A stretch of DNA of 59,578 nucleotides. It comes from Escherichia coli (GTDB taxonomy: Bacteria; Pseudomonadota; Gammaproteobacteria; Enterobacterales; Enterobacteriaceae). Location: the NCBI RefSeq assembly GCF_003334255.1, contig NZ_QOWU01000030.1, one strand, 5' to 3'. Shown piece after piece: positions 1-59,578 of the stretch (positions within the stretch are counted from its first letter, which is position 1; each line of letters starts with the position of its first letter). The notes beneath the pieces were generated by a model that saw only the letters and a list, made by a program, of their open reading frames with translations, did no database searches and was not told the DNA's origin. The translations under genes were made by a program, and so were the position numbers.

Positions 1-106
1 AGCTGATAGAAACAGAAGCCACTGGAGCACCTCAAAAACACCATCATACACTAAATCAGTAAGTTGGCAGCATCACCCTTCAGCCCATTCACCGTTAATT
101 CAATTT

Positions 107-616
107 TCACGGCGTTAATTCCTTTAAGGTGGTCGTTACTGCCAGCGTCAGCGCCGTTTTGACCATTCCGCTAAAACGCGCCTCTGACCAGACGGAGAAA
201 TCAGCGAACTTCATCGCTTTTAACGCGTCATAGAGCATCGCATTGCGGGTTATGCTATTGACGTTGCTGATAAAATCCCAGGTCATGTCATCGGCAAATC
301 CGGGCGTTTCATCCTGTTCGTTCAGGTAATGCCAGAACTGGGAAAAATGCGTGATATCGGCGTACAACCATTTATCCATTTTCCCCAACGCATAAATCAA
401 ACGCAGTGCAACATCAATATCGTCAAGCGGGCCGCTTTGGGCGAGTAACGGCTTCACTGCATATTCCACGATCTCTTCATCGTTATCGACAAACAGCGAC
501 GGCAGAAACTGGCGTATCCCCTGGAGCAAAATGGTATGCGCAGTTTTCATAAATGAAAATAAATTGTCCTGTGCATCCAGTTGCTCAAGCACATCATCTT
601 CTGTCAGCGTCGCCAT
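107..616 (-). CDS. yggD: MtlR-like regulator YggD, 169 aa
   Basis: ORF length and sequence match my memory of K-12 YggD; sits upstream of yggF in conserved order. Confidence 0.8.
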   Translation of the reverse strand: MATLTEDDVLEQLDAQDNLFSFMKTAHTILLQGIRQFLPSLFVDNDEEIVEYAVKPLLAQSGPLDDIDVALRLIYALGKMDKWLYADITHFSQFWHYLNEQDETPGFADDMTWDFISNVNSITRNAMLYDALKAMKFADFSVWSEARFSGMVKTALTLAVTTTLKELTP

Positions 617-637
617 TGGTCTTCCGATAGATCACCA

Positions 638-1603
638 TCAATGCAGGGAGTCTATTATATTACACGTTTGGTCCGCGCCGCCGATCAGTAATGTCTGCGT
701 CCGCACCCCATTCGCCGTCTGTTGGATACCGTTCACCAGCTCACCGCCCGTCACGCCCGTAGCGCTAAAGAGGATATCGTTCCCCCTCACCAGTTCATCG
801 AGCGAGTACACACGGTTAACGTCAACGCCCATTGCCTTGCAACGCTTGCGCTCCTGCTCTGCAATCTGCCGATTTTCCGTGTAATCCCCTTTAGCCTGGC
901 AAAAGTCAATCAGCTCGGCCTGCATATCCCCGCCTAATGCTTTAACGGCACAGGCAGAAATCACGCCTTCTGGCGCACCGCCGATGGTGTACATCACATC
1001 GTAAGGATTATCCTGCCAGCAGGTCAGCACGCTGGCGGCGACATCGCCATCCGGCAGGGCAAAAACCTTCACGCCCAGCTGTGTTGCTTCCTCAATCGCG
1101 GCACTCAGGCGCGGTTTATCCAGCGTAACCATGCGCAGCTTATCCAGCGGTTTGCCTAACGCTTTCGCCACGTTGCGCAGGTTGTCCGTCAGAGGCAAAG
1201 ACAGATCAATCGCGCCCGCCGCCAGCCGATTAACAACCAGCTTTTTCATATACATATCGGGCGCATGTAACAGGCTATCTCGAGGGGCGAAAGCCATGAC
1301 CGCCAGCGCATTGCTCTGCCCCATCGCCACCATCCGCGTGCCTTCAATGGGATCAACCGCGATATCGACTTCTGGCCCATCGCCTTTGCCCACCTCTTCG
1401 CCAATCCACAGCATCGGCGCATGGTCAATTTCTCCTTCGCCGATAACCACTCGTCCACGAAAAGCGACGTCGTTTAATGCCTGGCGCATCGCGGTGACCG
1501 CCAGGCCATCAATTTTATTTTTGTCGCCACATCCGGTTTGCGGCCAGGCAGCCAACGCTGCCTGTTCCGTAACGCGAAATAATGGCCACGCCAGGGACAT
1601 CAT
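638..1603 (-). CDS. yggF: Fructose-1,6-bisphosphatase class II (GlpX paralog), 321 aa
   Basis: GlpX-family sequence (…GEGEIDHAPML…, …IGGAPEGV…); synteny yggD-yggF-yggP. Confidence 0.85.
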   Translation of the reverse strand: MMSLAWPLFRVTEQAALAAWPQTGCGDKNKIDGLAVTAMRQALNDVAFRGRVVIGEGEIDHAPMLWIGEEVGKGDGPEVDIAVDPIEGTRMVAMGQSNALAVMAFAPRDSLLHAPDMYMKKLVVNRLAAGAIDLSLPLTDNLRNVAKALGKPLDKLRMVTLDKPRLSAAIEEATQLGVKVFALPDGDVAASVLTCWQDNPYDVMYTIGGAPEGVISACAVKALGGDMQAELIDFCQAKGDYTENRQIAEQERKRCKAMGVDVNRVYSLDELVRGNDILFSATGVTGGELVNGIQQTANGVRTQTLLIGGADQTCNIIDSLH

Positions 1604-2877
1604 TGCGCGGCCTCCCCGATATCAACGCCAAATTGTGCCAGCAGATATTTCTCGGCCTGTTCATTCCAGATGCCGTGCGTTTCCTCAACCAGCCGCGCCA
1701 ACTCTTTAAACAGCGGATCGGTTTTGCCTTTTTCGGCAAAATCGGCAATGGCAGTGAGCGGCATGGTCACGCCGTTATAAATGAGTTTTTTACCGCCAGG
1801 GATATCCGGCAGATTGAGCACGGTTTCTGGCACCGCATCCAGGCCACCGATATGGGTCACCATAAACGACGGCTGTAACTGCCCAGTGGCGCTAAGGGCA
1901 ATCGCCTCTTTCATGTCGTCCGTTGAACCGCCAGATGTACCGACGACGTGCGTGCTGTTGTAATGGACGTTGTAGAAATTAAACGGCACTTTGAAGTTTT
2001 TATCCGTCGGCCCGGCAAAGAAGTTCAGACAGCCATCTTCCGCCAGTAATTCATCAGCCATCTCAACGACAGCAGGCACCGCCGCATAAACAAAAATGTC
2101 ATCGAACCCGGCATCTCCTGTCAGCGCCCGCAGCATCTGGACAGGATCGCTCATCCCTTTGGTATTCACATACACCAGCTCAATGCCTTTACTGGCCGCC
2201 AGTTCCACCGGCAGCAGCTTCTGTACCTGCGCCAGACGTTTGTCGTCGATATCGACCACCACCACCCGCGACGGTTGTATGCCGCCGTTAATGGCGTAAT
2301 CGATAGCGCCAATGCCCATCGGACCTGCACACGCCAGCAGTGCAATATTGCCGCCAGGTTTGACGCCCATGCGATGCTCATAAACATATTGCGTGGTGTG
2401 ATAATTGGCATGATAAGCACCAATAATGCAGCACATAGGCTCTGCCAGCGACGCCGCAGCAAAATAAGAGCCGTGATACGGTAATACGCAGCCCAAATTA
2501 ATGGCGATTTCGGGAATAATCATATAAGTGGCATTGCCGCCAAAATATTCGTAGCTGTAGCCCGCTGAATATCCGCTTGGTAACCCCATCGCCGGTTGCA
2601 ATACAAAACGCTGGCCTTTTTTATATTTGCCAGTGAGATTTTTACCCACTTCGACAATAACCCCGGCACATTCATGCCCGGTAATGACCGGATGATTTTC
2701 TAAATCGTCGGGTACGCGTTTATGTTCACTACCGAGTAACGCCGCTTTCCAGGTCGATAAACAGACGCTGTCAGAAATTACACTCACCAGTAATTCATTA
2801 TCGGTAATTTCTGGCAGTTCAAATACGCGCAGACGGACATCCCGCTTGCCATAAATAGCAGCAACTTTGGTTTTCAT
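1600..2877 (-). CDS. yggP: Putative Zn-dependent polyol dehydrogenase, 425 aa
   Basis: MDR-family features (GHECAG, Rossmann GxGxxG); 4-nt overlap with yggF start. Confidence 0.8.
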   Translation of the reverse strand: MKTKVAAIYGKRDVRLRVFELPEITDNELLVSVISDSVCLSTWKAALLGSEHKRVPDDLENHPVITGHECAGVIVEVGKNLTGKYKKGQRFVLQPAMGLPSGYSAGYSYEYFGGNATYMIIPEIAINLGCVLPYHGSYFAAASLAEPMCCIIGAYHANYHTTQYVYEHRMGVKPGGNIALLACAGPMGIGAIDYAINGGIQPSRVVVVDIDDKRLAQVQKLLPVELAASKGIELVYVNTKGMSDPVQMLRALTGDAGFDDIFVYAAVPAVVEMADELLAEDGCLNFFAGPTDKNFKVPFNFYNVHYNSTHVVGTSGGSTDDMKEAIALSATGQLQPSFMVTHIGGLDAVPETVLNLPDIPGGKKLIYNGVTMPLTAIADFAEKGKTDPLFKELARLVEETHGIWNEQAEKYLLAQFGVDIGEAAQ

Positions 2878-2891
2878 TTTTACCTCTGTAA

Positions 2892-4280
2892 TCAGTGTTT
2901 ATGTTCGGCGGTTAATTGATTAAATAAAGTGTCGAGTTTTGGATCGCCAATATAGTTATTAATCAATATCAGTGGTTTATCCGTCACACGTTTCACGCGC
3001 CCTTCCAGACTGGCATGAGTAACGACGATATCCGCATCCGCAGGCACGTTTTCTATGGCGTAATGTTTTACTTCAATTGCCAGCCCCGCTTTTTCCAGGC
3101 GTTTACGGAAGGTGGTCGCGCCCATCGCACTGGAGCCCATCCCCGCATCGCAAACAAAGGCGATACGCTTAACCCTGCTTAACGAGAATGCACCCTCTTG
3201 TTTCATCGCCTTAACCGCATTGGCTGACTGAGCAAACTCATCTTCGCTCTCCGTTTCCACCGTTTTTTCCATCTTCAGTATCAGCGAAGTAATAGCAAAG
3301 GACACCAGGGTACCTACCGTAACACCGGCAATTGTCGCCAGGAACGAGCCTTTCGGCGTCAGTGCCAGGTAAGCAAAGATAGACCCCGGACTTGGGCCAG
3401 CCACCAGACCACCGTCCAGTAAGTTAAACATCCAGGTGCCAGACATACCGCCCGCAATCATGGCAATAATGGTCAGCGGCTTCATCAGCACATACGGGAA
3501 ATACAGTTCGTGGATCCCACCGAGGAAGTGAATAATCATCGCCCCGGGCGCAGAACGTTTACTCATCCCTTTACCAAACAAGGTAAACGCCAGCAGCAGC
3601 CCCAGGCCCGGACCTGGGTTAGAGGCCACCATAAAGAAGATGGATTTACCGTTAACCGAAGCCTGTTGCATTCCCAGCGGATAATAGACGCCCTGATCGA
3701 TCGCATTATTGAGGAAAAGCACTTTCGCCGGTTCATTGATGACTGACAACAATGGCAGATAACCCGCATGTACCAGCGCCTCAATACACTCTTTGACGAA
3801 AGTATTGGCAATTAACACCGCCGGGCCGATAACTTCAAAACCCAGCAGACAAAGGAGCATCCCCGCGATACCTAATGAGAAGTTATTGATAACCATCTCA
3901 AAACCGGCAGGTATGCGTTTTTCCAGTGCCTTATCGACATATTTTATGACCAACCCACCGAGCGGCCCCATGATCATTGAGCCAAGGAACATCGGGATCT
4001 CTGCGCCAACGATCACACCAATAGTACCTATTCCGCCCATGACCGCCCCGCGTTTACCGCCGACCAGATGACCACCTGTAGAACCAATCATCACGGGCAA
4101 TAAATAGGTAATCATCGGGCCGACAATTTTGGCGAAATGTTCGTTAGGCAGCCAACCGGTGGGAATAAATAACGCAGTAATAAAACCCCAGGCAATAAAA
4201 GCACCAATATTGGGGATGACCATTGCAGTCAAAAAGCCCCCAAAAGCCTGGACCTTTGCACGAGCAGACTTGTTTTCCAT
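2892..4280 (-). CDS. cmtA: PTS mannitol-type EIICB component (cryptic), 462 aa
   Basis: Polytopic membrane domain plus C-terminal EIIB region; position between yggP and cmtB. Confidence 0.85.
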   Translation of the reverse strand: MENKSARAKVQAFGGFLTAMVIPNIGAFIAWGFITALFIPTGWLPNEHFAKIVGPMITYLLPVMIGSTGGHLVGGKRGAVMGGIGTIGVIVGAEIPMFLGSMIMGPLGGLVIKYVDKALEKRIPAGFEMVINNFSLGIAGMLLCLLGFEVIGPAVLIANTFVKECIEALVHAGYLPLLSVINEPAKVLFLNNAIDQGVYYPLGMQQASVNGKSIFFMVASNPGPGLGLLLAFTLFGKGMSKRSAPGAMIIHFLGGIHELYFPYVLMKPLTIIAMIAGGMSGTWMFNLLDGGLVAGPSPGSIFAYLALTPKGSFLATIAGVTVGTLVSFAITSLILKMEKTVETESEDEFAQSANAVKAMKQEGAFSLSRVKRIAFVCDAGMGSSAMGATTFRKRLEKAGLAIEVKHYAIENVPADADIVVTHASLEGRVKRVTDKPLILINNYIGDPKLDTLFNQLTAEHKH

Positions 4281-4307
4281 AATATTATCCTGTAGAGGAG
4301 AGAGTAA

Positions 4308-4751
4308 TTATCCGCGGCTGATAATGTCCGCTAATTGTTTTTCTGATGATGCTGTTAAGAGTTGTTCGAGTATTTCTTCTTCGCACAGTAATTCACTTAA
4401 CGCCTGAATAGCGCCAATGTGCGAATCGGCATCGGCAGCAGAGAGTCCGATGAGTAATTTAATTGGTTCGTCATTCCCCGGAAAATAAACACCTTGTTCA
4501 AGTAATGTCAAAGACATCCCGGTTTTAAGCGCCCCACATTCCGGTCGCGCATGAGGCATTGCCACGCCTGGTGCGAGAATATAATAAGGGCCATTGTTAA
4601 TGGTGGAATCTTTAATTGCCTGAATGTAATTCTCGCTGATATAGTTTTTATCCAGCAATGATACCATCGAGAAATCGATAGCTTCCTGCCAATCTTTTGC
4701 TGAATGTATAACTGAGATTGATGATTCTGGAAAATAATCACTAAGCCGCAT
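4308..4751 (-). CDS. cmtB: PTS mannitol-type EIIA component, 147 aa
   Basis: EIIA(Mtl)-like sequence; immediately upstream of cmtA on same strand. Confidence 0.85.
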   Translation of the reverse strand: MRLSDYFPESSISVIHSAKDWQEAIDFSMVSLLDKNYISENYIQAIKDSTINNGPYYILAPGVAMPHARPECGALKTGMSLTLLEQGVYFPGNDEPIKLLIGLSAADADSHIGAIQALSELLCEEEILEQLLTASSEKQLADIISRG

Positions 4752-5033
4752 AAATTATCCTTATTTTATTTTTAGGGTACCGTCCGGCGGTAAAAATAAA
4801 ATACTCGTGCGGTTTAATGAAAGCAATTGAGCAGGGAAACCGGTGTTTTGAAAACAGTGAATTATTAATTTCTTATATAACATTGAGTTATAGATATAAC
4901 AACAAATGTCAATACGCATATCGTGATGCATATTACATAATTGATATTTATTGCATATAAATATTTGTGATCTACAACACGCCTTATCTATTGCTTGTCC
5001 GCAAACGGACATATCAAGGTAATAAAAAAGGTC

Positions 5034-5060
5034 GCCGAAGCGACCTTTTTACCCGAAATG
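5034..5060 (-). terminator. Intrinsic terminator downstream of tktA (hairpin ggtcgc/gcgacc flanked by A-run and T-run, bidirectional)
   Basis: aaaaaaggtcgccgaagcgaccttttt read directly; 5 nt beyond tktA stop. Confidence 0.7.
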
Positions 5061-5064
5061 CTAA

Positions 5065-7056
5065 TTACAGCAGTTCTTTTGCTTTCGCAACAACGTTATC
5101 AACAGTGAAGCCGAACTCTTCAAACAGCAGCTCTGCCGGAGCAGATTCACCGAAGGTGGTCATACCGACGATAGCACCGTTCAGGCCAACATACTTGTAC
5201 CAGTAGTCAGCAATACCCGCTTCTACAGCAACGCGTGCAGTAACCGCTTTCGGCAGTACGGATTCACGGTAAGCAGCATCCTGCTTGTCAAATGCGTCGG
5301 TAGACGGCATGGACACCACGCGCGCTTTCACGCCTTCGGCAGTCAGTTTTTCGTAGGCAGCAACAGCCAGTTCAACTTCTGAACCGGTAGCGATGAAAAT
5401 CAGTTCCGGCTGACCGGCGCAGTCTTTCAGCACATAACCACCGCGCGCGATGTTTGCCAGTTGCTCTTCAGTTCGTTCCTGCTGCGCCAGGTTCTGACGG
5501 GAGAGGATCAGTGCGGTCGGGCCGTCCTGACGCTCAACACCGTATTTCCACGCGACCGCGGATTCAACCTGGTCACACGGACGCCATGTAGACATGTTCG
5601 GGGTTACGCGCAGAGAAGCGACCTGCTCAACCGGCTGGTGAGTCGGGCCGTCTTCGCCCAGACCGATGGAGTCGTGGGTGTAAACCATCACCTGACGCTG
5701 TTTCATCAGCGCAGCCATACGTACGGCGTTACGTGCGTATTCCACGAACATCAGGAAGGTGGAGGTGTACGGCAGGAAGCCACCGTGCAGGGAGATACCG
5801 TTAGCAATCGCGGTCATACCGAACTCGCGAACACCGTAGTGGATGTAGTTACCCGCAGCATCTTCGTTGATTGCTTTAGAACCAGACCACAGGGTCAGGT
5901 TAGACGGCGCCAGGTCAGCAGAACCGCCGAGGAATTCCGGCAACAGCGGACCGAACGCTTCGATAGCATTCTGAGACGCTTTACGGCTGGCGATTTTCGC
6001 CGGATTAGCCTGCAGTTTAGCGATGAACTCTTTCGCTTTAGCGTCGAAGTCAGACGGCATTTCGCCTTTCATACGGCGGGTAAATTCAGCGGCTTCCTGC
6101 GGATAAGCTTTCGCGTAAGCAGCGAATTTCTCGTTCCATGCGGATTCTTTCGCCTGGCCTGCTTCTTTCGCATCCCACTGAGCATAGATTTCAGACGGGA
6201 TTTCGAACGGCGCATATTTCCAGCCCAGTTGTTCGCGGGTCAGGGCAATTTCAGCGTCGCCCAGCGGCGCACCGTGGGAGTCGTGGGTACCGGCTTTGTT
6301 CGGGGAACCGAAACCGATGATGGTTTTGCACATCAGCAGGGAAGGTTTGTCAGTCACTGCGCGCGCTTCTTCTACTGCGCGTTTGATAGATGCCGCGTCA
6401 TGACCGTCGATGTCGCGAATAACGTGCCAGCCGTAAGCTTCGAAACGCATTGCGGTGTCGTCGGTGAACCAGCCTTCAACGTGACCATCGATAGAAATAC
6501 CGTTGTCATCGTAGAATGCAATCAGTTTACCCAGCTTCAGCGTACCCGCCAGAGAGCAAACTTCGTGGGAGATGCCTTCCATCATGCAGCCGTCGCCCAT
6601 GAAGGCGTAGGTGTAGTGGTCGACAATGTCGTGGCCCGGACGGTTAAACTGCGCCGCCAGCGTTTTTTCTGCAATCGCCATACCGACTGCGTTGGCAATA
6701 CCCTGACCCAGCGGACCGGTGGTGGTTTCCACACCAGCGGTGTAACCCACTTCCGGGTGACCCGGAGTTTTAGAGTGCAGCTGACGGAAGTTTTTCAGTT
6801 CTTCCATCGGCAGATCGTAACCGGTGAGGTGCAGCAGGCTGTAGATCAGCATGGAGCCGTGGCCGTTGGACAGCACGAAGCGGTCACGGTCAGCCCAGGA
6901 CGGATTCTGCGGGTTGTGTTTCAGGAAATCACGCCACAGGACTTCGGCAATGTCAGCCATACCCATAGGGGCACCCGGGTGACCGGATTTGGCTTTCTGT
7001 ACTGCGTCCATGCTCAGCGCACGAATAGCATTGGCAAGCTCTTTACGTGAGGACAT
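5065..7056 (-). CDS. tktA: Transketolase 1, 663 aa
   Basis: Full-length transketolase; track ORF (673 aa) over-extended, true start [12 protein letters not shown] at 7056. Confidence 0.95.
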
Positions 7057-7333
7057 TTTGACTCCAGATCGGATGATGAAGGGCACGCCCTTAACGACTT
7101 GACGACAGCGCGTTTTGGGCTACGCCGGAAAATTTGCCAACAATTTACCGCAAGCCGCGCGTCATGTACATGGAACATCCTTTTGCCGCTTCAGAAATCT
7201 CTGGATCATGCTCGCATGTTGCGCAATCTACTCGCCCGTCCGCTGCGCTTTTCCTTATACTGAGACTGAGCGTCGATTCACCTGCAAACGGCGCATTTTT
7301 AGAATAATCCTGACCTTGTGCGGAAGAGAAAAC

Positions 7334-8092
7334 ATGAAAATTCGCGCCTTATTGGTAGCAATGAGCGTGGCAACGGTACTGACTGGTTGCCAGAATATGG
7401 ACTCCAACGGACTGCTCTCATCAGGAGCGGAAGCTTTTCAGGCTTACAGTTTGAGTGATGCGCAGGTGAAAACCCTGAGCGATCAGGCATGTCAGGAGAT
7501 GGACAGCAAGGCGACGATTGCGCCAGCCAATAGCGAATACGCTAAACGTCTGACAACTATTGCCAATGCGCTAGGCAACAATATCAACGGTCAGCCGGTA
7601 AATTACAAAGTGTATATGGCGAAGGATGTGAACGCCTTTGCAATGGCTAACGGCTGTATCCGCGTCTATAGCGGGCTGATGGATATGATGACGGATAATG
7701 AAGTCGAAGCGGTGATCGGTCACGAAATGGGGCACGTGGCGTTAGGCCATGTGAAAAAAGGAATGCAGGTGGCACTTGGTACAAATGCCGTGCGAGTAGC
7801 TGCGGCCTCTGCGGGCGGGATTGTCGGAAGTTTATCTCAATCACAACTTGGTAATCTGGGCGAGAAATTAGTCAATTCGCAATTCTCCCAGCGCCAGGAA
7901 GCAGAAGCCGATGATTATTCTTACGATCTTCTGCGCCAACGCGGCATCAGCCCGGCAGGTCTTGCCACCAGCTTTGAAAAACTGGCAAAACTGGAAGAAG
8001 GTCGCCAAAGCTCAATGTTTGACGACCATCCTGCATCCGCCGAACGCGCCCAGCATATTCGCGATCGCATGAGCGCGGATGGGATTAAGTAA
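7334..8092 (+). CDS. loiP: Metalloprotease LoiP (YggG), M48 family, 252 aa
   Basis: HEMGH zinc motif, lipoprotein signal (LTGCQ); track ORF over-extended, start MKIRALLVAM at 7334. Confidence 0.9.
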   Translation: MKIRALLVAMSVATVLTGCQNMDSNGLLSSGAEAFQAYSLSDAQVKTLSDQACQEMDSKATIAPANSEYAKRLTTIANALGNNINGQPVNYKVYMAKDVNAFAMANGCIRVYSGLMDMMTDNEVEAVIGHEMGHVALGHVKKGMQVALGTNAVRVAAASAGGIVGSLSQSQLGNLGEKLVNSQFSQRQEAEADDYSYDLLRQRGISPAGLATSFEKLAKLEEGRQSSMFDDHPASAERAQHIRDRMSADGIK

Positions 8093-8099
8093 AGCCTGG

Positions 8100-8290
<191 letters not shown>

Positions 8291-8297
8291 CTGGTGC

Positions 8298-9218
8298 TTA
8301 CTCGCCCTTTTTCGCCGCCTGAATATACAGCATTTCCAGCGCCAGCGTTGCCGCTGCCAGAGCAGTGATTTCCGACTGATCGTATGCCGGAGCCACTTCC
8401 ACTACGTCCATCCCAACAATGTTGAGATCTTTCAGGCCGCGTACCAGTTTAATAGCGCGATCGGAGGTCAGGCCGCCAATCACTGGCGTACCGGTGCCTG
8501 GTGCAAAAGCAGGATCCAGGCAGTCGATATCAAAAGTCAGGTAAACCGGCATATCACCCACAATCTGTTTCACTTGGGCGATAACGTCATCCACGCTGCG
8601 ATCGTTCACCTGGCAGGCGTCCAGCACGGTAAAGCCGTTGTCTTTATCAAACTCGGTACGAATACCAATCTGCACGGAATGATTCGGGTCGATCAGACCT
8701 TCTTTCGGCGCGGTATAGAACATAGTGCCGTGGTCAAATTCACAACCGTTCGCATAGGTATCGGTGTGGGCGTCAAAGTGTACCAGCGCCATTTTGCCGA
8801 AATGCTTCGCATGAGCACGCAGCAGCGGCAGCGTAACAAAGTGGTCACCACCGAAAGAGAGCATACGCTTACCGGCAGCCAGCAGCTTCTCGGCGTGCGC
8901 CTGCAGCTTTTCGCTCATCTCACGGGCATCGCCAAAGGCATATACCAGATCGCCGCAGTCCACGACGTTCAGACGCTCACGCATGTCGAAATTCCACGGG
9001 AAGCGGTTGTGTTCCCAGGCCAGATTCGTCGAAACCTGACGGATCGCTGCCGGACCGTGGCGACCACCCGCACGACCAGAAGTGGCCATATCGAACGGCA
9101 CGCCAGTAATCACCCAGTCTGCATCGCTGTCATACGGCTGGAAGTTCATCGGCAGGCGTAAAAAACCAAAGGCATTGGAAACCAGTGAGTTATCGTATTG
9201 ATGACCTAAGGTGCTCAT
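8298..9218 (-). CDS. speB: Agmatinase, 306 aa
   Basis: Arginase-family sequence; downstream of speA on same strand. Confidence 0.95.
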
Positions 9219-9246
9219 GGATGGACTCCTATTACAAAGTCGATAT

Positions 9247-9286
9247 AAAAAAACCCTTCCGCGTCGTTAGGCCCGACGAGGAAGGG
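9247..9286 (-). terminator. Intrinsic terminator/attenuator between speA and speB
   Basis: Stem cccttcc…ggaaggg followed on the minus strand by a U-run (plus-strand aaaaaaa 9247-9253). Confidence 0.6.
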
Positions 9287-9355
9287 TTGGATTTGTCACA
9301 ATAAATTGTGGCGGATTATCACCGCTAAATTAAGCGGATTCAAGTAACACAGGAC

Positions 9356-11332
9356 TTACTCATCTTCAAGATAAGTATAACCGTACAAACCTGCCTCGAA
9401 CTCTTCAAGGAACTGTTGTTGCAGTTCAGCATCAAGATCGGTTTTCTTCACTTGATCGCGGAACTGGGTTAACAGCGTTTTCGGATCGAGCTGTACATAT
9501 TGCAGCATGTCCGCCACGGTATCGCCTTCGTCAGACAGTTCTACTTCTACGCTACCGTCAGGGAAGACGAACACGTCAACCGCTTCGGTATCACCGAACA
9601 GGTTGTGCATGTTGCCGAGGATCTCCTGATATGCGCCGACCATAAAGAAACCGAGCATCGGCGGATTCTCTGGATCGTACTCCGGCATTGGCATTGTCGT
9701 GGCAATACCGTCACCATCAATATAGTGGTCGATAGCACCGTCAGAGTCACAGGTAATATCCAGCAGCACAGCGCGACGTTCCGGCACTTGATCCAGCCCT
9801 TCCAGCGGCAGAACCGGGAACAACTGGTCGATCCCCCATGCGTCCGGCATCGACTGGAACAGCGAGAAGTTGACGTACATTTTGTCCGCCATACGTTCCT
9901 GCAGCTCGTCGATAATCGGACGATGAGCACGGTTTTGCGGATCCAGCTGCTTTTGCACTTCATGGCACATGCTCAAATAAAGCTGCTCAGCCCATGCACG
10001 TTCTTGCAGGCTAAAGATGCCGGAAGAGTAGCCGATATGAATGTCGTGCAGATCCATCTGACTGTCGTGTAACCATTCACGCAGAGAACGGCGAGTTCCC
10101 GGTTCGTGCATCTCCTGCCAGGTTTCCCACATGCTTTGCAGCGCGCGCGGCGCATCTTCTGCAGGCGCGGTCGGCACCGTGTATTCGTTACGTTCCACGC
10201 CGATGATATTAGACACCAGCACGGTGTGATGCGCAGTCACCGCACGACCCGATTCGGTGATTACCGTCGGATGCGGCAGACCGTTTTCTTCACACGCATC
10301 GCCAATCGCCCAGATAATGTTGTTGGCGTATTCATTGAGGCCGTAGTTCACCGAACAGTCGGACTGCGAACGAGTACCTTCATAATCCACGCCCAGACCG
10401 CCGCCGACGTCGAAGCACTGAATATTGACGCCCAGCTTGTGCAGTTCCACATAGAAACGCGCGGATTCACGAACGCCTGTCGCGATATCGCGAATATTCG
10501 CCATCTGCGAACCGAGGTGGAAGTGCAGTAGTTGCAGGCTGTCGAGACGCCCGGCTTCACGCAGGGTTTCAACCAGTTGCAGTACCTGAGTCGCAGCCAG
10601 GCCGAACTTCGATTTTTCCCCGCCGGAGGACTGCCATTTACCCGAACCCTGCGAAGCCAGACGTGCACGCACGCCCAGACGAGGAACGACATTCAGACGT
10701 TCTGCTTCATCCAGCACAATGGCGATTTCTGACATCTTCTCAATGACCAGATAGACCTTGTGCCCCATCTTCTCGCCAATTAATGCCAGGCGGATATATT
10801 CGCGGTCTTTATAACCGTTGCAGACGATGACGCTACGGGTCATGCCAGCATGTGCCAGTACTGCCATCAACTCGGCTTTGGAACCGGCTTCCAGACCCAG
10901 CGGTTCGCCCGAATGAATCAGGGACTCAATCACGCGGCGGTGCTGGTTAACTTTGATCGGATAAACAAGGAAGTAATCGCCGTTATAGCCGTAGGATTCC
11001 CTCGCACGTTTGAACGCGGCGTTAATGGAACGCAAACGGTGCTGCAGGATCTGTGGGAAACAGAACAGTGCAGGCAGACGCTGGCCCTGTGCTTCACGAG
11101 TTTTCACTAACTGCGCGAGATCGACGCGAGCTTCCGGGACGTCCGGGTCCGGGCACACGCTAATGTGGCCCAGCTCGTTAACGTCATAGTAGTTATTGCC
11201 CCACCAGGCAATATTGTAAGTACGCAGCATCTTGCTGGCTTCCTGGGAGCTCATTGCAACCTCCTGCATGGAGCGTAGTACACCGTGTTCGCCCGCTGAC
11301 GAAGGCAAACCCATAGACATGTCGTCAGACAT
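9356..11332 (-). CDS. speA: Biosynthetic arginine decarboxylase, 658 aa
   Basis: Full-length PLP decarboxylase; track ORF over-extended by 4 codons, start [12 protein letters not shown] at 11332. Confidence 0.95.
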
Positions 11333-11340
11333 AGCGAACC

Positions 11341-11472
11341 TCAAATTATTTTATTAAGTGTAAAACAGTTAACGACTATCGCAGCCTGGAACTGCGATAA
11401 CAACCCATAAGCACATGGATTTTCCAGCAGTGAATGCTGACGCTCCAACTGCGCAACCGGTTTCTTTTTCAT
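11341..11472 (-). CDS. yqgB: Small protein YqgB, 43 aa
   Basis: Translated by hand: [43 protein letters not shown]; below the track's size cutoff; ends 9 nt before speA start. Confidence 0.75.
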
Positions 11473-11607
11473 AACATTATTAAGCACATAACCGAACGTA
11501 AGTGTGAAAGTTCGGCGAAACCACGAGAAAACTCTTGTTTTTACAAGAGCGCCCTTGTTCAGTCCTCAGTAACTGTAACCAGCTCTTGAATCCTGAGAAG
11601 CGCCGAG

Positions 11608-11823
11608 ATGGGTATAACATCGGCAGGTATGCAAAGCAGAGATGCAGAGTGCGGGGAACGAATCTTCACCAGAACGGTGAGACAGGTTAAGCAGCAGACA
11701 ACGGTTCATTATTTCGTATCACCTCCACGGCCGCCTGTTAAGACGAACCCACAAGCCAAAACTCTGATTTCAACCCGGCTGGAAGTGGCAACACGAAAGA
11801 AACGTCGTGTGCTTTTTATTTAA
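11608..11823 (+). CDS. yqgC: Small protein YqgC, 71 aa
   Basis: 71-aa ORF at the position K-12 annotates yqgC, between speA and metK. Confidence 0.55.
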
Positions 11824-12126
11824 GCCGCGCGCCGCGTTTTATACCCCACAATGGCAGAAAATTGCAAAAGATAAATACGCAGAATGCCGGCATTGTCAGG
11901 AAAAATTTCCAGCCACGTTTTTAACAGAATGAGACACGATTCAAAAAAAAGTGGAAATAGGGTGAAGAATTGACCTAAAATAGCCATCCAGATGTTAATC
12001 CATCCATACCGATTAACACTCAGACTGCCAGTGTTTTTAACCTGCAGAGTCGTGGTAGGATCCGCTACCACAGAAAATCCACACAACAGTTTGAGCTAAC
12101 CAAATTCTCTTTAGGTGATATTAAAT

Positions 12127-23978: not shown

Positions 23979-24986
23979 TTACTTAATCACCCCATTGCGC
24001 CGCAGTTGTTCGGTATCTTTTTTCCAGCGTTCATTAGCTTGGTTGATATCGTCAATTTTCATCAAAATCGCGACTTTTTTACTGTTTATTTCTGAAACTT
24101 TCATCGTTAACGGATATTGCCCTTTTTCGAGCGTTACCCAGTCATCCTGCAATTTACGGCTAAGTTTTTGTGATTGCAGAAAAGTCTGTCGCCGTTGTTC
24201 GTTGATATCGAAATCTCGTTTCTGCTGAATCGGCACTTCATAACACTCTTCACTCTGTTTATGACATGCCGCAATCGCCGGTTGATAAACCTCTTTGTCA
24301 TATTTAACCGCGAACGCCTCGCTATCGTTCTGTTTATTAAACTCATCACGCTGTTGGTGAATTTTTTTAAAGGCGTCTTCGCGGGTCATTTGCTTACCGT
24401 TTGCATCTTTTCCCCAATATGCATCCGCTGCTTTCTGCGCCGCCACCATTTGCTTATCAAGCGCTTTCACTTCCTTTTCCAGCGCAGGAATCGAGTTCTT
24501 CTGGGTATTCAACGCAGATTCAAGCTGACTAAAGCGATAATTGAAATCTTCGCTATTCACGATCAGATATTTATTATTCGTTTTGATATCGTCGACCACC
24601 CGCCCACGATCGCTGGCTGCCGCCTGAAAAGAGTAAAAGTTCACCGACCAGCCAGACGCGGGCGTTCCTTTACTGGTTAACATCGCCGAGAATTTTACCG
24701 GTTTATCTTTCGTCCAGGTCTGTTCGAGCAGTTCGTAATCTGCCAACTGACCGACCCAGGTATAGAGATCGTCACTGGAAGAGACATCGCCTTCCGCTGA
24801 CCAGGTGGCCTGATTACCCTTAGCATCAAGATTTTTTAAGGTGATAGCATCAAGCTTGAGAATGCCGTGATACTGCTTTTTGAATTGATCTTTTAAGATA
24901 TTTTCAGTTGGCGGTTCGCCATCTGCCCAGGCATTACCAGTCATCAACATAAGCAGTGCCGTGCCAACAATCCATTGCTTTTTCAC
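23979..24986 (-). CDS. yggM: DUF1202-type periplasmic protein YggM, 335 aa
   Basis: Signal peptide, conserved position. Confidence 0.8.
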   Translation of the reverse strand: MKKQWIVGTALLMLMTGNAWADGEPPTENILKDQFKKQYHGILKLDAITLKNLDAKGNQATWSAEGDVSSSDDLYTWVGQLADYELLEQTWTKDKPVKFSAMLTSKGTPASGWSVNFYSFQAAASDRGRVVDDIKTNNKYLIVNSEDFNYRFSQLESALNTQKNSIPALEKEVKALDKQMVAAQKAADAYWGKDANGKQMTREDAFKKIHQQRDEFNKQNDSEAFAVKYDKEVYQPAIAACHKQSEECYEVPIQQKRDFDINEQRRQTFLQSQKLSRKLQDDWVTLEKGQYPLTMKVSEINSKKVAILMKIDDINQANERWKKDTEQLRRNGVIK

Positions 24987-25060
24987 CCGAAAAACCTCAC
25001 GCGGAATAATTTATTCCGGTGATTATCATTAGGGTAATTAAAATTGGCAATGGACGTGAG

Positions 25061-25086
25061 TCTGAAGTGAAAAAGCCCCGGCACGA
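25061..25086 (-). terminator. ansB intrinsic terminator
   Basis: gccccgg…ccggggc hairpin with U-run on minus strand, 17 nt past ansB stop. Confidence 0.7.
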
Positions 25087-25102
25087 TACCGGGGCGAGGC
25101 GA

Positions 25103-26149
25103 TTAGTACTGATTGAAGATCTGCTGGATCTGCTGCGGATCTTTGGTTTGCGTCAGAGCCAGTTGCAGCAGAACGCGCGCTTTTTGCGGGTTCAGCGTGC
25201 CAGAGGCGACGAAGCCGTATTTCGCATCATCCACTTCGGCATCCTGAGTGGTAGCGCCCGTCGGTACGCGGGAAGAACGCACGACTGCAGTACCGGTTTT
25301 CGCGGCGGTCGCCAGCGTGTCGAACACAGATTTATACAGGTTGCCGTTACCCACACCAGCGCTAACGATGCCATCATAGCCCGCATCTACCAGTGCTTTA
25401 GCCGGAAGATCGGATGCGTTAGCGTAGTTATAAACAATGCCGACTTTCGGCAGTTCATTCAGCTTAGAGACATCGAATGGCGTGTCGCTGGTATGCTTAC
25501 GTGCCGGGGTACGCTGGTAGTCAATCTTACCGTTGTGAATGTAACCCAGAGGACCGTAGTTAACAGACTTGAAGGTCGCTACGTCGGTGGTGTTGGTTTT
25601 GGTGACGTCACGGCCATCAAGCACGGTGTCATTCATCACTACCAGCACGCCACGGTTGGCGGAGGCTTTATCAGCTGCGGTCACTACCGCGTTATACAGG
25701 TTGAATGGACCGTCTGCGCTCATAGACGTGGACGGACGCATTGCGCCGACCATCACCACCGGTTTGTCGCATTTCACCGTCAGGTCGAGGAAGTAAGCAG
25801 TTTCTTCCATCGTGTCGGTACCGTGGGTAATGACGAAGCCGTCGGTCTTATCGCAGTCGGTGTTAATTTTTTTCGCCAGTGTCAGCCAGACATTATCGTT
25901 CATGTCCTGGGAGCCGATATTCACTACCTGCTCGCCTTTAACGTTCGCAATGTCTTTTAGTTGCGGCACCGCATTAACCAGATTTTCTACGCCAACTTTA
26001 CCCGCTGTGTAGTTAGATTTGGTTGCGGAGTCACCACCACCGGCAATGGTCCCGCCGGTTGCTAAAATGGTGATATTGGGTAATGCCAATGCTGCACCAC
26101 TAAAACCCATAACCAGTGCGGCAAGTGCCGTCTTTTTGAAAAACTCCAT
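25103..26149 (-). CDS. ansB: L-asparaginase II (periplasmic), 348 aa
   Basis: Signal peptide plus TGGTIAG active-site motif. Confidence 0.95.
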   Translation of the reverse strand: MEFFKKTALAALVMGFSGAALALPNITILATGGTIAGGGDSATKSNYTAGKVGVENLVNAVPQLKDIANVKGEQVVNIGSQDMNDNVWLTLAKKINTDCDKTDGFVITHGTDTMEETAYFLDLTVKCDKPVVMVGAMRPSTSMSADGPFNLYNAVVTAADKASANRGVLVVMNDTVLDGRDVTKTNTTDVATFKSVNYGPLGYIHNGKIDYQRTPARKHTSDTPFDVSKLNELPKVGIVYNYANASDLPAKALVDAGYDGIVSAGVGNGNLYKSVFDTLATAAKTGTAVVRSSRVPTGATTQDAEVDDAKYGFVASGTLNPQKARVLLQLALTQTKDPQQIQQIFNQY

Positions 26150-26324
26150 TTCATTCCTCCAGTTACGTGAACGCTACGCATTATCCCTTAGCTCTGTATG
26201 GGAAATTTGACGTTAAACAATTTACAACGTGAATATATTTTGGAGATCTACAAAGTTAGAGGCAGGTAACAAAACGAAGAATTAAACGGCATAAAAAAGT
26301 ATTATGCCGTCTTAAAATAGAGGA

Positions 26325-27044
26325 TTATTTTAAATTCCCGACCAGGGCTTTGCGGCTATCTTCCAGAGTCACAACGCGGCTACAAACATCTTTGCCAAAC
26401 TGCTGGAAATCTTTTTCCTGCTTTTTCCACTCGGTTTGGATTGAGGATTGCAGCCCCCCCAGGCTTCCCAGCACATTCTGTAATGGGTTACCGCCGCTTT
26501 TCAGCACCGCTTTCGCGCCCATTTCATTAATGCTGTCCTGTAAAATTCCACCCATTGCCTGATTCACTAATTGCTGGCCTTCGGCGCGAACCTGATCAAT
26601 GGCTTTATAGTGAAACGTCAGGCCATCGCTGCGCGTTTCAATAATGCGGTTCATCTGCTCTTTCAGCTGCGCATCAAGTTTGGTCAGACGGCTGCGCATT
26701 TTGCTGCTTTCGCCCATCTCCTGAACGATAATTTTATCCAGAGCAATACGGGCTTTCTCGACGCGGCTTTTCGCGCCTTCATCAATCCACGGCAGCGTGC
26801 TGCGTAGTTCAGCCTGATAATCCTTCGCCTGCTCGCGCTGGGCGGCATTCAGGGAATATTGCTTACCGTTATACATCACGTTGCCGTCTGGCGTGATCAC
26901 CAGATTGCCGTTTTCGCCCTTCACCTGCACGGTTTGCGGGCTGACAATCACATCGTCACGCGGCGTGACGCTGCACTGGTAGTCGGCGTGAGCGGTCATT
27001 GCCGTCACTGAAAGTGCTGCCGCCAGCAGCATTTTGCGCATCAT
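26325..27044 (-). CDS. yggN: DUF2884 periplasmic protein YggN, 239 aa
   Basis: Signal peptide, conserved position. Confidence 0.8.
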   Translation of the reverse strand: MMRKMLLAAALSVTAMTAHADYQCSVTPRDDVIVSPQTVQVKGENGNLVITPDGNVMYNGKQYSLNAAQREQAKDYQAELRSTLPWIDEGAKSRVEKARIALDKIIVQEMGESSKMRSRLTKLDAQLKEQMNRIIETRSDGLTFHYKAIDQVRAEGQQLVNQAMGGILQDSINEMGAKAVLKSGGNPLQNVLGSLGGLQSSIQTEWKKQEKDFQQFGKDVCSRVVTLEDSRKALVGNLK

Positions 27045-27104
27045 AGTCTTCCCTCAAGAAAAAATCAGGCCAGCATTTGCTGGCCCCAGATTGATAACAA
27101 AGTA

Positions 27105-27200
27105 CGCGTTTTCCATGCCGGATGCGGCGTAAACACCTTATCCCGCCTACTCGATCGTGCATCTTTCCAGGCCTGATAAGCGTAGCGCATCAGGCAGTTT
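27105..27200. repeat. REP/BIME elements
   Basis: gccggatgcggcgtaaacaccttatcc … ggcctgataagcgtagcgcatcaggc. Confidence 0.75.
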
Positions 27201-27227
27201 TGCATTTGTCATCGCCCGTATGCTTTC

Positions 27228-27554
27228 TTAGTCCCACCAAACGTCGAAAAGTTCGCTGGTGCGTACCTCATCCAGTTTGCGCTCTTCCAGCCACTTACGC
27301 ACAATCGCCTGATGTTCTTCGGTGCATTTGCCGATTTCCTGCATGCAGATCAGACCTTCCCAGGCCAGATAACCGCTGCCGTCAAAGGCCAGTTTGTTCG
27401 GTTCGATAACCTCGTTAATAAAATCATCAACGGTTTTATCAATCTGTTCTTCCGATGTACCTTCCGGGAATCGCCATGCCACCGAAAATCCTAATTCCTG
27501 GAATTCGTCGATGTGCATTTTTTTACGCAGACGACGGCTACGGTTCTTTGCCAT
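27228..27554 (-). CDS. yggL: DUF469 protein YggL, 108 aa
   Basis: Start [12 protein letters not shown] at 27554 (track ORF over-extended); 1-nt overlap with trmB stop. Confidence 0.85.
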   Translation of the reverse strand: MAKNRSRRLRKKMHIDEFQELGFSVAWRFPEGTSEEQIDKTVDDFINEVIEPNKLAFDGSGYLAWEGLICMQEIGKCTEEHQAIVRKWLEERKLDEVRTSELFDVWWD

Positions 27555-28273
27555 TATTTCACCCTCTCGAACATTAAGTCCCATACTCCGTGACCAAGAC
27601 GATGACCACGTTGTTCAAATTTCGTCACCGGACGTGATGCCGGACGCGGTACGTAATCATTGCTCTCTGACAGGTTTTTATAACCGTCAATAGAAGACAT
27701 CACTTCAAGCATATGTTCCGCATAAGGTTCCCAGTCGGTCGCCATATGGAATACGCCCCCCAGCTGCAGTTTGCTTTTTACCAGTTCGGCAAACGGCACC
27801 TGAACGATACGGCGTTTATTATGGCGCGCTTTGTGCCACGGGTCAGGGAAAAAGAGCTGCACCATGCGCAATGAATTGTCAGGAATCATTTTATGCAGCA
27901 CTTCAACCGCATCGTGACACATCACGCGCAGGTTGCTTAAACCTTCTTCATGCGCAGAAGCCAGGCACGCACCAACGCCCGGTGAATGCACTTCAATGCC
28001 GAGGAAGTCCTGCTCAGGGCGATCTTTAGCCATTGCCACCAGCGACGCCCCCATGCCAAAACCAATCTCAAGCGTCACCGGCGCTTCACGGCCAAAAAGC
28101 GCGGGGAAATCCAGCATATCTTCGCTGAACTCAACGCCCATCACCGGCCAGTAGTTTTCCAGCGCATGTTCCTGGCCTTTGGTCAGTCGCCCCTGGCGGC
28201 GCACAAAACTACGGATACGGCGCAGTGGGCGGCCGTTTTCATCAAATTCCGGTGAAATGACGTCGTTTTTCAT
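27554..28273 (-). CDS. trmB: tRNA (guanine46-N7)-methyltransferase, 239 aa
   Basis: SAM-MTase motifs, conserved position. Confidence 0.92.
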
Positions 28274-28433
28274 AAAGGTTTAGTCGCTTGTGAAAGTGTT
28301 CTGAAAACGGGCATTATCCAAAGTTAGTTGCCGGATGCAAGCATGATAAGGCCGTGGCTGCGGAAAGTTCCGGTTTACACCCTGCCGTCGCTGTGCTGCA
28401 ATCTTGCCCCCAACAACAGTGAATTCGGTGACC

Positions 28434-29486
28434 ATGCAAGCGTCGCAATTTTCAGCCCAGGTTCTGGACTGGTACGATAAATACGGGCGAAAAACTCTGC
28501 CCTGGCAAATTGACAAGACGCCCTACAAAGTATGGCTCTCAGAAGTGATGTTGCAACAAACTCAGGTTGCGACCGTTATCCCCTATTTTGAACGCTTTAT
28601 GGCGCGCTTCCCGACGGTGACCGATCTCGCCAATGCGCCGCTCGACGAAGTTCTCCACTTGTGGACCGGGCTTGGCTATTACGCCCGCGCGCGCAATCTG
28701 CATAAAGCGGCACAACAAGTGGCGACCTTACACGGCGGTAAATTCCCGGAAACCTTTGAGGAAGTTGCAGCACTGCCGGGCGTCGGGCGTTCCACCGCAG
28801 GCGCGATTCTCTCGCTTTCTCTGGGTAAGCACTTTCCGATTCTCGACGGTAACGTCAAACGCGTGCTGGCGCGCTGCTATGCTGTAAGCGGCTGGCCTGG
28901 GAAAAAAGAGGTCGAGAATAAATTATGGAGTTTGAGCGAGCAGGTGACGCCCGCGGTTGGCGTGGAACGGTTTAATCAGGCGATGATGGATTTGGGTGCG
29001 ATGATTTGTACGCGCTCGAAACCGAAATGTTCGCTCTGTCCGCTACAAAACGGATGTATTGCCGCCGCCAACAATAGCTGGGCGCTTTATCCGGGCAAAA
29101 AACCGAAACAGACGCTGCCGGAGCGCACCGGCTACTTTTTGCTATTACAGCACGAAGATGAAGTATTGCTGGCGCAGCGTCCGCCGAGCGGATTGTGGGG
29201 CGGTTTATACTGTTTCCCGCAGTTTGCCGACGAAGAAAGTTTGCGGCAGTGGCTGGCGCAACGGCAGATTGCTGCCGATAACCTGACGCAACTGACCGCG
29301 TTTCGGCATACCTTCAGCCATTTCCACTTAGATATTGTGCCTATGTGGCTTCCCGTGTCGTCATTCACCGGCTGCATGGATGAAGGCAATGCGCTCTGGT
29401 ATAACTTAGCGCAACCGCCGTCAGTTGGCCTGGCGGCTCCCGTGGAGCGTTTGTTACAGCAGTTACGCACTGGCGCGCCGGTTTAG
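28434..29486 (+). CDS. mutY: Adenine DNA glycosylase, 350 aa
   Basis: HhH-GPD domain and [4Fe-4S] Cys cluster (C-x6-C-x2-C-x5-C); start [14 protein letters not shown] at 28434. Confidence 0.95.
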
Positions 29487-29510
29487 CGCGTGAGTCGATA
29501 AAGAGGATGA

Positions 29511-29789
<279 letters not shown>

Positions 29790-29826
29790 AAACAGTGCCG
29801 GAGCACGCCTCCGGCAACTTGCATAA

Positions 29827-30933
<1,107 letters not shown>

Positions 30934-31134
30934 TTCCATTAACCGCCCCTGACGATGCTCAGGGGCAAAAATGTTATCCACATCACAATTTCGTTTTGCA
31001 AATTGGGAATGTTTGCAATTATTTGCCACAGGTAACAAAAAACCAGTCCGCGAAGTTGATAGAATCCCATCATCTCGCACGGTCAAATGTGCTTTTTCAA
31101 ACACTCATCCGCATCACGATGTGAGGAAATTAAC

Positions 31135-32391
31135 ATGAATCTTAAGCTGCAGCTGAAAATCCTCTCTTTTCTGCAGTTCTGTCTGTGGGGAAGTTGGCTG
31201 ACGACCCTCGGCTCCTATATGTTTGTTACCCTGAAGTTTGACGGTGCTTCTATTGGCGCAGTTTATAGCTCACTGGGTATCGCAGCGGTCTTTATGCCTG
31301 CGCTGCTGGGGATTGTGGCCGACAAATGGTTAAGTGCGAAATGGGTATATGCCATTTGCCACACCATTGGCGCTATCACGCTGTTCATGGCGGCACAGGT
31401 CACGACACCGGAAGCGATGTTCCTTGTGATATTGATTAACTCGTTTGCTTATATGCCAACGCTTGGGTTAATCAACACCATCTCTTACTATCGCCTGCAA
31501 AATGCCGGGATGGATATCGTTACTGACTTCCCGCCAATCCGTATCTGGGGCACCATCGGCTTTATCATGGCAATGTGGGTGGTGAGCCTGTCTGGCTTCG
31601 AATTAAGCCACATGCAGCTGTATATTGGCGCAGCACTTTCCGCCATTCTGGTTCTGTTTACCCTGACTCTGCCGCATATTCCGGTTGCTAAACAGCAAGC
31701 GAATCAGAGCTGGACAACCCTGCTGGGCCTCGATGCATTCGCGCTGTTTAAAAACAAGCGTATGGCAATCTTCTTTATCTTCTCAATGCTGCTGGGCGCG
31801 GAACTGCAGATTACCAACATGTTCGGTAATACCTTCCTGCACAGCTTCGACAAAGATCCGATGTTTGCCAGCAGCTTTATTGTGCAGCATGCGTCAATCA
31901 TCATGTCGATTTCGCAGATCTCTGAAACCCTGTTCATTCTGACCATCCCGTTCTTCTTAAGCCGCTACGGTATTAAGAACGTAATGATGATCAGTATTGT
32001 GGCGTGGATCCTGCGTTTTGCGCTGTTTGCTTACGGCGACCCGACTCCGTTCGGTACTGTACTGCTGGTACTGTCGATGATCGTTTACGGTTGCGCATTC
32101 GACTTCTTCAACATCTCTGGTTCGGTGTTTGTCGAAAAAGAAGTTAGCCCGGCAATTCGCGCCAGTGCACAAGGGATGTTCCTGATGATGACTAACGGCT
32201 TCGGCTGTATCCTCGGCGGCATCGTGAGCGGTAAAGTTGTTGAGATGTACACCCAAAACGGCATTACCGACTGGCAGACCGTATGGTTGATTTTCGCTGG
32301 TTACTCCGTGGTTCTGGCCTTCGCGTTCATGGCGATGTTCAAATATAAACACGTTCGTGTCCCGACAGGCACACAGACGGTTAGCCACTAA
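31135..32391 (+). CDS. nupG: Nucleoside:H+ symporter, 418 aa
   Basis: Start MNLKLQLKILSF at 31135 (track ORF over-extended). Confidence 0.93.
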   Translation: MNLKLQLKILSFLQFCLWGSWLTTLGSYMFVTLKFDGASIGAVYSSLGIAAVFMPALLGIVADKWLSAKWVYAICHTIGAITLFMAAQVTTPEAMFLVILINSFAYMPTLGLINTISYYRLQNAGMDIVTDFPPIRIWGTIGFIMAMWVVSLSGFELSHMQLYIGAALSAILVLFTLTLPHIPVAKQQANQSWTTLLGLDAFALFKNKRMAIFFIFSMLLGAELQITNMFGNTFLHSFDKDPMFASSFIVQHASIIMSISQISETLFILTIPFFLSRYGIKNVMMISIVAWILRFALFAYGDPTPFGTVLLVLSMIVYGCAFDFFNISGSVFVEKEVSPAIRASAQGMFLMMTNGFGCILGGIVSGKVVEMYTQNGITDWQTVWLIFAGYSVVLAFAFMAMFKYKHVRVPTGTQTVSH

Positions 32392-32400
32392 TTACGCAAA

Positions 32401-32437
32401 GAAAAACGGGTCGCCAGAAGGTGACCCGTTTTTTTTA
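32401..32437. terminator. Bidirectional intrinsic terminator shared by nupG and speC
   Basis: aaaaacgggtcgccagaaggtgacccgtttttttt; A-run and T-run on both sides of one hairpin. Confidence 0.8.
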
Positions 32438-32440
32438 TTC

Positions 32441-34576
32441 TTACTTCAACACATAACCGTACAACCGTTTCACGCCATCCGCATCGGTTTCGCTATAAAC
32501 ACCTTGCAGCTCCGGCGAAAATCCCGGCAACAAATTCACCCCTTCTTCCAGTGCAAGGAAATAACGTTGAACCGCCCCACCCCAGACTTCCCCGGGTACC
32601 ACGCAAAGCACGCCAGGTGGATAAGGCAACGCCCCTTCTGCCGCAATTCGCCCTTCGGCATCACGAATCCGCACCAACTCCACGTCACCGCGAATATAAG
32701 CGCTATGCGCATCCTGGGGGTTCATCACCACTGACGGGAAACTCTGCTGGCGGAACATCGCTTTTTGTAGGTCTTTGACGTCGAAACTGACATACAGATC
32801 GTGCATCTCCTGACACAACTGGCGCAGGGTGTAGTCGCGATAGCGCACCGGATACTTGTTATAAACGCTCGGCAACACCTCAACCAGCGGCGAGTCATCC
32901 TCAATATGCTGTTCAAATTGCGCCAGCATCGCCACCAGTTGTGCCAGCTTCTCGTGGCTTTCCGCCGGAGTTAATAAAAACAGAATGGAGTTGAGATCGC
33001 ACTTCTCCGGCACAATGCCGTTCTCACGCAGATAGTGCGCCAGAATCGTCGCCGGAACGCCAAAGTCGCTATATTCGCCGGTTTCGGCATCGATACCTGG
33101 TGTAGTGAGTAACAGCTTGCACGGATCAACAAAATACTGATCCGCGGCATATCCTTCAAAGCCGTGCCACTTCGCCCCCGGCTCAAAACTGAAAAAACGG
33201 CGGTCGCTGGCTAACACTGATGTCGGATAATCCTGCCACAATTTGCCATCAACAACGGGCGGGATAAACGGGCGGAACAGCTTACAGCGCGCAAGAATAG
33301 CCTTGCGCGCTTCAATCCCTATCTCAACACACTCAGCCCACAGCCGACGCCCACTCTCCCCTTCATGAATTTTGGCGTTAACATCCAGTGCAGCAAACAG
33401 CGGATAGAAAGGGCTGGTAGAAGCATGGAGCATAAAGGCGTTATTCAACCGCTTATGCGGGCAAAAACGCGCCTGTCCGCGGATATGGTTATCTTTTTTA
33501 TGGATCTGCGACGTCTGTGAGAATCCCGCCTGCTGTTTGTGCACCGACTGAGTCACAAAGATCCCCGGATCGTTTTCGTTAAGTTCTAACAGCAGCGGCG
33601 AGCTATCCGCCATCATCGGGATAAATTGTTCATAACCGACCCACGCGGAATCAAACAGAATGTAATCACACAGATGCCCAACGGTATCGATCACCTGACG
33701 GGCGTTATAGACAGTGCCGTCATAGGTTCCCAGCTGAATAATCGCCAGGCGATACGGGCGCGGCAGGTCGGCTTTTTCTGGCGCAACGTCGCGAATTTGC
33801 TGGCGCAGATACTCTTCATTAAAACAGTGCGCATCAATACCGCCAATGAAACCAAACGGGTTGCGTGAAGCTTCCAGATAGACCGGCGTCGCCCCCGCCT
33901 GAATCAGCGCGCCGTGATGATTCGACTTATGGTTGTTACGGTCGAAGAGCACCAGATCGCCACGCGTTAACAGCGCATTCGTCACCACTTTATTCGCTGC
34001 CGATGTGCCGTTCAGCACAAAATAGGTTTTATCGGCATGAAAGACTTTGGCTGCGAATTTCTGCGCATCTTTCGCCGATCCTTCATGAATAAGCAGATCG
34101 CCCAATTTTACGTCAGCGTTACACATATCGGCGCGAAAGACGTTCTCACCAAAGAAATCGTAAAAATGGCGTCCGGCAGGATGCTTTTTAAAAAACGCAC
34201 CATGTTGATGTCCAGGGCAAGCAAAGGTGCTGTTGCCCATCTCAACGTACTGCGTCAGCGTGTCATAAAACGGTGGCAGCAAATTCTCTTCATACTGACA
34301 GGCTGCGGATTCCAGCTCCAGCCACTGCTGCTCGTTGCCGTTGATTACCGCCGTAACGCCCGCAGGTAATTCAACAGCATGTTCGGAATACAAAAACACC
34401 GGTAGATGAAAACCGGTGCGCTTAAGCAACGCAAGAATGCCACTGCGACTATCCGCAGCGGTAATGACGACTGCCGCGACGTCCGTAAAATCAGTATCTC
34501 CCAACGCCACCACGCGACGATGAGAAGAAAGTCGGGATACCAGTTCACTACTGGCGGCAATATTCATTGATTTCAT
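32441..34576 (-). CDS. speC: Ornithine decarboxylase (constitutive), 711 aa
   Basis: Start MKSMNIAASSEL at 34576 (track ORF over-extended by 20 codons). Confidence 0.95.
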   Translation of the reverse strand: MKSMNIAASSELVSRLSSHRRVVALGDTDFTDVAAVVITAADSRSGILALLKRTGFHLPVFLYSEHAVELPAGVTAVINGNEQQWLELESAACQYEENLLPPFYDTLTQYVEMGNSTFACPGHQHGAFFKKHPAGRHFYDFFGENVFRADMCNADVKLGDLLIHEGSAKDAQKFAAKVFHADKTYFVLNGTSAANKVVTNALLTRGDLVLFDRNNHKSNHHGALIQAGATPVYLEASRNPFGFIGGIDAHCFNEEYLRQQIRDVAPEKADLPRPYRLAIIQLGTYDGTVYNARQVIDTVGHLCDYILFDSAWVGYEQFIPMMADSSPLLLELNENDPGIFVTQSVHKQQAGFSQTSQIHKKDNHIRGQARFCPHKRLNNAFMLHASTSPFYPLFAALDVNAKIHEGESGRRLWAECVEIGIEARKAILARCKLFRPFIPPVVDGKLWQDYPTSVLASDRRFFSFEPGAKWHGFEGYAADQYFVDPCKLLLTTPGIDAETGEYSDFGVPATILAHYLRENGIVPEKCDLNSILFLLTPAESHEKLAQLVAMLAQFEQHIEDDSPLVEVLPSVYNKYPVRYRDYTLRQLCQEMHDLYVSFDVKDLQKAMFRQQSFPSVVMNPQDAHSAYIRGDVELVRIRDAEGRIAAEGALPYPPGVLCVVPGEVWGGAVQRYFLALEEGVNLLPGFSPELQGVYSETDADGVKRLYGYVLK

Positions 34577-34973
34577 AAGCGCAAACCCGTTTCGGGGAAG
34601 TAAGAATACCGGACAAGGTGGAAAACCCTGCCCCATGAGATATGGGTCAAACTGGTCACCAGCTCCGACCGCCAGACATCAGTAAAAGCAGAAACGCTCT
34701 GATTTTACTGTTGTCCTGCAGTGAGCGTGCGTTAACTTCACCGCATGAGCAGTAACATAGAAAGGGAAACGTTTCGCGCGAAACGGCGATAAGCGAGAGA
34801 ATGTAAGGAGATGGCGTGCATCGGGCAAACTCCGTACAGAGAGGAGAAAATTCGCGCAATCATGGCACCTTTCGCTAAAGCGTGCAAGCCAGGACTTTGC
34901 GAACAAACAAGCCATCGACGGCACCAAACGGTCATAATAAGAAAATCAAACAATACAGCTAACAGGAACTCTT

Positions 34974-35681
34974 GTGGTCATCGGCCCTTTTATCAACGCT
35001 AGTGCAGTCTTACTGGGTGGCGTTCTCGGCGCACTGCTCAGCCAACGCTTACCGGAACGTATCCGCGTCTCCATGACATCAATTTTTGGTCTGGCATCGC
35101 TGGGGATTGGTATTTTACTGGTGGTGAAATGTGCCAACCTTCCAGCGATGGTTTTAGCTACGCTACTTGGCGCTCTAATTGGCGAAATTTGTTTGCTGGA
35201 GAAAGGTGTCAATACAGCAGTCGCCAAAGCACAAAATCTGTTTCGTCACTCACGTAAGAAGCCAGCGCATGAATCTTTTATTCAGAATTATGTCGCGATT
35301 ATTGTCCTGTTTTGCGCCAGCGGCACCGGGATCTTCGGGGCGATGAACGAAGGGATGACCGGCGATCCGAGTATTTTAATCGCCAAGTCATTTCTTGATT
35401 TCTTTACGGCGATGATCTTCGCCTGCTCGCTGGGTATTGCGGTATCGGTGATTAGTATCCCATTACTGATCATCCAGTTAACGCTGGCGTGGGCTGCCGC
35501 GCTGATTTTACCGCTGACCACACCGTCGATGATGGCAGACTTCAGCGCCGTAGGCGGTTTATTGCTGCTGGCAACCGGATTACGCATCTGTGGCATTAAA
35601 ATGTTCCCGGTGGTCAACATGCTTCCAGCACTCCTTCTGGCAATGCCGCTTTCCGCCGCCTGGACCGCCTGGTTTGCCTGA
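34974..35681 (+). CDS. yqgA: DUF554 inner-membrane protein YqgA, 235 aa
   Basis: Hydrophobic ORF with GTG start, immediately upstream of pheV. Confidence 0.8.
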
Positions 35682-35786
35682 CAATGCGTGCAATATCGGC
35701 AAAGTGATGATAGATTGTGCAGTCTGCAGTAAATTGAAGAAATTTGATTGACGAGACGAGGCGAATCAGGTTTAATGCGCCCCGTT

Positions 35787-35862
35787 GCCCGGATAGCTCA
35801 GTCGGTAGAGCAGGGGATTGAAAATCCCCGTGTCCTTGGTTCGATTCCGAGTCCGGGCACCA
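35787..35862 (+). tRNA. pheV: tRNA-Phe (GAA anticodon)
   Basis: 76-nt sequence gcccggatagctcagtcggtagagcaggggattgaaaatccccgtgtccttggttcgattccgagtccgggcacca with CCA end. Confidence 0.97.
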
Positions 35863-35968
35863 CCTTACATCAAAGCCACTGGTCAGGAGTGAGAACCCTG
35901 ACGGGTGTCATCGGGAAGGTGTAAGATGTCGTGAATGTCTCTCATGCCATCTCATTTTCTCGATTTAA

Positions 35969-35997
35969 GGAGCATGTTGGACGCATGCTCCTTTTCT
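35969..35997 (+). terminator. Hairpin terminator downstream of pheV
   Basis: ggagcatg…catgctcc stem followed by ttttctc. Confidence 0.5.
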
Positions 35998-36061
35998 CGA
36001 TCATTTATTATGCTTGCAAAGCTTTTTCAGGTTGTCAACAACGGCAAAACAAAGTCATGAT

Positions 36062-37057
36062 CTAAAATACATCAGTAAGTTCTGCCAGTTCTTTTTCAAG
36101 CACTCTTGCCGTCCCCTTCAAATCGATTTCCACATACTCCAGAGTGGTGGAAACATTCCTGTGCCCGAGCATGGTTTTCACCATATAAAGATTACGTTCC
36201 GGTGCACTCATCAGCGTACTGGCCAGCGTATGCCGAAAGCGATGAGGTGATACAGGGAAACCGCACTCTTTCGTCAGACGTCTGAAAAATCCTTTTACCG
36301 GTTGCAGTTCCGGAAGTCCGGTAACGAACGGTGCTTCTGACATCAATGCCACATAACGATGATAATGGAAAAGATAATCCTCAGGTCTTGCCCCCCGTTT
36401 CATCGCCTCATCAATCAAGTGCCTCATTCCCGGGACAAGATGACTGACCATAGGGATACGCCACTCATGGTGTGTCTTACTTCCCTCCGAACACAGATCA
36501 ATCCATCTTTCATCCGGATTAACATCCCGCAGACGCAGGTGAAGTAACTGATTTAGCCTCATCCCGGTAAAACGCAGCGTATTTACCACAATCATCCAGT
36601 ACCATGCCGGACGAATCGCACAACTACGCCAGTGCACACCACCAGAACGCTTCTCCTCTTCATGAAACTGTTCAAGAATCAGCAGAATTCGTTTTACCTG
36701 TTTCTTCGTCAGTGTTTTCTTACGTTTCTTTTCCTGTCTGACATTCATACCATCAAACGGATTCTCACTTAAATTAAGAAGTGTTGAGGAACATGCAAAA
36801 TTGAAAATGGCACGCATATGGCGAACCTTGTTATTCCATGTGTGCGTGGAGCGATTCTGTTTTTTCAGAACCTCTCGTTTCCATTCCCTCACATGCTGTT
36901 GCCGGATATCCTCCGGTAAAAGGGTCTCGCCAACAAACTTCCGGAATCCATTCAGAACCTTTAGGTAACTCCACTCCGTAGCCACTCTCACTGAACGGCA
37001 GAAAAAATATTCATCCATAAGCTCGTTCCAGCGCATGTCAGCATGACTTAATTTCAT
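36062..37057 (-). CDS. Tyrosine site-specific recombinase / island integrase, up to 331 aa
   Basis: Catalytic-domain motifs HRFRHTLAS and LGHRNVSTTLEYVEID (R…HxxR…Y); about 200 bp from tRNA-Phe 3' end; exact start among M1/M8/M14 unresolved. Confidence 0.85.
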   Translation of the reverse strand: MKLSHADMRWNELMDEYFFCRSVRVATEWSYLKVLNGFRKFVGETLLPEDIRQQHVREWKREVLKKQNRSTHTWNNKVRHMRAIFNFACSSTLLNLSENPFDGMNVRQEKKRKKTLTKKQVKRILLILEQFHEEEKRSGGVHWRSCAIRPAWYWMIVVNTLRFTGMRLNQLLHLRLRDVNPDERWIDLCSEGSKTHHEWRIPMVSHLVPGMRHLIDEAMKRGARPEDYLFHYHRYVALMSEAPFVTGLPELQPVKGFFRRLTKECGFPVSPHRFRHTLASTLMSAPERNLYMVKTMLGHRNVSTTLEYVEIDLKGTARVLEKELAELTDVF

Positions 37058-37099
37058 AATTAAACCCTTTACAAATAGGTTACATTTTTACCAAAATAC

Positions 37100-38698
37100 T
37101 TACCTCCTGCGCTCACTGAAAAAAAAGTTCGGACTGTCATTGAGAGCCCCTGTATCCATCAGACCACGTCCTTTTATCAGATAACCTTTGAGTATTTTAT
37201 AATCGTGTGTTTTCCCTGGTGCCTCAGCAATTCGCGCATGATAAAAACGCTGATTATCTTTTCGCTTATGGATATTCAGTCGTTCAAATGCAGCCTGTAG
37301 CACCTCTCTCTTCTCCCCGGGGAGTTGCCGGGCTTTCAGGTAATCATAAAAAACCCCCGGCACAGGAATGAAGACAAAGCCGGCAACCACATGAATTTTA
37401 TCGCCTTTATTGTTAAACGACAGTGAACCATTCTTCAATCCGTCTTTCAGCCATTCAAGAAACCGCTCTCCTGTTAAATCAGGATTAACAGCATCAGATT
37501 CTGCTTCACAGTATTCCTGTTGCTCAGCGTCTTGATACGACTGACAGATTTCCCCATGGCCCGCTGCTGATATATCTCCTGTTGATGAAACAGGAGCAAC
37601 CACCTCGCCAGATGGCAAGTCATCCTCCCCCTTTTCCGGCGCCCTCGCCTCCTCCGCAAACATGCTTACCAGCATAGCTGTATCTTCATCTGTCGATATA
37701 CTCTCCGTTTCACATGCGGCATCGTCCTCTGAACCTTCACTGCTGTCTGGTGTCGTCGGTTTCTCAGCCTGTTGTTGCTGCATCTCTGATTGTTCCTGAA
37801 CAGACTCTGCAGCATTGCCGAACACGGTATTCCCTTCAGCCGCAGCCCCTTCCCCGGACACAGCCGATGCCACGGTGCTCTCCGTTTTACCGGATGCAAC
37901 CACCTCCCCCGTAACGACCTCTGCTGAAGCAATATGACTGGCTGTGGCAACAATTCCACCGTTTAACAACGGACTTTCAGCCTGACGGGCAGCCTCCTGC
38001 AGAACATCACGGATGAGTGCCATTTCCGGATGCTGATGCCAGAACGCACCGGCCAGATTCTGAAGCGCTCCCGGCACCGTCGCAAGCCAGGCTGCAGCCC
38101 CCTCAGGTAACAGACCACCGGCAATCACTGCCGCCAGTTGCTGAGCTTCCGTACCCTGTGGCGGGATCAGTCTGAACCGGAAACGATACGCCTCATCAGG
38201 AACGGATATACCCGGCTGCCATCCCCGGCAGCTGAACAATTCGCCTTCCAGATGCGCAAGCAGAGGCAGGTGATAAAACAGGGCTGACCAGAAAATCACT
38301 GCATGCCAGGCCGCCCCCTGTGCGGCCTGCTCTTCCGCAGAGGCGCCCGGCAGAAACATATGTGCACGGGCCAGACGGACCGCGTAACTGGTATGCAACA
38401 ACGTCAGGTCCCCGAATCCCCCTGCATGTGACCAGCGCCCCTCCCGGGCCGCCGGGACATTCTGCGTGGAGAGAAGCAGACTGTATATGGGCGCACAACA
38501 CATCGCCTCACACAATGACTTTGACATCATATTGTTATCCCGTATCTGCTTCAGACACTGCGTCCTGTTCTTCGGCATCAGCAGTGAATCTGTCGTCAGC
38601 GGAGCATAAAACCCTTCCGGCGTCCCCGGCAGTGACCGCCCGTCATCGGGTATCTCCACAGCAGAACCAGAGGTAAAAAACTTCCGTAACTTAAACAT
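37100..38698 (-). CDS. Uncharacterised acidic Ala/Glu/Ser-rich protein, 533 aa
   Basis: Start MFKLRKFFTSGS with GGAGGG SD, 4 nt after helicase stop; track ORF runs on into the helicase gene; no canonical Walker A. Confidence 0.6.
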   Translation of the reverse strand: MFKLRKFFTSGSAVEIPDDGRSLPGTPEGFYAPLTTDSLLMPKNRTQCLKQIRDNNMMSKSLCEAMCCAPIYSLLLSTQNVPAAREGRWSHAGGFGDLTLLHTSYAVRLARAHMFLPGASAEEQAAQGAAWHAVIFWSALFYHLPLLAHLEGELFSCRGWQPGISVPDEAYRFRFRLIPPQGTEAQQLAAVIAGGLLPEGAAAWLATVPGALQNLAGAFWHQHPEMALIRDVLQEAARQAESPLLNGGIVATASHIASAEVVTGEVVASGKTESTVASAVSGEGAAAEGNTVFGNAAESVQEQSEMQQQQAEKPTTPDSSEGSEDDAACETESISTDEDTAMLVSMFAEEARAPEKGEDDLPSGEVVAPVSSTGDISAAGHGEICQSYQDAEQQEYCEAESDAVNPDLTGERFLEWLKDGLKNGSLSFNNKGDKIHVVAGFVFIPVPGVFYDYLKARQLPGEKREVLQAAFERLNIHKRKDNQRFYHARIAEAPGKTHDYKILKGYLIKGRGLMDTGALNDSPNFFFSERRR

Positions 38699-40199
38699 CC
38701 TTTCCCTCCACCACCTTCTCTGTGCCACTCTCATGCGGGGACGGCGTCTTCTCCGTCGTCCTGCTCTTTTCCTCAGCCAGTTGCTGCATGAGCTCATTGA
38801 GTACCAGCGTCCTGCGTGCCCGGGTAACCGCCACATACAACAGGTTAGTTTCATCCCGGCGCGCCTGTTCTGACATCAGCGGATCAGCGATATCCTGAAA
38901 ATCATCCCCCAGTACAACCCGCACCCATTCCAGTCCCTTACTGCGGTGCGCCGTTGAAACCGTGATATCAGCCTCCCGCTCGTTCGTGACTGTGTGCTCC
39001 CTGAGTAGCTCCAGTTTTTTTGGTAACGGAAAACACAGCTCCAGCAGTCGTATGGACTGATTCATCTCCACATCCTTCGTCACCTTCGCAATATGACGGT
39101 ATTCATCAAAATTCCGGTAATCCCTGCGCAACCGGTCAGAGTGCATCCGGGCCGGCATATCCATCTGGAACCAGTAAAGATCTTCAAGCGCCTCCGTTCG
39201 GTATCCCTCAATGCCCCCGACCCAGTAAACCTTCCTGCCCGCCATTGCTGCCATCAGCGCCGTGCCAATCACTCCGGCGACGGTCCGGTTCAGTACCGCC
39301 CGGTGTCCCCCAAATTTTCCACGCTTCATGCGCTCACGCATTTCCTGCATGGTAAGCACCTCATCATCACCGCCGCAGCCGCTCACCTCTCGACTTTCCC
39401 CTGCGCGTTTCAGCAGCAGATTAGCCATCGCGGCCACTGCGGGGCCAAAACGAAAACTCTGTGTCAGCCAAAGACGGTCGGCACCGGACAGAGACGGATG
39501 AGACAGGGCATCATCCGCGCCACGAAAACGGTAGATCTGCTGATACCGGTCACCGACCAGCACAATCCTGCACCGCTGTCCCAGCACAAGTGCGGAAGTC
39601 ACCGGATTCGCATCCTGCGCTTCATCAAACAGAATGGTGTCCCATCTGCGCGAGAGATCAGGTCCGGAGAGCTGAAACAATTTGAGATAGGTGTCATGGG
39701 TGACCGGAAACGTTCCATCCGGATCGCTCATTGCCTGCCAGAGCGTCCTCACAGCACGAAGTGCCTCATCCGGAGCAACTCCTTTCATTTCGTCCTTGTC
39801 CGGCAGATGCTGCCTGCCGGGGGTTGCATCCGCTGAGCAGATAAACTGATTCAGCCCTGTCATGGCCACCCGGGCCAGTGCCCAGTATCGGGTATTCAGT
39901 TTTCTTGCCACATCGGTGACGAACAAGCCCGGAACAAGCCGCTTCTGGTAATGCCTTCCGAAGCGGGCAAACGCCAGCTGATGCGACGTTTTGCATTCAA
40001 CGTTAAAAGGAAACCTGCGCTCAGCTTCATCACGAATCGCACGATTATAGGCGAGATAGAGCATCCTGCTCTCCGGGCAGGCCATGGCATAGCTGACCAG
40101 TGTGCTGGTTTTCCCTGTACCGGCAAAAGCATTAACAACAAGCTTCCTCCCCTGCCAGTGAATAATTGCCGTCTGTTCTTCTGTCGGTTTATGGGGCAT
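38691..40199 (-). CDS. Compact UvrD/Rep-like superfamily-1 DNA helicase, 502 aa
   Basis: Walker A AFAGTGKTS, motif II ILFDEAQD, motif III VGDRYQQIY, motif V TAHRSKGLEW, motif VI YVAVTRARR; GGAGG SD. Confidence 0.8.
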   Translation of the reverse strand: MPHKPTEEQTAIIHWQGRKLVVNAFAGTGKTSTLVSYAMACPESRMLYLAYNRAIRDEAERRFPFNVECKTSHQLAFARFGRHYQKRLVPGLFVTDVARKLNTRYWALARVAMTGLNQFICSADATPGRQHLPDKDEMKGVAPDEALRAVRTLWQAMSDPDGTFPVTHDTYLKLFQLSGPDLSRRWDTILFDEAQDANPVTSALVLGQRCRIVLVGDRYQQIYRFRGADDALSHPSLSGADRLWLTQSFRFGPAVAAMANLLLKRAGESREVSGCGGDDEVLTMQEMRERMKRGKFGGHRAVLNRTVAGVIGTALMAAMAGRKVYWVGGIEGYRTEALEDLYWFQMDMPARMHSDRLRRDYRNFDEYRHIAKVTKDVEMNQSIRLLELCFPLPKKLELLREHTVTNEREADITVSTAHRSKGLEWVRVVLGDDFQDIADPLMSEQARRDETNLLYVAVTRARRTLVLNELMQQLAEEKSRTTEKTPSPHESGTEKVVEGKDV

Positions 40200-40663
40200 G
40201 GCTTTCCTCCGTAAAGACGAAATTTCCGGTCACTCTGCCTTCAGCCAGGCGACCGTGACCAGCATTAATTTACCCTGGTGACCATAAAATTTTACCTCCC
40301 GTAAATTTTTAGCGACCTGAAAAGAATTAATTATCGCCACCCGGGTATCAGCTGTTCATTATCCCCTCAGACACAGCCCACAACGGGTCTGCTGTATCAC
40401 CGTTCTTCGTAACGGTCATGCTCTTTAACAATCCGGGAGCGGCCACGCCCTGAAGCCGGGCTGAGGAGGAAAACAGATATGCTACGTAGAGAGTGACGTG
40501 CCGCGCCTGCAGCCACAGGTAACACTCCCCAACATCGGACACCGCAAATAATGGCTACACAACCCGAAAACGCACTGAGCGCCAGAACAGTGCGTTTCCG
40601 GTTGTGCCGGAGCCTGCACCCTGCAGAGTCCTGAACAACATCCAGTAAAACCAGGCACTTTCG

Positions 40664-40699
40664 GCGACATCATTTTCCCCATGGTGATGTCGCTTTTTT
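40664..40699 (+). terminator. Strong intrinsic terminator in non-coding region
   Basis: 9-bp stem gcgacatca/tgatgtcgc, 12-nt loop, then tttttt; no ORF of 60 aa or more upstream on this strand. Confidence 0.65.
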
Positions 40700-40736
40700 C
40701 AGCACAGAATAATAATGCACAGCAGGAGTACAGATA

Positions 40737-40967
40737 ATGGCATCAGCACTGGCCACCCCAGCCCCGTATAAATACTGTATTCAGGCCACCATCGAAAAAC
40801 CCGGCGGTACACCGGTTTCATGGATTCGCTTCCAGAATACGCCCATGACGAAACAGGAGTGTGAAAAACTCTTCTCCACTGAAAAAGAAGCCGGTAAATC
40901 TTTCACCGTTAAAGTCGGGGTTACTCAATTTTCATGTAAGGAAAATCCACCTGCACCTGGAGAGTGA
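40737..40967 (+). CDS. Hypothetical small protein, 76 aa
   Basis: AGGAG SD 8 nt upstream of ATG; no recognisable family. Confidence 0.4.
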   Translation: MASALATPAPYKYCIQATIEKPGGTPVSWIRFQNTPMTKQECEKLFSTEKEAGKSFTVKVGVTQFSCKENPPAPGE

Positions 40968-40975
40968 TTTTTATT

Positions 40976-41170
40976 ATGCCTCATCCCATCACATATACAA
41001 ATTTTCTTCCGGTGGTTCTGTTTTTCGTTATCGTTATTTTTATTATCACTTTTATAATAGCCATCACCACGACCATCCCCGCAGATATGACTGTAAGAGG
41101 CTTTTACAATAGATACAGAAAGGATTTTCTGTCTCTTTTTTCGGCATATTTCCTTTCATCAATATTCTGA
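40976..41170 (+). CDS. Hypothetical small hydrophobic protein, about 64 aa
   Basis: Very hydrophobic N-terminal half; ATG at 40976 downstream of GGAGAG. Confidence 0.3.
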   Translation: MPHPITYTNFLPVVLFFVIVIFIITFIIAITTTIPADMTVRGFYNRYRKDFLSLFSAYFLSSIF

Positions 41171-41466
41171 GCATTCTTGGTGACAGGCACCAGTATTTCA
41201 GACAGCACGCCGGTTTTCGGTAGTACACCGGACAATGCGATTACAAACTCGCTGATTTCACTGGCGTTCTGTAATTCGTTATTAACTCACGCATGGATTT
41301 GTGATCTCTGCGACATACACAGAAACAAAAACATCTTTATTTATATAACACTGGCTTTTCTTCATCTTATTTTAATCAATTCATGCACCCATTTTATCTA
41401 CGCCACTTTTTATTAATTCAGTTAACTCCGTCTTAACAGACAGAAATAGTGAAAAAGGTGATACTG

Positions 41467-42138
41467 ATGAATATATTAAGATACTTAAGTATTTCGCTCT
41501 TCGCGTTCTCATTTTCATATACCGCCACAGCCTCCACTCAGATATCATCATCGCACAACCACGCCGAAAAACGTGCAATCGGTACGCTGAAATTTATACG
41601 GGCCGACGGACAACGACCGTTTGGTCAGGCTATGAAACAATTATTACCCACCGGCTGGCGTACTGAGATTGCCCGTGACGTCCGGCTCCCCGCCAGAATA
41701 TCATGGTCCGGAAATGACCAGTGGAACCATGTTATCGAAAAAACGCTGCCCCGCTACAGCCTGAAAGCCACATTTGATACCTCAGGGAAACGCGTACTGA
41801 TCCAGCAGGCGGAAAAAACGGTAAAATCTGGCCTGTTTTCTGCCCCCGTAACCGGTGTCAAAAAAACAGAAACACGTCATATTGAGCAGGGAATGACCCT
41901 GCGTACAGGGCTGGAAAAATGGGCAGCCGCCGAACCTTGCGCTACCGGGAAATGGAAAGTGGCATGGAAAACGCCGGTAAATTACAGTATCGATGCCCGG
42001 TTAGTTTTTTCAGGTAATTTTATGGATGCACTGAACAGTACATTCGCACTTTATCAGCAGGCTGAAAAACCCTTATATGCCTCGGTGAATAAAAACCAGT
42101 GCGTGCTGATAATTACTGACATCCCGGGGGACAGCTAA
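41467..42138 (+). CDS. Pilus-assembly accessory protein (PilL/TcpQ-like, tentative)
   Basis: Signal peptide; first gene of a block co-linear with the R64 thin-pilus operon; ATG 41467 with AGGTG SD (track starts at GTG 41449). Confidence 0.45.
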   Translation: MNILRYLSISLFAFSFSYTATASTQISSSHNHAEKRAIGTLKFIRADGQRPFGQAMKQLLPTGWRTEIARDVRLPARISWSGNDQWNHVIEKTLPRYSLKATFDTSGKRVLIQQAEKTVKSGLFSAPVTGVKKTETRHIEQGMTLRTGLEKWAAAEPCATGKWKVAWKTPVNYSIDARLVFSGNFMDALNSTFALYQQAEKPLYASVNKNQCVLIITDIPGDS

Positions 42139-42573
42139 ATGGGATGGCTCATGCCCCTCATAATGGCACTGTTTATCATCGGGAACTGGTTTCATGCCGG
42201 CAATACGGAGCGGGCAATAAAAAATACTGATGAGCAGCAAAGACAACAACAGGCATATGAAATATTACGCCTGACAAATGCCATTAATGACTGGAAATAT
42301 CATCATCCCGGTGATATCCGTGAAGGAAAGATGCTTACGGTTAACGAAACCGGATTCGCTCCGGTATACGGAACAAAACATATTATTTCAGGGCAAAGAA
42401 CTTTTGTCTGGCTTCCTTTTCAGCCAGGGCTGATATCAGCCCTGAATGAAGTGAGCCGAAACTCAGCATTAATTGCGCAGGTCAGGGACAGAAAGTTACT
42501 GGATAACCAAGGAAATAATATTGGTGTTCCGCCTTCCGTTATACCGGAAAATGCGATCGTCCTGATCAATTAA
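42139..42573 (+). CDS. PilM-like small membrane-associated protein (tentative), 144 aa
   Basis: N-terminal hydrophobic segment; size and position match R64 pilM. Confidence 0.4.
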   Translation: MGWLMPLIMALFIIGNWFHAGNTERAIKNTDEQQRQQQAYEILRLTNAINDWKYHHPGDIREGKMLTVNETGFAPVYGTKHIISGQRTFVWLPFQPGLISALNEVSRNSALIAQVRDRKLLDNQGNNIGVPPSVIPENAIVLIN

Positions 42574-42781
42574 GCATCCCCAAAAGGGGATTCTGCACTG
42601 AGGTCTGCATATCATGTCTTCTCTCAGCAACATGATATATCGCTACGGCGCAGACTTCAGTCCGGAAAATCTTTCTCAGTGTTCATTAACACATGAAATA
42701 CCCGTCGCTCTGTCTCACTGAATTGTTATTTCGTCCCTCCACAGACAGAGAATAAATATTCAACAAGCAGGTATACAGAAT

Positions 42782-44383
42782 ATGAAAAAATTTTTCTGCG
42801 CTGTCACCGCCTTATCCGTTGTTTTATCAGGCTGCAGCAGTTTTGAACGAATCAGTGCCACAGAAAAAAAAGCATCCGATGAGATAACACGGGCTGAACG
42901 TATAGCCGGTGAACTTCGCAAACAACGCGCCGTTGTGCGCGAAACAAACCAGCAGTGGATCAATACCACGCCCCTTCCGGAAAAAACCGTTACCCGGGCA
43001 ATACCGGATTGCCCGGTCGTCATAAACACCCGGGAAGCCATCACACTTCACCAGATTGCACAGCGGATTTCTGAAACCTGTCATATTCCGGTTCAAATCA
43101 TGTCTGATGTCTGGACACTGCTGGGTACCGGAGAAAATCGCACACAGAGGATCAGCGGCGACATTCCCCCGCCTGATACCAGTGGCATGCAGCCACTGAG
43201 CACCGTGGGGCTGTCATCAGCCGCCCCCTCCACGGCCTCACTGCCGGAACTCAATGTTCAGGGGCTGCCCGCTTTGCTTGACACCGTATCTTCACGCTTT
43301 GGGATCACCTGGCGCTATGTGAAGGGAAAAATTGAATTCCACTGGCTTGACACCCGTACATTCCCGGTCACCTACATGGACAGCCAGGTCGCCTACAATG
43401 CCAGAGTCGTCAGTGGCACCATGTCATCCACGGGCAGTTCCGGTGGTTCATCCGGCAGTTCCCTGAGTGGTGATGCCAGCAATACGCAGACAACCGCGGT
43501 TGATATGAAATCCACACTCTATGAAGACACAAAAAATGCCGTGAATTCCATGCTGACGCCCGGTATCGGAAGGATGGTGTTGTCCACCGGCTTTCTGACC
43601 GTAACCGACACACCACAGGTTCTGGATACTGTTAAGAATTTTATGGAAGAACGTAACCGGGAAATGCGCCGTCAGGTTGTGCTGAATATTGAAATCCTGA
43701 GCATCAAAAAAACCAGCAAAGAGCAGGCCGGAATCGACTGGAACGCCGTTTTCAGTGACGGACATCTCGGTATAGACCTGACCAGTGCATTTACTAATGC
43801 CGCCGATGAAGTCGTGACCAGTGGGGTATCGATTATTGACGGTAAGCTCACCGGTTCAAAAGCGTTTCTGAAAGCGCTTTCATCACAGGGTAAAGTCAGT
43901 GTGGTCACCCAAAACTCGGCTGTCACCAAAAACCTGACGCCGGTTCCTATGCAGGTCGCCAACCAGCAGGGGTACATAGAAAGTGTCACCACGGATACGA
44001 CGGCCAATGTGGGCTCCTCCACCTCACTGAATGCGGCAACAATCACCACCGGCTTCAACATGACACTGTTACCGTTTATCCAGCCCGGCTCACACCGGTT
44101 GCAGTTACTGTTCAGCATGAGCCTGTCCGACAAACCTGTTTTTGAAGTGTTTGAAAGCGGTGGCAGTCGGGCCCAGACACCGAGTGTTGAGCTGAAAACC
44201 ATCAACCAGACCATCGACCTGAAATCAGATCAGACTGTGATCCTGAGCGGATTCCAACAGTTCAGCCGGAAATCGCTCAGACAGGGCGTGGGCACCCCGT
44301 CATTCTTCGGACTCGGTGGTGGCGTGGACAGTGCAGATGACGACACCATTCTGGTTGTGCTGATCACACCGCACGTAATCTGA
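42782..44383 (+). CDS. pilN: Secretin-type outer-membrane lipoprotein (PilN-like), 533 aa
   Basis: Lipobox VLSGCSS; Ser/Gly-rich linker; secretin-like C-terminus (…DDDTILVVLITPHVI). Confidence 0.7.
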   Translation: MKKFFCAVTALSVVLSGCSSFERISATEKKASDEITRAERIAGELRKQRAVVRETNQQWINTTPLPEKTVTRAIPDCPVVINTREAITLHQIAQRISETCHIPVQIMSDVWTLLGTGENRTQRISGDIPPPDTSGMQPLSTVGLSSAAPSTASLPELNVQGLPALLDTVSSRFGITWRYVKGKIEFHWLDTRTFPVTYMDSQVAYNARVVSGTMSSTGSSGGSSGSSLSGDASNTQTTAVDMKSTLYEDTKNAVNSMLTPGIGRMVLSTGFLTVTDTPQVLDTVKNFMEERNREMRRQVVLNIEILSIKKTSKEQAGIDWNAVFSDGHLGIDLTSAFTNAADEVVTSGVSIIDGKLTGSKAFLKALSSQGKVSVVTQNSAVTKNLTPVPMQVANQQGYIESVTTDTTANVGSSTSLNAATITTGFNMTLLPFIQPGSHRLQLLFSMSLSDKPVFEVFESGGSRAQTPSVELKTINQTIDLKSDQTVILSGFQQFSRKSLRQGVGTPSFFGLGGGVDSADDDTILVVLITPHVI

Positions 44384-44394
44384 CGGAGGTTCCC

Positions 44395-45693
44395 TTGAAC
44401 GGGTCAATGCAGAAAAAAATTCGTCCAGTGTCACTGATATCGGGTAAACAGGCATTCCTTGCGGGCCTTGACTGGAAAAACATGCCTCCCGGTTACCGGA
44501 ATGCCCGGCGGTTTGCACAGTCACAGGGCGCAGAACTGTATCTTTCCTGCCACAACCACGACGGTGAAAACGGTGATGAAATGATGATTGCCCTGCTCAG
44601 TCGTCAGGATGCAGATATCCCCCGTAACATTCGCCAGTGCCTGTCACTGGCGATGTTAATACGCCCGCTCCTCAAATCAGGTGGGTATGCCATTTTCATC
44701 ATCGAGAACGACGACGCTGAACTCACCTGTGCGTTTGTATCGGTGATTAATGGCATTCTGGTTAACGACGTTACCGGTACCCCGACTGAAATCACGGAAG
44801 CCCGCAACACGTTCCTGATGCTCAATGCGGAACCGGAAAACGGCTGGGTACGCTACGAACCTGACGGTTTTTCACCAGACAGTCGGTGTATCCCGCTACC
44901 GCTGTCAAACCTGATCAGCACCAGAAAGCATCCGGCAGAAGCGCGTCTGCTCCCCGTGTCCAGAGGCCCACAGTTAATGACAGCCTTACTCATCATCACG
45001 CTGCTTGGCGCATCGTGGTACGGCTGGCAACGTTATGAAATCTGGCAGGCGGAAAAAGCGGAACGTGAAGAAAGCGCCCGGAAATCAGCTGAAGCACGTA
45101 TAACGCCACCATGGACGGGGCAGCCTGAGACCGGAGAATTTATCCGGCAATGCAGCACAACATGGAACCAGACGCCACTGTCTGCTGCCGGATGGCGTTA
45201 TACCCTGGCTGAATGTTCTTCTGACGGTAACAGCGGTAATCTGCGGTCTTCATACACCAATACAGCAGGCACGACAGTGACAGCCTTCATCCGGCGCATC
45301 ACTGAACTCACAGACACCCGGCCGTTTATTGTTATGCCTGAAGGGAACTCTGGCGGCGTTGCACTGCCGGTCACATTCCGGCTCCCAGATAATCCTGTCC
45401 CGGTTGATTCCCTTCCGGAAACCCGAGACCTGCAGGAACGACTGACCACGCTCGCACAGTCAGTTCAACTGCAGATTGACTGGCAGGAAGTCAATAACAG
45501 CTTCACTGATGAAAACGGAAACATCATCCAGCCACCGTGGAAAGAGTATGACCTGCAGATACAGACGCTACTCCCAGCTAACCAGCTGGCAGAGCGCTTC
45601 AGCGAGCCATCTGTCCGTTTTCTCTCCGTCACTAGACAACTGGAAAATGGTCGTTTCCGTTATCAGTTCACAGGTAAATATTATGCACGATAA
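44395..45693 (+). CDS. pilO: PilO-like pilus assembly protein, 432 aa
   Basis: Position and size match R64 pilO; TTG start 5 nt after GGAGG (or ATG at 44407); single TM segment. Confidence 0.55.
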   Translation: MNGSMQKKIRPVSLISGKQAFLAGLDWKNMPPGYRNARRFAQSQGAELYLSCHNHDGENGDEMMIALLSRQDADIPRNIRQCLSLAMLIRPLLKSGGYAIFIIENDDAELTCAFVSVINGILVNDVTGTPTEITEARNTFLMLNAEPENGWVRYEPDGFSPDSRCIPLPLSNLISTRKHPAEARLLPVSRGPQLMTALLIITLLGASWYGWQRYEIWQAEKAEREESARKSAEARITPPWTGQPETGEFIRQCSTTWNQTPLSAAGWRYTLAECSSDGNSGNLRSSYTNTAGTTVTAFIRRITELTDTRPFIVMPEGNSGGVALPVTFRLPDNPVPVDSLPETRDLQERLTTLAQSVQLQIDWQEVNNSFTDENGNIIQPPWKEYDLQIQTLLPANQLAERFSEPSVRFLSVTRQLENGRFRYQFTGKYYAR

Positions 45694-46144
45694 AACAAAA
45701 GCGCTGCTGATTGCAGCCCTGCTGTTACCGGCAATGGCGGTGGCCGGCAACGAAAATGACGCGCCGCAGAACAAACAACTGCAGATTGAGCAGATTCAGG
45801 AAGAAACCGCCCTGTATGAAGCGATGCTGGCAAGAGAAAAAATTCGTCATGAATTGCGGACACTGGAACAGGGTATCTCCCCGGTTTCCGGTTCTGTCAC
45901 GGGACATCAGCCGGAAAATGCGGCTGGCACCTCCTCCGGTTCACAGGCATTATCATCCCCCCGTCTGAAAGAAATCTTTGGTATTCAGCCACAGCTTTCA
46001 GCACGCGTCATACTCCCCGGAGGAACTGAAACTGATGTCAGGGCCGGACAGGCATTACCCGGCACGCTGTTCATGGTGGAACAAATCACACCGGAAAGTG
46101 TGATTCTGGAATACAACGGCAACAAGCAGACGCTACGCCCGTGA
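45683..46144 (+). CDS. pilP: PilP-like periplasmic protein, 153 aa
   Basis: Start MHDKTKALLIAALLLPAMAVA overlapping pilO stop by 11 nt; track ORF over-extended. Confidence 0.55.
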   Translation: MHDKTKALLIAALLLPAMAVAGNENDAPQNKQLQIEQIQEETALYEAMLAREKIRHELRTLEQGISPVSGSVTGHQPENAAGTSSGSQALSSPRLKEIFGIQPQLSARVILPGGTETDVRAGQALPGTLFMVEQITPESVILEYNGNKQTLRP

Positions 46145-46153
46145 GGTGCCATC

Positions 46154-47674
46154 ATGCCAGAGACTATCGTACTGCCTCCTGAAGATATTCGTGATTTCGT
46201 CGCAATTCAGCATGACGCTGACGGAAAAATCAGGGTGAAAGTCGTCGAAGCGAAGAAGCACATCACCTCTGTACAACGTTACCTGACGCTCTTACGCTCC
46301 CGCTATCCGGAAAAAATCAGCAAATTCGATTTTACCACTCTTGACGTTATCGCAGCCCTGAACAGCAATAATACGGAACGTGCACCGGGCGTTTTATCCG
46401 ACGGAGGGATCAACACAGTACAAAGAAAAGTTCTTGATTACATCAGAAAAGCCGCTCAACTGAATGCCTCAGATCTGCATATCACACCAGGACGCGACAA
46501 CACGGACTTCACCTATGTGGAAGCCCGGGTTCACGGCGAACTGGAAGTGCTCGATATCCTCCGGAAAGAAGAAGGCCTCGAATTACTGGGGGCCACCTAT
46601 TCCGGCATGACCGACGTCATCAAGGGCACACAGTTTGATCCCGGGGTGCCTCAGGATGCGCGTCTTTCAGAACAGTACCTGAAACTGGCAGGTCTGTTTG
46701 GTGCACGCTACTCCCACTACCCCTGTGTGGGCGGTCTCTATGCCGTGCTCCGGCTGATCAAGGATGACAGCCAGCAAATCCCGACCTTCAGTATGCTGGG
46801 CTACCACCCTGAGCAGGAGCGCACCCTGCGACGTATTCTGCAACGTCCTGAAGGCATTATCACACTCTCAGGCCCCACCGGCTCAGGAAAATCCACCACG
46901 CTGAGAACCGCCTCTGCGGCATACCTTGAACAGTACGGCTTCAACAACACCGGCGGTATTCTTCTTCCCCGTCGCAGGCTGTTCACCATTGAATCCCCAC
47001 CGGAAGGGCGTATTCCCGGTGCCATTCAGACCGCCGTCATGGATACCGCGCAGGGCTGGGTGGACTCCATCAAATCAGCGTTGCGTCTTGATCCTGACGG
47101 GATCCTGAACGGTGAAATCCGCGACCACGATTCCGCTATTACGGCGATAAAAGCCGCCATGACCGGGCATCTGATGCTGACCACCATCCATGCGAACGAC
47201 CCGATTAATATCCTCGAACGCCTTGAGATGGAAGGCGTTCAGACTAGGATGATCGCCGACCCACAGTTGTTCATCGGCCTGCTGAGCCAGCGTCTGGTTC
47301 AGCTGATATGTCCGCACTGCCGTCGCCCCTGGCATGAGGTGGCCACCGGACGCACGGATGATGAACGGCACCTAGTGGAAGGCTTCTGTAACCCGGACCA
47401 GGTGTATCTGAGAAATCATGAAGGCTGCCCACACTGCTGGCGTGGCGTGACGGGGCGAACGGTTATCGCAGAAGTCATCTCCCCGGATGCCCGTTTTTTC
47501 CAGTTGTACCGGGAAAAGGGCCGTATTGAGGCTAAAACCTACTGGCACAGAGAACTGGGCGGAATGACCCGAAATCAGCATCTCCAGGGAAAAATCAACA
47601 GCGGACAGGTTGATCCGCTAGCGGCCCATTACATCTCTCCCATCGACGAGGACAGCTATACGCTGTTGCACTGA
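46154..47674 (+). CDS. pilQ: Type IV pilus assembly ATPase (GspE/PilB family), 506 aa
   Basis: Walker A LSGPTGSGKSTTL, Asp box, His box (TIHANDP), tetracysteine motif (CPHC…CPHC). Confidence 0.85.
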   Translation: MPETIVLPPEDIRDFVAIQHDADGKIRVKVVEAKKHITSVQRYLTLLRSRYPEKISKFDFTTLDVIAALNSNNTERAPGVLSDGGINTVQRKVLDYIRKAAQLNASDLHITPGRDNTDFTYVEARVHGELEVLDILRKEEGLELLGATYSGMTDVIKGTQFDPGVPQDARLSEQYLKLAGLFGARYSHYPCVGGLYAVLRLIKDDSQQIPTFSMLGYHPEQERTLRRILQRPEGIITLSGPTGSGKSTTLRTASAAYLEQYGFNNTGGILLPRRRLFTIESPPEGRIPGAIQTAVMDTAQGWVDSIKSALRLDPDGILNGEIRDHDSAITAIKAAMTGHLMLTTIHANDPINILERLEMEGVQTRMIADPQLFIGLLSQRLVQLICPHCRRPWHEVATGRTDDERHLVEGFCNPDQVYLRNHEGCPHCWRGVTGRTVIAEVISPDARFFQLYREKGRIEAKTYWHRELGGMTRNQHLQGKINSGQVDPLAAHYISPIDEDSYTLLH

Positions 47675-47675
47675 C

Positions 47676-48776
47676 ATGAGATTTCTGGAAAAACTCAACA
47701 ACACCGACATTGAGCTGACAGCACTGACCGTCTGGATAGCCAGAAAAATCTTTGCCCTGAACCGGGTGGAGTTCTACGAATCCCTGGGCGGCATGATACG
47801 TGACGGGACCCCGTCACTGCGTGCACTCGAATTTCTCTGCAATGTCGAAACTGACTTCGGAACCCGGAAAGGGACATCAGGCATGTATTTTCTGGCGAAG
47901 GAATGCATCGCGTCCATTAAATCCAGCGGCATGTTATCCGGTGCTCTGCCCACCTGGGTGCCGCCGGAAGAAGCCACGCTCATTCGGAACGGGGAAGAGC
48001 GCGGGAATATTGCCGACGCGCTTTTCCAGGTGGCCAGAACCGTTAAGGCACGGCGGGAAATGACATCCAGCCTCATTGCCGTCTGCCTCTACCCCCTTCT
48101 GCTGCTTTCGCTCTGTGTGGTGAATATGTACAACGCCCATACCCGTATTGTCCCCATCGTCAGTGCGTTTGCTGCAGAAGATAAATGGTCATTCCAGATG
48201 AAAGTGCTGGCTGGCATGTCGGAGTTTTTCATCGGGTACGGATTCTGGCTCTGCGGGGCCAGTTTCACCCTGACTGTTCTGATCCGTTTTTCATTCAGCC
48301 GGTATACCGGCCCCGGCAGGAGGATGCTGGACAGGATTCCCCCCTGGTCACTGTATCAGACCTTACACGGGGTGAATTATCTGTTCAGTATTTCATCCAT
48401 GTTGCAGATCAATATTCCTCTTTCGCAGGCGCTGCTCCGAATGGAAAAAGGGGCAGAAAATAATAAATGGTTAAAGGAGAGAATTCAGGCAATAAGAAAA
48501 CATGTATTATCCGGTCAGAATCTGGCCACGGCAATGCGAAATTCCGGTTACGATTTCCCGTCCAGAATATGTATCAATAAACTGCTCCTGAATTCCGAAA
48601 GGGAGGACAGTGTGGCAGCCATGGCGCTCTATGCCGATCAGTGGCTGGAGGAAGCAAAAAAACGGGTAAAACGAATTGGATTAATTATTACCGGTATATC
48701 AGGAGGTTTTGTCTTCTTTTTTATTCTTAACATGATATCTGCCATCTACAGTATCAGCGACATGCTGAAGCAATAA
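47676..48776 (+). CDS. pilR: Type IV pilus inner-membrane platform protein (GspF/PilC family), 366 aa
   Basis: Polytopic membrane protein directly after the ATPase, 1-nt gap. Confidence 0.75.
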   Translation: MRFLEKLNNTDIELTALTVWIARKIFALNRVEFYESLGGMIRDGTPSLRALEFLCNVETDFGTRKGTSGMYFLAKECIASIKSSGMLSGALPTWVPPEEATLIRNGEERGNIADALFQVARTVKARREMTSSLIAVCLYPLLLLSLCVVNMYNAHTRIVPIVSAFAAEDKWSFQMKVLAGMSEFFIGYGFWLCGASFTLTVLIRFSFSRYTGPGRRMLDRIPPWSLYQTLHGVNYLFSISSMLQINIPLSQALLRMEKGAENNKWLKERIQAIRKHVLSGQNLATAMRNSGYDFPSRICINKLLLNSEREDSVAAMALYADQWLEEAKKRVKRIGLIITGISGGFVFFFILNMISAIYSISDMLKQ

Positions 48777-48827
48777 TCCCCGCCATACAGAATATTTCTT
48801 AAATATCCCATACACCAGGAGTGACAT

Positions 48828-49364
48828 ATGAACTTCAGAGCACGTATTTTTTATTACTTTTCTTTAAAAAAAGAGAAAGAGGAGGATAAAGGTTTAACAT
48901 TACTGGAAATTGCCGGCGCACTAATTATCATCGGTATTGTGGTTGCTCTCGCAATGAGTCAGATGTCCAGCACAATGGCATCCAGTGACAACCAGCGAGA
49001 ACTGAAAAACCTGCAGACCATTGCAACCAAAATGAAGCAGTACAAGTTCCAGGGCAGATATACCGGCACGGATTATATCAAAACCCTGACGGAAAGCGGA
49101 TCCCTGCCGGCTGATATGATTGCCGGAGGCAACAAAGCCAAAAACGCATGGGGAGGCGATGTCACCATTGCAACAACAAGTAATAAATACGGTTATATTA
49201 TAACCAGCAAAGCCGTGCCAAAAGAAAACTGTGTTGAACTGATTAACAGCCTGCGCAGTTCATCCATGTTCACAAAAATCAAAGGCCAGACACCTGCCAG
49301 TGTGGATCCGGTAACTGTATGTTCTGCCGCCACAAACGATATAACGCTCGAAACCAGCAGTTAA
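48828..49364 (+). CDS. pilS: Type IVb major prepilin, 178 aa
   Basis: Long leader then …KGLTLLEIAGALIIIGIVVALA (pilin processing motif, Glu+5); AGGAG SD. Confidence 0.75.
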   Translation: MNFRARIFYYFSLKKEKEEDKGLTLLEIAGALIIIGIVVALAMSQMSSTMASSDNQRELKNLQTIATKMKQYKFQGRYTGTDYIKTLTESGSLPADMIAGGNKAKNAWGGDVTIATTSNKYGYIITSKAVPKENCVELINSLRSSSMFTKIKGQTPASVDPVTVCSAATNDITLETSS

Positions 49365-49376
49365 TATCCTGACACA

Positions 49377-49399
49377 GCGCCCCCCCCGGGGCGCTTTTT
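49377..49399 (+). terminator. Intra-operon intrinsic terminator after major pilin gene
   Basis: gcgcccc/ggggcgc stem, cccc loop, ttttt tail, 13 nt after pilS stop. Confidence 0.6.
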
Positions 49400-49414
49400 C
49401 CGGAGCACATCCGC

Positions 49415-49897
49415 ATGAAATGGTTATTTCTTTCTGTCGTGATTTTTCCGTTATCTTTCACCCTTCCGGCTGAAGCTACCGCCACAAACACATTACTGGA
49501 CAGTTGCTTTATTCAGGCCGGGAAACGCTATCTGATTGCCCCTGAGCTTCTTAAAACCATTGCACAGCAGGAAAGCAGCCTGGTCGCCACCGCGATAAAT
49601 CACAATAAAAACAAATCCGGAAAAATCATCAGTACGGATTACGGGATTATGCAGATTAATTCAGTACATATTCCTGAGCTGAAAAAACTGGGGGTCATTA
49701 AAGATAAAAATGAACTGCTTAATAATCCCTGCCTGAATATTCAGACCGGTGCCTGGATACTGGCCCGCCATTTTCAACGCTGCGGCGTTAACTGGGAATG
49801 CCTTGGCAGCTATAACGCCGGATTCAGCAAAAATAACACAGCCCGGCGCATGATATATGCCCGAAAAATCCACAACCGGTATTTCAGAAAAGATTAA
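49415..49897 (+). CDS. pilT: Soluble lytic transglycosylase-domain protein, 160 aa
   Basis: Signal peptide; SLT motifs (…IAQQESSL…, …YGIMQINSVH…). Confidence 0.8.
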   Translation: MKWLFLSVVIFPLSFTLPAEATATNTLLDSCFIQAGKRYLIAPELLKTIAQQESSLVATAINHNKNKSGKIISTDYGIMQINSVHIPELKKLGVIKDKNELLNNPCLNIQTGAWILARHFQRCGVNWECLGSYNAGFSKNNTARRMIYARKIHNRYFRKD

Positions 49898-49907
49898 TTA
49901 ATACGAG

Positions 49908-50564
49908 GTGACGGTGAGCGCATTACTGAGCATGGCAATAATAATCATCATCCTGGCGGTTATTCTTTATCTTGCATACAGCACCGCCGCCATCTATCTG
50001 TCAGCAGTACACGACACCCGGCCACCAAAGCCGGTGGTGTACATATGTTGTCTTCTGGCCATAGTGAGTGTCAGTCTCAACGGCGCATATGGTGTTGAGG
50101 CCACGGGGCTGTTATTCCTTTCCATTCTGACGGGATTATTAACTGTAATGACGCTGACGGATATTGCTGTCTGTCGGCTTCCCCGGATATTCACGCTTTC
50201 TCTTATTATTCTGGGCGCAGCGTTCAGATACAGCCAGGACTCACTGACTCATGCCCTGCTCAACGCGTCACTGTGGTTCGGCATGATATACCTGTTACGA
50301 CGCATTTTTCTGGCAGCGAAAGGGACGGAAGCGCTCGGCCTTGGTGATGTGTTCCTGATTGCGGGGATCGCAATGTGGACGCAACCGCAACACACTCCAC
50401 TGATAATCACCGCCGCAGCCTCCGGAGCATTTCTGTTTATCCTCATTTTCTGCCGTCGCAGATGCCAGTTAGCGCTGCCGTTTGCCCCGTTTCTCTGCGC
50501 GTCCCTGTATGTGCTGACCCTCTTCCCTGATTCCGTTATCCACACATCGGAGATATTCACGTGA
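49908..50564 (+). CDS. pilU: Prepilin peptidase (A24 family), 218 aa
   Basis: Polytopic membrane protein with LGLGDVFLIAG motif; start codon uncertain (GTG 49908 / GTG 49914 / ATG 49932). Confidence 0.7.
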   Translation: MTVSALLSMAIIIIILAVILYLAYSTAAIYLSAVHDTRPPKPVVYICCLLAIVSVSLNGAYGVEATGLLFLSILTGLLTVMTLTDIAVCRLPRIFTLSLIILGAAFRYSQDSLTHALLNASLWFGMIYLLRRIFLAAKGTEALGLGDVFLIAGIAMWTQPQHTPLIITAAASGAFLFILIFCRRRCQLALPFAPFLCASLYVLTLFPDSVIHTSEIFT

Positions 50565-51850
50565 AAAAATTCAGACACGATGACGATAAAGGTTTTATTC
50601 TGCTTGAGGTTCTGGCGGGACTGATAGTGATTGGTATTGCCACACCAATGATTTATTCAGAAATTGAAGACTGGCTGAATGAACAACTTTATCAAAGTGC
50701 GGCTTTACATGCTGATGAATATAATAATGCAATAAAAAATTATGTGGCTGATAAAACCAGCTCACTCTCCAGTAAAACTATCACGGTAAATGAATTAATT
50801 CAGCAGGGATATCTGAACAACGGTTTTTCCCGCTCCCCCTTTGGACAAAGCTATATTACCGGTATCAGAAAAAATAATTTATCCGGTCGTCTGGAAGCAC
50901 TTACCTGCACAACCGGAGGACAGGATATTAAAGAAGATGGGTTACGTCGCATAGCGGGCCAGATTAATGGACTCGGTGGTTTTATGCTCCAGAATAATTC
51001 CGTTACAGGTTCCTTTGGCGGCTGGACCGATCTGGGAAGTAATTATCAGATTACCTGCAACAAGGGGCATATCGCCATGCGAATGGCAGGAAAAGATCTG
51101 GAGGAAAGCGATCGGCTGTACCGCTACAGCGTTCCGGGAAGACCCGATTTAAACAGAATGCATACTGGCATTGATATGAATAATAACAGCATCACCAATA
51201 TCAATGAAGCCAGTGGTAAAAACGCCAGATTTTCAGGCGATGTCACATCAAATCGTTGGTTACATCCAAATGGTGGCGGCTTCACCATGACGGACAGCCA
51301 GTGGATACGTGCTGTTAACAACAAAGGGATCACAACCGAAGGAGAGCTCAAAGGAGGAAAAGTCAGTGGTGGAACTGTCCGGTCTGAGGGGCGTCTTTCC
51401 ACGGGTGAGTATTTACAGCTGGATAAAACAGCTACTGCAGACACTTTCTGCTCACCAGACGGACTTGTAGGCCGCGACAGCAAAGGAGCAATACTTTCGT
51501 GCCAATCCGGTGCCTGGCGAACGATTGGTGCGCCTGACGGAAGTTACAGCAATTTGGGTTCTCACAGGGGAACATTTAACGGGAGAAATAACGGCAGAGG
51601 AACTTTGTTTGTGTACGCTTCCGGTGGAAATAGTGCCGGTGGCGGTGATTGCGCCAACACATCAAATCTTCAGGGCTATGTGAACGGCGCTTTCATTGGT
51701 ATGAATGCCAGCAATAACCCCTCCTACGGAAAGACGGCATTTATTTCATTTGCCGTGCCAGTGGGAGCGTCATATCAAATCATCTCCAGACCAACACAAA
51801 ATTACGCCTGTGGTAACGGTGTTTTCTCTTTGTATGCCTATCAGATGTGA
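50561..51850 (+). CDS. pilV: Minor pilin/adhesin PilV with shufflon-encoded C-terminus (current isoform), 429 aa
   Basis: Prepilin N-terminus …KGFILLEVLAGLIVIG; GTG start overlapping pilU stop; sfx repeat in frame as S-C-Q-S-G-A-W at 51499-51517. Confidence 0.75.
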   Translation: MKKFRHDDDKGFILLEVLAGLIVIGIATPMIYSEIEDWLNEQLYQSAALHADEYNNAIKNYVADKTSSLSSKTITVNELIQQGYLNNGFSRSPFGQSYITGIRKNNLSGRLEALTCTTGGQDIKEDGLRRIAGQINGLGGFMLQNNSVTGSFGGWTDLGSNYQITCNKGHIAMRMAGKDLEESDRLYRYSVPGRPDLNRMHTGIDMNNNSITNINEASGKNARFSGDVTSNRWLHPNGGGFTMTDSQWIRAVNNKGITTEGELKGGKVSGGTVRSEGRLSTGEYLQLDKTATADTFCSPDGLVGRDSKGAILSCQSGAWRTIGAPDGSYSNLGSHRGTFNGRNNGRGTLFVYASGGNSAGGGDCANTSNLQGYVNGAFIGMNASNNPSYGKTAFISFAVPVGASYQIISRPTQNYACGNGVFSLYAYQM

Positions 51851-52822
51851 GTCCCTAGCTGGCTTTAACAATGTAGTTAAATGCAATGTTTTTGGGACGC
51901 ATTTCTGTGGTACTCCCCTGTGCCCAGTATGGCATACCACTATGATGCCCTTTCAGCCATCCGCCACGTTCGTGATAGACGCCTGATTGATCGGCCTGAT
52001 AACTCAGGAGCTGTCTGTTCTGATCACCATCAAGTCCCTTCCCGTTATCCCAGCCACGGATAAAAACACCGCGCAGATCGGGCAATTTACAGCCAGGATA
52101 AGCACGGGCAAGCTGAGGATACCGGGAACAGGAAAACGACTGGCCGTCCATCAACAGATAGCCTTGTGGAGGAGTGGCAGATGGCCACGGGATAGGGCTT
52201 CCCACAGGGTAGGATTCAAAGCCACCCCACACACCGGATTGGCACTGGCCTCCGTGCCAATCCGGTTCGTGGAAAAATGCAGGAAAAGGCGATATTGAAA
52301 TCGTCAAAGTAACAGCATCAAAACTCCGCTGGCCTGGTGCTACTGCCACCTGCCCAATGGGTAAGAAGGTGATCGGGGGTGGTGCAGAATGCAGCTCTGG
52401 AATTGGCTTTATCTGGCTTGTCCGTTCAATACCTGTAAACAATAATGCCTGGTATGGCTATTGCGATACGACAGAACACATCATTGGAAAAATAACTGTA
52501 CATGCCATTTGCCAATGACAAAGTGATTTACTGGCAAACCACAATGTAACTACATTTCCCCGTCAGGTCGTTCCTGTTTGTACCGCCGTGAAAATTGTAT
52601 TCATCGTAGTAACCACACTTCACAATCCTGTTCGAATCATATGTCGCAACAGAACCTGCGAAGTAATTTGGCTTCCAGCCATGCGGGTTCTCAGCATTGC
52701 TGACGCTCCAGGTACACTGGCTGGCAGAAAAACCAGACGGCAAAGGTAGTCGTTCTCCATTCGCGATTTTTCCTGTCAGAACAGTGCTACCTGATACCCT
52801 AATCCACGAACCGGATTGGCAC
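51499..52822. other. Shufflon: two invertible segments bounded by four 19-bp sfx repeats, four alternative pilV 3' exons
   Basis: sfx1 51499-51517 gtgccaatccggtgcctgg (+); sfx2 52227-52245 (-, rc gtgccaatccggtgtgtgg); sfx3 52254-52272 gtgccaatccggttcgtgg (+); sfx4 52804-52822 (-); open frames continue in-frame from each repeat: A 51518-51850 (+), A' 51855-52226 (-), B 52273-52518 (+), B' 52528-52803 (-). Confidence 0.8.
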
Positions 52823-52884
52823 GGCGATATTGCATTTCCGTTTCACTATTCCTACCTTCCCCGTTTTTATCGTGGAAGGCCGAT

Positions 52885-54054
52885 ATGTTTCGAAAAATCA
52901 AAATTCGCAAAATGACTCTCAACCGGGCGCTGGACAAATACCTGAAAACCGTTTCCGTCCATAAAAAAGGTCATCTGCAGGAGTTTTATCGCGTCAATGT
53001 GATTAAACGTCACCCTATGGCCGATCGCTATATGGATGAAATCACGACCGTTGATATCGCCGGTTACCGGGATCAGCGTTTGGCTCAAATTAACCCACGA
53101 ACAGGGCGTCAAATCACCGGAAATACCGTCCGTCTTGAACTTGCCCTTTTATCATCATTATTCAATATCGCCCGTGTGGAATGGGGAACATGCCGTATGA
53201 ATCCTGTTGAACTGGTCCGAAAACCGAAAATCAGTAATGGCCGCGACCGCCGACTGACTTCTGGTGAAGAACGCCGCCTTTCCCGCTATTTCAGGGACAA
53301 AAATCCGCAGCTCTACGTTATCTTCCATCTGGCTCTGGAAACAGCAATGCGCCAGGGAGAAATTCTCTCATTACGCTGGGAACACCTCGATTTGCAGCAC
53401 GGCGTGGCGCATCTTCCTGAAACGAAAAATGGCTCACCACGCGACGTACCACTCTCCCGGAAAGCACGTAACTACCTGCAAATTCTGCCACAACAGATAA
53501 ACGGCAATGTGTTCAGTTACACCTCGTCCGGTTTCAAAAGCGCCTGGCGTACCGCTCTTCTGGATCTGAAAATAGAAAATCTGCATTTTCACGATCTCCG
53601 CCATGAGGCCATCAGCCGTCTGTTCGAGCTCGGCACACTGAACGTTATGGAGATTGCAGCCATTTCCGGTCACCGCTCCCTGAACATGTTGAAACGGTAC
53701 ACACATCTCCGGGCATATCACCTGGTCAGTAAACTCGATGCAAGGCGTAAACAGACCAGCAAAATTTCCCCTTATTTTGTTCCCTACCCAGCAACTGTCA
53801 GAAACAGAAACGGAGTGTTCATTGTGACACTGCACGATTTCGACCTTGAAAGCCGTGCTGACACCCGGGAACTGGCAATATCTCACGCCAGCGTATTGTT
53901 GCTGCGCGCACTGGCCCAGGCTGCTCAGCGGGGTGAACGCGTCCCCACACCAGGCGAGCTACCCGCAAACATTGATGAACGGGTCATGATTTGTCCGTTA
54001 ACAAACAGCCAGTTCATGACAAAAGCGAACAGTATTTTCATATCCTCCTCCTGA
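52885..54054 (+). CDS. rci: Shufflon-specific tyrosine recombinase (Rci-like), 389 aa
   Basis: Motifs [10 protein letters not shown] and [13 protein letters not shown]; GGAAGG SD; immediately downstream of sfx4. Confidence 0.8.
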
Positions 54055-54083
54055 ACAAATAATTTTTGTTCAAAATTAACGCT

Positions 54084-54386
54084 ATGAGACCCTTTATGAA
54101 ACACTTATCCTCCCGTGCAGCCACTGCGGATAATAATCGTATCGTTACAATTGAAGACGTTTACACAATCGCATTCTCGCAACCAATTCACACCGAATCA
54201 GCGTTGGGGCAAAGGTGGATGTTGATCCATACTGGTGAATATGAAAGTGCCAGCGATGCAAAACGCTTCCTTGATACGCTCGTCACCGGGCACTGTGCTT
54301 GCATGGTAACACCATCACCTGTTCTGGATCATGACACCTGGCTGCGTATCCGCCTGCTGATGGGCGAGATAAGGGATGCCAAATAA
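54084..54386 (+). CDS. Hypothetical protein, about 100 aa
   Basis: ORF only; start uncertain (TTG 54066 or ATG 54084). Confidence 0.35.
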   Translation: MRPFMKHLSSRAATADNNRIVTIEDVYTIAFSQPIHTESALGQRWMLIHTGEYESASDAKRFLDTLVTGHCACMVTPSPVLDHDTWLRIRLLMGEIRDAK

Positions 54387-54477
54387 ACATTCATGGCCCC
54401 AACGCATAAAAATAACGACGGGGACTCTGGCAGTGGTACCATTCTTTTTACATAGAGCCAATATATAAACAACTTTT

Positions 54478-54798
54478 CTATGATAATATCTTTATCATGT
54501 TATAAATAATTGTCCCCTCAGCAGAAAGGGCCCAAATAGAAAAAGCAAAAATCCTTATAAAAATATTCTTTACAAGCGTTCCTATATACAAACAAACTAT
54601 ATAAACCAGCCAGAACAGAATGACTGCAAAAGAAACACACACGGCCCCCATAAAAATAAATGTCATCGAATCCCATGGTTTCACCAGTACAACCGGAACC
54701 ATGGCTGCCAGAACAATAAGAGCAGCATTACCCAACAGCGTCTCTCGAATAATATCCCTTATAATCTCCAGTTTTTCTTTATGCTGTTTAATTTTCAT
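54478..54798 (-). CDS. Hypothetical small membrane protein, 106 aa
   Basis: Two predicted TM helices; in an AT-rich stretch. Confidence 0.4.
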   Translation of the reverse strand: MKIKQHKEKLEIIRDIIRETLLGNAALIVLAAMVPVVLVKPWDSMTFIFMGAVCVSFAVILFWLVYIVCLYIGTLVKNIFIRIFAFSIWALSAEGTIIYNMIKILS

Positions 54799-55057
54799 AT
54801 GAACCTCATTGATTTCATCCCGAAAAGGAAAAGATTATATAACGAAATACTTTCAATCTCCTGACTCCGTCTGCTCTGCAGCATAATGCCAGACCAGCGG
54901 CATGCTAAATCACGTCCTGTCCGAATCCTTTTCATTCACGCTTAAAACAGAGTTAAAAGCACTCTTGAAACACACTCGATCATAACGATCGAAATAACTC
55001 GTTTCCGTTCAGTAAACACGCTCTTTAGACTTAACATATGAACCGCACGGAGGTGAA

Positions 55058-55879
55058 ATGAAACCCAACAGCACAGGCATTGCTGCCCGCATGATGCTCT
55101 CCATTGACAGGGTCCGGATTTGCGAAGCTCTGCTCAATAACCGCCAGTTGCAGTCCACTCCTCTGCAGATCCGTTATCCGCAGGGTGTCAGAGAAGCACT
55201 CGGAATAATGAGCGAGCAACTCTCCCTTTCTGTATCCGACCTGACGCGTATCCTGGTCGAAGATGCATTAACTGAAATGTTTCTCCCGGCTGAAAACATC
55301 GTTCACCGTCTTATCTGCCGGACAGAACACATCATGCAGGCACATGATGTCTGCGTAACAACGATGACAACGTTACTGGCTCCCTGGAATATCCGTCCTG
55401 CCGTTTTCCGTGACCCGGACAAACTCGCAGATTATCTGACAGGAGAGATTCTGACTGCTCTGGCTGACTGGTTTTATCTCAACCCGGAATGGCTGAACGG
55501 CAGGGTACGTTATCCTTTAAGCCGTGCCGGTGAGTGGCCAGCAACACAGGATGCGTTCTGCCAGCTTATTTCAGCCAGCGATAATGTGGATATTATTATC
55601 TGGCACAGTTTTCCTTTTGCCGGTGTTCATTCACAGGAATATTGCGGTGTACTGTTCCGCAAGAAAAAAGAAATTAATAAAGCCATCATTTATCCTGTAC
55701 TTTCTTTATCACCTGTAAGAATGAATAAGGAAAAAGAAAACTGGTTTCACACTGCCCGCAATTTATATGCAAAGACATCCGTCCGGACCGTAACGCTTCG
55801 TCCGGCACAGGCAGAATATCTGATGATAGGAAAAATATTACCTGCTGAGTTATTCAGTATACCGTTATTACCCTGGTAA
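55058..55879 (+). CDS. Hypothetical protein, 273 aa
   Basis: GGAGG SD 7 nt upstream; no recognisable catalytic motif. Confidence 0.5.
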   Translation: MKPNSTGIAARMMLSIDRVRICEALLNNRQLQSTPLQIRYPQGVREALGIMSEQLSLSVSDLTRILVEDALTEMFLPAENIVHRLICRTEHIMQAHDVCVTTMTTLLAPWNIRPAVFRDPDKLADYLTGEILTALADWFYLNPEWLNGRVRYPLSRAGEWPATQDAFCQLISASDNVDIIIWHSFPFAGVHSQEYCGVLFRKKKEINKAIIYPVLSLSPVRMNKEKENWFHTARNLYAKTSVRTVTLRPAQAEYLMIGKILPAELFSIPLLPW

Positions 55880-55968
55880 TAACGCAGAGAAAAAACCAGT
55901 AAATTTTTAATGGCACAGTCGTGTCATACCGTTGCTGTACCCAAAACACCTCAAACCAGGAAACTGAA

Positions 55969-59578: not shown

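Follow-up and report, generated by a model that had tools for sequence, protein, structure and literature searches.

Leader ORFs of polyamine genes

The closest described counterparts of the yqgB-speA pair of Escherichia coli are the leader ORFs of two other polyamine-related operons. The first is mdtU-mdtJI, which encodes a spermidine exporter (PMC7815308). Both mdtU and yqgB are translated small ORFs within a long 5′ leader, each ahead of polyamine-related genes; a Rho-dependent 3′ end lies at the start of the downstream gene in both cases (PMC7815308), and in both the conservation of the uORF extends over RNA whose predicted pairing partner is the ribosome-binding site (RBS) of the downstream gene. 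There are three differences. Between the mdtU stop and mdtJ there are 106 nt, whereas the yqgB stop is separated from the speA AUG by 8 nt or overlaps it. The C-terminal peptide of MdtU is reported to be conserved, whereas YqgB appears to be without selection at the amino acid level. Finally, spermidine dependence and a start-codon mutant phenotype have been demonstrated for mdtU (PMC7815308), whereas we infer regulation by yqgB from sequence comparison. The second counterpart is the ornithine-sensing speFL-speF-potE operon (orf34 in Salmonella, PMC6386406), in which a uORF likewise precedes the gene of a polyamine-biosynthetic decarboxylase. Its regulation involves Rho and an alternative RNA structure. 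SpeFL works by its peptide sequence and by ligand-induced stalling at its own stop codon; in contrast, YqgB is a seemingly near-neutral peptide in which insertions part the conserved block from the stop.

Termination-reinitiation coupling with a structured downstream RBS is known from tightly spaced operon genes and from RNA-phage genes. The yqgB-speA pair resembles this classical arrangement in that only a few nucleotides separate the stop from the next start, or the two overlap, and in that the downstream Shine-Dalgarno (SD) sequence and AUG fall into a predicted hairpin that the upstream ribosome would open. It differs in that the upstream cistron is a 43-codon ORF apparently without a selected protein product, and in that speA has a second, independent start at Met27, so that coupling would affect the long isoform only.

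Both yqgB and its position have been annotated before, and Adams 2021 (PMC7815308) includes yqgB-speA among its candidate uORF pairs. What is new here is a comparative result from the sequences of 80 Enterobacteriaceae/Erwiniaceae loci.

Anatomy of the yqgB-speA junction

The window, that is, the whole 59,578-nt stretch of E. coli DNA analysed, contains the following elements at the junction:
11341..11472, minus strand: yqgB (RefSeq CDS; NF033844 match; INRI-seq start codon)
9356..11332, minus strand: speA, long isoform SpeA-74, 658 aa (start ATG at 11332; primary Ribo-RET start peak)
11333..11343, minus strand: junction TGA-GGTTCGCT, in which the yqgB stop overlaps the speA SD GAGG and is followed by the 8-nt spacer

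According to both the sequence read and the ORF list, yqgB encodes 43 aa on the minus strand (11472..11341), starting with the ATG at 11472 and ending with a TGA at 11343..11341. It is a genuine 43-codon ORF and, as known from the literature, a translated one. No SD sequence was found for yqgB. A TACAAT box immediately 5′ of the ATG prompted the idea of a leaderless yqgB, which was discarded because the spacing would place the start inside the ORF. The SD of speA (GAGG) occupies 11342..11339 and its ATG 11332..11330, leaving a spacer of 8 nt, GGTTCGCT (11340..11333), after the yqgB TGA. The original prediction described a 43-aa yqgB ending 9 nt before the speA ATG; adjacency and length stand, but the untranslated spacer is 8 nt, and 9 nt is the step from the last base of the stop to the first base of the ATG. 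The identical K-12 stretch in RefSeq has exactly the same yqgB and speA coordinates. Collinearity of the window with K-12 is lost beyond 35.8 kb.

The YqgB sequence matches the NCBIfam profile NF033844 (small_YqgB) with 90.1 bits against a cut-off of 35, over residues 1-40 of the 40 profile positions. It is a full-length member of NF033844 / Pfam PF11036, and PF11036 is precomputed for all 17 homologues. By itself, the 8-nt gap between yqgB and speA is ordinary: judged from coordinates, 7 of the 29 same-strand neighbour pairs in the part of the window collinear with K-12 overlap or are at most 8 nt apart. It is the conservation of the gap that is above chance.

Start sites of speA

The second start of speA lies within the coding sequence:
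11252..11265, minus strand: internal speA start, short isoform SpeA-70 (AGGAGG SD at 11265..11260, Met27 ATG at 11254..11252)

By Ribo-RET, INRI-seq and N-terminomics, translation of speA begins both at the annotated ATG (11332) and at the internal Met (11254). None of the three reveals a start at TTG 11344, in agreement with the original prediction that the listed speA ORF is extended beyond its true N-terminus. That prediction did not include the point that speA has at least two genuine starts. Both are conserved. All 81 sequences examined carry an ATG upstream of the internal Met, at a distance of 26 codons (25 in one locus), and the AGGAGG of the internal start is invariant across the alignment. 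As for yqgB, its start codon is detected by INRI-seq and undetectable by in vivo Ribo-RET. Since the Ribo-RET peak at the speA ATG persists even with yqgB elongation abolished, this ATG is at least partly accessible without coupling.

Leader transcript and Rho-dependent termination

Three further features delimit the leader:
11830, minus strand: 5′ end of the cloned speA 5′ UTR of Adams et al. (primer sequence from PMC7815308, mapped onto the window)
11566..11709, minus strand: yqgG, a 47-codon ORF upstream in the leader, with a GGAGG SD
11275 (NC_000913.3 3085854), minus strand: Term-seq 3′ end with a Rho score of 3.1, flagged 'uORF' (PMC7815308 supplement, mapped by sequence)

Counted from 11830, the leader is about 498 nt long. 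This end is preceded by a promoter-like TTGCAA-N18-TATAAA (11867..11838) and is probably the transcription start site; a search of the literature found no mapped speA promoter. A sigma-54 site mentioned alongside yqgB was discarded, as it lies 5 kb off, in endA. The pair has the spacing of coupled genes, with the stop within a few nucleotides of the next start or overlapping it on one transcript, the common yqgG-yqgB-speAB transcript being suggested by a published northern blot. The Rho-dependent 3′ end is located 57 nt into speA, where it follows the hairpin HP3 described below at a distance of 12 nt, and short leader transcripts accumulate strikingly in a rho mutant (PMC7815308). Literature data alone (INRI-seq, Term-seq) thus make yqgB a translated leader ORF with a Rho-dependent 3′ end downstream. 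A C-rich, G-poor (rut-like) composition occurs in just one stretch of the leader, which is covered by yqgG (C/G 1.6-1.9); no such RNA was found in yqgB, where C/G is below 1 throughout. There is a single terminator-like site in the leader (11550..11531), located upstream of yqgB, and none between yqgB and speA.

Conservation of the open frame

A word-indexed search with the YqgB protein returned 17 matches, confined to Escherichia and Shigella. Therefore, it was replaced by a set of speA 5′ regions fetched from 80 Enterobacteriaceae/Erwiniaceae loci, one genome per species. An MKKKP-type uORF is present in all 67 Enterobacteriaceae loci with enough upstream sequence, a count that, like the others given here, is not one of independent observations because the species are phylogenetically related. 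The uORF stop is TGA in 67/67 of these loci, and only two junction types occur among them, an 8-nt spacer (n=38) and an 8-nt overlap (n=29). In the overlap-type genera the stop lies 5 nt past the speA AUG (ATGTCTGA). All 13 Erwiniaceae loci have the overlap junction, with at least 37 open codons ending there, and in Pantoea an open frame is kept at the same position with an unrelated peptide. At the junction, TGAGGTTCGC is invariant in 56/56 aligned sequences; the yqgB ATG is invariant in the alignment as well.

The uORF frame is free of stops. Among 63 distinct sequences, it contains none, compared with 240 and 169 in the other two frames, and it is stop-free in 63/63, compared with 0 and 3. 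The same is seen in the variable blocks (0 stops versus 8 and 58 in the other frames, with 29 expected), and hairpin insertions of 25-135 nt, which occur at a single site, remain open in the uORF frame. The two conserved TGAs at the junction are under further constraint from the SD and from SpeA codons 2-3, which makes the end-point of the uORF partly a by-product. The real signal is the absence of earlier stops.

Predicted structure of the leader RNA

Alignment and folding suggest the following elements:
11287..11339, minus strand: HP3, predicted hairpin, about -20 kcal/mol
11367..11405, minus strand: HP2, conserved helix in yqgB, GGUUGUUAUCGCAG...CUGCGAUAG-UCGU-UAACU
11426..11438, minus strand: HP1, small hairpin AGCA/UGCU in yqgB, median z -3.6
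11492..11515, minus strand: HP0, hairpin CCGAAC...GUUCGG just 5′ of the yqgB AUG (alignment, folding, pair count)
11459..11522, minus strand: predicted outer helix GGUUUC (11522..11517)/GAAACC (11464..11459), enclosing HP0 and the yqgB AUG

Folding predicts HP0 to HP3 in almost every species, with median z-scores of -1.7 to -3.6 relative to mononucleotide shuffles and of about 0 for controls. Individual hairpins alone stand out: folded whole, the 141-nt junction region is no better than shuffles (z -0.64). Across the helices, 93.6% of cells are paired, versus 25-49% with slid partners.

Real two-sided covariation was found in HP0 (5 of 7 pairs). The arms of the outer helix are nearly invariant, with 98.9% paired and no covariation. 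The HP2 stem is invariant at all codon positions while its apical pairs vary by lineage, and the helix pair count detected wobble-compatible changes only, with no compensatory double changes. The 5′ arm of HP3 runs from the last SD base through the spacer and the UG of the AUG to codons 2-4, while UCGUCAG..GCGAAC forms the 3′ arm. The median z-score of HP3 is -2.3 (40 distinct sequences), it is predicted (z < -1.5) in 97% of distinct sequences, and 97.5% of its cells are paired, again with one-sided wobble-compatible changes only and no compensatory pairs. As HP3 sits in coding sequence, there could be other reasons for its conservation. RNAalifold detected no compensatory pairs in the alignment. 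Because the formal helix count shows covariation essentially only in HP0, we do not claim HP2 and HP3 as proven.

An internal promoter in yqgB (TTAACT-N16-AATAAT, 11372..11345) was considered as the main cause of the nucleotide conservation and rejected, since the putative -10 sits in the most variable columns of the alignment. An Rfam scan of the whole window gave two matches (tRNA and naRNA4), neither of them within 11200-11900.

Evolution of the YqgB peptide

Codon-position entropy in yqgB is 0.67/0.73/0.69, without codon periodicity; the N-extension of speA gives 0.25/0.31/0.57 and its body 0.09/0.03/0.93. The dN/dS ratio is 0.77 for yqgB versus 0.015 for speA. Since dS is 0.29 in yqgB and 0.85 in speA, synonymous sites in yqgB are constrained, and between a Salmonella locus (L011) and a Klebsiella locus (L029) dN in yqgB exceeds dS. 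The length of YqgB ranges from 38 to 91 aa across loci. Residues that look conserved turn out to be nucleotide blocks invariant at all three codon positions, which form hairpin stems. Neither dN/dS nor codon-position entropy revealed purifying selection on YqgB amino acids, and by these measures the peptide appears to evolve almost neutrally.

Proposed role of yqgB in speA expression

The original prediction interpreted the junction as coupling or as a leader-peptide-like relationship. This interpretation appears to be supported, with qualifications: the loci retain the ORF and the position of its end at the speA start, but not the peptide. An ORF and an end-point that are kept while the peptide drifts represent the pattern expected of a cis-acting leader ORF. 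We lean slightly towards considering yqgB a translated ORF of this kind within a structured yqgG-yqgB-speAB leader of ~500 nt, where it would couple translation and shield the transcript from Rho. Both of these roles, as well as any sensed signal, are postulates of this model.

According to the model, the SD and AUG of the long speA isoform would be held in HP3. A ribosome on yqgB would melt the 5′ arm of HP3 and terminate atop the speA RBS, at a stop 8 nt short of the AUG or, in the overlap-type genera, 5 nt past it. The terminated ribosome would then re-initiate at the speA AUG, which would constitute translational coupling. Unbroken ribosome cover over the junction would also limit Rho-dependent premature termination (3′ end at +57). 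The short isoform would initiate on its own at Met27 from the AGGAGG SD. What would be selected is translating to the junction, together with the RNA structure, rather than the amino acid sequence of YqgB. If true, this would offer a concrete, testable mechanism for two old observations, namely, that SpeA has two isoforms and that arginine decarboxylase is under post-initiation control.

A more far-reaching version is somewhat less likely than not. Here, yqgB would in a functional sense be no protein gene and would represent the cis leader ORF of an undescribed, conserved and structured speA leader RNA. Reading to the junction would unmask the long-isoform start and hold off Rho, possibly sensing polyamine, arginine or pH. 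The 'acid stress' annotation and the drug-target proposal would reflect polar effects on speAB and, with yqgG in the same leader and yqgH in that of speC, speA and speC would join the published speF and mdtJI as enterobacterial polyamine genes governed by translated leader ORFs.

Alternative explanations

It might be argued that YqgB is a functional trans-acting small protein (an 'acid stress response protein'), with speA a mere operon neighbour and the tight spacing ordinary packing. The 'acid stress' name reportedly stems from Hemm et al. 2010. We consider this explanation unlikely, even though it is the one adopted by the RefSeq/NCBIfam annotation and tight spacing is indeed common among the neighbour pairs counted above. 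Over-expression of YqgB induces heat-shock proteins, so the peptide accumulates, and YqgB has been counted among experimentally validated small ORFs (Adams et al., PMC7815308). In addition, a 2026 study reported acid- and colistin-related phenotypes of a Salmonella yqgB deletion, as well as SPR binding of ranitidine to YqgB (PMC13159126). However, in the same deletion speA/speB mRNA and enzyme levels are down, and putrescine, spermidine or arginine rescues it (PMC13159126); the phenotypes follow reduced speA/speB expression. The main text of that paper mentions no complementation or polarity control, and the terms 'complement', 'polar' and 'operon' are absent from it (PMC13159126). The substitution pattern, with dN/dS about 0.77 and third positions no more variable than the others, is not that of a protein-coding gene, and the coincidence of 'conserved residues' with invariant nucleotide blocks in hairpin stems, the span of lengths and the unrelated Pantoea sequence at the same position all argue against a protein. 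The function implied by the NF033844/PF11036 names ('acid stress response', 'virulence promoting factor') is not supported by this pattern. If the YqgB sequence is unselected and the deletion acts via speAB, RefSeq/NCBIfam would carry a misleading functional name, and the case made in 2026 for YqgB as a colistin-adjuvant target would rest on a polar effect.

Less probable again is a metabolite-sensing arrest peptide of the SpeFL/MdtU/TnaC type, in which a polyamine or its precursor would stall the ribosome at the stop and thereby set speA translation and Rho access. The idea draws on the analogy with uORFs of other polyamine genes that act together with Rho (mdtU, speFL), on the second uORF, yqgH, that precedes speC, and on the Rho-dependent 3′ end just downstream. 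A ribosome stalled at the stop would also block the speA RBS, on which the stop lies, and there is a conserved ...AIVVNCFTL near the YqgB C-terminus. Yet the conservation of this motif is at the nucleotide level, synonymous sites included. The last 4-9 residues before the stop are variable and read in two frames, and in several lineages insertions of 8-45 codons part the motif from the stop. We found no conserved peptide at a fixed distance from a stall site and no amino-acid-level selection. Moreover, a screen carried out with no ligand added grouped YqgB with aggregation/heat-shock inducers and not with the arrest-like 'cold-shock' group; and, speA being biosynthetic, its regulation would have to run opposite to that of mdtU and speFL. 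As to a classical attenuator (trpL/pheL/hisL type), there is no conserved codon run in yqgB and no terminator between yqgB and speA. Overall, yqgB resembles neither a classical amino-acid attenuator nor a conserved arrest peptide.

The weakest alternative is that the structured leader RNA alone is functional (riboswitch-like, protein- or sRNA-binding, or as a trans-acting stable 5′ fragment) and the yqgB frame incidental, which would fit the strong nucleotide-level conservation with predicted hairpins, the hairpin 'expansion' insertions at one site, the two copies of the UGUUUUACA motif in the leader, the short leader transcripts of the rho mutant (PMC7815308) and the lack of an Rfam match (the element would be undescribed), but hardly the frame that stays open in every distinct sequence through variable blocks and insertions, the invariant yqgB ATG or the initiation detected there by INRI-seq. 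A functional leader RNA is compatible with the cis-acting leader ORF that we favour, as the alignment suggests that RNA structure and translation both appear to be selected.

Over-extended N-termini in the ORF list

The original prediction also held that the ORF list systematically over-extends N-termini. This is borne out in all 13 genes it named, where the longest ORF begins 4-73 codons upstream of the RefSeq start, bearing in mind that most RefSeq starts are themselves predictions. The codons added are as follows:
tkt 10, loiP 73, speA 4, metK 4, galP 4
rsmE 9, yqgE 24, ruvX 42, yggR 25
yggL 10, mutY 10, nupG 16, speC 20

Since ORFs were called from the first ATG/GTG/TTG after a stop, the over-extension is a definitional artefact of longest-ORF calling and not biology. 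Six further genes are extended (yqgB by 5 codons, yqgD by 5, endA by 1, yggU by 4, mltC by 1 and yqgH by 44), giving 19 extended CDS of the 38 between fumE and yqgA.

The junction of yqgB and speA

A sequence search finds 10800-12300 unchanged, at 100% identity, in E. coli K-12 and in many further E. coli genomes. RefSeq coordinates for yqgB and for speA (arginine decarboxylase) are exactly those read from the sequence.

Features of the yqgB-speA junction
ATG 11472, TGA 11343..11341, minus strand: yqgB, 43 codons (sequence and ORF list); RefSeq 'acid stress response protein YqgB'
11342..11339, minus strand: speA Shine-Dalgarno (SD) sequence GAGG, sharing bases with the yqgB stop codon
between yqgB TGA and speA ATG, minus strand: spacer GGTTCGCT, 8 bases, read from sequence
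ATG 11332, minus strand: speA start (long isoform, SpeA-74), from sequence; RefSeq start identical
ATG 11254..11252, minus strand: internal speA start Met27 (short isoform, SpeA-70), 5 nt 3' of a perfect AGGAGG (11265..11260)

The original prediction put the end of yqgB 9 nt before the speA ATG; the closeness holds, the figure being a base-to-base distance and the true spacer 8 nt. By sequence reading yqgB has no SD of its own, and it matches NCBIfam NF033844 and Pfam PF11036 over its full length. A two-codon mini-ORF (11467-11475, minus strand) overlaps its start codon, reading ATG-TTA-TGA in E. coli and ATG-ATA-TGA in most other genera.

That yqgB exists, where it lies and that it is translated were known beforehand, as was the upstream ORF (uORF) idea. 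Adams et al. (2021, PMC7815308) list yqgB-speA as one of nine uncharacterised uORF candidates, infer a yqgG-yqgB-speAB transcript in a figure legend and report that a speA 5' UTR fusion and a northern blot both show effects dependent on Rho. They give a Term-seq 3' end at NC_000913.3 3085854 (Rho score 3.1, flagged 'uORF'), which maps by sequence to 11275, 57 nt into speA, and a cloned speA 5' UTR starting at 11830, hence a leader of ~498 nt. TTGCAA-N18-TATAAA is read directly upstream of 11830. No published test of the yqgB-speA uORF idea was found in the literature searched.

Conservation of the reading frame

The comparison covers the speA 5' region in 80 Enterobacteriaceae and Erwiniaceae species. 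The start of the SpeA long isoform is conserved, since each of the 81 sequences examined has an ATG in frame with the internal Met and 26 codons before it (25 in one locus). An MKKKP-type uORF is present in 67/67 Enterobacteriaceae loci with enough upstream sequence. These show only two junction types: 38 loci have TGA-GGTTCGCT-ATG, and 29 have the overlap ATGTCTGA, with a peptide ending in ...EVRYV. The stop is TGA throughout. In all 13 Erwiniaceae, including Pantoea with its unrelated peptide, the frame that runs into the overlap is open for at least 37 codons. The SD and SpeA codons 2-3 also constrain both TGAs and so account in part for the end-point; what is informative is that an earlier stop never occurs. 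Over 63 distinct sequences, frame 0 contains no stops and the other frames 240 and 169; within variable blocks the counts are 0, 8 and 58, where composition predicts 29. Moreover, a single site inside the uORF, homologous to ~11360, carries one of three different insertions in loci L013, L015, L023, L030, L048, L033, L035 and L053. The insertions, of about 25, 45 and 135 nt, form hairpins closed by UAUACC/GGUAUA. All are open in the uORF frame, the chance of each staying open under shuffling being 0.12-0.41. They resemble a variable 'expansion' stem within the leader RNA.

Substitution patterns (entropy at codon positions 1 / 2 / 3; dN; dS; dN/dS)
yqgB: 0.67 / 0.73 / 0.69; 0.22; 0.29; 0.77
speA N-extension (26 codons): 0.25 / 0.31 / 0.57; 0.079; 0.184; 0.43
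speA body (codons 27-226): 0.09 / 0.03 / 0.93; 0.013; 0.85; 0.015

Relative to speA, amino-acid change in yqgB is ~17 times faster and synonymous change ~3 times slower. In the alignment, what look like conserved residues of its peptide are blocks of nucleotides with no variation at any codon position (e.g. GGGTTGTTATCGC, CTGCGATAGTAGTYAACTGTTTTACAC), and these blocks fall into helices of the predicted fold. Judged from these sequences, the yqgB reading frame is protected whereas the peptide is not.

Most genera have two copies of the motif UGUUUUACA (minus strand; loci L005-L069), one directly 5' of the yqgB AUG (11473-11487) and one at codons 36-38 (~11357-11372). Synonymous sites of the second copy are invariant, and it is partly retained even in Pantoea. 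It might be a shared protein or sRNA binding site.

Predicted structure of the leader RNA

Predicted hairpins (HP) and helix, minus strand
11515..11492: HP0, directly 5' of the yqgB AUG
11438..11426: HP1, within yqgB
11405..11367: HP2, within yqgB
11339..11287: HP3, taking in the last SD base, the spacer, UG of the speA AUG and codons 2-4
GGUUUC/GAAACC: outer helix that would enclose the yqgB AUG

When each distinct sequence was folded alone, median z (mononucleotide shuffles) was -2.25, -3.56, -1.73 and -2.3 for HP0 to HP3, and about 0 in two control segments. Alignment cells are paired in 93.6% of cases, versus 25-49% when the partners are slid. HP0 accounts for most of the two-sided covariation (5/7 of its pairs) and is well supported. 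HP2 and HP3, where changes are one-sided and wobble-compatible only, are plausible; the pairs in the HP2 apical stem differ from lineage to lineage. HP3 lies 12 nt 5' of the published 3' end, an arrangement to be expected if exonucleases shorten Rho-terminated transcripts as far as a stable hairpin.

yqgG and the rest of the leader

The second translated small ORF of the leader, yqgG (11709..11566, minus strand), has validated translation; antisense yqgC was not validated. Its ATG is conserved in 62/66 Enterobacteriaceae sequences, with lengths of 38 to 55 aa, a conserved C-terminal 17-residue stretch and a GGAGG SD of its own. The leader's only C-rich, G-poor stretch (C/G 1.6-1.9), a candidate Rho loading site, coincides with yqgG, which may matter more for Rho control than yqgB does.

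A terminator-like hairpin (11531-11550, minus strand; GCTCTTGTAAAAACAAGAGT then TTTTCTCGTGG) lies 16 nt 3' of the yqgG stop, its U-rich tail conserved across genera; the consulted supplement passages of Adams et al. (PMC7815308) list no Term-seq 3' end there. A second published 3' end in the same material, 3086295 (11716, minus strand), is 7 nt upstream of the yqgG ATG and would imply a stable 5' leader fragment of ~115 nt.

Possible role of yqgB

With the ORF, its end-point and RNA structure conserved, the peptide not, and the downstream ribosome-binding site (RBS) in a predicted hairpin, yqgB fits best as a cis-acting leader ORF of speA, a reading to which we give slightly better than even chances. 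The coupling or leader-peptide-like relation originally proposed is thereby supported. On this reading, a ribosome on yqgB would melt HP3 and stop on the speA RBS, where re-initiation would give the long isoform; it would also shield the junction from Rho. Met27 would serve as an independent start for the short isoform. Against this, Ribo-RET finds the speA ATG occupied without yqgB elongation; the rut-like stretch lies in yqgG, outside yqgB; and yqgB initiation is too weak for detection in vivo, which we count among the limits.

In a 2026 study of Salmonella (PMC13159126), yqgB deletion lowered speA and speB mRNA and enzyme levels, and its phenotypes were reversed by polyamines or arginine; the words 'complement', 'polar', 'in-frame' and 'operon' are absent from the main text. 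This is as expected from a cis effect.

That yqgB instead encodes a trans-acting protein seems unlikely. A ligand-sensing arrest peptide is more doubtful still, given nucleotide-level conservation, the variable YqgB C-terminus and the insertions within the uORF; a published screen result also weakens it. The leader RNA alone as the functional element, for which the conserved helices might speak, we rate marginally lower again. A classical attenuator is excluded, as there is neither a codon run nor a terminator between yqgB and speA. The comparison, by which yqgB would be a translated leader and no protein gene, adds a modest new argument that is directly testable and touches both the yqgB annotation and a recently published claim of a drug target.

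Start sites

RefSeq starts were set against the first ATG, GTG or TTG that follows the preceding in-frame stop. All 13 genes said to be over-extended in the longest-ORF track are so, by 4 to 73 codons, as are six others including yqgB (GTG at 11487), making 19 of 38 CDS between fumE and yqgA; RefSeq starts being mostly predictions, for genes other than speA this compares annotation with rule. A longest-ORF rule necessarily yields such extensions, which are thus a track artefact and no genome feature. For speA, none of the following data sets backs the longer start (TTG at 11344). Ribo-RET and INRI-seq show peaks at the annotated start and the internal Met, INRI-seq also at the yqgB start; N-terminomics detects both SpeA proteoforms, and Salmonella has the same pair of starts.

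Other features of the window

The validated 27-aa ORF yqgH (34738-34821, minus strand) lies 161 nt upstream of speC (ornithine decarboxylase, ATG 34576), so that both polyamine decarboxylase genes in the window have translated upstream ORFs. At 23885-23955 (minus strand), between hemW and yggM, Rfam naRNA4 (REP-type nucleoid-associated RNA) scores barely over gathering. Collinearity with K-12 ends at tRNA-Phe (35787-35859). The following element (35864-59578, checked over 35900-41900) encodes a tyrosine integrase, conjugal nickase/helicase, UvrD-like helicase and TcpQ-like protein. Of 5,426 complete E. coli genomes only 5 cover it to at least 80%, STEC strain 2015C-3121 at 100% identity. An integrative element at pheV, rare and possibly conjugative, is the probable reading.

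Follow-up and report, generated by a model that had tools for sequence, protein, structure and literature searches.

In a 59,578-nucleotide stretch of Escherichia coli DNA (NZ_QOWU01000030.1; hereafter the window), a gene for a compact UvrD-like helicase overlaps a gene for a protein of the TraI relaxase family, and both lie beside an integrase gene at pheV. This region probably forms the end of an integrative conjugative element (ICE) at which DNA processing and recombination are encoded. The ICE is of a known kind, that of SPI-7, PAPI-1, ICEEc2 and SGI-4, in which TraI and the helicase would process the element for transfer or replication. The pair is an already known module of low novelty: RefSeq names both genes correctly, an NCBIfam model and solved domain structures exist, and the homologous pair of SGI-4 has been described as a TraI relaxase (ORF86) that acts with a helicase (ORF85) (PMC6543542). 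ICEs of the SPI-7/SGI-4 type disseminate genes for virulence and for resistance to metals and antibiotics in Enterobacterales. The sole relaxase candidate of such elements is a protein without the motifs known to be essential for catalysis in the one MOBH enzyme studied, and its gene is usually translated together with that of a dedicated helicase.

The end of the island at tRNA-Phe

The helicase, traI and integrase genes are co-oriented and read toward the tRNA-Phe gene (Table 1), upstream of which ORF calling found speC and yqgA. A repeat check identified no duplicate of the tRNA 3' end within the window, so the far end of the island must lie beyond it, and the window covers only 24 kb of the island. 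The integrase scored below the equivalog cut-offs of all three NCBIfam models that it matched (XerA, XerD and XerC), and its RefSeq name is "tyrosine-type recombinase/integrase". A 42-bp spacer (37058–37099) separates it from the upstream traI gene. The upstream neighbors of the helicase gene are a DUF1187 gene and pil genes. Two features of SPI-7/PAPI-1/ICEEc2-type elements were found, namely a tRNA gene with an adjoining tyrosine recombinase and an R64-like type IVb pilus operon, the latter from the RefSeq annotation of a 99.9%-identical stretch of L001. A near-identical island in E. coli 2015C-3121 has MPF_G mating-pair genes 45–70 kb along, together with TraD and ArdC. Restriction-modification and toxin-antitoxin genes are present elsewhere on the island.

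The minus-strand ORF for traI spans 37100–38854 and has an ATG at 38698; this start, which gives a protein of 532 aa, is the one annotated by RefSeq in a 100%-identical copy. An earlier note on this DNA had placed the helicase stop 4 nt from the start of a 533-aa partner. Instead, the two genes overlap by 8 nt, with the helicase gene ending in GAT GTT TAA and traI beginning with ATG TTT AAG, an arrangement by which the two intact genes are translationally coupled. Other parts of that description were borne out, as the ORF calls placed both genes on the integrase strand and gave a helicase of 502 aa, GGAGG-type Shine-Dalgarno sequences precede the helicase gene and traI, and the gap to the integrase is indeed 42 bp.

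Table 1. Features at the integrase end of the island, with positions counted from the first nucleotide of the window.
Feature	Position	Strand	Basis
tRNA-Phe (pheV), island integration site, downstream of speC-yqgA	35787..35862	+	ARAGORN
XerC/XerD-like tyrosine recombinase, 331 aa, predicted ICE integrase	36062..37057	-	NCBIfam XerA/XerD/XerC
traI, MOBH-family relaxase-like protein (motif-less MOBH3 clade), 532 aa	37100..38698	-	TIGR03760, Pfam, RefSeq
TraI_2_C (DUF1528) domain, C-terminal, aa 404–529	37112..37489	-	Pfam PF07515, 2IPQ, Foldseek
TraI linker, predicted disordered, acidic, Ala/Glu/Ser-rich, aa 248–403	37490..37957	-	AlphaFold pLDDT, composition
TraI_2 domain, N-terminal, aa 23–247, HD-fold-derived, without HHH and HD motifs	37958..38632	-	AlphaFold, Foldseek
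8-nt overlap ATGTTTAA, helicase stop and traI start (translational coupling)	38691..38698	-	direct sequence reading
Compact SF1A UvrD-like helicase, 502 aa, ATG start	38691..40199	-	Pfam, motifs, AlphaFold, Foldseek
Imperfect inverted repeat, stable, arms ~19 nt; oriT or operator candidate	40558..40606	.	repeat search, DNA folding
R64/PAPI-1-type type IVb pilus operon (pilL-like to pilV), same island	41449..51850	+	RefSeq, L001 stretch 99.9% identical

Family and architecture of the TraI protein

Profile matches identify the 532-aa acidic partner of the helicase, which the earlier note had regarded as uncharacterized, as a TraI relaxase-family protein. It scored 177.6 bits against TIGR03760 (ICE_TraI_Pfluor; ICE relaxase, PFGI-1 class), for which the curated NCBI cut-off is 161.4 bits, with residues 28–242 covering model positions 1–215 of 218. 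Pfam matches were obtained to TraI_2 (PF07514; E 2.2e-12, residues 34–239) and to TraI_2_C (PF07515, DUF1528; E 1.7e-16), and the RefSeq name is [quoted passage not shown]. The C-terminal domain matched PDB 2IPQ, from STY4665 of SPI-7 (E 5.5e-20), with a Foldseek TM of 0.84 and 39% identity. The N-terminal domain (residues 23–247), modeled by AlphaFold with a pLDDT of ~90, matched Coxiella 3KQ5 in Foldseek (E 2.6e-6), and its HD-fold matches were weak. A confident profile match for the partner was the outcome that the earlier note had set against its own proposal, and TIGR03760 supplies it; the alternative raised there, of a diverged ICE DNA-processing protein such as a MobH-like relaxase, was correct, as these matches and the MOBH architecture show. 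The observation that the partner has no recognizable NTPase or nuclease motif stands at the level of motifs, but the protein does have clear family assignments.

[quoted passage not shown] The acidic, Ala/Glu/Ser-rich center described previously proved to be residues 248–403, which have a net charge of -30 and are rich in A, E and S; the acidic stretch SEGSEDDAACETESISTDEDTA begins at residue 320. The AlphaFold pLDDT was below 50 over residues 248–341 and 346–403, which marks the center as a disordered linker of the kind that MOBH relaxases typically have between two folded domains (PMC6736028). An architecture matching the domain layout of TraI is also described in PMC12857230. Members of the STY4665/MOBH3 clade have the same TraI_2, linker and TraI_2_C arrangement, and the window protein shares ~43% overall identity with a TraI homologue of 551 aa from S. 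Typhi that is presumably STY4665 itself. MOBH1 and MOBH2 proteins (gonococcal genetic island TraI, SXT, ICEHin1056 MobH) likewise have homologous N- and C-terminal domains and a disordered linker. The ICEHin1056 MobH gene also adjoins the integrase, as traI does here, but unlike the window, ICEHin1056 and a Stutzerimonas element have no helicase upstream.

Conservation of the helicase and traI pair

Co-conservation of the two genes was assessed from plasmid and E. coli collections. The helicase gene was followed by traI on the same strand in 12 loci, from Escherichia, Salmonella, Klebsiella, Citrobacter, Serratia, Pantoea and Erwinia, with identities to the window proteins of 55–100% for the helicase and 27–100% for TraI. 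At nine of these junctions the genes overlap by 4–53 nt and at the other three they are separated by gaps of 1–66 nt; the 8-nt overlap is identical in L001, L002, L003 and L096. The integrase follows TraI in eight of the 12 loci, and this synteny supports the earlier suggestion that helicase, acidic protein and integrase form one unit. All occurrences of the pair are in ICEs, at their integrase end, or on ICE-like plasmids with mating-pair genes, and in the circular forms (pSGI4, Citrobacter) SPI-7-type parA and dnaB-PI come after the integrase.

In SGI-4, an ICE of S. Typhimurium ST34, the order and strand of ORF85 (helicase), ORF86 (TraI) and the integrase are those of the window, and the genes that follow the integrase across the circular junction include parB in addition to parA and dnaB-PI. 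Identity between the two elements is 65% for the helicase, 38% for TraI and 49% for the integrase, and the SGI-4 TraI is likewise motif-less. SGI-4 differs in its start/stop overlap (4 nt versus 8 nt in the window), in its cargo of copper, silver and arsenic resistance, and in having no pil operon beside the module in the stretch examined.

The pairing of the helicase with TraI is not universal: in elements of the type of ICEKp2, the nearest named ICE, the integrase is accompanied by a motif-less TraI of 429 aa, and ArdC is present instead of the helicase. ICEKp258.2, considered as a relative and also possessing a pilus and type III restriction-modification, was found to be an unrelated, EARL-family, MOBQ element. 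The helicase family is also much wider than TraI. It is present in 1788 plasmid records, and among the matches listed, helicase relatives at 43 or more loci (27–51% identity; 50% for the IncC copy) had no TraI gene in the flanking DNA examined, which extended for at most 7 kb in either direction. Those relatives were retrieved with a narrow peptide pattern and are mostly distant, and they therefore inform the breadth of the family rather than the TraI-linked clade. On the IncC plasmid the helicase relative is upstream of traFHG, and on a Pseudomonas plasmid it adjoins repB. Conservation of the pair, which had been proposed as a check, extends to seven enterobacterial genera.

Catalytic motifs and the role of the pair

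In gonococcal genetic island TraI, the only MOBH relaxase to have been studied biochemically, the 3H and HD motifs are essential for cleavage (PMC6736028). MOBH1 and MOBH2 proteins keep the HHH and HDIGK sequences needed for Mn/Co-dependent cleavage, whereas the window TraI has neither. In alignments it reads GRW where the ICEHin1056 and Stutzerimonas MobH proteins have HHH, and at the HDxGK motif it reads YHL-P, with a one-residue deletion, where they have HDIGK. Its score against the NCBIfam MobH equivalog NF041494 was 65.5 bits, below the cut-off of 200. Both motifs are also absent from all 11 enterobacterial relatives that are accompanied by the helicase and from the ICEKp2-type protein. 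As ICEKp2 has neither the two motifs nor the helicase, a strict rule by which the HD and 3H motifs are lost only where the helicase is present was rejected. The residues common to MOBH1–3 (D97, E122, Q124 and W131 in the window TraI) are retained. The MOBH3 clade, to which STY4665 belongs, has already been defined in the literature by the absence of the 3H and HD motifs (PMC6736028). With TraI_2/TraI_2_C homology but without these motifs, and related to both solved MOBH3 proteins (2IPQ and 3KQ5), the window TraI is assigned by its sequence to this motif-less clade.

If the pair processes the ICE, as we consider probable, the integrase would excise the element first. TraI would then recognize oriT on the circular form and start strand processing, and the co-translated helicase, loaded at the oriT site, would unwind the duplex so that the excised ICE could be transferred and/or replicated as a rolling circle. 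The pair would in this way be a two-protein equivalent of the fused relaxase-helicase TraI of MOBF, or of NicK and host PcrA in ICEBs1. The likeness to the MOBF proteins (F/R1 TraI, R388 TrwC) and to ICEBs1 NicK/PcrA/HelP is one of functional analogy only: a relaxase works together with an SF1 helicase, and unwinding starts at oriT (PMC12857230, PMC5812530). In ICEBs1, PcrA/HelP is known to unwind DNA from the nick made by the relaxase (PMC5812530), and replication of excised ICEclc is driven by TraI and oriT (PMC6561031). ICEBs1 borrows PcrA from its host, whereas the window helicase is element-encoded and of the SF1A type. Each MOBF protein combines an HUH nuclease and an SF1B, 5'-3' helicase in one polypeptide, whereas the window helicase is a separate protein.

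Against this scheme stand the missing 3H and HD motifs, the low MobH score, the lack of MOB-suite relaxase calls in several elements with this TraI, the breadth of the helicase family beyond TraI, and the ICEKp2-type elements without the helicase. The motif-less TraI may make the nick, but it has been suggested explicitly that MOBH3 proteins, having lost the motifs, may have "an alternative function" (PMC6736028). TraI might instead bind oriT or other DNA as an adaptor and load or regulate its partner helicase for replication or maintenance of the excised element, with the nick made by another factor or by an undescribed chemistry. We consider this unlikely. The absence of the 3H and HD motifs from TraI and from the relatives named above fits such a role, as does the occurrence of the helicase family beside plasmid replication genes (repB, Tus-like), but on the pSGI4, Citrobacter and Pantoea elements, all complete circular forms, MOB-suite detected no further relaxase, and yet SGI-4 is an ICE by the title of the paper that describes it (PMC6543542). 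In addition, ECA0613, a putative relaxase of the related island HAI2 that may belong to the same clade, is involved in mobilization (cited in PMC6736028), and the persistence in TraI of the four residues conserved across MOBH1–3 also speaks against an adaptor.

A broader proposal, fairly unlikely in our estimation, is that MOBH3 TraI and the FBH1-like helicase are a split relaxase-helicase with a chemistry unlike that of every characterized relaxase, TraI being either only an adaptor or loader or the bearer of a new active site. If true, it would explain both the transfer of SPI-7/SGI-4-type ICEs without a recognizable relaxase catalytic motif and the non-mobilizable calls that typing tools give to some of them. 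MOB-suite assigned no relaxase in several elements carrying a motif-less TraI, and as it misses MOBH3 TraI in several complete elements, mobility is under-called.

The helicase

The helicase matched Pfam UvrD-helicase, AAA_19 and UvrD_C and has the motifs I–VI and two-RecA-domain fold of SF1A enzymes. The full SF1 motif set reported in the earlier note was confirmed, its residues being invariant in 41 family members (G27/K30, E193-Q195-D196, D217/Q220, R250, H418-K421-G422-E424 and Y455/V456/R460). Foldseek searches with the AlphaFold model (pLDDT 94) returned a probability of 1.0 to FBH1, UvrD, Rep and PcrA, with a TMq of 0.80 for FBH1, ~0.6 for UvrD/Rep/PcrA and 0.36 for GajB. Eukaryotic FBH1 (F-box DNA helicase 1) was the closest solved relative (E 2.3e-53, residues 20–474, 29% identity), and orthology to UvrD, Rep, PcrA or helicase IV was not indicated, as the best score was 45.9 bits against equivalog cut-offs of 543 to 1168. 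The protein is best described, from these comparisons, as a compact SF1A enzyme of a very large, plasmid- and ICE-borne, FBH1-like family. It differs from FBH1 in having neither the F-box nor the N-terminal extension, in being bacterial and in its location on a mobile element. A literature search on UvrD-like helicases together with relaxases and conjugative elements gave nothing, nor did we find an experimental study of this helicase.

The proposal that the protein is too short for the UvrD/Rep accessory domains was partly correct. The long 2B domain and C-terminal tail of UvrD are missing, but motif spacing and the AlphaFold model revealed helical insertions at residues ~72–177 and ~330–402, which we infer to be the 1B and a reduced 2B domain, respectively.

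FBH1 is an anti-recombinase, and UvrD, Srs2 and FBH1 all strip recombinase filaments. The window helicase might, by analogy with this closest solved relative, be mainly protective, stripping RecA from ssDNA and thereby either damping SOS or shielding the element in its excised or incoming form; it would then not be the unwinding motor of transfer. The presence of the family on many plasmids distant from any relaxase gene is in line with such a role, which is nevertheless very unlikely: the translational coupling of helicase and TraI, seen in 12 loci, suggests that the two proteins act jointly.

GajB of the Gabija system is, like the window helicase, a UvrD-like SF1A protein, but the HMM matches between them are only partial. 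PADLOC gave no match for TraI or the integrase, and the helicase produced only generic GajB-type matches. In Gabija a GajA/OLD gene is beside the helicase gene, whereas here the neighbor is traI in an ICE-backbone context, in agreement with the earlier view that the partner is not GajA-type. A new two-gene anti-phage defense or anti-defense module, also put forward previously, is highly improbable, as the weak GajB-model matches (up to 70.7 bits) and the restriction-modification and toxin-antitoxin genes elsewhere on the island are set against a TraI-family partner unmatched by PADLOC, a poor GajB fold match, and a constant location outside the variable cargo, where the ICE backbone ends in the integrase.

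Search for oriT

Processing of the ICE by TraI and the helicase would begin at an oriT. We compared the DNA upstream of the helicase gene across clades for a conserved oriT, and no general oriT emerged; other clades have different inverted repeats immediately upstream of the helicase ATG. The candidate repeat of the window (Table 1), which is 355–405 nt upstream of this ATG, folds as a DNA hairpin of -21.9 kcal/mol (z = -6.3) and was not found in relatives more distant than the closest clade, represented by L002. In the L002 counterpart the outer stem is kept and the changes in the inner stem are compensatory, with a folding energy of -19.4 kcal/mol (z = -5.7).

Gene Organization at the pheV tRNA

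The integrase, TraI and helicase genes follow the tRNA-Phe gene and are co-oriented, all lying on the minus strand. Direct reading of the helicase/traI junction gave GGAGGGAAAGG ATG TTT AAG, in which the traI ATG overlaps the final helicase codons and stop (GAT GTT TAA) by 8 nt. The earlier note had placed the two genes 4 nt apart and given the partner 533 residues; the supposed gap is in fact this overlap, and as the ATG lies at 38698 the protein has 532 residues, the length that RefSeq gives for the identical gene. The 42-bp gap between the partner and integrase genes was confirmed, as were, on sequence reading, the Shine-Dalgarno sequences of both genes and the quoted acidic peptide, which begins at residue 320 of the partner. 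The observation was thus real, needing small coordinate corrections.

Features at the tRNA-Phe gene and the helicase/TraI module
Feature	Position	Strand	Remarks
tRNA-Phe	35787-35862	+	speC and yqgA also in window
Tyrosine recombinase, 331 aa (integrase)	36062-37057	-	ORF
TraI partner, 532 aa	37100-38698	-	ORF; ATG at 38698, end at 37100
Helicase, 502 aa	38691-40199	-	ORF

The Partner Is a TraI Protein of the MOBH Family

The acidic partner had been considered uncharacterised, with a MobH-like ICE protein as the second of two suggestions for its identity. That suggestion was right, as profile, Pfam and structure matches all place the partner in the TraI family. It scored 177.6 bits against NCBIfam TIGR03760 ("integrating conjugative element relaxase, PFGI-1 class"; curated cut-off 161.4) and 65.5 bits against the canonical MobH equivalog, under the cut-off of 200. 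Pfam domains TraI_2 and TraI_2_C were identified at residues 34-239 and 409-514, and the C-domain matches 2IPQ, a solved Salmonella Typhi structure listed as "hypothetical protein STY4665" (E 5.5e-20). In an AlphaFold model built with 21 homologues, the N-domain (23-247) and C-domain (404-529) were confident and residues 248-403 disordered. Foldseek returned 2IPQ (TM 0.84), the Coxiella TraI_2 protein 3KQ5 and, beyond those, just weak HD-fold proteins. This layout is the architecture reported for MOBH relaxases, namely a relaxase domain, a disordered middle and TraI_2_C (PMC6736028, PMC12857230). The acidic center, whose 156 disordered residues include 24 Glu, 10 Asp, 25 Ala and 20 Ser (net charge -30), is therefore the linker of the family.

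Alignment with the canonical MobH proteins of ICEHin1056 and a Stutzerimonas element showed that the HHH...DH and HDIGK motifs are replaced in the window TraI by GRW...DL and YHL-P. The same replacement was found in all 11 enterobacterial helicase-bearing relatives and in ICEKp2-type TraI. Because both motifs are replaced, the protein is, judged from its sequence, a member of MOBH3, a clade whose motif loss is already on record (PMC6736028). The HHH and HD motifs are both essential for cleavage in the sole biochemically studied MOBH relaxase (PMC6736028), and "relaxase" is for the window TraI a standard annotation rather than a demonstrated activity. The same paper suggests that MOBH3 proteins may have an alternative function.

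MOB-suite (via PLSDB) reports pSGI4, the circular form of SGI-4, and three other complete circular elements with this TraI (L093, L098 and L099) as "non-mobilizable" despite their TraI clade and MPF genes. As no relaxase was assigned to any of the four, relaxase typing misses their MOBH3 proteins.

TraI diverges much faster than the flanking helicase and integrase; in E. coli GF4 its identity is 53%, versus 82% and 81%, respectively. When window 37100-38698 was compared with GF4, a further E. coli relative (L003), pSGI4 and others, the linker could hardly be aligned at all, and the C-domain had diverged further than the N-domain.

The Helicase Belongs to a Family Typical of Mobile Elements

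The full SF1 motif set ascribed to the helicase was unchanged across 41 aligned family members (35-56% identity), and its structure model was confident (pLDDT 94). By a wide margin, the best solved relative was the eukaryotic FBH1 helicase domain (phmmer E 2.3e-53 over residues 20-474; Foldseek TMq 0.80; 29% identity), compared with E about 1e-6 and TMq about 0.6 for UvrD, Rep and PcrA; Gabija GajB was far behind (TMq 0.36). This closeness hints that FBH1 and mobile-element helicases are evolutionarily linked. Against the NCBIfam housekeeping-helicase models, the protein was an orthologue of none. With 2808 clusters at 50% identity (E ≤ 1e-30), the family is very large, and it is typical of mobile elements: it occurs in 1788 plasmid records, of which 1229 are typed as conjugative.

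Conservation of the Module

The helicase is present in 80 of 5426 complete E. coli genomes. Three diverged E. coli versions (helicase nucleotide identity 100%, 79% and 73%) all share the 8-nt overlap and carry the integrase, TraI and helicase genes. These versions, with loci from protein look-ups and the plasmid collection, formed a 12-locus set spanning Escherichia, Salmonella, Klebsiella, Citrobacter, Serratia, Pantoea and Erwinia. Co-conservation of the pair held within this set, as helicase and TraI were same-strand neighbors in 12/12 loci of the seven genera, but the pairing is not universal. Identity to the window proteins was 55-100% for the helicase and 27-100% for TraI; the junction was an overlap of 4-53 nt at nine loci and a gap of 1-66 nt at three, and the integrase came next after TraI in eight. 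Next after the module, the circular forms (pSGI4, Citrobacter) carry SPI-7-type parA and dnaB-PI, with parB also in pSGI4.

Canonical MobH occurs without the helicase in ICEHin1056 and the Stutzerimonas element, and in ICEKp2-type elements the motif-less TraI is preceded by ArdC. For the 43 loci listed with more distant helicase relatives, the DNA fetched (up to 7 kb on each side) held no TraI-family gene, also by profile search. A homologue 50% identical in the IncC plasmid pUMNK88 immediately precedes traF-traH-traG and follows Tus-like and DNA-binding genes, and one 44% identical in a P. aeruginosa plasmid lies beside repB. These other backbone positions suggest that such helicases have a general accessory function in replication or transfer on MOBH-type and other plasmids.

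Possible Function of the Helicase/TraI Pair

The other suggestion, a new defense module, we consider largely refuted: a PADLOC scan matched neither the partner nor the integrase, its sole hits being generic, partial GajB matches to the helicase, and the pair sits in conserved ICE backbone adjoining the integrase, outside the cargo. The novelty of the module is low since it has already been annotated and described. We infer that the three genes form a recombination and DNA-processing block, in which the integrase would excise the element, TraI would engage oriT on the excised circle, and the co-translated helicase would start unwinding there, serving transfer and/or rolling-circle replication. 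The pair would be analogous to fused MOBF relaxase-helicases (PMC12857230) and to ICEBs1, in which NicK recruits host PcrA and HelP (PMC5812530). TraI- and oriT-dependent replication of excised ICEclc is documented (PMC6561031), and the SGI-4 authors proposed that TraI (ORF86) works "in conjunction with" the adjoining helicase (ORF85) (PMC6543542). The helicase may serve transfer, replication or protection; the latter two are allowed for by the other genomic settings of its family and by its likeness to FBH1. It seems unlikely that MOBH3 TraI and this type of helicase constitute a non-canonical split relaxase-helicase.

A very stable inverted repeat (DNA fold -21.9 kcal/mol, z = -6.3) occupies 40558-40606, 355-405 nt ahead of the helicase ATG, and may be an oriT or operator. 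In its GF4 counterpart the outer stem is retained and the inner-stem changes are compensatory; the repeat was not seen in more distant clades.

Island Context

Window 35739-51511, which starts at the tRNA, shares 99.9% identity with an island that E. coli 2015C-3121 carries at pheU. In that strain a DUF1187 gene comes after the module, then a pil operon of R64/PAPI-1 type and the shufflon recombinase. A further 45-70 kb along lie ArdC, TraD (the coupling protein) and a complete set of MPF_G genes ("integrating conjugative element"). The element is of the SPI-7/PAPI-1/ICEEc2/SGI-4 kind. Within the window, which covers the first 24 kb of the island, the 3' end of the tRNA occurs only once. The near-identical island lies at pheV in the window, whereas in 2015C-3121 it follows dsbD-dicD at pheU, so the element can use either of the two tRNA-Phe genes; the literature cites ICEEc2 as a PAPI-like E. 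coli ICE using pheV and pheU.

A 572-bp segment at 52252-52823, beside pilV and the shufflon recombinase, is inverted relative to 2015C-3121, which looks like shufflon switching. At 54452-56058 the window keeps 1.6 kb that includes an ORF of 273 aa and the 5' portion of a TraF-like ORF of 416 aa, where 2015C-3121 has IS1 and a truncated traF. Window bases 1-77 match an IS1 end.

Follow-up and report, generated by a model that had tools for sequence, protein, structure and literature searches.

The 0.5-kb interval between positions 40200 and 40736 of the window (the whole stretch of 59,578 nucleotides of Escherichia coli DNA that was analysed) is a conserved non-coding control region. It is best explained as the control region that separates two divergently oriented modules of an ICEEc2-like integrative conjugative element (ICE), namely, the DNA-processing module and the type IVb conjugative-pilus module. 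Comparison of the sequences suggests, tentatively and with a probability somewhat short of even, that most of this region makes a leader or attenuator RNA of the pilus operon.

Genomic context and distribution

The window is E. coli chromosome with a large ICE inserted at tRNA-Phe (pheU), of the kind that carries a GI-type T4SS, a PFGI-1-class relaxase, and a type IVb pilus. According to the RefSeq annotation, the interval is flanked on one side by int and the genes for a TraI-domain protein and a UvrD-like helicase, and on the other by the genes for a DUF1187 protein, pilL, pilM, pilN, and those that follow, with the GI-type ICE transfer genes located further along the same ICE. The int-traI-uvrD-like operon is encoded on the minus strand and the DUF1187-pilLMN operon on the plus strand, which leaves the interval of ~0.5 kb between them. 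The TraI protein matches TIGR03760 above the cut-off, and Pfam TraI_2 as well.

Only two ICE lineages, A (which includes the window) and B, carry the interval. They were found in 55 of the 5426 E. coli genomes searched (~1% of complete E. coli genomes), and the interval is absent from all the others and from the plasmid collection. Between the two lineages, the proteins are 42–82% identical, with TraI at only 53%. A contig scan with the helicase alignment retrieved 10 close loci plus L019, which holds a C-terminal helicase fragment only, and further helicase homologues all have cargo genes upstream, with neither pil genes nor interval-like sequence. The search for DUF1187 homologues returned near-identical proteins only, while PilN homologues (64–69% identity) were found on plasmid-type contigs, beside a VirB-type T4SS or other plasmid genes, where DUF1187 and the conserved block described below are missing. 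Scanning metagenomes with a 20-mer from that block recovered the two known lineages plus chance G+C-rich matches, and the scan of viral contigs gave one chance match. A repeat or mobile element was ruled out, as the block occurs only once in the window and in the ICE as a whole.

In clinical E. coli, ICEEc2-like ICEs located at pheU or pheV are active and can promote the Hfr-like transfer of large chromosome segments (PMC13127887). Neither the oriT nor the control of the conjugative pilus has been mapped for these elements in the literature covered, and the interval lies exactly at the junction of the DNA-processing and pilus modules. As a leader or attenuator, it would act as the switch controlling the timing of pilus production; as an oriT, it would be required in cis for transfer and for mobilising the chromosome. 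In both cases, it offers a short and defined target for mutagenesis, although its general significance is modest unless the mechanism proves unusual, because of the narrow distribution.

Architecture of the interval

The features discussed below are as follows:

40200–40261, minus strand: core promoter and 5' UTR of the helicase/traI/int operon, with a layout shared with relatives
40206–40210 (plus-strand positions), minus strand: Shine-Dalgarno (SD) sequence GGAGG of the helicase operon
40237 to 40232, minus strand: -10-like CAGAGT of the helicase operon
40261 to 40256, minus strand: -35-like TGGTCA, with an 18-nt spacer to the -10-like hexamer
40324–40339, minus strand: motif TGGCGAnnATTAATTC, shared across the family and possibly an operator, ~130 nt before the helicase ATG
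40334–40369, plus strand: candidate promoter P(+), with conserved hexamers and a scrambled spacer
40334–40339, plus strand: -35 TCGCCA of P(+), conserved between A and B
40357–40362, plus strand: -10 CATTAT of P(+) (CATCAT in lineage B)
40399–40416, plus strand: hairpin HP0, with a 5–6 bp stem and a variable loop
40420–40527, plus strand: ultra-conserved block of 108 bp
40439–40447 and 40497–40504, plus strand: inverted arms GCGGCCACG and CGTGCCGC within the block
40463–40469, plus strand: perfect SD GAGGAGG within the block
40479–40496, plus strand: mini-ORF ATG CTA CGT AGA GAG TGA, encoding MLRRE (MLRYE in lineage B)
40505–40520, plus strand: small hairpin within the block
40521–40557, plus strand: C-rich, G-poor spacer after the mini-ORF, of rut-like composition
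40558–40606, either strand: HP1, a long imperfect inverted repeat or hairpin (16–18 bp on the plus strand, ~20 bp on the minus strand with G.U pairs)
40650–40662, plus strand: conserved motif ACCAG..C.UUUC, 5' of the terminator
40663–40694 (stem) and 40694–40699 (U-tract), plus strand: intrinsic terminator T(+), from fold and conservation
40700–40739, plus strand: gap between terminator and DUF1187 start, with SD AGGAG at 40724–40728 and ATG at 40737

Coding potential and the helicase-proximal region

The mini-ORF aside, the interval holds no conserved ORF on either strand. An earlier note on this DNA had reported no plus-strand ORF of 60 aa or more, and this is borne out, since the longest plus-strand ORFs in 40200–40736 span 27–30 aa. 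The minus strand has ORFs of 64 and 66 aa, whose frames are lost in lineage B. A small protein was rejected as an explanation, given that these two ORFs and the plus-strand ORF of 27 aa are frame-shifted or absent in lineage B. A conserved short peptide spanning the region, which the same note had named as a possible refutation, was not found either: the frames differ between the lineages, and the mini-ORF of five codons is the sole reading frame kept.

The helicase-proximal ~150 bp are best explained as the promoter and operator region of the helicase operon itself. The promoter stretch (40200–40261) is ~70% identical between lineages A and B, and its layout (GTTwwT..TGGT, 18 nt, CAG[A/T]GTG, SD) is found upstream of the helicase in 16 related elements, which hold cargo genes, not pil, beside the helicase. 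The motif TGGCGAnnATTAATTC is kept in the window and in loci L002, L082, and L089; L084 and L090 have a palindromic variant of it. The TCGCCA half of the motif also serves as the -35 of P(+), the candidate promoter on the plus strand. Assigning this part to the helicase operon departs from the picture drawn in the earlier note.

The ultra-conserved block and the C-rich spacer

The interval is better conserved than anything else in the neighbourhood, flanking proteins included. Within it, the block is 87% identical between A and B, compared to 53% at the 4-fold sites of the adjacent helicase gene (p = 1e-14), and includes 100%-identical runs of 26 and 37 nt. In both lineages, the GAGGAGG sequence is followed, at a spacing of 7–9 nt, by an ATG, four more codons, and a TGA. 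This mini-ORF is a predicted leader ORF, and the variable codon lies within it. Two 2-nt indels separate the lineages inside the block, which, together with the shifted ORF frames, exclude a coding function for the block as a whole. The block with its SD and mini-ORF, the most conserved feature of the interval, had been missed before.

The fold of the block is not thermodynamically special (z = +0.45), and the constraint could therefore be on the DNA instead of the RNA. The block has a G+C content of 55–58% and no direct repeats, and contains palindromic pieces (AGCCGGGCT, plus GCGGCCACG...CGTGCCGC). Further on, 40-nt windows over 40495–40575 hold 33–42% C and 12–23% G in both lineages; the identity is only 30% at 40528–40557, yet the bias of C over G persists in both. 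This composition may point to a Rho function of the spacer.

The terminator and the local hairpins

Local folds were tested by comparing their energy with that of 200 shuffled sequences, expressed as a z-score. Judged by its sequence, T(+) is a genuine plus-strand intrinsic terminator, as had been claimed for the end of the interval, and it is kept in lineage B. It consists of a stem of 12 pairs with an 8-nt loop, followed by a run of six T, in line with the features of intrinsic terminators (a G+C-containing stem of at least 5 bp and a loop of 3–10 nt, with a U-tract directly after it), and its energy of -17.6 kcal/mol (z = -5.6) was reached by none of the 200 shuffles. The stem (GGCGACAUC/GAUGUCGCC) is invariant between the lineages except for a compensatory U.G to G-C and a compatible A-U to G.U change, while the loop has diverged and the flanks are only 42–47% identical. 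The U-tract reads UUUUUU in lineage A and U[A/G]UUUUU in lineage B, that is, a tail of U6 and U5, respectively, and the G.U pairs of the stem exist on the plus strand only.

No RNA family in Rfam accounts for these structures. The covariance-model search proposed in the earlier note left the interval without a family: a permissive Rfam 15 scan of 39000–42000 gave no match with E <= 10 inside 40200–40736, and a scan of the whole window at the gathering thresholds returned only tRNA-Phe and naRNA4, both outside the interval. A weak match to Thr_leader at 41040–41142 (E = 8.9) was dismissed as chance.

The core of HP1 is a perfect 10-bp repeat (AAACGCACTG at 40568–40577 and CAGTGCGTTT at 40588–40597). 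A perfect 9-bp inverted repeat at about 40560–40590 had been described previously; the repeat exists, although it has 10 bp, the coordinates given were approximate, and the helix extends over 40558–40606. It had also been interpreted as an internal hairpin of a plus-strand RNA. On that strand it does fold (-26.9 kcal/mol, z = -4.8, 0 of 200 shuffles as good), but it folds better on the minus strand (z = -5.6), with all four variants gaining 4–9 kcal/mol in stability there. A comparison of HP1 in the window and lineage B reveals compensation at two pairs (C-G to U-A and G-C to A-U), and no difference is disruptive. Most lineage-A copies hold a derived G-to-A change at 40592, which results in a C.A mismatch on the plus strand and a G.U pair on the minus strand. 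HP0, which had not been noticed earlier, is also better than all 200 shuffles (z = -4.1), and shows one compensatory change between the lineages (U-A to G-C) with a fully diverged loop.

The conservation of structure across homologous islands, another check suggested in the earlier note, gave a positive result, as HP0, HP1, and the terminator hairpin all keep their pairing in the divergent lineage B. Pairing amounts to 99.5% over 46 pairs, and the window and lineage B differ by four compensatory double changes, with none disrupted; since there are only two independent lineages, each covariation represents a single evolutionary event. The global fold of 40420–40705 is only marginally better than that of shuffles (z = -2.3 and -1.7), and claims are therefore restricted to the local hairpins.

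These data bear directly on the idea that the interval has no specific function, the hairpins being chance or relic structures and the block a recent recombination patch between ICE lineages. A single comparison of two lineages is available, and such a patch could produce high local identity. However, each of the three hairpins beats 200 of 200 shuffles, and the four independent compensatory changes all lie outside the block, in regions otherwise 30–54% identical. Moreover, the block is not a fresh copy, because it has internal lineage-specific differences and indels. A lack of function is regarded as highly improbable.

On the other hand, the features of HP1 and the block could be those of an oriT, with the block and/or HP1 acting as relaxosome DNA sites, namely, the nic region and the inverted repeat bound by the relaxase, for the adjacent MobH/PFGI-1-class TraI. 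HP1 would then form on the single transferred (minus) strand, and the plus-strand terminator would merely insulate the pilus operon. Going upstream from the relaxase operon, the interval is the first intergenic region encountered, placed between divergent transfer operons, and HP1 is an inverted repeat of 16–20 bp near the relaxase gene, whose inner arms co-vary between lineages with TraI proteins only 53% identical. Its better pairing on one strand, with G.T/G.U-type pairs, is what a single-strand hairpin would show, and the constraint on the block acts on its sequence and not on its fold. An oriT is often located near relaxosome genes and contains inverted repeats (PMC5587640), and E. coli ICEs of this kind do transfer and drive Hfr-like chromosome transfer (PMC13127887). 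No mapped oriT for them was found in the literature covered; that of the related ICEKp2 could not be identified (PMC6761156), and the nic sites of MOBH systems are uncharacterised (PMC12857230, PMC5587640).

The distribution of these features, however, speaks against an oriT. Contrary to what is expected of a MOBH oriT, the block and the relaxase module do not occur together in related ICEs: in 14 related elements with helicases 56–80% identical (most of them 62–72%), no similarity to the block or HP1 was detected upstream of the helicase-traI-int module, although these elements may be decayed islands or have their oriT elsewhere. Both features are also missing from all other E. coli genomes and plasmids searched. 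The known MOBH oriTs (SXT/R391, IncA/C, and oriT1 and oriT2 of ICEclc) resemble the interval in being non-coding, in having inverted repeats, and in lying in a promoter region near DNA-processing genes, but they are AT-rich with several direct repeats (PMC5587640), unlike the G+C-richer block without such repeats. In addition, the sequence that follows HP1 on its 3' side on the minus strand, where a nic site would be expected, shows the lowest conservation of all parts (30% identity), and the conserved U-tract, the SD with its mini-ORF, and the C>G bias would be left without explanation. An oriT is considered unlikely.

The minus-strand reading of HP1 (A-tract, stem, and UUUUCGGGUUGUG) fits a further proposal, in which the block consists of sites for ICE or host transcription factors, the RNA is functionless, T(+) stops plus-strand read-in, and HP1 is a minus-strand terminator, so that both modules are kept transcriptionally separate. 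The greater stability of HP1 on the minus strand agrees with this, as do the sequence conservation of the block without a stable fold and its palindromic pieces. There is also a precedent in the related element PAPI-1 of P. aeruginosa, where pilL2 is controlled by TprA, NdpA2, and MvaT, with distal activator sites and H-NS-type silencing; the long promoter region there includes an activator site between -254 and -287 (PMC8565334). PAPI-1 is an ICE of the same broad type, with a GI-type T4SS and a type IVb pil operon, and this site, ~250–290 bp upstream of the start codon, has a position similar to that of the block. However, it shares no sequence similarity with the block, it is a protein-binding site, and neither a leader terminator nor a mini-ORF has been described there. 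Furthermore, insulation requires inward transcription, and no conserved minus-strand promoter was found to the right of HP1; the perfect SD with its conserved mini-ORF would be unexplained; and a near-invariant stretch of 108 bp is long for operator sites. Purely DNA-based regulation with insulators is judged distinctly improbable.

A predicted leader of the pilus operon

The remaining ~330 bp are most consistently read as a pilus-operon leader. They would be transcribed on the plus strand from P(+), a putative weak sigma-70-type promoter, with a start predicted near A40369. The hexamers of P(+) are conserved around a spacer that is 17 nt long in both lineages, with only 4 of 17 positions identical, and the sequence CCC[C/T]TCAGACAC after the -10 is also conserved. 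Its PWM score is modest (5.7), and similar scores arise by chance within the interval, so that the evidence for the promoter is the evolutionary pattern. Inspection by eye revealed no convincing conserved match to sigma-54, -32, -28, -E, CRP, or IHF sites in the interval. The promoter prediction suggested in the earlier note thus yielded TCGCCA-17-CATTAT with conserved hexamers, but only a modest score.

The most likely product, on the evidence of these signals, is a plus-strand RNA of ~330 nt (331 nt, from ~40369 to 40699). From the terminator, an RNA of 150–400 nt on the plus strand had been deduced before; the conserved stem and U-tract, the plus-only G.U pairs, and the 331-nt candidate give comparative support to this deduction, while the RNA itself is a prediction. 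From 5' to 3', this leader would hold HP0, the invariant block with its SD and 5-codon mini-ORF, the C-rich spacer, HP1, and the terminator, which would act as an attenuator 37 nt before the DUF1187 start codon. Most transcripts would stop at 40699, possibly leaving an RNA species of ~330 nt, and the pilus operon would be expressed by read-through only. The level of read-through may be set in the leader by translation of the mini-ORF, by Rho loading on the C-rich spacer, or by an unknown factor bound to the block.

The observations behind this reading are the conservation, the covariation, the anatomy of the terminator, the non-coding nature of the sequence, and the finding that no promoter is conserved between the terminator and DUF1187. 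A long control region ahead of the first pil gene also has a parallel in PAPI-1, with its activator site far upstream of pilL2 (PMC8565334). In both lineages, the terminator lies 37–38 nt from the DUF1187 ATG, and within this gap (40700–40739, 42% identical) promoter hits are lineage-specific or polymorphic, as for a -10 candidate in lineage B (TATTTT vs TGTTTT). The distance from DUF1187 to pilL in lineage B is just 52 nt. Control of the pilus operon in cis is the preferred reading. The RNA had been proposed to regulate one of the neighbouring operons, of which the pilus operon is retained here, whereas nothing was found in support of an action on the divergent helicase operon.

The same transcript (~40369–40699) could, however, be a stand-alone trans-acting sRNA, possibly Hfq-binding, with the block as its functional or seed part and a separate pil promoter, located either downstream of the terminator or ahead of pilL. 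The U6 tail, the conserved single-stranded and U-rich ACCAG..C.UUUC motif just 5' of the terminator, and a block whose primary sequence is conserved although it has no stable fold, as would be the case for a seed, agree with this. Lineage A also has lineage-specific promoter-like sites overlapping or after the terminator, and an AT-rich spacer of 480 bp before pilL. A related ICE provides a precedent, since PesA of PAPI-1 is a non-coding RNA of ~260 nt next to the pil2 operon that ends at an intrinsic terminator (PMC5493400). Nevertheless, PesA lies at the opposite end of its operon, downstream of the last pil gene (pilM2), where it arises by processing of a longer RNA and overlaps a convergent gene at that gene's 3' end, and it is unrelated to the interval in position and sequence. 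Besides, no target is known, no promoter is conserved in the 37–38 nt before the DUF1187 ATG, lineage B has DUF1187 and pilL directly next to each other, and a perfect SD with a mini-ORF is more typical of a leader. A trans-acting sRNA is given a low probability.

A pilus-operon leader would have counterparts among the trp, pyrBI, and tna (TnaC plus rut) attenuators, in which a promoter-distal, non-coding leader likewise holds a short ORF behind a strong SD, followed by C-rich sequence and, close to the first structural gene, a terminator. Unlike these, the mini-ORF has only five codons and ends ~165 nt before the terminator, the genes encode a conjugative pilus instead of metabolic functions, and there is neither an Rfam leader match nor a conserved antiterminator/terminator alternative: the partners predicted by RNAduplex for the terminator arms differ between lineages A and B, and no conserved alternative pairing was found.

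Several observations run against this reading: the ordinary score of P(+), the missing antiterminator pairing, and the block's lack of a stable fold. HP1 is also more stable on the minus strand, with the C.A mismatch of most lineage-A copies on the plus strand, and the promoter-like sites or the 480-bp spacer of this lineage could supply an independent pil promoter.

The opposite strand preference of HP1 and T(+) hints at overlapping sense and antisense transcription. In a dual-strand RNA switch for conjugation in a Gram-negative ICE, analogous to prgQ/Anti-Q of pCF10, a plus-strand pil leader ending at T(+) and a convergent minus-strand RNA ending at HP1 would overlap by ~145 nt (40555–40699), and their pairing would set the read-through into the pilus operon; in a variant, the block would double as the oriT of ICEEc2-type elements, which would couple pilus expression to DNA processing. 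This dual-strand reading is considered quite unlikely.

Among conjugative elements, in the Enterococcus plasmid pCF10, with its prgQ/Anti-Q system, the IRS1 terminator in a long leader decides the expression of the conjugation operon. That system belongs to another phylum and is unrelated in sequence, no conserved antisense promoter was found in the interval, and there is no peptide-pheromone system, but both share a conjugation operon placed behind a long leader with an intrinsic terminator.

Gene order and distribution

The interval at window positions 40200-40736, between the helicase operon (minus strand) and the DUF1187-pil operon (plus strand), is composite: a helicase-operon promoter region adjoins a conserved, lineage-restricted non-coding module, which most likely provides a predicted plus-strand leader of ~330 nt with a genuine terminator before the pilus operon. 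Gene calls were taken from the RefSeq annotation of E. coli 2015C-3121, whose chromosome matches the window at 100% identity, and the tRNA from RefSeq and Rfam.

Genes around the interval (window positions; protein genes from RefSeq)
35787-35859: tRNA-Phe, pheU locus, after dcuA-cutA-dsbD; the large island begins beyond
36062-37057, minus: tyrosine integrase
37100-38698, minus: TraI-domain protein
38691-40199, minus: UvrD-like helicase
40200-40736: interval, between helicase gene and DUF1187
40737-40967, plus: DUF1187 gene
after DUF1187: type IVb pilus operon (TcpQ-like pilL, pilM, pilN, pilO2, pilP, ATPase, ...)

The pilus operon ends with pilV and a shufflon recombinase (RefSeq), beyond which lie ArdC, TraG and TIGR03756/03757 'integrating conjugative element' proteins. 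TraI scores above the curated cut-off of TIGR03760 (ICE relaxase, PFGI-1 class), more weakly against MobH, and also hits Pfam TraI_2 and TraI_2_C. Given this gene content and these matches, the island is an ICE of the pKLC102/PAPI-1/ICEclc/ICEEc2 kind, and the interval is the divergent region separating its DNA-processing operon from its pilus operon.

The helicase stop and the annotated traI start overlap by 8 nt (38691-38698), which suggests translational coupling; by open frame alone, traI extends 52 codons further upstream, to 38854, within the helicase gene. The window's ICE copy looks partly decayed (47670-48769, 53704-54401, 54457-55569). In the identical RefSeq record, a T2SS-F family pilus platform gene is frameshifted, IS1A adjoins a truncated traF, and iha, further along, has an internal stop, so this strain may lack working pilus and transfer machinery.

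The interval was found in 55 of 5426 complete E. coli genomes, chromosomal every time, and had no match among 72,556 plasmids. Its copies form two ICE lineages: A, to which the window belongs (18 copies, at least 97.5% identity to the interval), and B (37 copies, ~74%), as in AR_0085, where the element lies at pheV with gene order unchanged. Scanning metagenomes with a 20-mer of the conserved block (40420-40527) returned these lineages and chance matches, nothing else. The helicase-TraI-integrase module is widespread across Enterobacterales. Upstream of the helicase, 14 close full-length relatives carry cargo genes (adhesins, invasin, pga operon, methylases) and no pil operon, and they share no similarity with the interval except its helicase-proximal part. 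The closest pil operons elsewhere (PilN 64-69% identical) are on plasmid-type contigs, without DUF1187 and without the interval. Since the interval is missing from these relatives, the comparative evidence consists of two lineages only. Between them, protein identity is 81% for Int, 53% for TraI, 82% for the helicase, 64% for DUF1187, 42% for PilL, 44% for PilM and 69% for PilN; four-fold degenerate sites of the helicase gene are 53% identical.

Segments of the interval and identity between lineages A and B
40200-40350: 69%, predicted helicase operon promoter and possible operator
40351-40419: 54%, candidate plus-strand promoter, then hairpin HP0
40420-40527: 87%, conserved block
40528-40557: 30%, C-rich spacer
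40558-40608: 71%, long inverted repeat HP1
40609-40662: 47%, linker with an 11-nt indel
40663-40699: 64%, plus-strand terminator
40700-40736: 42%, gap up to the DUF1187 start

Predicted promoters at the helicase side

The stretch 40200-40350 is assigned to the helicase-traI-int operon: it holds the predicted promoter, possibly with an operator. Alignment with pil-less relatives (loci L002-L009, L020 and L082-L091) reveals a common upstream layout, consisting of a T-rich stretch, a TGGT-type -35, 18 nt, CAG[A/T]GTG and a Shine-Dalgarno (SD) sequence, as well as the motif TGGCGAnnATTAATTC ~130 nt upstream of the helicase gene. Layout and motif (window 40200-40345) occur in ICE-like islands of E. 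coli, Salmonella, Serratia, Erwinia, Pectobacterium, Cedecea and Edwardsiella, independently of which gene lies upstream.

Across the border with 40351-40419, TCGCCA (40334-40339) and CATTAT/CATCAT (40357-40362) are kept in both lineages, separated by 17 nt in each, although only 4/17 spacer positions are identical; 14/16 nt beyond the -10 are identical. This pattern is the evolutionary signature of a putative plus-strand promoter, with a candidate start near A40369, although its PWM score (5.7) is unremarkable.

The conserved block

The block contains runs of 26 and 37 nt identical between lineages, and its 87% identity compares with a neutral level of 53% (p = 1e-14). Between its inverted arms, GCGGCCACG and CGTGCCGC, sit two elements:

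40463-40469, plus: perfect SD, GAGGAGG
40479-40496, plus: mini-ORF, ATG CTA CGT AGA GAG TGA

Lineage B keeps both (MLRYE, with an SD spacing of 7 rather than 9 nt). Two 2-nt indels, together with frame shifts in every longer ORF, exclude a protein gene, and an ORF scan bore out the earlier note's statement that the interval holds no plus-strand ORF of 60 aa or more. The fold of the block is not thermodynamically special on either strand (z = +0.45 against shuffles); the constraint acts on primary sequence. Further on, 40-nt windows across 40495-40575 hold 33-42% C and 12-23% G in both lineages, a composition that persists although identity at 40528-40557 is 30%, and that resembles a Rho-loading site.

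Terminator and predicted leader

The intrinsic terminator described in the earlier note is real, with a 12-pair stem (40663-40694), a T-run (40694-40699) and a fold of -17.6 kcal/mol (z = -5.6; equalled by 0/200 shuffles). Its stem GGCGACAUC/GAUGUCGCC is invariant between lineages, whereas the loop has changed in sequence and length; changes at paired positions comprise a compensatory U.G to G-C and a compatible A-U to G.U. Both lineages retain the U-tract, and an ACCAG..C.UUUC motif is conserved directly 5' (within 40609-40662). Compared with other lineage-A variants, the window's copy has a 1-nt deletion at the terminator base (GCC to GC, 40694), which leaves G.U as closing pair.

The upper-stem G.U pairs form on the plus strand only, where the terminator is 0.5-3.5 kcal/mol more stable and where alone the U-tract lies. 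When the C>G bias, SD/mini-ORF and promoter signature are added, the evidence favours a predicted plus-strand RNA of ~331 nt (40369-40699), which partly supports the reasonable argument of the earlier note that a terminator implies such a transcript. The Rfam search proposed there matched the interval to no curated RNA family.

The same transcript could act in trans as a stand-alone sRNA, a role that its U6 tail and seed-like block would suit, but the downstream promoter that the pilus operon would then need is missing: in each lineage 37-38 nt separate the end of the terminator from the DUF1187 start codon, and 40700-40736 holds no promoter conserved between them. Because of this gap, and because lineage B pilL lies 52 nt past DUF1187, the simplest reading would be a leader/attenuator, in which DUF1187-pil transcription would start upstream and pass the terminator by read-through. 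In lineage A, DUF1187 and pilL are separated by an AT-rich spacer of ~480 bp (40968-41466, 30-46% G+C), compared with only those 52 nt in lineage B. Within the lineage-A spacer, an unannotated, very hydrophobic 68-aa ORF (40964-41170) has no NCBIfam match; a weak Rfam hit to Thr_leader (41040-41142, E = 8.9) is probably a chance match.

No conserved antiterminator pairing was found, so a classical trp-type switch is unsupported. A ribosome ending at the mini-ORF stop (40494-40496) would sit over the neighbouring CGTGCCGC arm and a small hairpin; given this position and the C-rich stretch after it, mini-ORF translation, Rho and the intrinsic terminator might conceivably act together as in tna. 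Equally possible, by analogy, would be a protein bound to the block: in PAPI-1, TprA controls pilL2 through a site lying 254-287 bp upstream, and MvaT silences it (PMC8565334).

Hairpins, strand preference and a possible transfer origin

The inverted repeat of the earlier note is present but longer than the 9 bp given: a perfect 10-mer (40568-40577 with 40588-40597) lies inside the longer imperfect helix 40558-40606, HP1 (-26.9 kcal/mol, z = -4.8). Every difference here between the window and lineage B falls in the loop, in a bulge, or is compensated (C-G to U-A, G-C to A-U). A third small hairpin, absent from that note, is HP0 (40399-40416; z = -4.1), whose loop has diverged completely and whose stem shows one compensatory pair. 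Five helices comprise 46 pairs, 99.5% paired versus 25-47% with partners slid; double changes occur at four of the 46, each a single evolutionary event given two lineages.

The asymmetry of HP1 is opposite to that of the terminator: whichever of the four sequence variants is folded, the minus-strand RNA is 4-9 kcal/mol more stable. At 40592 the four other lineage-A variants sequenced (probably 16/18 genomes) carry a derived A in place of G, which pairs as G.U on the minus strand but is mismatched (C.A) on the plus; the window keeps the ancestral G, so its HP1 is perfectly paired. Read on the minus strand, HP1 is terminator-like (A-tract, stem, UUUUCGGGUUGUG), but no minus-strand promoter conserved between lineages was found to its right. 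Lineage A alone has a high-scoring sigma-70-like leftward promoter candidate overlapping the DUF1187 start (40709-40737, minus; TTATCT-17-TATTAT, score 8.5), whose RNA would be antisense to the terminator and end at HP1. The strand preference of HP1 would be compatible with a convergent antisense RNA or with a hairpin on single-stranded DNA.

The latter bears on a serious alternative, that the interval is the ICE's oriT. Going upstream from the relaxase operon, it is the first intergenic region encountered, and oriTs commonly adjoin relaxosome genes and carry inverted repeats (PMC5587640); none has been mapped in related ICEs (PMC6761156), and E. coli ICEs are transfer-proficient (PMC13127887). 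However, block and HP1 accompany the helicase-traI-int module in 0/14 relatives, the block has 55-58% G+C, the sequence beside HP1 is the least conserved, and an oriT leaves both the U-tract and the SD/mini-ORF unaccounted for. The leader/attenuator and oriT readings are not mutually exclusive. The interval would gain interest if the block were a transfer origin, or if the opposite hairpin strand preferences reflected a sense/antisense switch.

Unrelated to the interval, an Rfam match to naRNA4 (CssrE, nucleoid-associated ncRNA) lies in chromosomal DNA of the window at 23885-23955, minus strand, just over the gathering score.

Follow-up and report, generated by a model that had tools for sequence, protein, structure and literature searches.

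The best-described relative of the small gene considered here is ydaC/rcbA of the Rac prophage of Escherichia coli K-12, the only member of the DUF1187 family that has been studied. The gene lies in the order recET-ralR-rcbA, next to xis/int, and the 179-nt RNA RalA is encoded wholly inside it on the opposite strand; the tagged YdaC protein went undetected, and the "double-strand break reduction" phenotype of rcbA was assigned to this antisense sRNA (PMC4041452). As the phenotype is attributed to RalA, there is no function of the RcbA protein that could be transferred to its relatives. Our literature search for DUF1187 returned no paper that names the family.

A second point of comparison is the region just upstream of pilL in an IncI plasmid, which contains pilI (84 aa), a 150-aa ORF and a 196-aa ORF. 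The latter two, which carry no such names in the annotated record, we take to be the pilJ and pilK genes of R64 (Yoshida et al. 1999). The third is the ICEEc2-type integrative conjugative element (e.g. in strain VTB97420v), in which a DUF1187 gene (UniProt D9CGU6-like) sits between a UvrD-like helicase gene and pilL and is separated from pilL by a gap of only 52 nt.

The window, by which we mean the whole stretch of 59,578 nucleotides of E. coli DNA that was analysed, holds one end of an integrative conjugative element of the PAPI-1/pKLC102/ICEEc2 family at tRNA-Phe (35787-35859). From this end the minus strand carries int and the genes for a TraI-like relaxase and a UvrD-like helicase, after which the plus strand carries a structured leader, two small ORFs (ORF1 and ORF2) and pilL to pilV. 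The features that define the family are all found, namely integration at a tRNA gene next to the gene for a tyrosine recombinase, a relaxase of the TraI_2 (MOBH) type, type IVb pil genes with a shufflon and ICE conjugation genes of the TIGR037xx type. PF07514 matches the relaxase of a close relative, and in strain STEC2018-553 (100% identity to the window) the same element encodes, further along, the ICE proteins TIGR03749-03757. The site-specific integrase gene downstream of pilV is presumably of the rci type, judging by its position. Two small genes had been predicted immediately upstream of the pilus operon, and the locus does contain two small same-strand ORFs, placed between the helicase/relaxase/integrase block and pilL. 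The features at the front of the pilus operon are the following.

40724-40728, plus strand: Shine-Dalgarno sequence AGGAG of ORF1, 8 nt 5' of its ATG, read from the sequence
40737-40967, plus strand: ORF1, a 76-aa protein of the DUF1187 (PF06688) / RcbA-YdaC family, the promoter-proximal cistron ahead of pilL
41467-42138, plus strand: pilL (TcpQ-family lipoprotein, PF10671), with which the recognised genes of the type IVb pilus operon begin; the RefSeq start is the ATG at 41467 and that of the mechanical ORF the GTG at 41449

ORF1 runs from an ATG at 40737 to a TGA at 40965-40967, and its product is soluble by composition (GRAVY -0.48, hydrophobic window absent), so that the original prediction of a soluble 76-aa protein with a strong Shine-Dalgarno sequence holds in each particular; the AGGAG is also kept in the ICEEc2-type relative. 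The same prediction saw no recognisable similarity for either protein, which is true of ORF2 but not of ORF1. Pfam DUF1187 matches ORF1 with an E-value of 4e-26 (91.6 bits, model positions 1-60 of 61) and NCBIfam NF007283 (PRK09750) scores 120.1 bits against a cut-off of 92, near full-length matches that exceed the curated thresholds; phrog_5753 matches as well (E 1e-20), and RefSeq already labels the product WP_000135398.1 'DUF1187 family protein'. Its size fits the range of the family (about 60-80 aa). These profile matches make ORF1 a member of a known, already annotated and uncharacterised mobile-element family. By BLASTP, K-12 RcbA (translated b1347) is 53% identical to ORF1 over a 55-residue core (E 2e-20), which identifies ORF1 as an ortholog-level relative of Rac RcbA/YdaC. 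The two share the motif YxIxATIxKxGGxP..W....(T/S)xxxCE...S..KE.G......V....FxC, and ORF1 contains all of the conserved residues of the family (Y13, I15, K21, G23, P26, W29, C42, G53 and F65); in the alignment of 41 representatives from which this conservation was taken, K21 and W29 are invariant and the remaining seven are conserved in at least 90% of the members. Each is small and soluble and comes from a mobile element. ORF1 is longer by 12 residues at its N terminus and has a Pro-rich tail, and its gene precedes the type IVb pilus genes of an ICE, unlike rcbA, which follows recET-ralR.

The pattern of substitution bears on whether this protein is made. Against the ICEEc2-type ortholog, at a distance where synonymous sites are saturated, dN/dS is 0.07; among close relatives it is 0.05-0.28 in frame compared to 0.3-4 out of frame, and the amino-acid changes fall only in the N- and C-terminal tails, apart from one V27I. 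Across 57 clusters of DUF1187 the Trp and Lys are invariant, and Cys, Gly and Pro are conserved in at least 90% of members. Since both the dN/dS of 0.07 and the residues conserved across the 57 clusters point to selection on the protein itself, ORF1 is, as judged from its sequence, a real gene whose translation yields a 76-aa cytoplasmic protein.

ORF2 presents a different picture, for which the relevant features are these.

40976-41170, plus strand: ORF2 as it stands in the window, 64 codons from an ATG; what truncation has left, at the 5' end, of a 146-codon orphan ORF; a single strong TM segment
41168-41170, plus strand: nonsense codon TGA, derived; TGG (Trp65) in relatives
41171-41416, plus strand: in-frame remainder of the 146-codon ORF, with its stop TAA at 41414-41416; AT-rich, 31-43% GC

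The second protein had been described as about 64 aa long, hydrophobic and overlapping the first. It is hydrophobic, with a strong TM segment at about residues 10-33, and it does end at 41170, but the 64-aa form begins after a gap of 8 nt and does not overlap ORF1; only a 68-aa form that starts at the GTG at 40964 does so, by 4 nt (GTGA). Neither start has a well-spaced Shine-Dalgarno sequence, as the GGAG precedes the GTG by 1 nt and the ATG by 13 nt. When the codon at 41168-41170 reads TGG, as it does in 7 of 9 related sequences (L004, L005, L007-L010 and L012), the frame stays open from 40976 to 41416 for 146 codons, and the intact product in these seven is 146-151 aa, with an in-frame 15-nt insertion in L012; SCU-171 and S19-651 are examples of strains with the intact allele. 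TGA is found at this position only in the lineage of the window and in NCTC9112 (L006). The exact 64-aa product occurs on 13 contigs, compared to 879 and 108 for the two commonest 146-aa forms, and in the window the remainder is cut off from the ORF2 start, so that the program-made ORF list gives it as a separate 79-aa TTG ORF (41177-41416). This comparison of alleles indicates that ORF2 in the window is no gene of 64 aa in its own right but the N-terminal part of a longer frame, and here it would be a pseudogene or at most the source of a 1-TM peptide. Decay of the pil operon as a whole was considered as the cause of the stop and rejected, as pilN to pilV are intact in the window; a frameshift in pilR is specific to strain 2015C-3121.

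Whether the intact 146-codon frame is a gene at all is a closer question. We lean slightly toward a young, weakly constrained and dispensable gene, for which the sequence predicts a membrane protein of roughly four helices. It is also quite possible, if somewhat less so, that the frame was never a gene and that the 490 nt separating ORF1 from pilL form a non-coding, AT-rich spacer, acquired by the ICE lineage and holding promoter or silencing sequences of pilL, in which case the ORFs of 64 and 146 codons would be accidents of a T-rich composition. The spacer has a GC content of 31-43% compared to about 50% in its flanks, no well-placed Shine-Dalgarno sequence precedes the ORF, and its codon-position composition is atypical, with G1 at only 0.18. 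In dinucleotide-preserving shuffles of the 490-nt spacer an ORF of at least 64 codons arises in 45% of cases (P 0.45), as expected by chance, but one of 146 codons is rare (P 0.004). The frame is open in three lineages that are 17-21 substitutions and a 15-nt in-frame indel apart, and 15 of 34 substitutions are synonymous where 10.4 are expected (P 0.064), both of which speak for a gene, as do hydrophobic segments that are helix-like and regularly spaced. On the other side, a dN/dS of 0.25-0.53 is barely better than in the other frames and thus not clearly frame-specific, current RefSeq annotation leaves the ORF out, and it has been lost to the nonsense codon here and to an IS1 insertion in another strain, apparently without consequence. 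The segment is absent from the sister ICEEc2-type element, which manages without it. A search with the 146-aa query found homologues only in three E. coli clusters of at least 72% identity; tblastn against plasmids gave no match, no Pfam, NCBIfam or PADLOC match was found for the long form, and its AF2 model is unusable (pLDDT 48).

Conservation in related elements had been proposed as a check on both small genes. For ORF1 it is evident, as the gene lies upstream of pilL in 55 of 55 E. coli genomes with this element type and evolves with the low dN/dS given above. For ORF2 it is not, given its absence from the ICEEc2-type element, the lack of homologues beyond one E. coli lineage and the truncated allele in the window.

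The original prediction also placed the two ORFs where R64 carries pilI, pilJ and pilK and suggested that they might be pilus accessory or regulatory proteins. The likeness of position stands, in that both sets of genes lie upstream of pilL on the same strand; the proteins at the PilJ and PilK positions have N-terminal hydrophobic segments, like long ORF2, and the PilJ-position protein is 150 aa compared to 146 aa for long ORF2. Similarity in sequence is lacking: ORF1 and PilI could not be aligned, and long ORF2 matches the PilJ-position and PilK-position proteins only at E 0.2-0.4, in hydrophobic stretches. ORF1 belongs to a family unrelated to PilI, PilJ and PilK and is not their equivalent. 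A pilus accessory role is likewise not indicated by the distribution of the family, as DUF1187 is found mostly in elements without pili, including the replication/nin regions of lambdoid prophages that have neither a pilus nor a T4SS. A scan of the genome collection with ORF1 alone as query confirmed no relative, and a scan with a PilL alignment returned two plasmid-like loci only.

What the gene might do ahead of a pilus operon has to be judged from its neighbours. In each of the 55 E. coli genomes with an element of this tRNA-Phe type (18 + 37), DUF1187 immediately precedes pilL, synteny that is invariant in both ICE subtypes. The closest plasmid relatives of ORF1 are the DUF1187 proteins of IncI2 plasmids (59% identity), whose gene stands first in the T4SS (transfer) operon and overlaps the stop of a CaiF/GrlA-type regulator gene; there it precedes SPFH/NfeD and VirB-type genes instead of pilL. 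ORF1 would be the first cistron of a transcript that runs on into the type IVb pilus genes. We infer this co-transcription from the shared orientation, the 52-nt gap in the sister element and the lack of a strong terminator between ORF1 and pilL, and it is opposed by a weak hairpin with a U-run inside ORF2 (41111-41145, -10.4 kcal/mol) and by a strong terminator-like hairpin just upstream of ORF1. Because the same family occurs both in pilus-less lambdoid prophages and at the start of the T4SS operon of IncI2, ORF1 is probably a general 'early' accessory protein of mobile elements, most likely a small factor that would bind or modulate DNA or a protein of the host or element upon activation of the element. 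Taken together, a general DUF1187 accessory gene (ORF1) followed by a truncated orphan (ORF2) is the probable and best explanation of the locus as a whole.

A narrower role is that of a regulator or assembly cofactor devoted to the type IVb pilus/transfer operon. The protein, made first from the operon mRNA, would then act on Pil proteins or pil expression, as small upstream genes do in IncI plasmids. This role fits the invariant position, the short gap to pilL, the head position in the IncI2 operon, the strong purifying selection on ORF1 and a conserved leader that travels with the gene in ICEs and IncI2 plasmids. However, many members of the family (including those of phrog_5753) are in prophages without pilus or T4SS, a 7-nt duplication shifts the reading frame of the gene in 8 of 37 ICEEc2-type genomes, ORF1 is not similar to PilI/J/K, and Pfam and other domain searches detected no DNA-binding or known regulatory domain in it; PADLOC had no match for ORF1 or for ORF2. 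We regard this narrower role as unlikely. ORF1 is also unlikely to form part of the pilus or of its assembly machinery, and a regulatory role of ORF1 in transfer operons is possible.

The region upstream of ORF1 is in our view a more interesting feature than either small ORF and an undescribed candidate regulatory element. It comprises the following.

40420-40527, plus strand: conserved non-coding leader core, blocks A and B around a mini-ORF
40420-40469, plus strand: block A, which ends in the Shine-Dalgarno sequence GAGGAGG (40463-40469)
40479-40496, plus strand: mini-ORF, MLRRE*
40481-40527, plus strand: block B, found by BLAST and alignment in plasmids of the IncI2 family
40558-40606, plus strand: long hairpin with a stem of about 20 bp (-31.3 kcal/mol, z -4.65, 0/200 shuffles)
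40663-40700, plus strand: intrinsic-terminator-like hairpin followed by T6 (-18.5 kcal/mol, z -4.98, 0/200 shuffles)

The leader core is about 90% identical to that of the ICEEc2-type element over 117 nt, at a distance where the synonymous sites of the flanking genes are saturated. Block B by BLAST, and both blocks by alignment, are also present upstream of the IncI2 DUF1187 operon, so that the IncI2 copies lie downstream of the same block B as ORF1, and in an IncI2-related plasmid of about 35 kb. Each copy has a Shine-Dalgarno sequence and a short ORF with its end at or near GAGTGACG, and the length and sequence of this mini-ORF vary between elements (5-17 codons). The long hairpin shows one compensatory change (C-G to T-A) in the ICEEc2-type sequence. 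The terminator-like hairpin, which ends 24 nt before the Shine-Dalgarno sequence of ORF1, has an identical stem and a different loop in the ICEEc2-type element, and could be an attenuator or mark the 3' end of a leader RNA. Rfam has no match for the leader. It resembles 5' leaders of the leader-peptide/attenuator type in its strong Shine-Dalgarno sequence and very short ORF, followed by stable hairpins, and in the terminator-like hairpin immediately before the first structural gene; it differs from them in lacking an Rfam family and in the variable mini-ORF, and attenuation here is putative. An oriT or operator function is possible as well. A more ambitious reading, which we regard as doubtful, is that DUF1187 and the leader (40420-40700) form a portable control module for conjugative-transfer operons, in which translation of the mini-ORF would set terminator read-through and the DUF1187 protein, as the earliest product, would feed back on pilus/T4SS expression or on DNA processing.

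It is improbable that the truncated 64-aa ORF2 product works on its own in this strain as a small membrane protein, such as an accessory of the pilus or of entry exclusion. It does retain the strongest TM segment, its start 8 nt past the ORF1 stop would allow re-initiation, and conservation along the long ORF is highest in its N-terminal 64 residues, but the stop is derived and rare, it halves the second hydrophobic segment, and chance alone gives an ORF of such length.

Least likely, and in our view hardly tenable, is a Rac-like arrangement in which the product of the ORF1 DNA is an antisense antitoxin sRNA and the DUF1187 ORF is untranslated: K-12 ydaC provides the precedent and a minus-strand terminator-like hairpin with a T-run lies inside ORF1 (40815-40801), but we rejected a RalA-like RNA here, as the Rfam RalA model (RF02694), which scores 225 bits on K-12, finds nothing in window positions 35500-42000 at E<=1, tblastn of RalR over the whole window reveals no RalR/Lar homologue (best E 2.1), the hairpin is no better than those of shuffled sequences (z -1.0), and the selection described above acts on the protein.

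The pair of genes is thus largely ordinary, one an annotated DUF member and the other a broken, lineage-specific orphan. The family to which ORF1 belongs is clearly under selection as a protein, whereas the sole experimental paper on DUF1187/RcbA concluded that ydaC is untranslated (PMC4041452). If the portable module were real, it would provide the first function for DUF1187/RcbA and define, for ICEEc2-type ICEs and IncI2 (mcr-1-carrying) plasmids, a cis-regulatory leader that is new. As DUF1187 is fixed at the front of both the pilus operon of the pheU/pheV ICEs and the IncI2 transfer operon, a role in transfer would be cheaply testable; these E. coli ICEs have recently been shown to drive Hfr-like chromosome transfer (PMC13127887).

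The element that carries the two small genes lies in an E. coli chromosome and has the tRNA-Phe gene (35787-35859) at its left end, with the genes arranged as follows.

Gene order of the integrated element
After tRNA-Phe, minus strand: a tyrosine recombinase, then a TraI-like nickase/helicase
38691-40199, minus strand, after the TraI-like nickase/helicase: a UvrD-like helicase
Between the UvrD-like helicase gene and ORF1: an intergenic region of 537 nt
Plus strand: ORF1 (first small gene), ORF2 (second small gene), pilL (41467), pilM, pilN and on to pilV
Downstream of pilV, plus strand: a site-specific integrase

By its position and our own reading, we take this integrase to be of the rci type. 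Strain STEC2018-553 is 100% identical to the window across the element and carries TIGR03749-03757 'integrating conjugative element' genes, a conjugative ATPase and TraG further along; together with PF07514/TraI_2 on the relaxase of a close relative, this identifies the element as an ICE of the PAPI-1/pKLC102/ICEEc2 family. In E. coli this family was described at pheU/pheV (Roche et al. 2010, as cited in PMC6761156 and PMC13127887). A pilR-type platform gene is intact in the window (47676-48776, 366 aa) and frameshifted in strain 2015C-3121 (L001 19371-20470), so the window matches STEC2018-553 and not 2015C-3121. Two starts are predicted for pilL, GTG 41449 of the mechanical ORF and the RefSeq ATG 41467, which has AAGGTG 7 nt upstream.

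ORF1 was originally predicted to encode a 76-aa soluble protein behind a strong SD, and this is borne out: it runs from ATG 40737 to TGA 40965-40967, AGGAG (40724-40728) lies 8 nt before the ATG, and the product is hydrophilic (GRAVY -0.48). The accompanying view that neither gene has recognisable similarity fails for ORF1, which matches Pfam DUF1187 (PF06688; E 4e-26, 60/61 model positions), NCBIfam NF007283 (120 bits, cut-off 92) and phrog_5753 (E 1e-20). ORF1 is a real, conserved and already annotated member of the DUF1187/RcbA family; RefSeq names the exact protein (WP_000135398.1) 'DUF1187 family protein', and the identical sequence occurs on 948 contigs. The family is small: HMMER, run exhaustively over 1.84 billion representatives, found only 57 clusters, and names and AFDB hits place it only in mobile elements of Enterobacterales and Orbales. 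Alignment of 41 representatives gave the core MYKITATIxKxGGxPVxWTRYS..K.T..QCEK..S..KE.G......V.L..F.C, in which W29 and K21 are invariant and conservation reaches at least 90% at Y13, I15, G23, P26, C42, G53 and F65; ORF1 has all of these residues.

The sole named member, RcbA/YdaC of the Rac prophage (b1347, compared as its translation from K-12), is 53% identical to ORF1 (E 2e-20). Whether ORF1 encodes a protein matters because the sole experimental study concluded that ydaC is untranslated, and explained the phenotype of the locus by RalA, a 179-nt sRNA that is encoded opposite ydaC and neutralises the adjacent RalR toxin (PMC4041452). Compared with its ortholog in the sister element, the ICEEc2-type ICE, ORF1 has dN 0.24, dS of about 3.3 (saturated) and dN/dS 0.07. 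Among close relatives dN/dS is 0.05-0.28 in frame against 0.3-4 out of frame, and with the exception of V27I the amino-acid changes are all in the N-terminal extension or the C-terminal tail, which are poorly conserved. Evidence of this kind favours a protein product of ORF1 over an RNA-only reading. A RalA-like antisense RNA at ORF1 was rejected: the Rfam RalA model, which scores 225 bits on K-12, has no match in the window at E<=1, no RalR/Lar homologue is found there, and a minus-strand terminator-like hairpin within ORF1 is not better than shuffles (z -1.0). The product may be a small binding or modulating factor, the first made when the transfer genes of the element are expressed, and its resemblance to a phage inhibitor is a lead only.

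ORF2 was expected to encode an overlapping hydrophobic protein of roughly 64 aa. The length and the hydrophobicity stand, with 64 aa from ATG 40976 to the end at 41170 and one strong predicted TM segment. That start lies 8 nt past the ORF1 stop; an overlap (GTGA) exists only in a 68-aa form from GTG 40964, which is the less likely start. GGAG (40959-40962) is badly spaced as an SD for either start: 1 nt is too short for the GTG, and 13 nt too long for the ATG. The window was aligned to relatives from seven complete genomes and to a single Logan contig. Codon 41168-41170 is TGA in the window and TGG in L004, L005, L007-L010 and L012, where the frame continues to TAA 41414-41416 and reaches 146 codons from the ATG (151 in L012, through a 15-nt in-frame insertion). 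The stop is derived, since TGA is confined to NCTC9112 and the window's own lineage, and the two more distant lineages both read TGG. A separate 79-aa TTG ORF in the ORF scan (41177-41416) is the severed tail. IS1 splits the 146-codon ORF in another strain (GCA_005040425.1, L011 1-75) at window position ~41183, a second and independent disruption; the contig starts with an IS1 end, recognised by its terminal sequence. Counted by contigs in the protein collection, the 64-aa form (13) is rarer than either of the two commonest full-length 146-aa forms (879 and 108). By these comparisons, ORF2 in the window is a truncated allele, the stump of a lineage-restricted orphan ORF. Within it, a weak, AT-rich hairpin with a trailing U-run (41111-41145; -10.4 kcal/mol, z -2.7) could cause partial transcript termination ahead of pilL, and bears on whether pilL is served by a promoter in 41170-41450.

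As to the intact 146-codon ORF, we lean slightly towards a young, weakly constrained and dispensable gene for a predicted membrane protein. Dinucleotide-preserving shuffles of the 490-nt spacer yield a 146-codon ORF in 0.4% of cases and a 64-codon ORF in 45%, and the sole indel keeps the frame. Synonymous changes make up 15 of 34 substitution events, compared with 10.4 +/- 2.6 expected when the same mutation spectrum is placed randomly (P 0.064), and dN/dS (0.25-0.53) is the lowest of the six frames by a small margin, in a test that is low-powered at this divergence because the pilL start itself gives 0.2-1.1 in the same comparisons. These observations speak against the ORF never having been a gene, a reading to which we nevertheless give a substantial chance, somewhat short of even. 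It is favoured by the GC content of the ORF2 region (31-43%), G at only 0.18 of first codon positions, the lack of a usable SD, and an AF2 model with pLDDT 48 (four helices predicted). Likewise, homologues are absent beyond three E. coli clusters and from 72,556 plasmids, current RefSeq annotation leaves the ORF out, and Pfam, NCBIfam and PADLOC searches of ORF2 gave no match, so that for this gene the claimed lack of similarity holds. The sister element lacks the entire segment; conservation in related elements, on which the original prediction depended, is thus wanting for ORF2. A young, dispensable gene remains our preferred reading of the intact form.

ORF1, by comparison, is conserved in both ICE types. 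Among 5,426 complete E. coli genomes, 55 have the DUF1187-pilL arrangement, 18 of the window type (96.5-100% identical) and 37 of the sister type (~69% identical). The helicase gene and pilL flank the DUF1187 gene in either type, and in the sister type pilL starts 52 nt past it. A 7-nt tandem duplication (GATGACT) frameshifts the gene in 8 of the 37 sister-type genomes (MDR_56, L003 6620-6640, and seven others), so an element can lose the gene and still be kept. A further 544 plasmids, almost all of them conjugative and, to judge from size and typing, apparently IncI2 for the most part, carry a copy with up to 59% identity to ORF1; there a CaiF/GrlA-family regulator gene precedes DUF1187, its stop overlapping it, and SPFH, NfeD and VirB-type T4SS genes lie downstream. 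In lambdoid prophages DUF1187 lies among replication/nin genes, adjoining DNA methyltransferase and NinB or after a lambda-P-like gene, and in Rac the gene (rcbA) follows recET-ralR. A lone E. coli copy (L018 6001-6207 / L019 2216-2422) has as neighbours IS fragments and a chaperone-usher fimbrial operon with an MrpH-like adhesin, another surface-appendage setting that is possibly coincidental. Judged by gene neighbourhood, these settings share not a pilus but a mobile element's early or leading operon.

The two genes had also been likened to pilI/J/K of R64. An IncI plasmid does carry small genes upstream of pilL, as the window does, but its annotated PilI and the two hypothetical ORFs at the PilJ and PilK positions have no similarity to ORF1 or ORF2, and the likeness is not upheld. 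The place of ORF1 ahead of pilL gives no evidence for a new component of the pilus.

The leader upstream of ORF1 contains the following features.

Features of the leader core
40420-40469: block A, ending in GAGGAGG (SD) at 40463-40469
40479-40496: mini-ORF ATG CTA CGT AGA GAG TGA, nine nt past GAGGAGG
40481-40527: block B, GCTACGT..GAGTGACGTGCCGCGCC....ACAGGTAAC

Over 117 nt, the two ICE types share ~90% identity in this non-coding core (40420-40527), while the synonymous sites of the flanking genes are saturated. BLAST located block B, and alignment block A, in plasmids as well: ahead of the regulator-DUF1187 operon in an IncI2 plasmid (L017 700-870), and between repA and the T4SS operon in a ~35-kb IncI2-related one (L029 3915-4065). 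By eye, the alignment shows in every copy an invariant AGGAGG and, after it, a short ORF of 5-17 codons whose end falls at GAGTGACG or shortly ahead of it. Two very stable plus-strand hairpins follow, whose stems are conserved and whose loops vary in the sister element. The first (40558-40606, ~20 bp; -31.3 kcal/mol, z -4.65, 0/200 shuffles) carries a compensatory change in one pair when the ICE types are compared. The second (40663-40694; -18.5 kcal/mol, z -4.98, 0/200 shuffles), with an identical stem and a different loop in the sister element, is followed by T6 to 40700 and ends 24 nt before the ORF1 SD, so that expression of ORF1 and the pil genes would need read-through of this terminator-like structure. 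Because the space between it and ORF1 is too short for a promoter, ORF1 is probably reached by read-through from a leader starting further upstream. Where the helicase-relaxase-integrase block and the leader diverge, the promoter region holds a minus-strand promoter-like site (40358-40330) and an inverted repeat around ATTAATT motifs (40255-40270 / 40325-40340); the repeat is conserved in the ICEEc2-type element and looks like an operator.

The leader matches no Rfam family, and from the four lineages compared it could be a leader-peptide attenuator or regulator, an sRNA, an operator region or oriT. The pair of small genes is ordinary; its experimental interest lies in the fixed place of ORF1 ahead of pilL, and the conserved leader beside ORF1 is the item of most potential.

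Follow-up and report, generated by a model that had tools for sequence, protein, structure and literature searches.

Does a complete R64-type thin-pilus (type IVb) operon on the chromosome of Escherichia coli, with no conjugative T4SS in sight, stand alone, or is it part of something larger? The question is raised by positions 41467-51850 of a 59,578-nt stretch of DNA (GCF_003334255.1, NZ_QOWU01000030.1), the whole of which is called the window here. A preliminary description had seen such an operon at this place and had suggested that it may serve a co-resident ICE or plasmid or act as an adhesin. The genes are as follows.

41467-42138, + strand: pilL, a short form with a Sec signal and a TcpQ domain only (Pfam TcpQ, 2.3e-16)
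42163-42573, + strand: pilM (Pfam PilM, PF07419; 31% identity with R64 PilM)
42782-44383, + strand: pilN, lipoprotein secretin (TIGR02520 equivalog, 409 bits against a cut-off of 288)
44407-45693, + strand: pilO (Pfam PAP_PilO, 1.9e-35)
45683-46144, + strand: pilP (TIGR03021, 100 bits against a cut-off of 35)
46154-47674, + strand: pilQ, assembly ATPase (GspE/PilB-type profile matches; Walker A motif GPTGSGKST)
47676-48776, + strand: pilR, platform protein (GspF family profile match)
48828-49364, + strand: pilS, major type IVb prepilin (Pfam PilS_N; leader ...EDKG|LTLLE, Glu at +5)
49415-49897, + strand: pilT, lytic transglycosylase (Pfam SLT; 60% identity with R64 PilT)
49914-50564, + strand: pilU, prepilin peptidase (Pfam Peptidase_A24; GLGD motif)
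50561-51850, + strand: pilV, tip adhesin (Pfam Shufflon_N, 1.8e-51; 41% identity with R64 PilV)

All 11 ORFs from pilL to pilV are on one strand and free of internal stops, and with PilN above the TIGR02520 cut-off the operon is indeed an intact one of the R64 type (type IVb, PilN-family). The gene order is likewise that of R64, since pilL-pilV is collinear with reciprocal matches, and profile searches assigned the PilN, PilP, PilM, PAP_PilO, PilS and Shufflon_N families. NCBIfam gave no match for PilL, PilM, PilO, PilU, PilV, TraE and small ORFs; most of these proteins were resolved by Pfam. PilL (223 aa, against 355 aa in R64) matches the C-terminal part of R64 PilL at 26% identity, and no lipobox was seen in its sequence; PilN has the lipobox LSGC and is 39% identical to R64 PilN. 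The genes had been said to abut or overlap throughout, which is true of most junctions (-11 to +51 nt) but not of pilM and pilN, which are separated by a gap of 208 nt. Between 40100 and 57400 the promoter consensus gave 16 sites against 20 expected from shuffled sequence and the terminator consensus 19 against 17.5, with no excess in either scan; thus the operon boundaries cannot be drawn from such sites.

The pilus unit runs on past 51850. The bounds first drawn take in pilL-pilV correctly but miss a shufflon, rci and homologues of traE and traF on the 3' side of pilV.

51499-52822, no strand: shufflon with four 19-bp sfx sites, at 51499, 52227, 52254 and 52804
52885-54054, + strand: rci, shufflon recombinase (75% identity with R64 Rci; Pfam Phage_integrase)
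55058-55879, + strand: traE homologue (57% identity with R64 TraE)
55969-57171, + strand: traF homologue (74% identity with R64 TraF; Pfam TraF_2, 1.4e-68)

The sfx pattern has 4 matches here (chance expectation 0) and 7 in R64. The sites bound two invertible segments that encode four in-frame PilV C-termini, giving proteins of 429 aa (tail A), 442 aa (A'), 400 aa (B) and 410 aa (B'); pilV is currently joined to cassette A. One of the PilV tails carries a phage tail collar domain. The traE and traF homologues form the end of a block common to I-complex plasmids and show ~91-93% nucleotide identity with IncK2/Z plasmids.

The location on the chromosome, next to pheV, holds as described, and it is the DNA between pheV and pilL that shows what the operon belongs to.

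35787-35863, + strand: pheV, tRNA-Phe, downstream of speC-yqgA (ARAGORN)
35812-35863: attL, the 3' 52 nt of pheV, an exact match to the published 52-bp direct repeat of ICEEc8
36062-37057, - strand: ICE tyrosine integrase, XerC/D-like (NCBIfam XerA/XerD/XerC-type; Pfam Phage_integrase)
37100-38698, - strand: TraI relaxase, MobH/PFGI-1 class (TIGR03760, 177 bits against a cut-off of 161)
38691-40199, - strand: UvrD-like helicase, co-oriented with traI (Pfam UvrD-helicase, UvrD_C; ICEEc8 ORF3)
40737-40967, + strand: DUF1187 gene before the pil operon (Pfam DUF1187; same position in SCU-106 and APEC E19035)

The end of pheV is ~5.6 kb upstream of pilL, with attL, integrase and relaxase 3-6 kb upstream of the operon, and an AT-rich leader of 0.5 kb lies between the DUF1187 gene and pilL. 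TraI, whose longest ORF extends to 38854, also matches MobH NF041494 and Pfam TraI_2 and TraI_2_C. The integrase locus corresponds to RefSeq WP_000777206.1 in STEC2018-553 and 2015C-3121, the best match of ICEEc8 ORF1. The statement that no conjugative T4SS is visible is right as far as the mating-channel genes are concerned, which are absent from the window, but a relaxase, an integrase and an att site are present, and the pilus, far from being an orphan, lies inside an ICE. On the far side of traF, the window holds at 57338-57652 a 315-bp 3' fragment of sigA and nothing more of that gene.

The rest of the element can be seen in near-identical copies. Over 23.7 kb, the ICE part of the window and that of STEC2018-553 are identical except for 7 positions (99.97% identity), and the chromosomal flank is far more diverged (98.5-99.1% identity). 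The STEC2018-553 element is ~92 kb long and has both att repeats; attR, which lies outside the window and is thus known only from this copy, adjoins parA. A full ICE-type (MPF-G, TIGR037xx) T4SS is found there ~27 kb beyond the position of the window end. The T4SS, coupling protein and SPI-7-type replication and partition genes are encountered within about 27-70 kb downstream, including TraD, TraG, a conjugative ATPase, the SPI-7-type DnaB (dnaB-PI), STY4528, STY4534 and ParA/ParB. The T4SS cluster also contains a separate "PilL N-terminal domain" gene, and iha is located inside the T4SS region. Strain 2015C-3121 carries the same element (99.9% identity) at pheU instead of pheV; its pilR is frameshifted and its traF is interrupted by IS1, so some copies are decaying. 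The occurrence of one element at both pheV and pheU, with an ICE far less diverged than its flank, suggests mobility.

Comparison of these copies also bears on the shufflon. Compared with STEC2018-553, the two segments each lie inverted in place, one segment is deleted in 2015C-3121, and three different PilV tails are found among the three near-identical copies. Judged by this inversion and deletion between near-identical copies, the shufflon is evidently still active.

Could the operon nevertheless be a true orphan, the remnant of an ICE truncated at IS1 with its T4SS lost? The window's left end falls within IS1, its right end corresponds to a position ~0.2 kb before an IS1 of STEC2018-553, IS1 has already interrupted traF in 2015C-3121, and the source genome is represented by the window only. 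However, the pil block (coverage of at least 80%) occurs in 18 of 5,426 complete E. coli genomes and the T4SS of the ICE (at least 95% identity) also in 18, and the 15 pil-positive genomes among the matches listed by name are T4SS-positive without exception (15/15). Given also the 99.97% identity with a complete copy, we consider such a remnant very improbable. Contigs that end at IS copies are the usual outcome of short-read assembly, and because IS1 is found both at the left end and near the right end, the T4SS is most likely out of view through a contig break at this repeat. From the near-identical complete genomes, we infer that the source genome holds the T4SS as well. Contig breaks at IS copies can thus give ICE modules an orphan appearance, and what was annotated as a thin pilus on the chromosome with no T4SS should be corrected to the end in view of an element that is probably self-transmissible.

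With attL, integrase and MobH relaxase in the window and the T4SS farther along a near-identical element, the pil operon is not an orphan, and we conclude, with a probability of roughly 0.85, that the pil genes form the module for the type IVb pilus by which an ICEEc2/ICEEc8-type ICE, integrated at the pheV 3' end, stabilises mating pairs. Elements of this type fall within the SPI-7/PAPI-1/pKLC102 lineage, with its MobH relaxase and MPF-G T4SS. The element type itself is already known, as ICEEc8 in LEE-negative STEC and in ICEEc2-type form in APEC. In the proposed mechanism, PilU would cleave the prepilins PilS and PilV, and PilS would be polymerised by the PilQ ATPase and the PilR platform through the lipoprotein secretin PilN, with PilL, PilM, PilO and PilP as predicted accessory parts and PilT opening the murein layer. 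PilV would sit at the pilus tip, and inversion or deletion of the two segments by Rci at the four sfx sites would let each cell show one of four PilV C-termini, by which different recipient surfaces are probably recognised. The pilus would link the donor to the recipient, whether in liquid or in the gut, and TraI would nick the DNA for transfer through the ICE's own T4SS, encoded outside the window.

The receptor of R64 PilV is lipopolysaccharide. In the ICE lineage, PAPI-1 uses its type IVb pilus for transfer, and its PilV2 binds lipopolysaccharide of the recipient (PMC5297154); ICEKp2, a relative, excises but its transfer is not efficient (PMC6761156). The pilus is expected to act in liquid mating or adhesion; that it would be produced and needed for transfer, and what its receptor may be, we infer from such relatives. 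The element would move virulence cargo (sigA, iha) among STEC, APEC and commensal E. coli via pheV and pheU, and the pilus with its switching PilV tip probably decides which recipients, in liquid or in the gut, are within its reach.

It is rather unlikely, though far from negligible, that the pilus is mainly an adhesin for host or other surfaces, or a factor for biofilm or auto-aggregation in STEC, with conjugation secondary or lost. The pili of SPI-7 in S. Typhi and of YAPI in Y. pseudotuberculosis are the proposed precedents, and the YAPI pil locus was initially credited with a contribution to pathogenicity (PMC4458695); the virulence effect of YAPI was, however, later ascribed to other cargo. 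The element does occur in human STEC isolates, accompanied by cargo genes for virulence (in ICEEc8, sigA and iha), and variable PilV tails, including the one with the collar domain, could bind diverse surfaces. Against this stands the strict physical link of the operon to integrase, relaxase and T4SS across genomes, and one role does not preclude the other.

Besides the mating-pair module as a whole, the origin of its parts deserves consideration. The closest plasmid relatives are IncK2/Z plasmids (pMS1170_1; K. pneumoniae pC), with which 46465-57171 is 88-98% identical at the nucleotide level and collinear, and the shufflon cassettes are 98-99% identical. The change is sharp: within pilQ, at ~46465-46510, identity to pC jumps from ~50% to 100%. 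From pilL to the 5' part of pilQ there is no close plasmid counterpart (at most 74% nucleotide identity); pilN to pilP are 72-74% identical to those of the IncK2/Z plasmids, and pilL and pilM are undetectable there at the DNA level. Beyond the E. coli cluster to which the element belongs, the nearest PilN proteins come from I-complex plasmids, at 67-69% identity, and a search with this single protein over one genome per species found no relative. Since protein identity with R64 is 24-60% and DNA identity with IncK2/Z plasmids is 88-98% from mid-pilQ onwards, the operon is a mosaic.

Two simple origins were rejected. An IncI1/R64 operon copied into the chromosome does not agree with 24-60% protein identity, the nearest plasmids being IncK2/Z, and an integrated plasmid does not agree with flanks made of ICE genes, plasmid replication and MPF-I genes being absent. 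It is also improbable that the block is a passive fragment of an I-complex (IncB/O/K/Z) plasmid, carried as cargo or debris of the ICE and at most helping co-resident I-complex plasmids. The collinear stretch does include the plasmid-transfer-region genes traE and traF, the pilQ breakpoint is sharp, and plasmids of this kind are present in several of the same STEC strains as well (one is NZ_CP027324.1, in 2013C-3033). On the other hand, no lesion is seen in any of the 11 pil genes or in rci, the architecture is kept in diverged ICE lineages (ICEEc8-like, SCU-106, APEC ICEEc2-like), and the shufflon appears to be still switching. Moreover, the lack of a close plasmid counterpart for the 5' part argues for an ICE-resident lineage with gene conversion and not for a recent insertion of debris.

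The sharp breakpoint near 46465 and the cassettes almost identical to those of plasmids lead us to propose, tentatively and as less probable than otherwise, that pilus, shufflon, rci, traE and traF form an exchangeable module that continues to undergo gene conversion with I-complex plasmids (IncB/O/K/Z, MPF-I) resident in the same cell. In that case, one pool of PilV cassettes would serve both ICEs and plasmids, mating pili might be cross-complemented between the two, and traE and traF, whose linkage is kept in both contexts, would be genes of the pilus module rather than of the Dot/Icm-type T4SS. The mosaic relation with the IncK2/Z pilus genes does point, if modestly, to exchange of modules between plasmids and ICEs.

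In comparison with known systems, the likeness to R64 (IncI1) consists of the collinear pilL-pilV, the PilN-family secretin, the type IVb prepilin, the Shufflon_N constant region in PilV, the identical sfx consensus GTGCCAATCCGGTNNNTGG and an Rci followed, as here, by traE and traF. R64 differs in having pilI, pilJ, pilK and an N-terminal lipoprotein domain of PilL, which are absent here; R64 PilI, PilJ and PilK found no match among the window proteins tested. The shufflon of R64 has 4 segments and seven sfx sites, against two segments and four sites in the window. Furthermore, R64 is a plasmid with MOBP and MPF-I, whereas the element here is a chromosomal ICE with a MobH relaxase and an MPF-G T4SS. 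The IncK2/Z plasmids carry pilI, a PilL of 356 aa and two extra ORFs between pilP and pilQ; they have 6-8 sfx sites and continue into Dot/Icm-like traH-traJ.

The pil2 cluster of PAPI-1 (P. aeruginosa) and the pil operon of SPI-7 (S. Typhi), likened here by description, are type IVb and of the same ICE lineage, and the SPI-7 markers among the STEC2018-553 genes (dnaB-PI, STY4528, STY4534) are so named in the RefSeq annotation. SPI-7 has a single invertible segment, and its pil genes are elsewhere in the element. PAPI-1 is to our knowledge without a shufflon, and it integrates at tRNA-Lys rather than tRNA-Phe. ICEEc2 of APEC BEN374 (Roche et al. 2010, as cited by other authors) is a pKLC102/PAGI-2-family ICE at a phe tRNA gene, as here, with a pilus reported active in mating-pair formation and transfer. 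The element of APEC E19035 at pheU, which we equate with ICEEc2 by inference, has the same layout of int, traI, uvrD, DUF1187, pilL to pilV, shufflon, rci, traE and traF, and also shares the autotransporter fragment, higBA and type III R-M. Its T4SS is ~83% and its pilN-pilV ~91% identical at the nucleotide level; traI and uvrD are ~75% identical, and the integrase region is without alignment.

ICEEc8, defined in silico only from LEE-negative STEC O117:H7 and O91:H14 (Montero et al. 2019, PMC6455142), is inserted at pheV with an identical 52-bp direct repeat. Its published copy differs in cargo (type III R-M, higBA pseudogenes), in sigA, of which the window has the fragment only, and in shufflon content, with a PilV of 405 aa; iha is a point of likeness, being present in the STEC2018-553 copy too. 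A hand comparison of two sequences found the PilO C-terminus identical and PilP ~97% identical, and the gene order (Table S7) is the same as here: integrase, PFGI-1-class relaxase, helicase, PilL-like ORF, PilM-PilV, recombinase, TraE and TraF.

Eleven consecutive ORFs without internal stops lie on the plus strand at 41467-51850 (pilL to pilV), and most of them were identified by curated profiles. PilN matches the PilN-family type IVB secretin profile (TIGR02520, 409 bits against a cut-off of 288), PilP scores above the cut-off of TIGR03021, and PilQ and PilR match the profiles of a GspE/PilB-type ATPase and a GspF-type platform protein, respectively. Pfam domains were found in PilL (TcpQ), PilT (SLT), PilU (Peptidase_A24), PilV (Shufflon_N) and the products of pilM (PilM), pilO (PAP_PilO) and pilS (PilS_N). 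The expected motifs are present in PilN (lipobox LSGC), PilQ (Walker A, GPTGSGKST) and PilU (GLGD), and both PilS and PilV carry prepilin leaders with the terminal Gly and a Glu at +5. Adjacent genes overlap by up to 11 nt or are separated by up to 51 nt, except pilM and pilN, which lie 208 nt apart. The pilL-pilV order is collinear with that of the IncI1 plasmid R64, although identity to the R64 Pil proteins is only 24-60% and pilI, pilJ and pilK are absent. The intact ORFs, the profile and motif matches and the collinearity with R64 confirm the complete thin-pilus operon proposed in the preliminary description.

PilL here has 223 aa, with a Sec signal and the TcpQ domain, whereas R64 PilL is a 355-aa lipoprotein. 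In E. coli STEC2018-553, which bears a near-identical element, the type IV secretion system (T4SS) cluster, located outside the region homologous to the window, opens with a separate "PilL N-terminal domain" gene, and the PilL of the pil operon has TcpQ only. R64 PilL may thus be a fusion of two genes that are kept separate in this element.

The unit extends further 3', to a shufflon, its recombinase gene rci and traE/traF homologs. The sfx consensus GTGCCAATCCGGTNNNTGG occurs four times, at 51499(+), 52227(-), 52254(+) and 52804(-), against 0 expected by chance; R64 has exactly seven matches to this pattern. The four sites delimit two invertible segments, from which four in-frame PilV C-termini can be formed.

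PilV forms and downstream genes
C-terminus A: 429 aa, the current form
C-terminus A': 442 aa
C-terminus B: 400 aa
C-terminus B': 410 aa
52885-54054: rci, 75% identical to R64 Rci
55058-57171: traE and traF homologs, 57% (traE) and 74% (traF) identical to R64

Relative to STEC2018-553, both shufflon segments of the window are inverted in place at 99.9-100% identity, and the annotated PilV of STEC2018-553 is the 442-aa A' form. E. coli 2015C-3121, another carrier of the element, has two sfx sites only and a PilV of 410 aa, equal in length to the B' form, which is consistent with Rci-mediated deletion. At the level of sequence, these strain-to-strain differences are signs of an active shufflon. 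Cassette A' (51518-52226, minus strand, leftward from the sfx at 52227) encodes a Phage Tail Collar domain (PF07484, E = 3e-13), which points to modules common to PilV tips and phage receptor-binding proteins; RefSeq labels such shufflon cassettes "phage tail protein". The traE/traF homologs, of which TraF is a PorV/TraF_2-like outer-membrane protein, accompany the pil-shufflon-rci block both on MPF-I plasmids and in MPF-G ICEs. This conserved linkage hints that TraE and TraF work with the pilus module and not with a Dot/Icm-type T4SS.

The backbone of the window is E. coli chromosome (speA-metK-galP...speC-yqgA-pheV), and an integrative conjugative element (ICE) starts at pheV.

Features at the start of the ICE
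35787-35862: tRNA-Phe, the sole tRNA gene in the window
36062-37057, minus strand: tyrosine integrase
37100-38698, minus strand: relaxase, ICE PFGI-1/MobH class (TIGR03760, 177 bits against a cut-off of 161)
38691-40199, minus strand: UvrD-like helicase

This layout is the same as that of ICEEc8, an 86.5-kb ICE at pheV in LEE-negative STEC (PMC6455142), in which pheV, a 52-bp direct repeat, integrase, "ICE relaxase, PFGI-1 class" and helicase are followed by PilM to PilV, the shufflon recombinase, TraE, TraF and then SigA (supplementary tables of PMC6455142). Exactly one copy of the 52-bp repeat is found in the window, at 35812-35863. The relaxase gene (traI) differs from that of STEC2018-553 by a 1-nt indel at its 3' end (window position 37119), which alters the C-terminus in STEC2018-553; the window ORF, at 532 aa, equals in length those of 2015C-3121 and ICEEc8, and of the two copies that of the window appears to be intact. 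A hairpin with a 12-bp stem followed by a T-run is located at 40663-40694, in the intergenic region that separates the helicase/relaxase operon from a DUF1187 gene, and 40200-40736 is a candidate ICE oriT or divergent promoter region.

Over the 23.7 kb of ICE sequence in the window (35863-59568), only 7 positions differ from STEC2018-553. The copy in that complete genome spans ~92 kb, from pheV to a second repeat copy adjoining parA, and bears the entire TIGR037xx "integrating conjugative element" T4SS gene set, together with a conjugative ATPase, TraG, TraD, topoisomerase III, Ssb, SPI-7-type DnaB, STY4528 and STY4534 family proteins, ParA and ParB. The T4SS starts ~27 kb past the point corresponding to the right end of the window. 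The window opens with a 78-nt IS1 terminus (1-78), and STEC2018-553 has an IS1 copy ~0.2 kb beyond the point matching the right end (59568-59578); most likely, therefore, the window is a whole draft contig broken at repeats. Among 5,426 complete E. coli genomes, the pil block (at least 80% coverage) and the same T4SS (at least 95% identity) are each found in 18, and the T4SS-positive genomes include all 15 of the 15 pil-positive genomes listed by name. The pilus family and function class given in the preliminary description stand; its framing of a pilus without a conjugation system does not, given the relaxase in the window, the full T4SS in the near-identical element and the co-occurrence of pil block and T4SS.

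It is also evident that the same ICE resides in different E. coli lineages, since the backbone is 98.5-99.1% identical between the window and STEC2018-553 (98.5-99.0% over 7210-35786) but the ICE is 99.97% identical. This contrast fits recent horizontal spread. The backbones also differ at 8092-8298 and ~19486: the D-glucosaminate (dga) PTS island between loiP and speB, and the IS621 adjoining yggR in STEC2018-553, are absent from the window. In 2015C-3121 the same element, at 99.9% identity, is at pheU instead of pheV and shows some decay, with pilR frameshifted and traF cut by IS1. In the window, the cargo at 57338-58357 is degraded: an autotransporter gene is reduced to a 315-bp piece of its 3' end, at the position of intact sigA in ICEEc8 and in the related ICE of E. 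coli SCU-106, and higA and higB, which come next, are frameshifted pseudogenes. Part of an IS3 is present near 59406-59560.

In a megablast search against 72,556 plasmids, the match was confined to 46465-54400 (91-94% identity), and the best hits were I-complex plasmids of the IncK2/Z type. No DNA-level match to pilL or pilM was found in any plasmid.

Nucleotide identity to IncK2/Z plasmids
pilN (3' part) to pilP: 72-74%
pilQ (from 46465) to pilV: 88%
shufflon cassettes: 97-99%
rci: 86%
traE/traF: 91-93%

Identity to pC, a K. pneumoniae plasmid of this type, rises inside pilQ (46450-46510) from ~50%, which is effectively unalignable, to 100%, and is 85-98% further 3', marking a sharp recombination breakpoint. 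By sequence comparison, all sequence up to about codon 100 of pilQ is of a lineage distinct from that of the remaining operon. At 90%, PilN clusters with E. coli proteins only, and the next relatives are PilN proteins of I-complex plasmids (67-69% identity). By the plasmid identity profile and the PilN cluster, the operon is an ICE-resident I-complex pilus lineage that has undergone recombination with plasmids in its 3' part.

On the model of R64, ICEEc2 and PAPI-1, the pilus would stabilize mating pairs in liquid or the gut, the PilV tail picked by the shufflon would select the recipient surface, which is LPS for R64 and PAPI-1, and DNA would be transferred via the T4SS of the ICE itself. A secondary role in adhesion to host or abiotic surfaces is plausible. 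An ICEEc2-type element at pheU in an APEC genome has the same architecture as the window element and shares its post-traF autotransporter fragment, higBA pseudogenes and type III R-M system. Both the element and the type to which it belongs have been described before and are annotated in RefSeq; what is mildly new is limited to the mosaic exchange with IncK2/Z plasmids and the differences in shufflon state between strains.

Follow-up and report, generated by a model that had tools for sequence, protein, structure and literature searches.

The window, a 59,578-nucleotide stretch of Escherichia coli DNA, carries an R64-type type IVb thin-pilus operon that runs on the forward strand from pilL to pilV and is followed by an rci shufflon. 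This is very probably a standard operon of its kind, in which pilO starts at TTG 44395, pilU at GTG 49914, pilV at GTG 50561 and the other eight genes at ATG codons. The assignment draws on the positions of the codons, their pairing energies, the constraints imposed by the open reading frames and conservation across relatives, and from these we infer that the codons are used in the cell. An earlier note on this DNA had named non-ATG codons as the best-placed starts of pilO, pilU and pilV and as the track start of the PilL-like gene, and all four are present where it had placed them; those of pilO (even against the RefSeq annotation), pilU and pilV were upheld as likely starts, whereas the fourth gave way to the more likely ATG 41467.

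The identity of the operon is supported by the way RefSeq annotates an island 99.98% identical to this one. Both the ORF map and the RefSeq annotation give the collinear order pilL-M-N-O-P-Q-R-S-T-U-V, and the open reading frames of all 11 pil genes are intact. The same order is found in IncI1-, IncK- and Yersinia-type plasmids, and IncI2 plasmids, which are without pilL and pilM, are collinear only from pilN to pilV. PilN and PilP matched NCBIfam models above their cut-offs; NCBIfam contained no matching model for the PilL-like protein, PilM, PilO2, PilS, PilU or PilV, and Pfam was used for proteins without such a model. In Pfam, PilO2 matched PF06864 (PAP_PilO, E-value 2e-35), PilU matched Peptidase_A24 (PF01478, E-value 2.9e-11), PilV matched Shufflon_N (E-value 1.8e-51) and the PilL-like protein matched TcpQ.

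The genes that start at ATG include pilN, encoding the secretin lipoprotein (42782..44383), pilP (45683..46144), which overlaps pilO by 11 nt, and pilQ, encoding the assembly ATPase (46154..47674), 9 nt past the pilP stop. The platform protein gene pilR (47676..48776) follows the pilQ stop by 1 nt and is without a Shine-Dalgarno sequence, while the major pilin gene pilS (48828..49364) has AGGAG upstream. Between pilS and the lytic transglycosylase gene pilT (49415..49897, ATG start) lies a terminator-like G+C-rich hairpin followed by five T residues (49376..49399, forward strand); a consensus terminator scan had missed this hairpin, which was confirmed by folding and is also present in two of the related plasmid operons (L010 and L011). 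Beyond pilV, the shufflon (51499..52824) consists of a pair of segments that can invert (51499-52245 and 52252-52824), with four GTGCCAATCCGGT-type repeats (19-bp-type inverted repeats) at their boundaries; the segments supply alternative pilV 3' ends. Both are inverted relative to a near-identical RefSeq island. The rci-type site-specific recombinase gene (52885..54054, forward strand) starts at ATG, in agreement with RefSeq.

The arrangement matches that of the pil and shufflon regions of R64 and ColIb-P9 (IncI1), where the same order pilL-pilV is followed by the rci recombinase gene and invertible segments. The protein families common to both are the PilN secretin, PilO2, PilP, the GspE-type ATPase, the GspF-type platform protein, the PilS pilin, the transglycosylase, the A24 peptidase and PilV with its Shufflon_N domain. 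However, the R64 and ColIb-P9 operons are plasmid-borne whereas the copy in the window is chromosomal, and an IncI1-type operon (L009) has ATG for 11/11 genes, a PilO2 only about 24% identical to that of the window and a PilL that is a 355-aa lipoprotein rather than, as in the window, a TcpQ-domain protein of 223 aa that has no lipobox. ATG is likewise used for all genes in the other more distant operons, L007 and L008. Closer relatives are the IncK2/Z and IncI2-like operons (L018, L005, L006, L010 and L011), which share the pilO start position, occupied by TTG or GTG with GGAGG upstream. Moreover, L018, L010 and L011 have GTG starts for pilU and for pilV, the latter in the same GTGA overlap as in the window; L005, unlike the window, has ATG for both genes. 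These operons also differ from the window in being plasmid-borne and, in the IncI2-like case, in having no pilL or pilM. The pilQ-traF part of the window is about 94% identical at the DNA level to IncK2/Z plasmids, whereas pilL-pilP has diverged much further from the plasmid copies (PilO2 62% at the amino acid level, about 73% at the nucleotide level). Copies of the operon number 55 on chromosomes and roughly 2,600 on plasmids.

The likely start of pilO (44395..45693) is TTG 44395. As the earlier note had observed, this codon stands 5 nt downstream of GGAGG (44385..44389), a Shine-Dalgarno sequence that itself begins 1 nt past the pilN stop. The RefSeq start is ATG 44407, four codons further downstream. 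The anti-Shine-Dalgarno pairing energy is -10.7 kcal/mol for the TTG, a value reached by 2% of the TTG triplets in the window, and -4.6 kcal/mol for the ATG. Homologues with 41-62% protein identity share this start position, in each case 5-6 nt from an upstream GGAGG, and four other lineages keep it as either TTG or GTG: TTG is the sole candidate start in L010 and L011 (about 60% identity), TTG is the start in the IncI2 loci L006 and L015 (41%), GTG is the sole candidate in the IncK-type L018, and GTG is the start in L005 (62%). In those homologues the fifth PilO codon specifies Thr, Asn or Ser, and ATG 44407 is found in the chromosomal lineage only. Another gene caller chose the TTG in a cluster of 621 member sequences (P0001, 98% identical). 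Within the chromosomal group, which is 92-100% identical, the TTG and the ATG always occur together and so do not discriminate between the two starts. A search for PilO2 relatives in a collection of species-representative genomes returned only one IncI2-like locus (L015) and no new lineage. A third candidate, GTG 44428, was rejected; it is without a Shine-Dalgarno sequence (-0.6 kcal/mol) and is missing in L016 and L017.

If RefSeq were right, pilO would start at ATG 44407, and the TTG and GGAGG would be the relic of an ancestral start replaced by the new ATG. The ATG is called by PGAP in 4/4 independent chromosomal copies examined, and its confinement to this lineage could mark it as a recent improvement. 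ATG is also intrinsically the stronger initiator, and some or most pilO initiation could have shifted to it here. The replacement is nevertheless unlikely, given that the layout of GGAGG, 5 nt and TTG is fully kept, that the TTG is the first start codon met once pilN terminates, that the ATG has weak pairing of its own and stands 17 nt from GGAGG, and that PGAP is inconsistent on starts in the pil operon (pilM in L017 compared with L001; pilU extended upstream in L018). With respect to the spacing optima of Shine-Dalgarno sequences, 17 nt is poor for initiation. The same spacing argues against initiation at both codons, which would yield two PilO2 forms differing by four N-terminal residues. 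Two in-frame codons 12 nt apart behind one strong Shine-Dalgarno sequence would allow this, and annotation struggles to resolve alternative starts that lie close together (PMC13245402); however, relatives have a single start, and four residues ahead of a Pfam domain that begins at residue 22 are unlikely to matter functionally, making a dual start improbable. TTG 44395 is thus retained here as the likely start of pilO.

For the prepilin peptidase gene pilU (49914..50564), which begins 16 nt past the pilT stop, the open reading frame offers two in-frame GTG codons, 49908 and 49914, and the second of these is the likely start. Across the window, only 1.2% of GTG triplets reach its pairing energy of -11.6 kcal/mol, which compares with -2.4 kcal/mol for GTG 49908 and -7.8 kcal/mol for the downstream ATG 49932. 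GTG 49908 is contained in the Shine-Dalgarno sequence GAGGTGA (49905..49911) and so stands too near to it to act as the start; moreover, it is GTA in L016, where the GTG equivalent to 49914 is the sole candidate start. The downstream ATG is replaced by an Ile codon in both L016 and L017. An upstream ATG, the choice made by PGAP in L018, was rejected because the window has an in-frame stop, and the open frame begins only with the codon at 49902.

For pilV (50561..51850), which encodes the minor pilin or tip adhesin, GTG 50561 is the only possible start. No other ATG, GTG or TTG lies between the in-frame stop upstream and the prepilin leader (VKKFRHDDDKG/FILLE), and this holds for 7/7 clade members examined. 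The overlap with the pilU stop that had been reported earlier was confirmed, the codon forming GTGA with TGA 50562-50564. Its Shine-Dalgarno sequence, GGAGA at 50549-50553, gives an unexceptional pairing energy of -6.8 kcal/mol, which 14% of the GTG triplets in the window reach.

The PilL-like gene (41467..42138) most likely starts at ATG 41467, a call made from Shine-Dalgarno pairing alone. Although GTG 41449 comes first among the start codons in the ORF, it lacks a Shine-Dalgarno sequence and has a pairing energy of -1.0 kcal/mol, against -9.9 kcal/mol at ATG 41467, which is preceded by AGGTGAT (41456-41462). Tblastn alignments of the PilL-like protein to plasmids begin at residue 41 or later and so do not extend to the start. 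The protein has a signal peptide, and its N-terminus, MNILRYLSISLFAFSFSYTATAST, was found to be without the L-x-G-C motif whose lipobox cysteine is a trait of the outer-membrane lipoprotein PilL. Plasmid PilL proteins carry LSGC or LTGC and have only the C-terminal TcpQ domain in common with the PilL-like protein. The gene pilM (42139..42573) probably starts at ATG 42139, with no gap between it and the pilL stop, and the protein predicted from there has the conserved N-terminus MGW; RefSeq starts it at ATG 42163.

The suggestion that these starts reflect tight translational coupling applies to pilV, with its 4-nt overlap, and does not extend to pilO (+11 nt) or pilU (+16 nt), each of which has a strong Shine-Dalgarno sequence of its own. 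Under distance criteria taken from PMC10666635 (about -8 to +6 nt), the pilU/pilV junction (-4 nt) lies within the coupling range and the pilN/pilO and pilT/pilU junctions lie outside it. Among coupling arrangements in prokaryotes the 4-nt overlap (ATGA or GTGA) is the most frequent, and a class of E. coli gene pairs with gaps of +9 to +12 nt carries Shine-Dalgarno sequences (PMC10666635). The remaining tight junctions, pilL/pilM (0 nt), pilO/pilP (-11 nt) and pilQ/pilR (+1 nt), all have ATG starts; start-codon type and coupling are therefore not associated here. Complementarity to the 3' end of 16S rRNA, 4-10 nt upstream of the start, places pilO and pilU in the top 1-2% of such triplets, and is moderate for pilV. 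These features suggest that at pilO and pilU a strong Shine-Dalgarno sequence at a spacing of about 5 nt would recruit ribosomes within the intercistronic gaps, and that pilV may be reached mainly via termination-reinitiation at the GTGA overlap, aided by the moderate GGAGA. The pilU/pilV junction resembles known cases of termination-reinitiation at 4-nt overlaps, although only 1/3 of the non-ATG starts is of this type and coupling is here read from the sequence.

The number of non-ATG starts in the operon is no more than expected by chance. Non-ATG codons start 3/11 genes (2/11 by the RefSeq annotation), compared with 14/130 (10.8%) of the flanking annotated E. coli genes (binomial p = 0.11 or 0.34, respectively). 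With the share of 17% that Hecht et al. quote for E. coli (bioRxiv 10.1101/063800) as the background, the corresponding values are p = 0.28 and 0.58. The start codons are uninformative about foreign origin, with no excess over neighbouring genes and with ATG in 9/9 other annotated island genes, and the earlier proposal that they indicate it was not borne out. It is thus very improbable that they mark the genes as foreign, or as decaying and poorly expressed, for although the operon sits on a horizontally acquired island, all of its reading frames are intact and the same start codons are retained in conjugative IncK2/Z and IncI2-like plasmids. Foreign origin is evident instead from the tRNA-Phe insertion site, the integrase and the near-identity to plasmid genes. 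The island is inserted at tRNA-Phe in the E. coli chromosome, adjoining yqgA, and is also present in STEC genomes. In these respects, of site and host, it is like ICEEc8 (PMC6455142), an integrative conjugative element inserted at pheV in LEE-negative Shiga-toxin-producing E. coli, to which it may belong.

GTG and TTG give 10-100% of the output of AUG (Hecht et al., bioRxiv 10.1101/063800). The weaker starts would probably yield less PilO2, prepilin peptidase and minor pilin/adhesin relative to the ATG-started PilS, and downstream output would be lowered further by the terminator-like hairpin that follows pilS. The most likely role would be a modest down-tuning of low-abundance components. The lacI gene of E. 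coli has a conserved functional GTG start that lowers protein output with an effect on fitness (PMC11445065), and a role of this kind is proposed for the pil genes, although lacI is a regulator gene whereas these encode pilus components. A bolder reading is that the weak pilO, pilU and pilV starts have been selected across chromosomal, IncK2/Z and IncI2-like operons, that together with the hairpin they fix a stoichiometry, and that the TTG/ATG tandem yields two PilO2 forms. This is conceivable but doubtful. The chance probability of finding no ATG in four lineages is about 0.2, and with so small a number of lineages no claim of selection is made.

GTG and TTG starts are routine in 10-17% of E. 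coli genes, so the finding is an ordinary one; earlier descriptions cover both this family of operons and its occurrence on pheV islands, and nothing here is novel. If the weak starts do set component ratios, there would be a small gain in understanding thin-pilus assembly. The practical value lies in two RefSeq protein models that probably need correcting: PilO2 WP_001169833.1 probably lacks 4 residues at its start and PilM WP_001173154.1 probably lacks 8. Start calls by PGAP for pilM, pilO and pilU were also seen to be inconsistent between near-identical copies.

The window is part of an E. coli chromosome and from 38000 onwards matches that of STEC2018-553 (NZ_CP075665.1) at 99.98% identity, shufflon inversions excepted. 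The island starts at a tRNA-Phe gene (~35.8 kb), which is followed in order by a tyrosine recombinase, a TraI-like nickase/helicase and a UvrD-type helicase, then by eleven collinear annotated type IVb thin-pilus genes (pilL-like, pilM, pilN, pilO2, pilP, pilQ, pilR, pilS, pilT, pilU and pilV) and, 3' of these, the shufflon segments, a site-specific recombinase and traF. Pfam matches (PAP_PilO, 2e-35; Peptidase_A24, 2.9e-11; Shufflon_N, 1.8e-51; TcpQ, 2.4e-16), together with PilN and PilP scores exceeding NCBIfam cut-offs, agree with the annotated pil gene names. Gene order is identical on IncI1-gamma/K1, IncK2/Z, Yersinia ruckeri and Salmonella plasmids; IncI2 plasmids keep it from pilN to pilV only, with pilL and pilM absent. 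The tRNA-Phe gene lies beside yqgA (the pheV site; 35788-37058), with the tyrosine recombinase immediately inside the island. This insertion site is shared with ICEEc8, a conjugative element described from LEE-negative STEC that is inserted at pheV and carries type IV pilus genes (PMC6455142), a likeness judged from site and description. Upstream of speA (1-9356) the gene content is unlike that of STEC2018-553, with glpX, yggP, cmtA and tkt directly adjoining and no dga/PTS cluster, and nucleotides 1-78 of the window match one end of IS1; the window thus comes from another strain with the same island.

For every open reading frame, all ATG, GTG and TTG codons were listed from the upstream in-frame stop to the conserved part of the protein. 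Pairing was taken as the best duplex (kcal/mol) between the 20 nt upstream of a candidate and the 3' end of 16S rRNA, and start regions were compared across 13 related loci. An earlier note had proposed non-ATG codons as the best starts of pilO (TTG 44395), pilU (a GTG) and pilV (GTG 50561), and had pointed to a non-ATG track start of the PilL-like gene (GTG 41449). All four codons are present at these positions and the proposal was mostly right: it stands for pilO, pilU and pilV but not for the PilL-like gene, where pairing favours ATG 41467.

The predicted pilV start is as secure as sequence analysis permits. Apart from GTG 50561 (-6.8), no possible start separates the in-frame stop from the prepilin leader VKKFRHDDDKG|FILLE, and a GTG is likewise the only candidate in all seven clade members, namely the window, the chromosomal islands L002 and L017 (strain SCU-106), L016 (strain SF-088), the IncK2/Z plasmid L018 and the metagenomic IncI2-like operons L010 and L011. 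In the window this codon forms a GTGA overlap with the end of pilU, has GGAGA 7 nt upstream and is also the RefSeq start.

The pilU frame opens at 49902 and offers GTG 49908 (-2.4), GTG 49914 (-11.6) and ATG 49932 (-7.8). GTG 49908 lies within the GAGGTGA Shine-Dalgarno sequence (49905-49911), too near for use. L016 has GTA in place of the upstream GTG and ATA in place of the downstream ATG, which leaves the equivalent of GTG 49914 as the sole candidate there; L017 also lacks the downstream ATG. GTG 49914, the RefSeq start in the window's island, was chosen. The RefSeq pilU of L018 begins 57 nt further upstream, at an ATG within pilT, an extension that a stop codon blocks in the window.

For pilO the candidates are TTG 44395 (-10.7), ATG 44407 (-4.6) and GTG 44428 (-0.6). 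GGAGG stands exactly 5 nt upstream of the TTG, and of the 1,762 TTG triplets that the window contains just 2% pair as strongly as this one. In 4/4 chromosomal copies examined the RefSeq start is ATG 44407, a codon 17 nt from GGAGG. The comparative evidence is the stronger argument for the TTG. In the metagenomic operons L010, L011 and L012 (~60% PilO2 identity) pilO opens cacGGAGGttatc/tTTG, with no other start in the open frame; in the IncI2 plasmids L006 and L015 (41%) it opens ttGGAGGtcactTTG, and in the IncK-type plasmids L005 and L018 (62%) aAGGAGGacgatcGTG, the sole candidate in L018. The residue count before the A/V-F-L-x-G-L motif in these homologues equals that from the window TTG, and at codon 5 they have Thr, Asn or Ser, not Met. 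Another gene caller places the start of P0001, a 98%-identical cluster with 621 member sequences, at the TTG. A start at ATG 44407, or at both codons, divides between its two forms the smaller share of the probability; TTG 44395 is probably the main start.

Among the PilL-like candidates, GTG 41449 (-1.0) is the first start codon in frame and lacks a Shine-Dalgarno sequence; the next is GTG 41458 (-3.9). AGGTGAT (41456-41462) precedes ATG 41467 (-9.9), also the RefSeq start, at good spacing. Either start yields a plausible signal peptide. It is the ribosome-binding site that makes ATG 41467 very probably the start, because alignment with homologues does not extend over the N-terminus. The predicted protein (41467-42138) has 223 aa and a signal peptide that lacks the lipobox cysteine, whereas plasmid PilL proteins are lipoproteins of ~355 aa that have only the C-terminal TcpQ domain in common with it; L016 carries yet another N-terminal half. 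Abutting the pilL stop is pilM ATG 42139, with GGGGGA 8 nt upstream (-8.6), which gives the N-terminus MGW, as in IncI1- and IncK-type PilM. PGAP uses the equivalent start in L017, where codon 9 is ATC, not ATG. RefSeq, with ATG 42163, probably starts pilM 8 codons too late.

Computed with the revised starts, the junctions are 0 nt (pilL/pilM), +208 nt (pilM/pilN), -11 nt (pilO/pilP), +9 nt (pilP/pilQ), +1 nt (pilQ/pilR), +51 nt (pilR/pilS) and +50 nt (pilS/pilT), all with a downstream ATG, and +11 nt (pilN/pilO, TTG), +16 nt (pilT/pilU, GTG) and -4 nt (pilU/pilV, GTG). Termination-reinitiation is supported only for junctions of about -8 to +6 nt, and the E. coli class with gaps of +9 to +12 nt, to which pilO belongs, has its own Shine-Dalgarno sequence (Huber et al., PMC10666635). 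The tight translational coupling suggested earlier thus fits pilV but not pilO or pilU. Start type and junction tightness were not associated (non-ATG in 1/4 tight and 2/7 loose cases).

The start codons, also taken earlier as consistent with foreign origin, add nothing to that case. Of 130 RefSeq-annotated genes on either side of the island in the reference strain, 14 (10.8%) have non-ATG starts, and the other annotated island genes have ATG in 9/9. Over the 11 pil genes no excess above chance was found by binomial test, against this background (3/11, p = 0.11; 2/11, p = 0.34) or the quoted E. coli ATG/GTG/TTG split of 83/14/3% (Hecht et al., bioRxiv 10.1101/063800; p = 0.28 and 0.58, respectively). 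Non-ATG starts are an ordinary feature of this operon; the one tangible result is that the island's RefSeq PilO2 model, and incidentally that of PilM, is probably a few residues short. The foreign origin itself is clear from the tRNA insertion site, the integrase and the ~94% DNA identity with IncK2/Z plasmids from pilQ to traF. The operon is mosaic: this identity, shared with related plasmids, begins in the pilQ interior (~46465), and pilL to pilP has only ~73% DNA identity to plasmids (PilO2, 62% aa), a step that implies a recombination breakpoint inside pilQ.

Reporter output in E. coli from GTG or TTG is 10-100% of that from AUG (Hecht et al., bioRxiv 10.1101/063800), and the native GTG of lacI has a measured fitness role (PMC11445065). 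The weak starts fall on the assembly factor, prepilin peptidase and minor pilin/adhesin genes; pilS, for the major pilin, has ATG with AGGAG upstream. Between pilS and pilT (49376-49399) a G+C-rich hairpin of 8 bp (AGCGCCCC/GGGGCGCU) precedes UUUUU, a terminator-like and stable arrangement (61-nt stretch, -22.4 kcal/mol, z = -3.6); the hairpin recurs with differing loops in L010 and L011, and a consensus terminator scan missed it. It is plausible that hairpin and weak starts would jointly limit the amounts of the downstream products relative to PilS. More distant operons have ATG throughout, and the four lineages without ATG at pilO carry no statistical meaning.

L002 (6203-8366) and L017 (5244-6840) carry a ~2-kb insertion between pilO and pilP, at the equivalent of window ~45611-45783, where the window has none. 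Two or three predicted membrane proteins without assigned function are encoded on it, and the pilO/pilP overlap is directly duplicated around it over 173 bp, which leaves both genes intact; L018 has instead two extra open reading frames between pilP and pilQ. The window shufflon (51499-52824) comprises two segments bounded by four GTGCCAATCCGGT-type repeats (51499-51517, 52227-52245, 52254-52272 and 52806-52824). Each segment keeps its place but has the opposite orientation to its counterpart in the STEC2018-553 RefSeq island, which is otherwise 99.98% identical, so that the PilV C-terminus differs (429 aa in the window versus 442 aa).

Follow-up and report, generated by a model that had tools for sequence, protein, structure and literature searches.

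In the tcp operon of Vibrio cholerae a rho-independent site lies at the 3' end of tcpA, and this site has been described as permitting transcription of tcpA above that of tcpB and other genes (PMC5207764). The pap operon of uropathogenic E. coli combines partial termination between papA and papH with RNase E-dependent stabilisation of papA mRNA (PMC6524683). In the Clostridium cip-cel operon, subunit stoichiometry is set by stem-loops that close off the 3' end of the most abundant cistron (PMC4423207), and for ABC-importer operons of Clostridia internal terminators that set the stoichiometry of the subunits have been described (PMC9045158). The stability of the clostridial hairpins correlates with the transcript ratio, and the hairpins have been gained and replaced in the course of evolution (PMC4423207 and PMC9045158). 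Here we describe a hairpin that follows pilS, the major prepilin gene of an R64-type pil operon in E. coli, and compare it with these systems.

The DNA analyzed here, referred to as the window, is a stretch of 59,578 nucleotides from E. coli, in which the pil operon is carried by a genomic island that has tRNA-Phe (35787-35862) as its insertion site. The beginning of the island (35787-40199) contains an integrase gene (36062-37057, minus strand) and genes for a conjugative nickase/helicase and a UvrD-like helicase, and the region 3' of the pil operon comprises the shufflon, an Rci-like recombinase and traF. The segment around the pilS-pilT junction (48700-49950) shares 100% identity with the chromosome of E. 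coli STEC2018-553 (NZ_CP075665.1); the identity is 99.4-99.9% with three further E. coli chromosomes, and with I-complex plasmids it ranges from 98% to about 70%. Over 39700-58950 (19.25 kb) the differences from NZ_CP075665.1 amount to one base plus those across the shufflon; of the 901 mismatches all but one fall within 51513-52802. The shufflon has four sfx-like 19-bp repeats (GTGCCAATCCGGTnnnTGG) within 51500-52822, and its segment 52254-52822 is inverted in place with respect to NZ_CP075665.1. Given the inverted segment and the clustering of the mismatches, the shufflon appears to be actively rearranging. Upstream of tRNA-Phe the window consists of E. coli core genome (from the D-glucosaminate PTS, speB and metK, via nupG and speC, to yqgA). 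Two very strong hairpins in this part, at 32401-32434 (between the convergent nupG and speC) and at 9253-9287 (speB-speA region), are flanked by A-runs/T-runs on both strands and look like bidirectional terminators.

The pil genes of the island are arranged in the order TcpQ-family gene (in the position of pilL), pilM, pilN, pilO, pilP, pilQ, pilR, pilS, pilT, pilU and pilV. In the R64 nomenclature pilS encodes the major prepilin, pilT a lytic transglycosylase, pilU a prepilin peptidase and pilV the shufflon-tipped adhesin. On the identical 1251-nt stretch (48700-49950) RefSeq annotates a type 4 pilus major pilin, followed downstream by a lytic transglycosylase, a prepilin peptidase and the shufflon adhesin PilV, and the precomputed Pfam data place the PilS domain (PF08805) in a PilS protein that is 99% identical to ours. 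NCBIfam gave no match for PilS, PilU and PilV, and only sub-threshold matches for other pil proteins (e.g. 124 bits for pilT against the IagB model, below its cut-off of 208); the gene identities therefore rest on RefSeq and precomputed Pfam. The features discussed below are collected in Table 1.

Table 1. Features of the pilS-pilT junction and its surroundings, in window coordinates.
Feature	Coordinates	Strand	Basis
pilR-pilS spacer, 51 nt, A/U-rich, no hairpin	48777..48827	+	sequence, folding
pilS, major type IVb prepilin, 178 aa	48828..49364	+	ORF list; RefSeq; Pfam of relative
pilS stop codon TAA	49362-49364	+	sequence
12-nt spacer, stop codon to hairpin (ATATCCTGACAC plus A49376)	49365..49376	+	sequence
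Candidate terminator hairpin	49377..49394	+	sequence, folding, scans, relatives
Hairpin 5' arm, GCGCCCC	49377-49383	+	sequence
Hairpin loop, CCCC	49384-49387	+	sequence
Hairpin 3' arm, GGGGCGC	49388-49394	+	sequence
U-tract, T5, then CC	49395..49399	+	sequence
pilT Shine-Dalgarno GGAG, 9 nt before ATG	49402..49405	+	sequence
pilT (R64 sense), lytic transglycosylase; first gene dependent on read-through	49415..49897	+	ORF list, RefSeq
pilU, prepilin peptidase (A24 family); ORF 49908-50564	49914..50564	+	RefSeq annotation
pilV, shufflon-tipped minor pilin/adhesin, 3' end varying with shufflon arrangement	50561..51850	+	ORF list, RefSeq, sfx-like repeats
sfx-like repeats	51500-51517; 52227-52245 (inverted); 52254-52272; 52804-52822 (inverted)		

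An earlier note on the window had placed a G+C-rich hairpin with a T5 tail at 49377-49399, 13 nt after the pilS stop and ahead of pilT, pilU and pilV. Inspection of the sequence bears this out: the coordinates are correct, the TTTTT run is real, and the distance is right when counted to the first base of the hairpin, which is 13 nt past the last base of the stop; the gene names agree with the R64 nomenclature according to the RefSeq annotation and Pfam. The stem comprises seven perfect base pairs, all of them G:C, or eight if A49376:T49395 is counted, and with its short (4-nt) loop it conforms to the G+C-rich stem-loops of intrinsic terminators (~5-14 bp). The U-tract abuts the stem directly on its 3' side, as it does in such terminators, and it is present on the sense strand only; its five U fall short of the typical 7-9 nt, with CCGG coming next, and both this shortness and the absence of an upstream A-tract weigh against the terminator reading. 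The hairpin lies downstream of the pilS stop codon and on the same strand, i.e. in the position expected of a terminator, and the 12-nt spacer would be just long enough to keep the stopping ribosome off the stem.

Judging from its sequence, this hairpin is probably a Rho-independent terminator that is leaky, lies within the operon at the end of pilS and also caps the pilS message. According to this model, RNA polymerase that has started at the promoter of the pil operon would transcribe pilS, then the G:C hairpin and then the U5 tract, where some of the polymerases would release transcripts ending at ~49397-49401, and the stable 3' hairpin on the released pilS RNA would slow down 3'-to-5' exonucleases. 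The remaining polymerases would continue into pilT, pilU and pilV. The outcome would be a pilS message in excess of that for the transglycosylase, the peptidase and the tip adhesin, in keeping with the large number of pilin subunits that each pilus requires.

RNAfold assigns the 18-nt hairpin an energy of -14.6 kcal/mol (-16.2 kcal/mol with the A:U closing pair), and in a 66-nt context the z-score is -3.46, with 1 of 200 dinucleotide shuffles folding as well. A strict scan of both strands of the 59.6-kb window (a stem of 7 or more perfect bp with 6 or more G:C, a loop of 3-8, and 4 or more T among the 5 positions that follow) returned three sites, namely those of metK, ansB and pilS, all of them directly 3' of a stop codon and in sense orientation, while 0.13 +/- 0.39 sites per window are expected according to 60 dinucleotide-preserving shuffles. 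In a broader scan ranked by energy, the pilS site was the sole strong hairpin with a T-tail on the plus strand within the pil operon. The pilS-pilT site was absent from the list produced by a consensus terminator scan of the window, probably because maximal extension of the stem via A49376:T49395 leaves four T in the tail window. A score of the d'Aubenton-Carafa type, which is approximate in that it combines ViennaRNA energies with our own division into stem and tail, is +28 for the window hairpin; the same rough score gives +36 for the E. coli reference trp t, and -25 for rrnB T1 with this tail definition.

The same sequence could be read as a DNA-level site, e.g. for a dimeric regulator, or as a neutral or chance inverted repeat without a function in RNA, considering that GCGCCCC and GGGGCGC form a perfect inverted repeat in the duplex and that both strands fold. 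The minus strand, however, has no T-run, and TGTGTCAGG comes next instead, so that the terminator signal is unidirectional. Against a DNA site or a chance repeat there are the restriction of the T-run to the sense side, the chance expectation of ~0.13 per window, the lack of similarity to the REP-like hairpins of the window, and the lack of an Rfam match (in a search of 40000-59578 at E-values up to 1 nothing matched at the hairpin, as expected for a terminator). The variation among related plasmids, described below, also argues against it, and we regard this possibility as very remote. A REP/BIME element was considered as well and rejected: the window contains one copy of the hairpin, which does not resemble the REP-like hairpins at 19439 and 23886 and has no match in Rfam. 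These two REP-like palindromes (19439-19470 and 23886-23917, GTCTGATAAGACGCG...CGTCGCATCAGAC) are nearly identical to each other and intergenic, and they lie near the transposase gene of IS621 (IS110 family, ~18314-19294).

The arrangement of the operon sets limits on where transcription of the downstream genes can begin. From pilN on, the genes overlap or are separated by at most 24 nt (pilN-pilO 11-24 nt, depending on the start codon; pilO-pilP overlapping; pilP-pilQ 9 nt; pilQ-pilR 1 nt; pilT-pilU 10-16 nt; pilU-pilV overlapping by 4 nt), except around pilS, which has 51 nt before it and 50 nt after it. Only 15 nt lie between the T-tract and the pilT ATG, which is too short for a promoter, so that polymerases can reach pilT, pilU and pilV only by way of the hairpin. 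The promoter-like matches nearby are all located upstream of the hairpin, one over the pilS start and the other in the 5' part of pilS. Thus the hairpin stands between the gene of the major subunit and genes of the same unit that have no promoter of their own, as would be expected of a leaky terminator. Genetic work on R64 by Yoshida and Komano, and by Sakai and Komano in 2002 (the latter as cited in PMC5013300), reportedly found pilT, pilU and pilV to be needed for a working thin pilus; hence the hairpin, if it terminates at all, terminates only partly. In plasmid pESI, the NusG-like TraB and FNR affect pilS, pilT and pilV in the same way (PMC5013300), as expected for one transcription unit. 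No gene for a TraB/NusG-like antiterminator, of the kind found in IncI plasmids, is annotated beside the pil genes in the window.

For the pil2 operon of PAPI-1, a second putative promoter has been proposed upstream of pilS2 (PMC8565334). By analogy, we considered that pilS of the island might have a promoter of its own in the spacer that separates it from pilR and dismissed this, as the spacer contains no sigma-70 match of at least 9/12. Speculatively, the spacer may hold an RNase E processing site or, as proposed for pilS2, a weak pilS promoter.

To compare the junction among relatives, pilS-to-pilT spacers were taken from six I-complex lineages and each of them was folded. The distance from the pilS stop to the pilT start is 44-66 nt across the I-complex plasmids. 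A G+C-rich hairpin that begins ~8-22 nt past the pilS stop is present at the junction in all six lineages, and a U-tract in four of them only. In the window lineage the arms are AGCGCCCC and GGGGCGCT, with the loop CCCC and the tail TTTT. The IncI1/I-gamma lineage has the arms AGCGCCC and GGGCGCT, the loop GCCC and the tail TTATTT, and the pO113 type has the arms ACAGCACTCC and GGGGTGCTGT, the loop CTCC and the tail TTCCC. In the sixth lineage, the IncB/O/K-like plasmids (93% identical), the hairpin is that of the window except that the C-run is C6 or CCCTCC and the tail T4, while the T5 tail is found in the chromosomal islands and in the plasmids that are 98% identical. IncK2/Z has a 12-bp stem (GACAGCATCCTT.../...AGGATGCTGTC) with no T-run, and IncI2 has the arms GGATAAGCGCC and GGCGCTTAT, the loop TTCG and the tail TTTTTCC. 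All these plasmid hairpins occupy the same junction in the same orientation as that of the window, which is distinguished by its C8, the strongest stem and the T5 tail.

By their sequences the hairpins of the window, the pO113 type and IncI1/I-gamma are clearly homologous. In the pO113 type the fourth pair is changed from G:C to A:U, a compensatory replacement, and C:G has become U:G in the sixth (the compensatory pair was identified by eye in the folded sequences; in a MAFFT alignment the 5' arm of the pO113 type was misplaced); compared to the window, its stem is 2 bp longer at the expense of the T-run, of which three T are left after the stem. IncK2/Z and IncI2 have unrelated hairpins at the same place despite alignable flanking coding DNA, which in IncK2/Z is 86-90% identical to the window, with BLAST alignments that break exactly at the spacer. 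The exchange of different hairpins at the same spot, together with the compensatory change that keeps the pairing in the pO113 type, indicates that it is the structure rather than the sequence that is under selection, which argues against a DNA-level site. The rough terminator score is +28 for the window, +18 for its C6 allele, +12 for IncI2, and +8 both for IncI1/I-gamma and for the plasmids with T4; it falls below zero in the pO113 type (-21) and IncK2/Z (-54), which have no usable U-tract. A scan of genome contigs with the PilS alignment yielded three loci, all from lineages already sampled, and a word-based protein search with PilS retrieved close relatives only.

More distant members of the family were collected by an exhaustive HMMER profile search with the PilS alignment, which gave 246 representatives at E-values up to 1e-10, and eight distant loci, all with pilQ-pilR-pilS-type contexts, were examined. 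A strong hairpin (-13.8 to -25.1 kcal/mol) is found 3' of the last pilin gene in five of the eight; three of these have a clear T-tail, and two (L024 and L028) combine a strong hairpin with a weak tail. No hairpin follows the pilin gene in the other three, two of which have spacers of 8 and 13 nt. A strong hairpin was found in none of the pilR-pilS spacers, the best one having an energy of -9.1 kcal/mol. As read from these loci, the post-pilin hairpin is common but not universal in the PilS-type pilus family. With two I-complex lineages devoid of a usable U-tract and three of the eight distant loci devoid of a hairpin, termination is no universal requirement of this family of pili. One metagenomic contig (L031:1182-3046, Logan SRR30731305) contains three tandem PilS-family pilin genes after a T2SSF gene, with a canonical A/T-rich terminator after the last gene only.

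This pattern of conservation bears on another explanation, namely that the hairpin is mainly a stabiliser of mRNA 3' ends: the full pil transcript would be cut by endonucleases in the spacers and the pilS segment would outlive the rest, as the hairpin would block PNPase and RNase II, with the same outcome of excess pilS mRNA. What is conserved across the lineages is the hairpin and not the U-tract (there is no T-run in IncK2/Z and only TTT in pO113), strong hairpins with weak tails recur in L024 and L028, and pilS is set between two spacers of ~50 nt, the upstream one of which is A/U-rich and unstructured. There are precedents too, as the intra-operon stem-loops of Clostridium, mostly without U-runs, set transcript ratios (PMC4423207), and papA mRNA is likewise stabilised following cleavage by RNase E (PMC6524683). 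On the other hand, a pure stabiliser has no need of the U5 that directly follows the window hairpin, and clear T-tails are present also in IncI2, IncI1/I-gamma and three distant loci. We consider stabilisation as the main function unlikely, albeit a serious contender. Termination and stabilisation of the 3' end are compatible and not mutually exclusive; with the hairpin as the conserved feature and the U-tract missing in two lineages, 3'-end stabilisation may be the function that is shared, while for the window, with its U5 tail, termination is a more economical explanation than stabilisation alone.

The folding of read-through RNA brings in a further possibility, in which the hairpin region would chiefly lower translation of pilT by pairing with its Shine-Dalgarno sequence, independently of termination. 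The pairing partners would be an outer helix UCC.UG/CC.GGA, in which UCC.UG comes immediately 3' of the pilS stop, or else a local CGGA/UCCG hairpin. The minimum free energy structure indeed adds an outer helix that includes the GGA of the Shine-Dalgarno sequence, and in an uncontrolled calculation with a 130-nt context the predicted pairing probability of this sequence is 0.9-1.0 in all seven junction sequences (six lineages, with the window lineage represented by both its C8 and C6 alleles). Short purine-rich Shine-Dalgarno sequences are, however, often predicted to be paired, the partners differ from lineage to lineage, and the outer helix is not predicted in IncI1/I-gamma. As a primary function this is decidedly improbable; the predicted occlusion of the pilT Shine-Dalgarno sequence would be at most an add-on to termination, and the folding predictions only weakly suggest even that. 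At this site one island copy (L037) has CCAGAG in place of CCGGAG.

The run of C at 49380-49387, which forms the loop and the upper stem, differs in length among islands that share at least 99% identity. C8 is found in the window and in one independent assembly (L036, GCA_047801655.1), C6 in six chromosomal or contig copies (L003, L022, L034, L035, L037 and L039) and in plasmids, and CCCTCC in two plasmids. C7 occurs only in CP027340, in which pilR is frameshifted, so it may be a homopolymer sequencing error. The C8 form has seven G:C pairs and a 4-nt loop (-14.6 kcal/mol) and the C6 form six pairs (-11.2 kcal/mol), a gap in predicted stability of ~3.4 kcal/mol. According to these folding energies, there is real allelic variation in predicted terminator strength, and the C6 and C8 alleles, by altering the stability of the hairpin, might slightly shift the ratio of pilS to downstream message. 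A bolder proposal, that the C-tract is a slippage-prone rheostat for the heritable retuning of read-through from pilS into pilT, pilU and pilV, seems to us improbable; if true, gain or loss of C would shift the stem between six and seven G:C pairs and change the loop size, and thereby retune the ratio of pilin to machinery and the level of piliation. A phase-variable homopolymer of a contingency locus would be ~8 nt or longer, vary in length among near-identical strains and switch expression; the C-tract is seen to vary between assemblies, with an effect on predicted hairpin stability.

The proposal of the earlier note, a partial terminator that keeps the major pilin transcript in excess over the downstream genes, holds up insofar as the anatomy, orientation, position, conservation and leakiness logic all fit, whereas termination itself, its efficiency and the pilS excess are what we infer from them. 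We found no transcript mapping of R64-type pil operons in the literature, and no paper that describes a terminator after an R64-type pilS; this search covered literature other than the original R64 papers, in which a prior mention is possible. If confirmed, the leaky terminator would explain how a large excess of pilin message can arise from a gene that is ninth in its operon, without a second promoter, and would make the pilS-pilT spacer a small swappable tuning element for thin-pilus expression, both on the I-complex resistance plasmids and on the related chromosomal islands of Shiga-toxin-producing E. coli. It is useful for annotation and for the reading of transcriptomes. It is an ordinary regulatory device of an already known kind, and it leaves current understanding unchanged, because the same device has already been described for tcpA and papA.

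Among the known systems, the tcpA site resembles the pilS element in that it follows directly after the gene of a major type IVb pilin and lies ahead of the genes for minor pilin and for assembly in that operon. Unlike tcpA, which is near the 5' end of its operon, pilS is approximately ninth, after the assembly genes pilL to pilR; the two elements show no sequence similarity, and the pilS element is known from sequence alone. The papA-papH site is likewise a leaky stop after the gene of a major subunit, and at papA it lowers the downstream transcripts. The pap operon, however, encodes an unrelated, chaperone-usher class of pilus and has a mapped RNase E cut between papB and papA; we know of no RNase E-type cut at pilR-pilS. 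The stem-loops of Clostridia, finally, are mostly without U-runs and act after processing, whereas the pilS element has a canonical U-tract.
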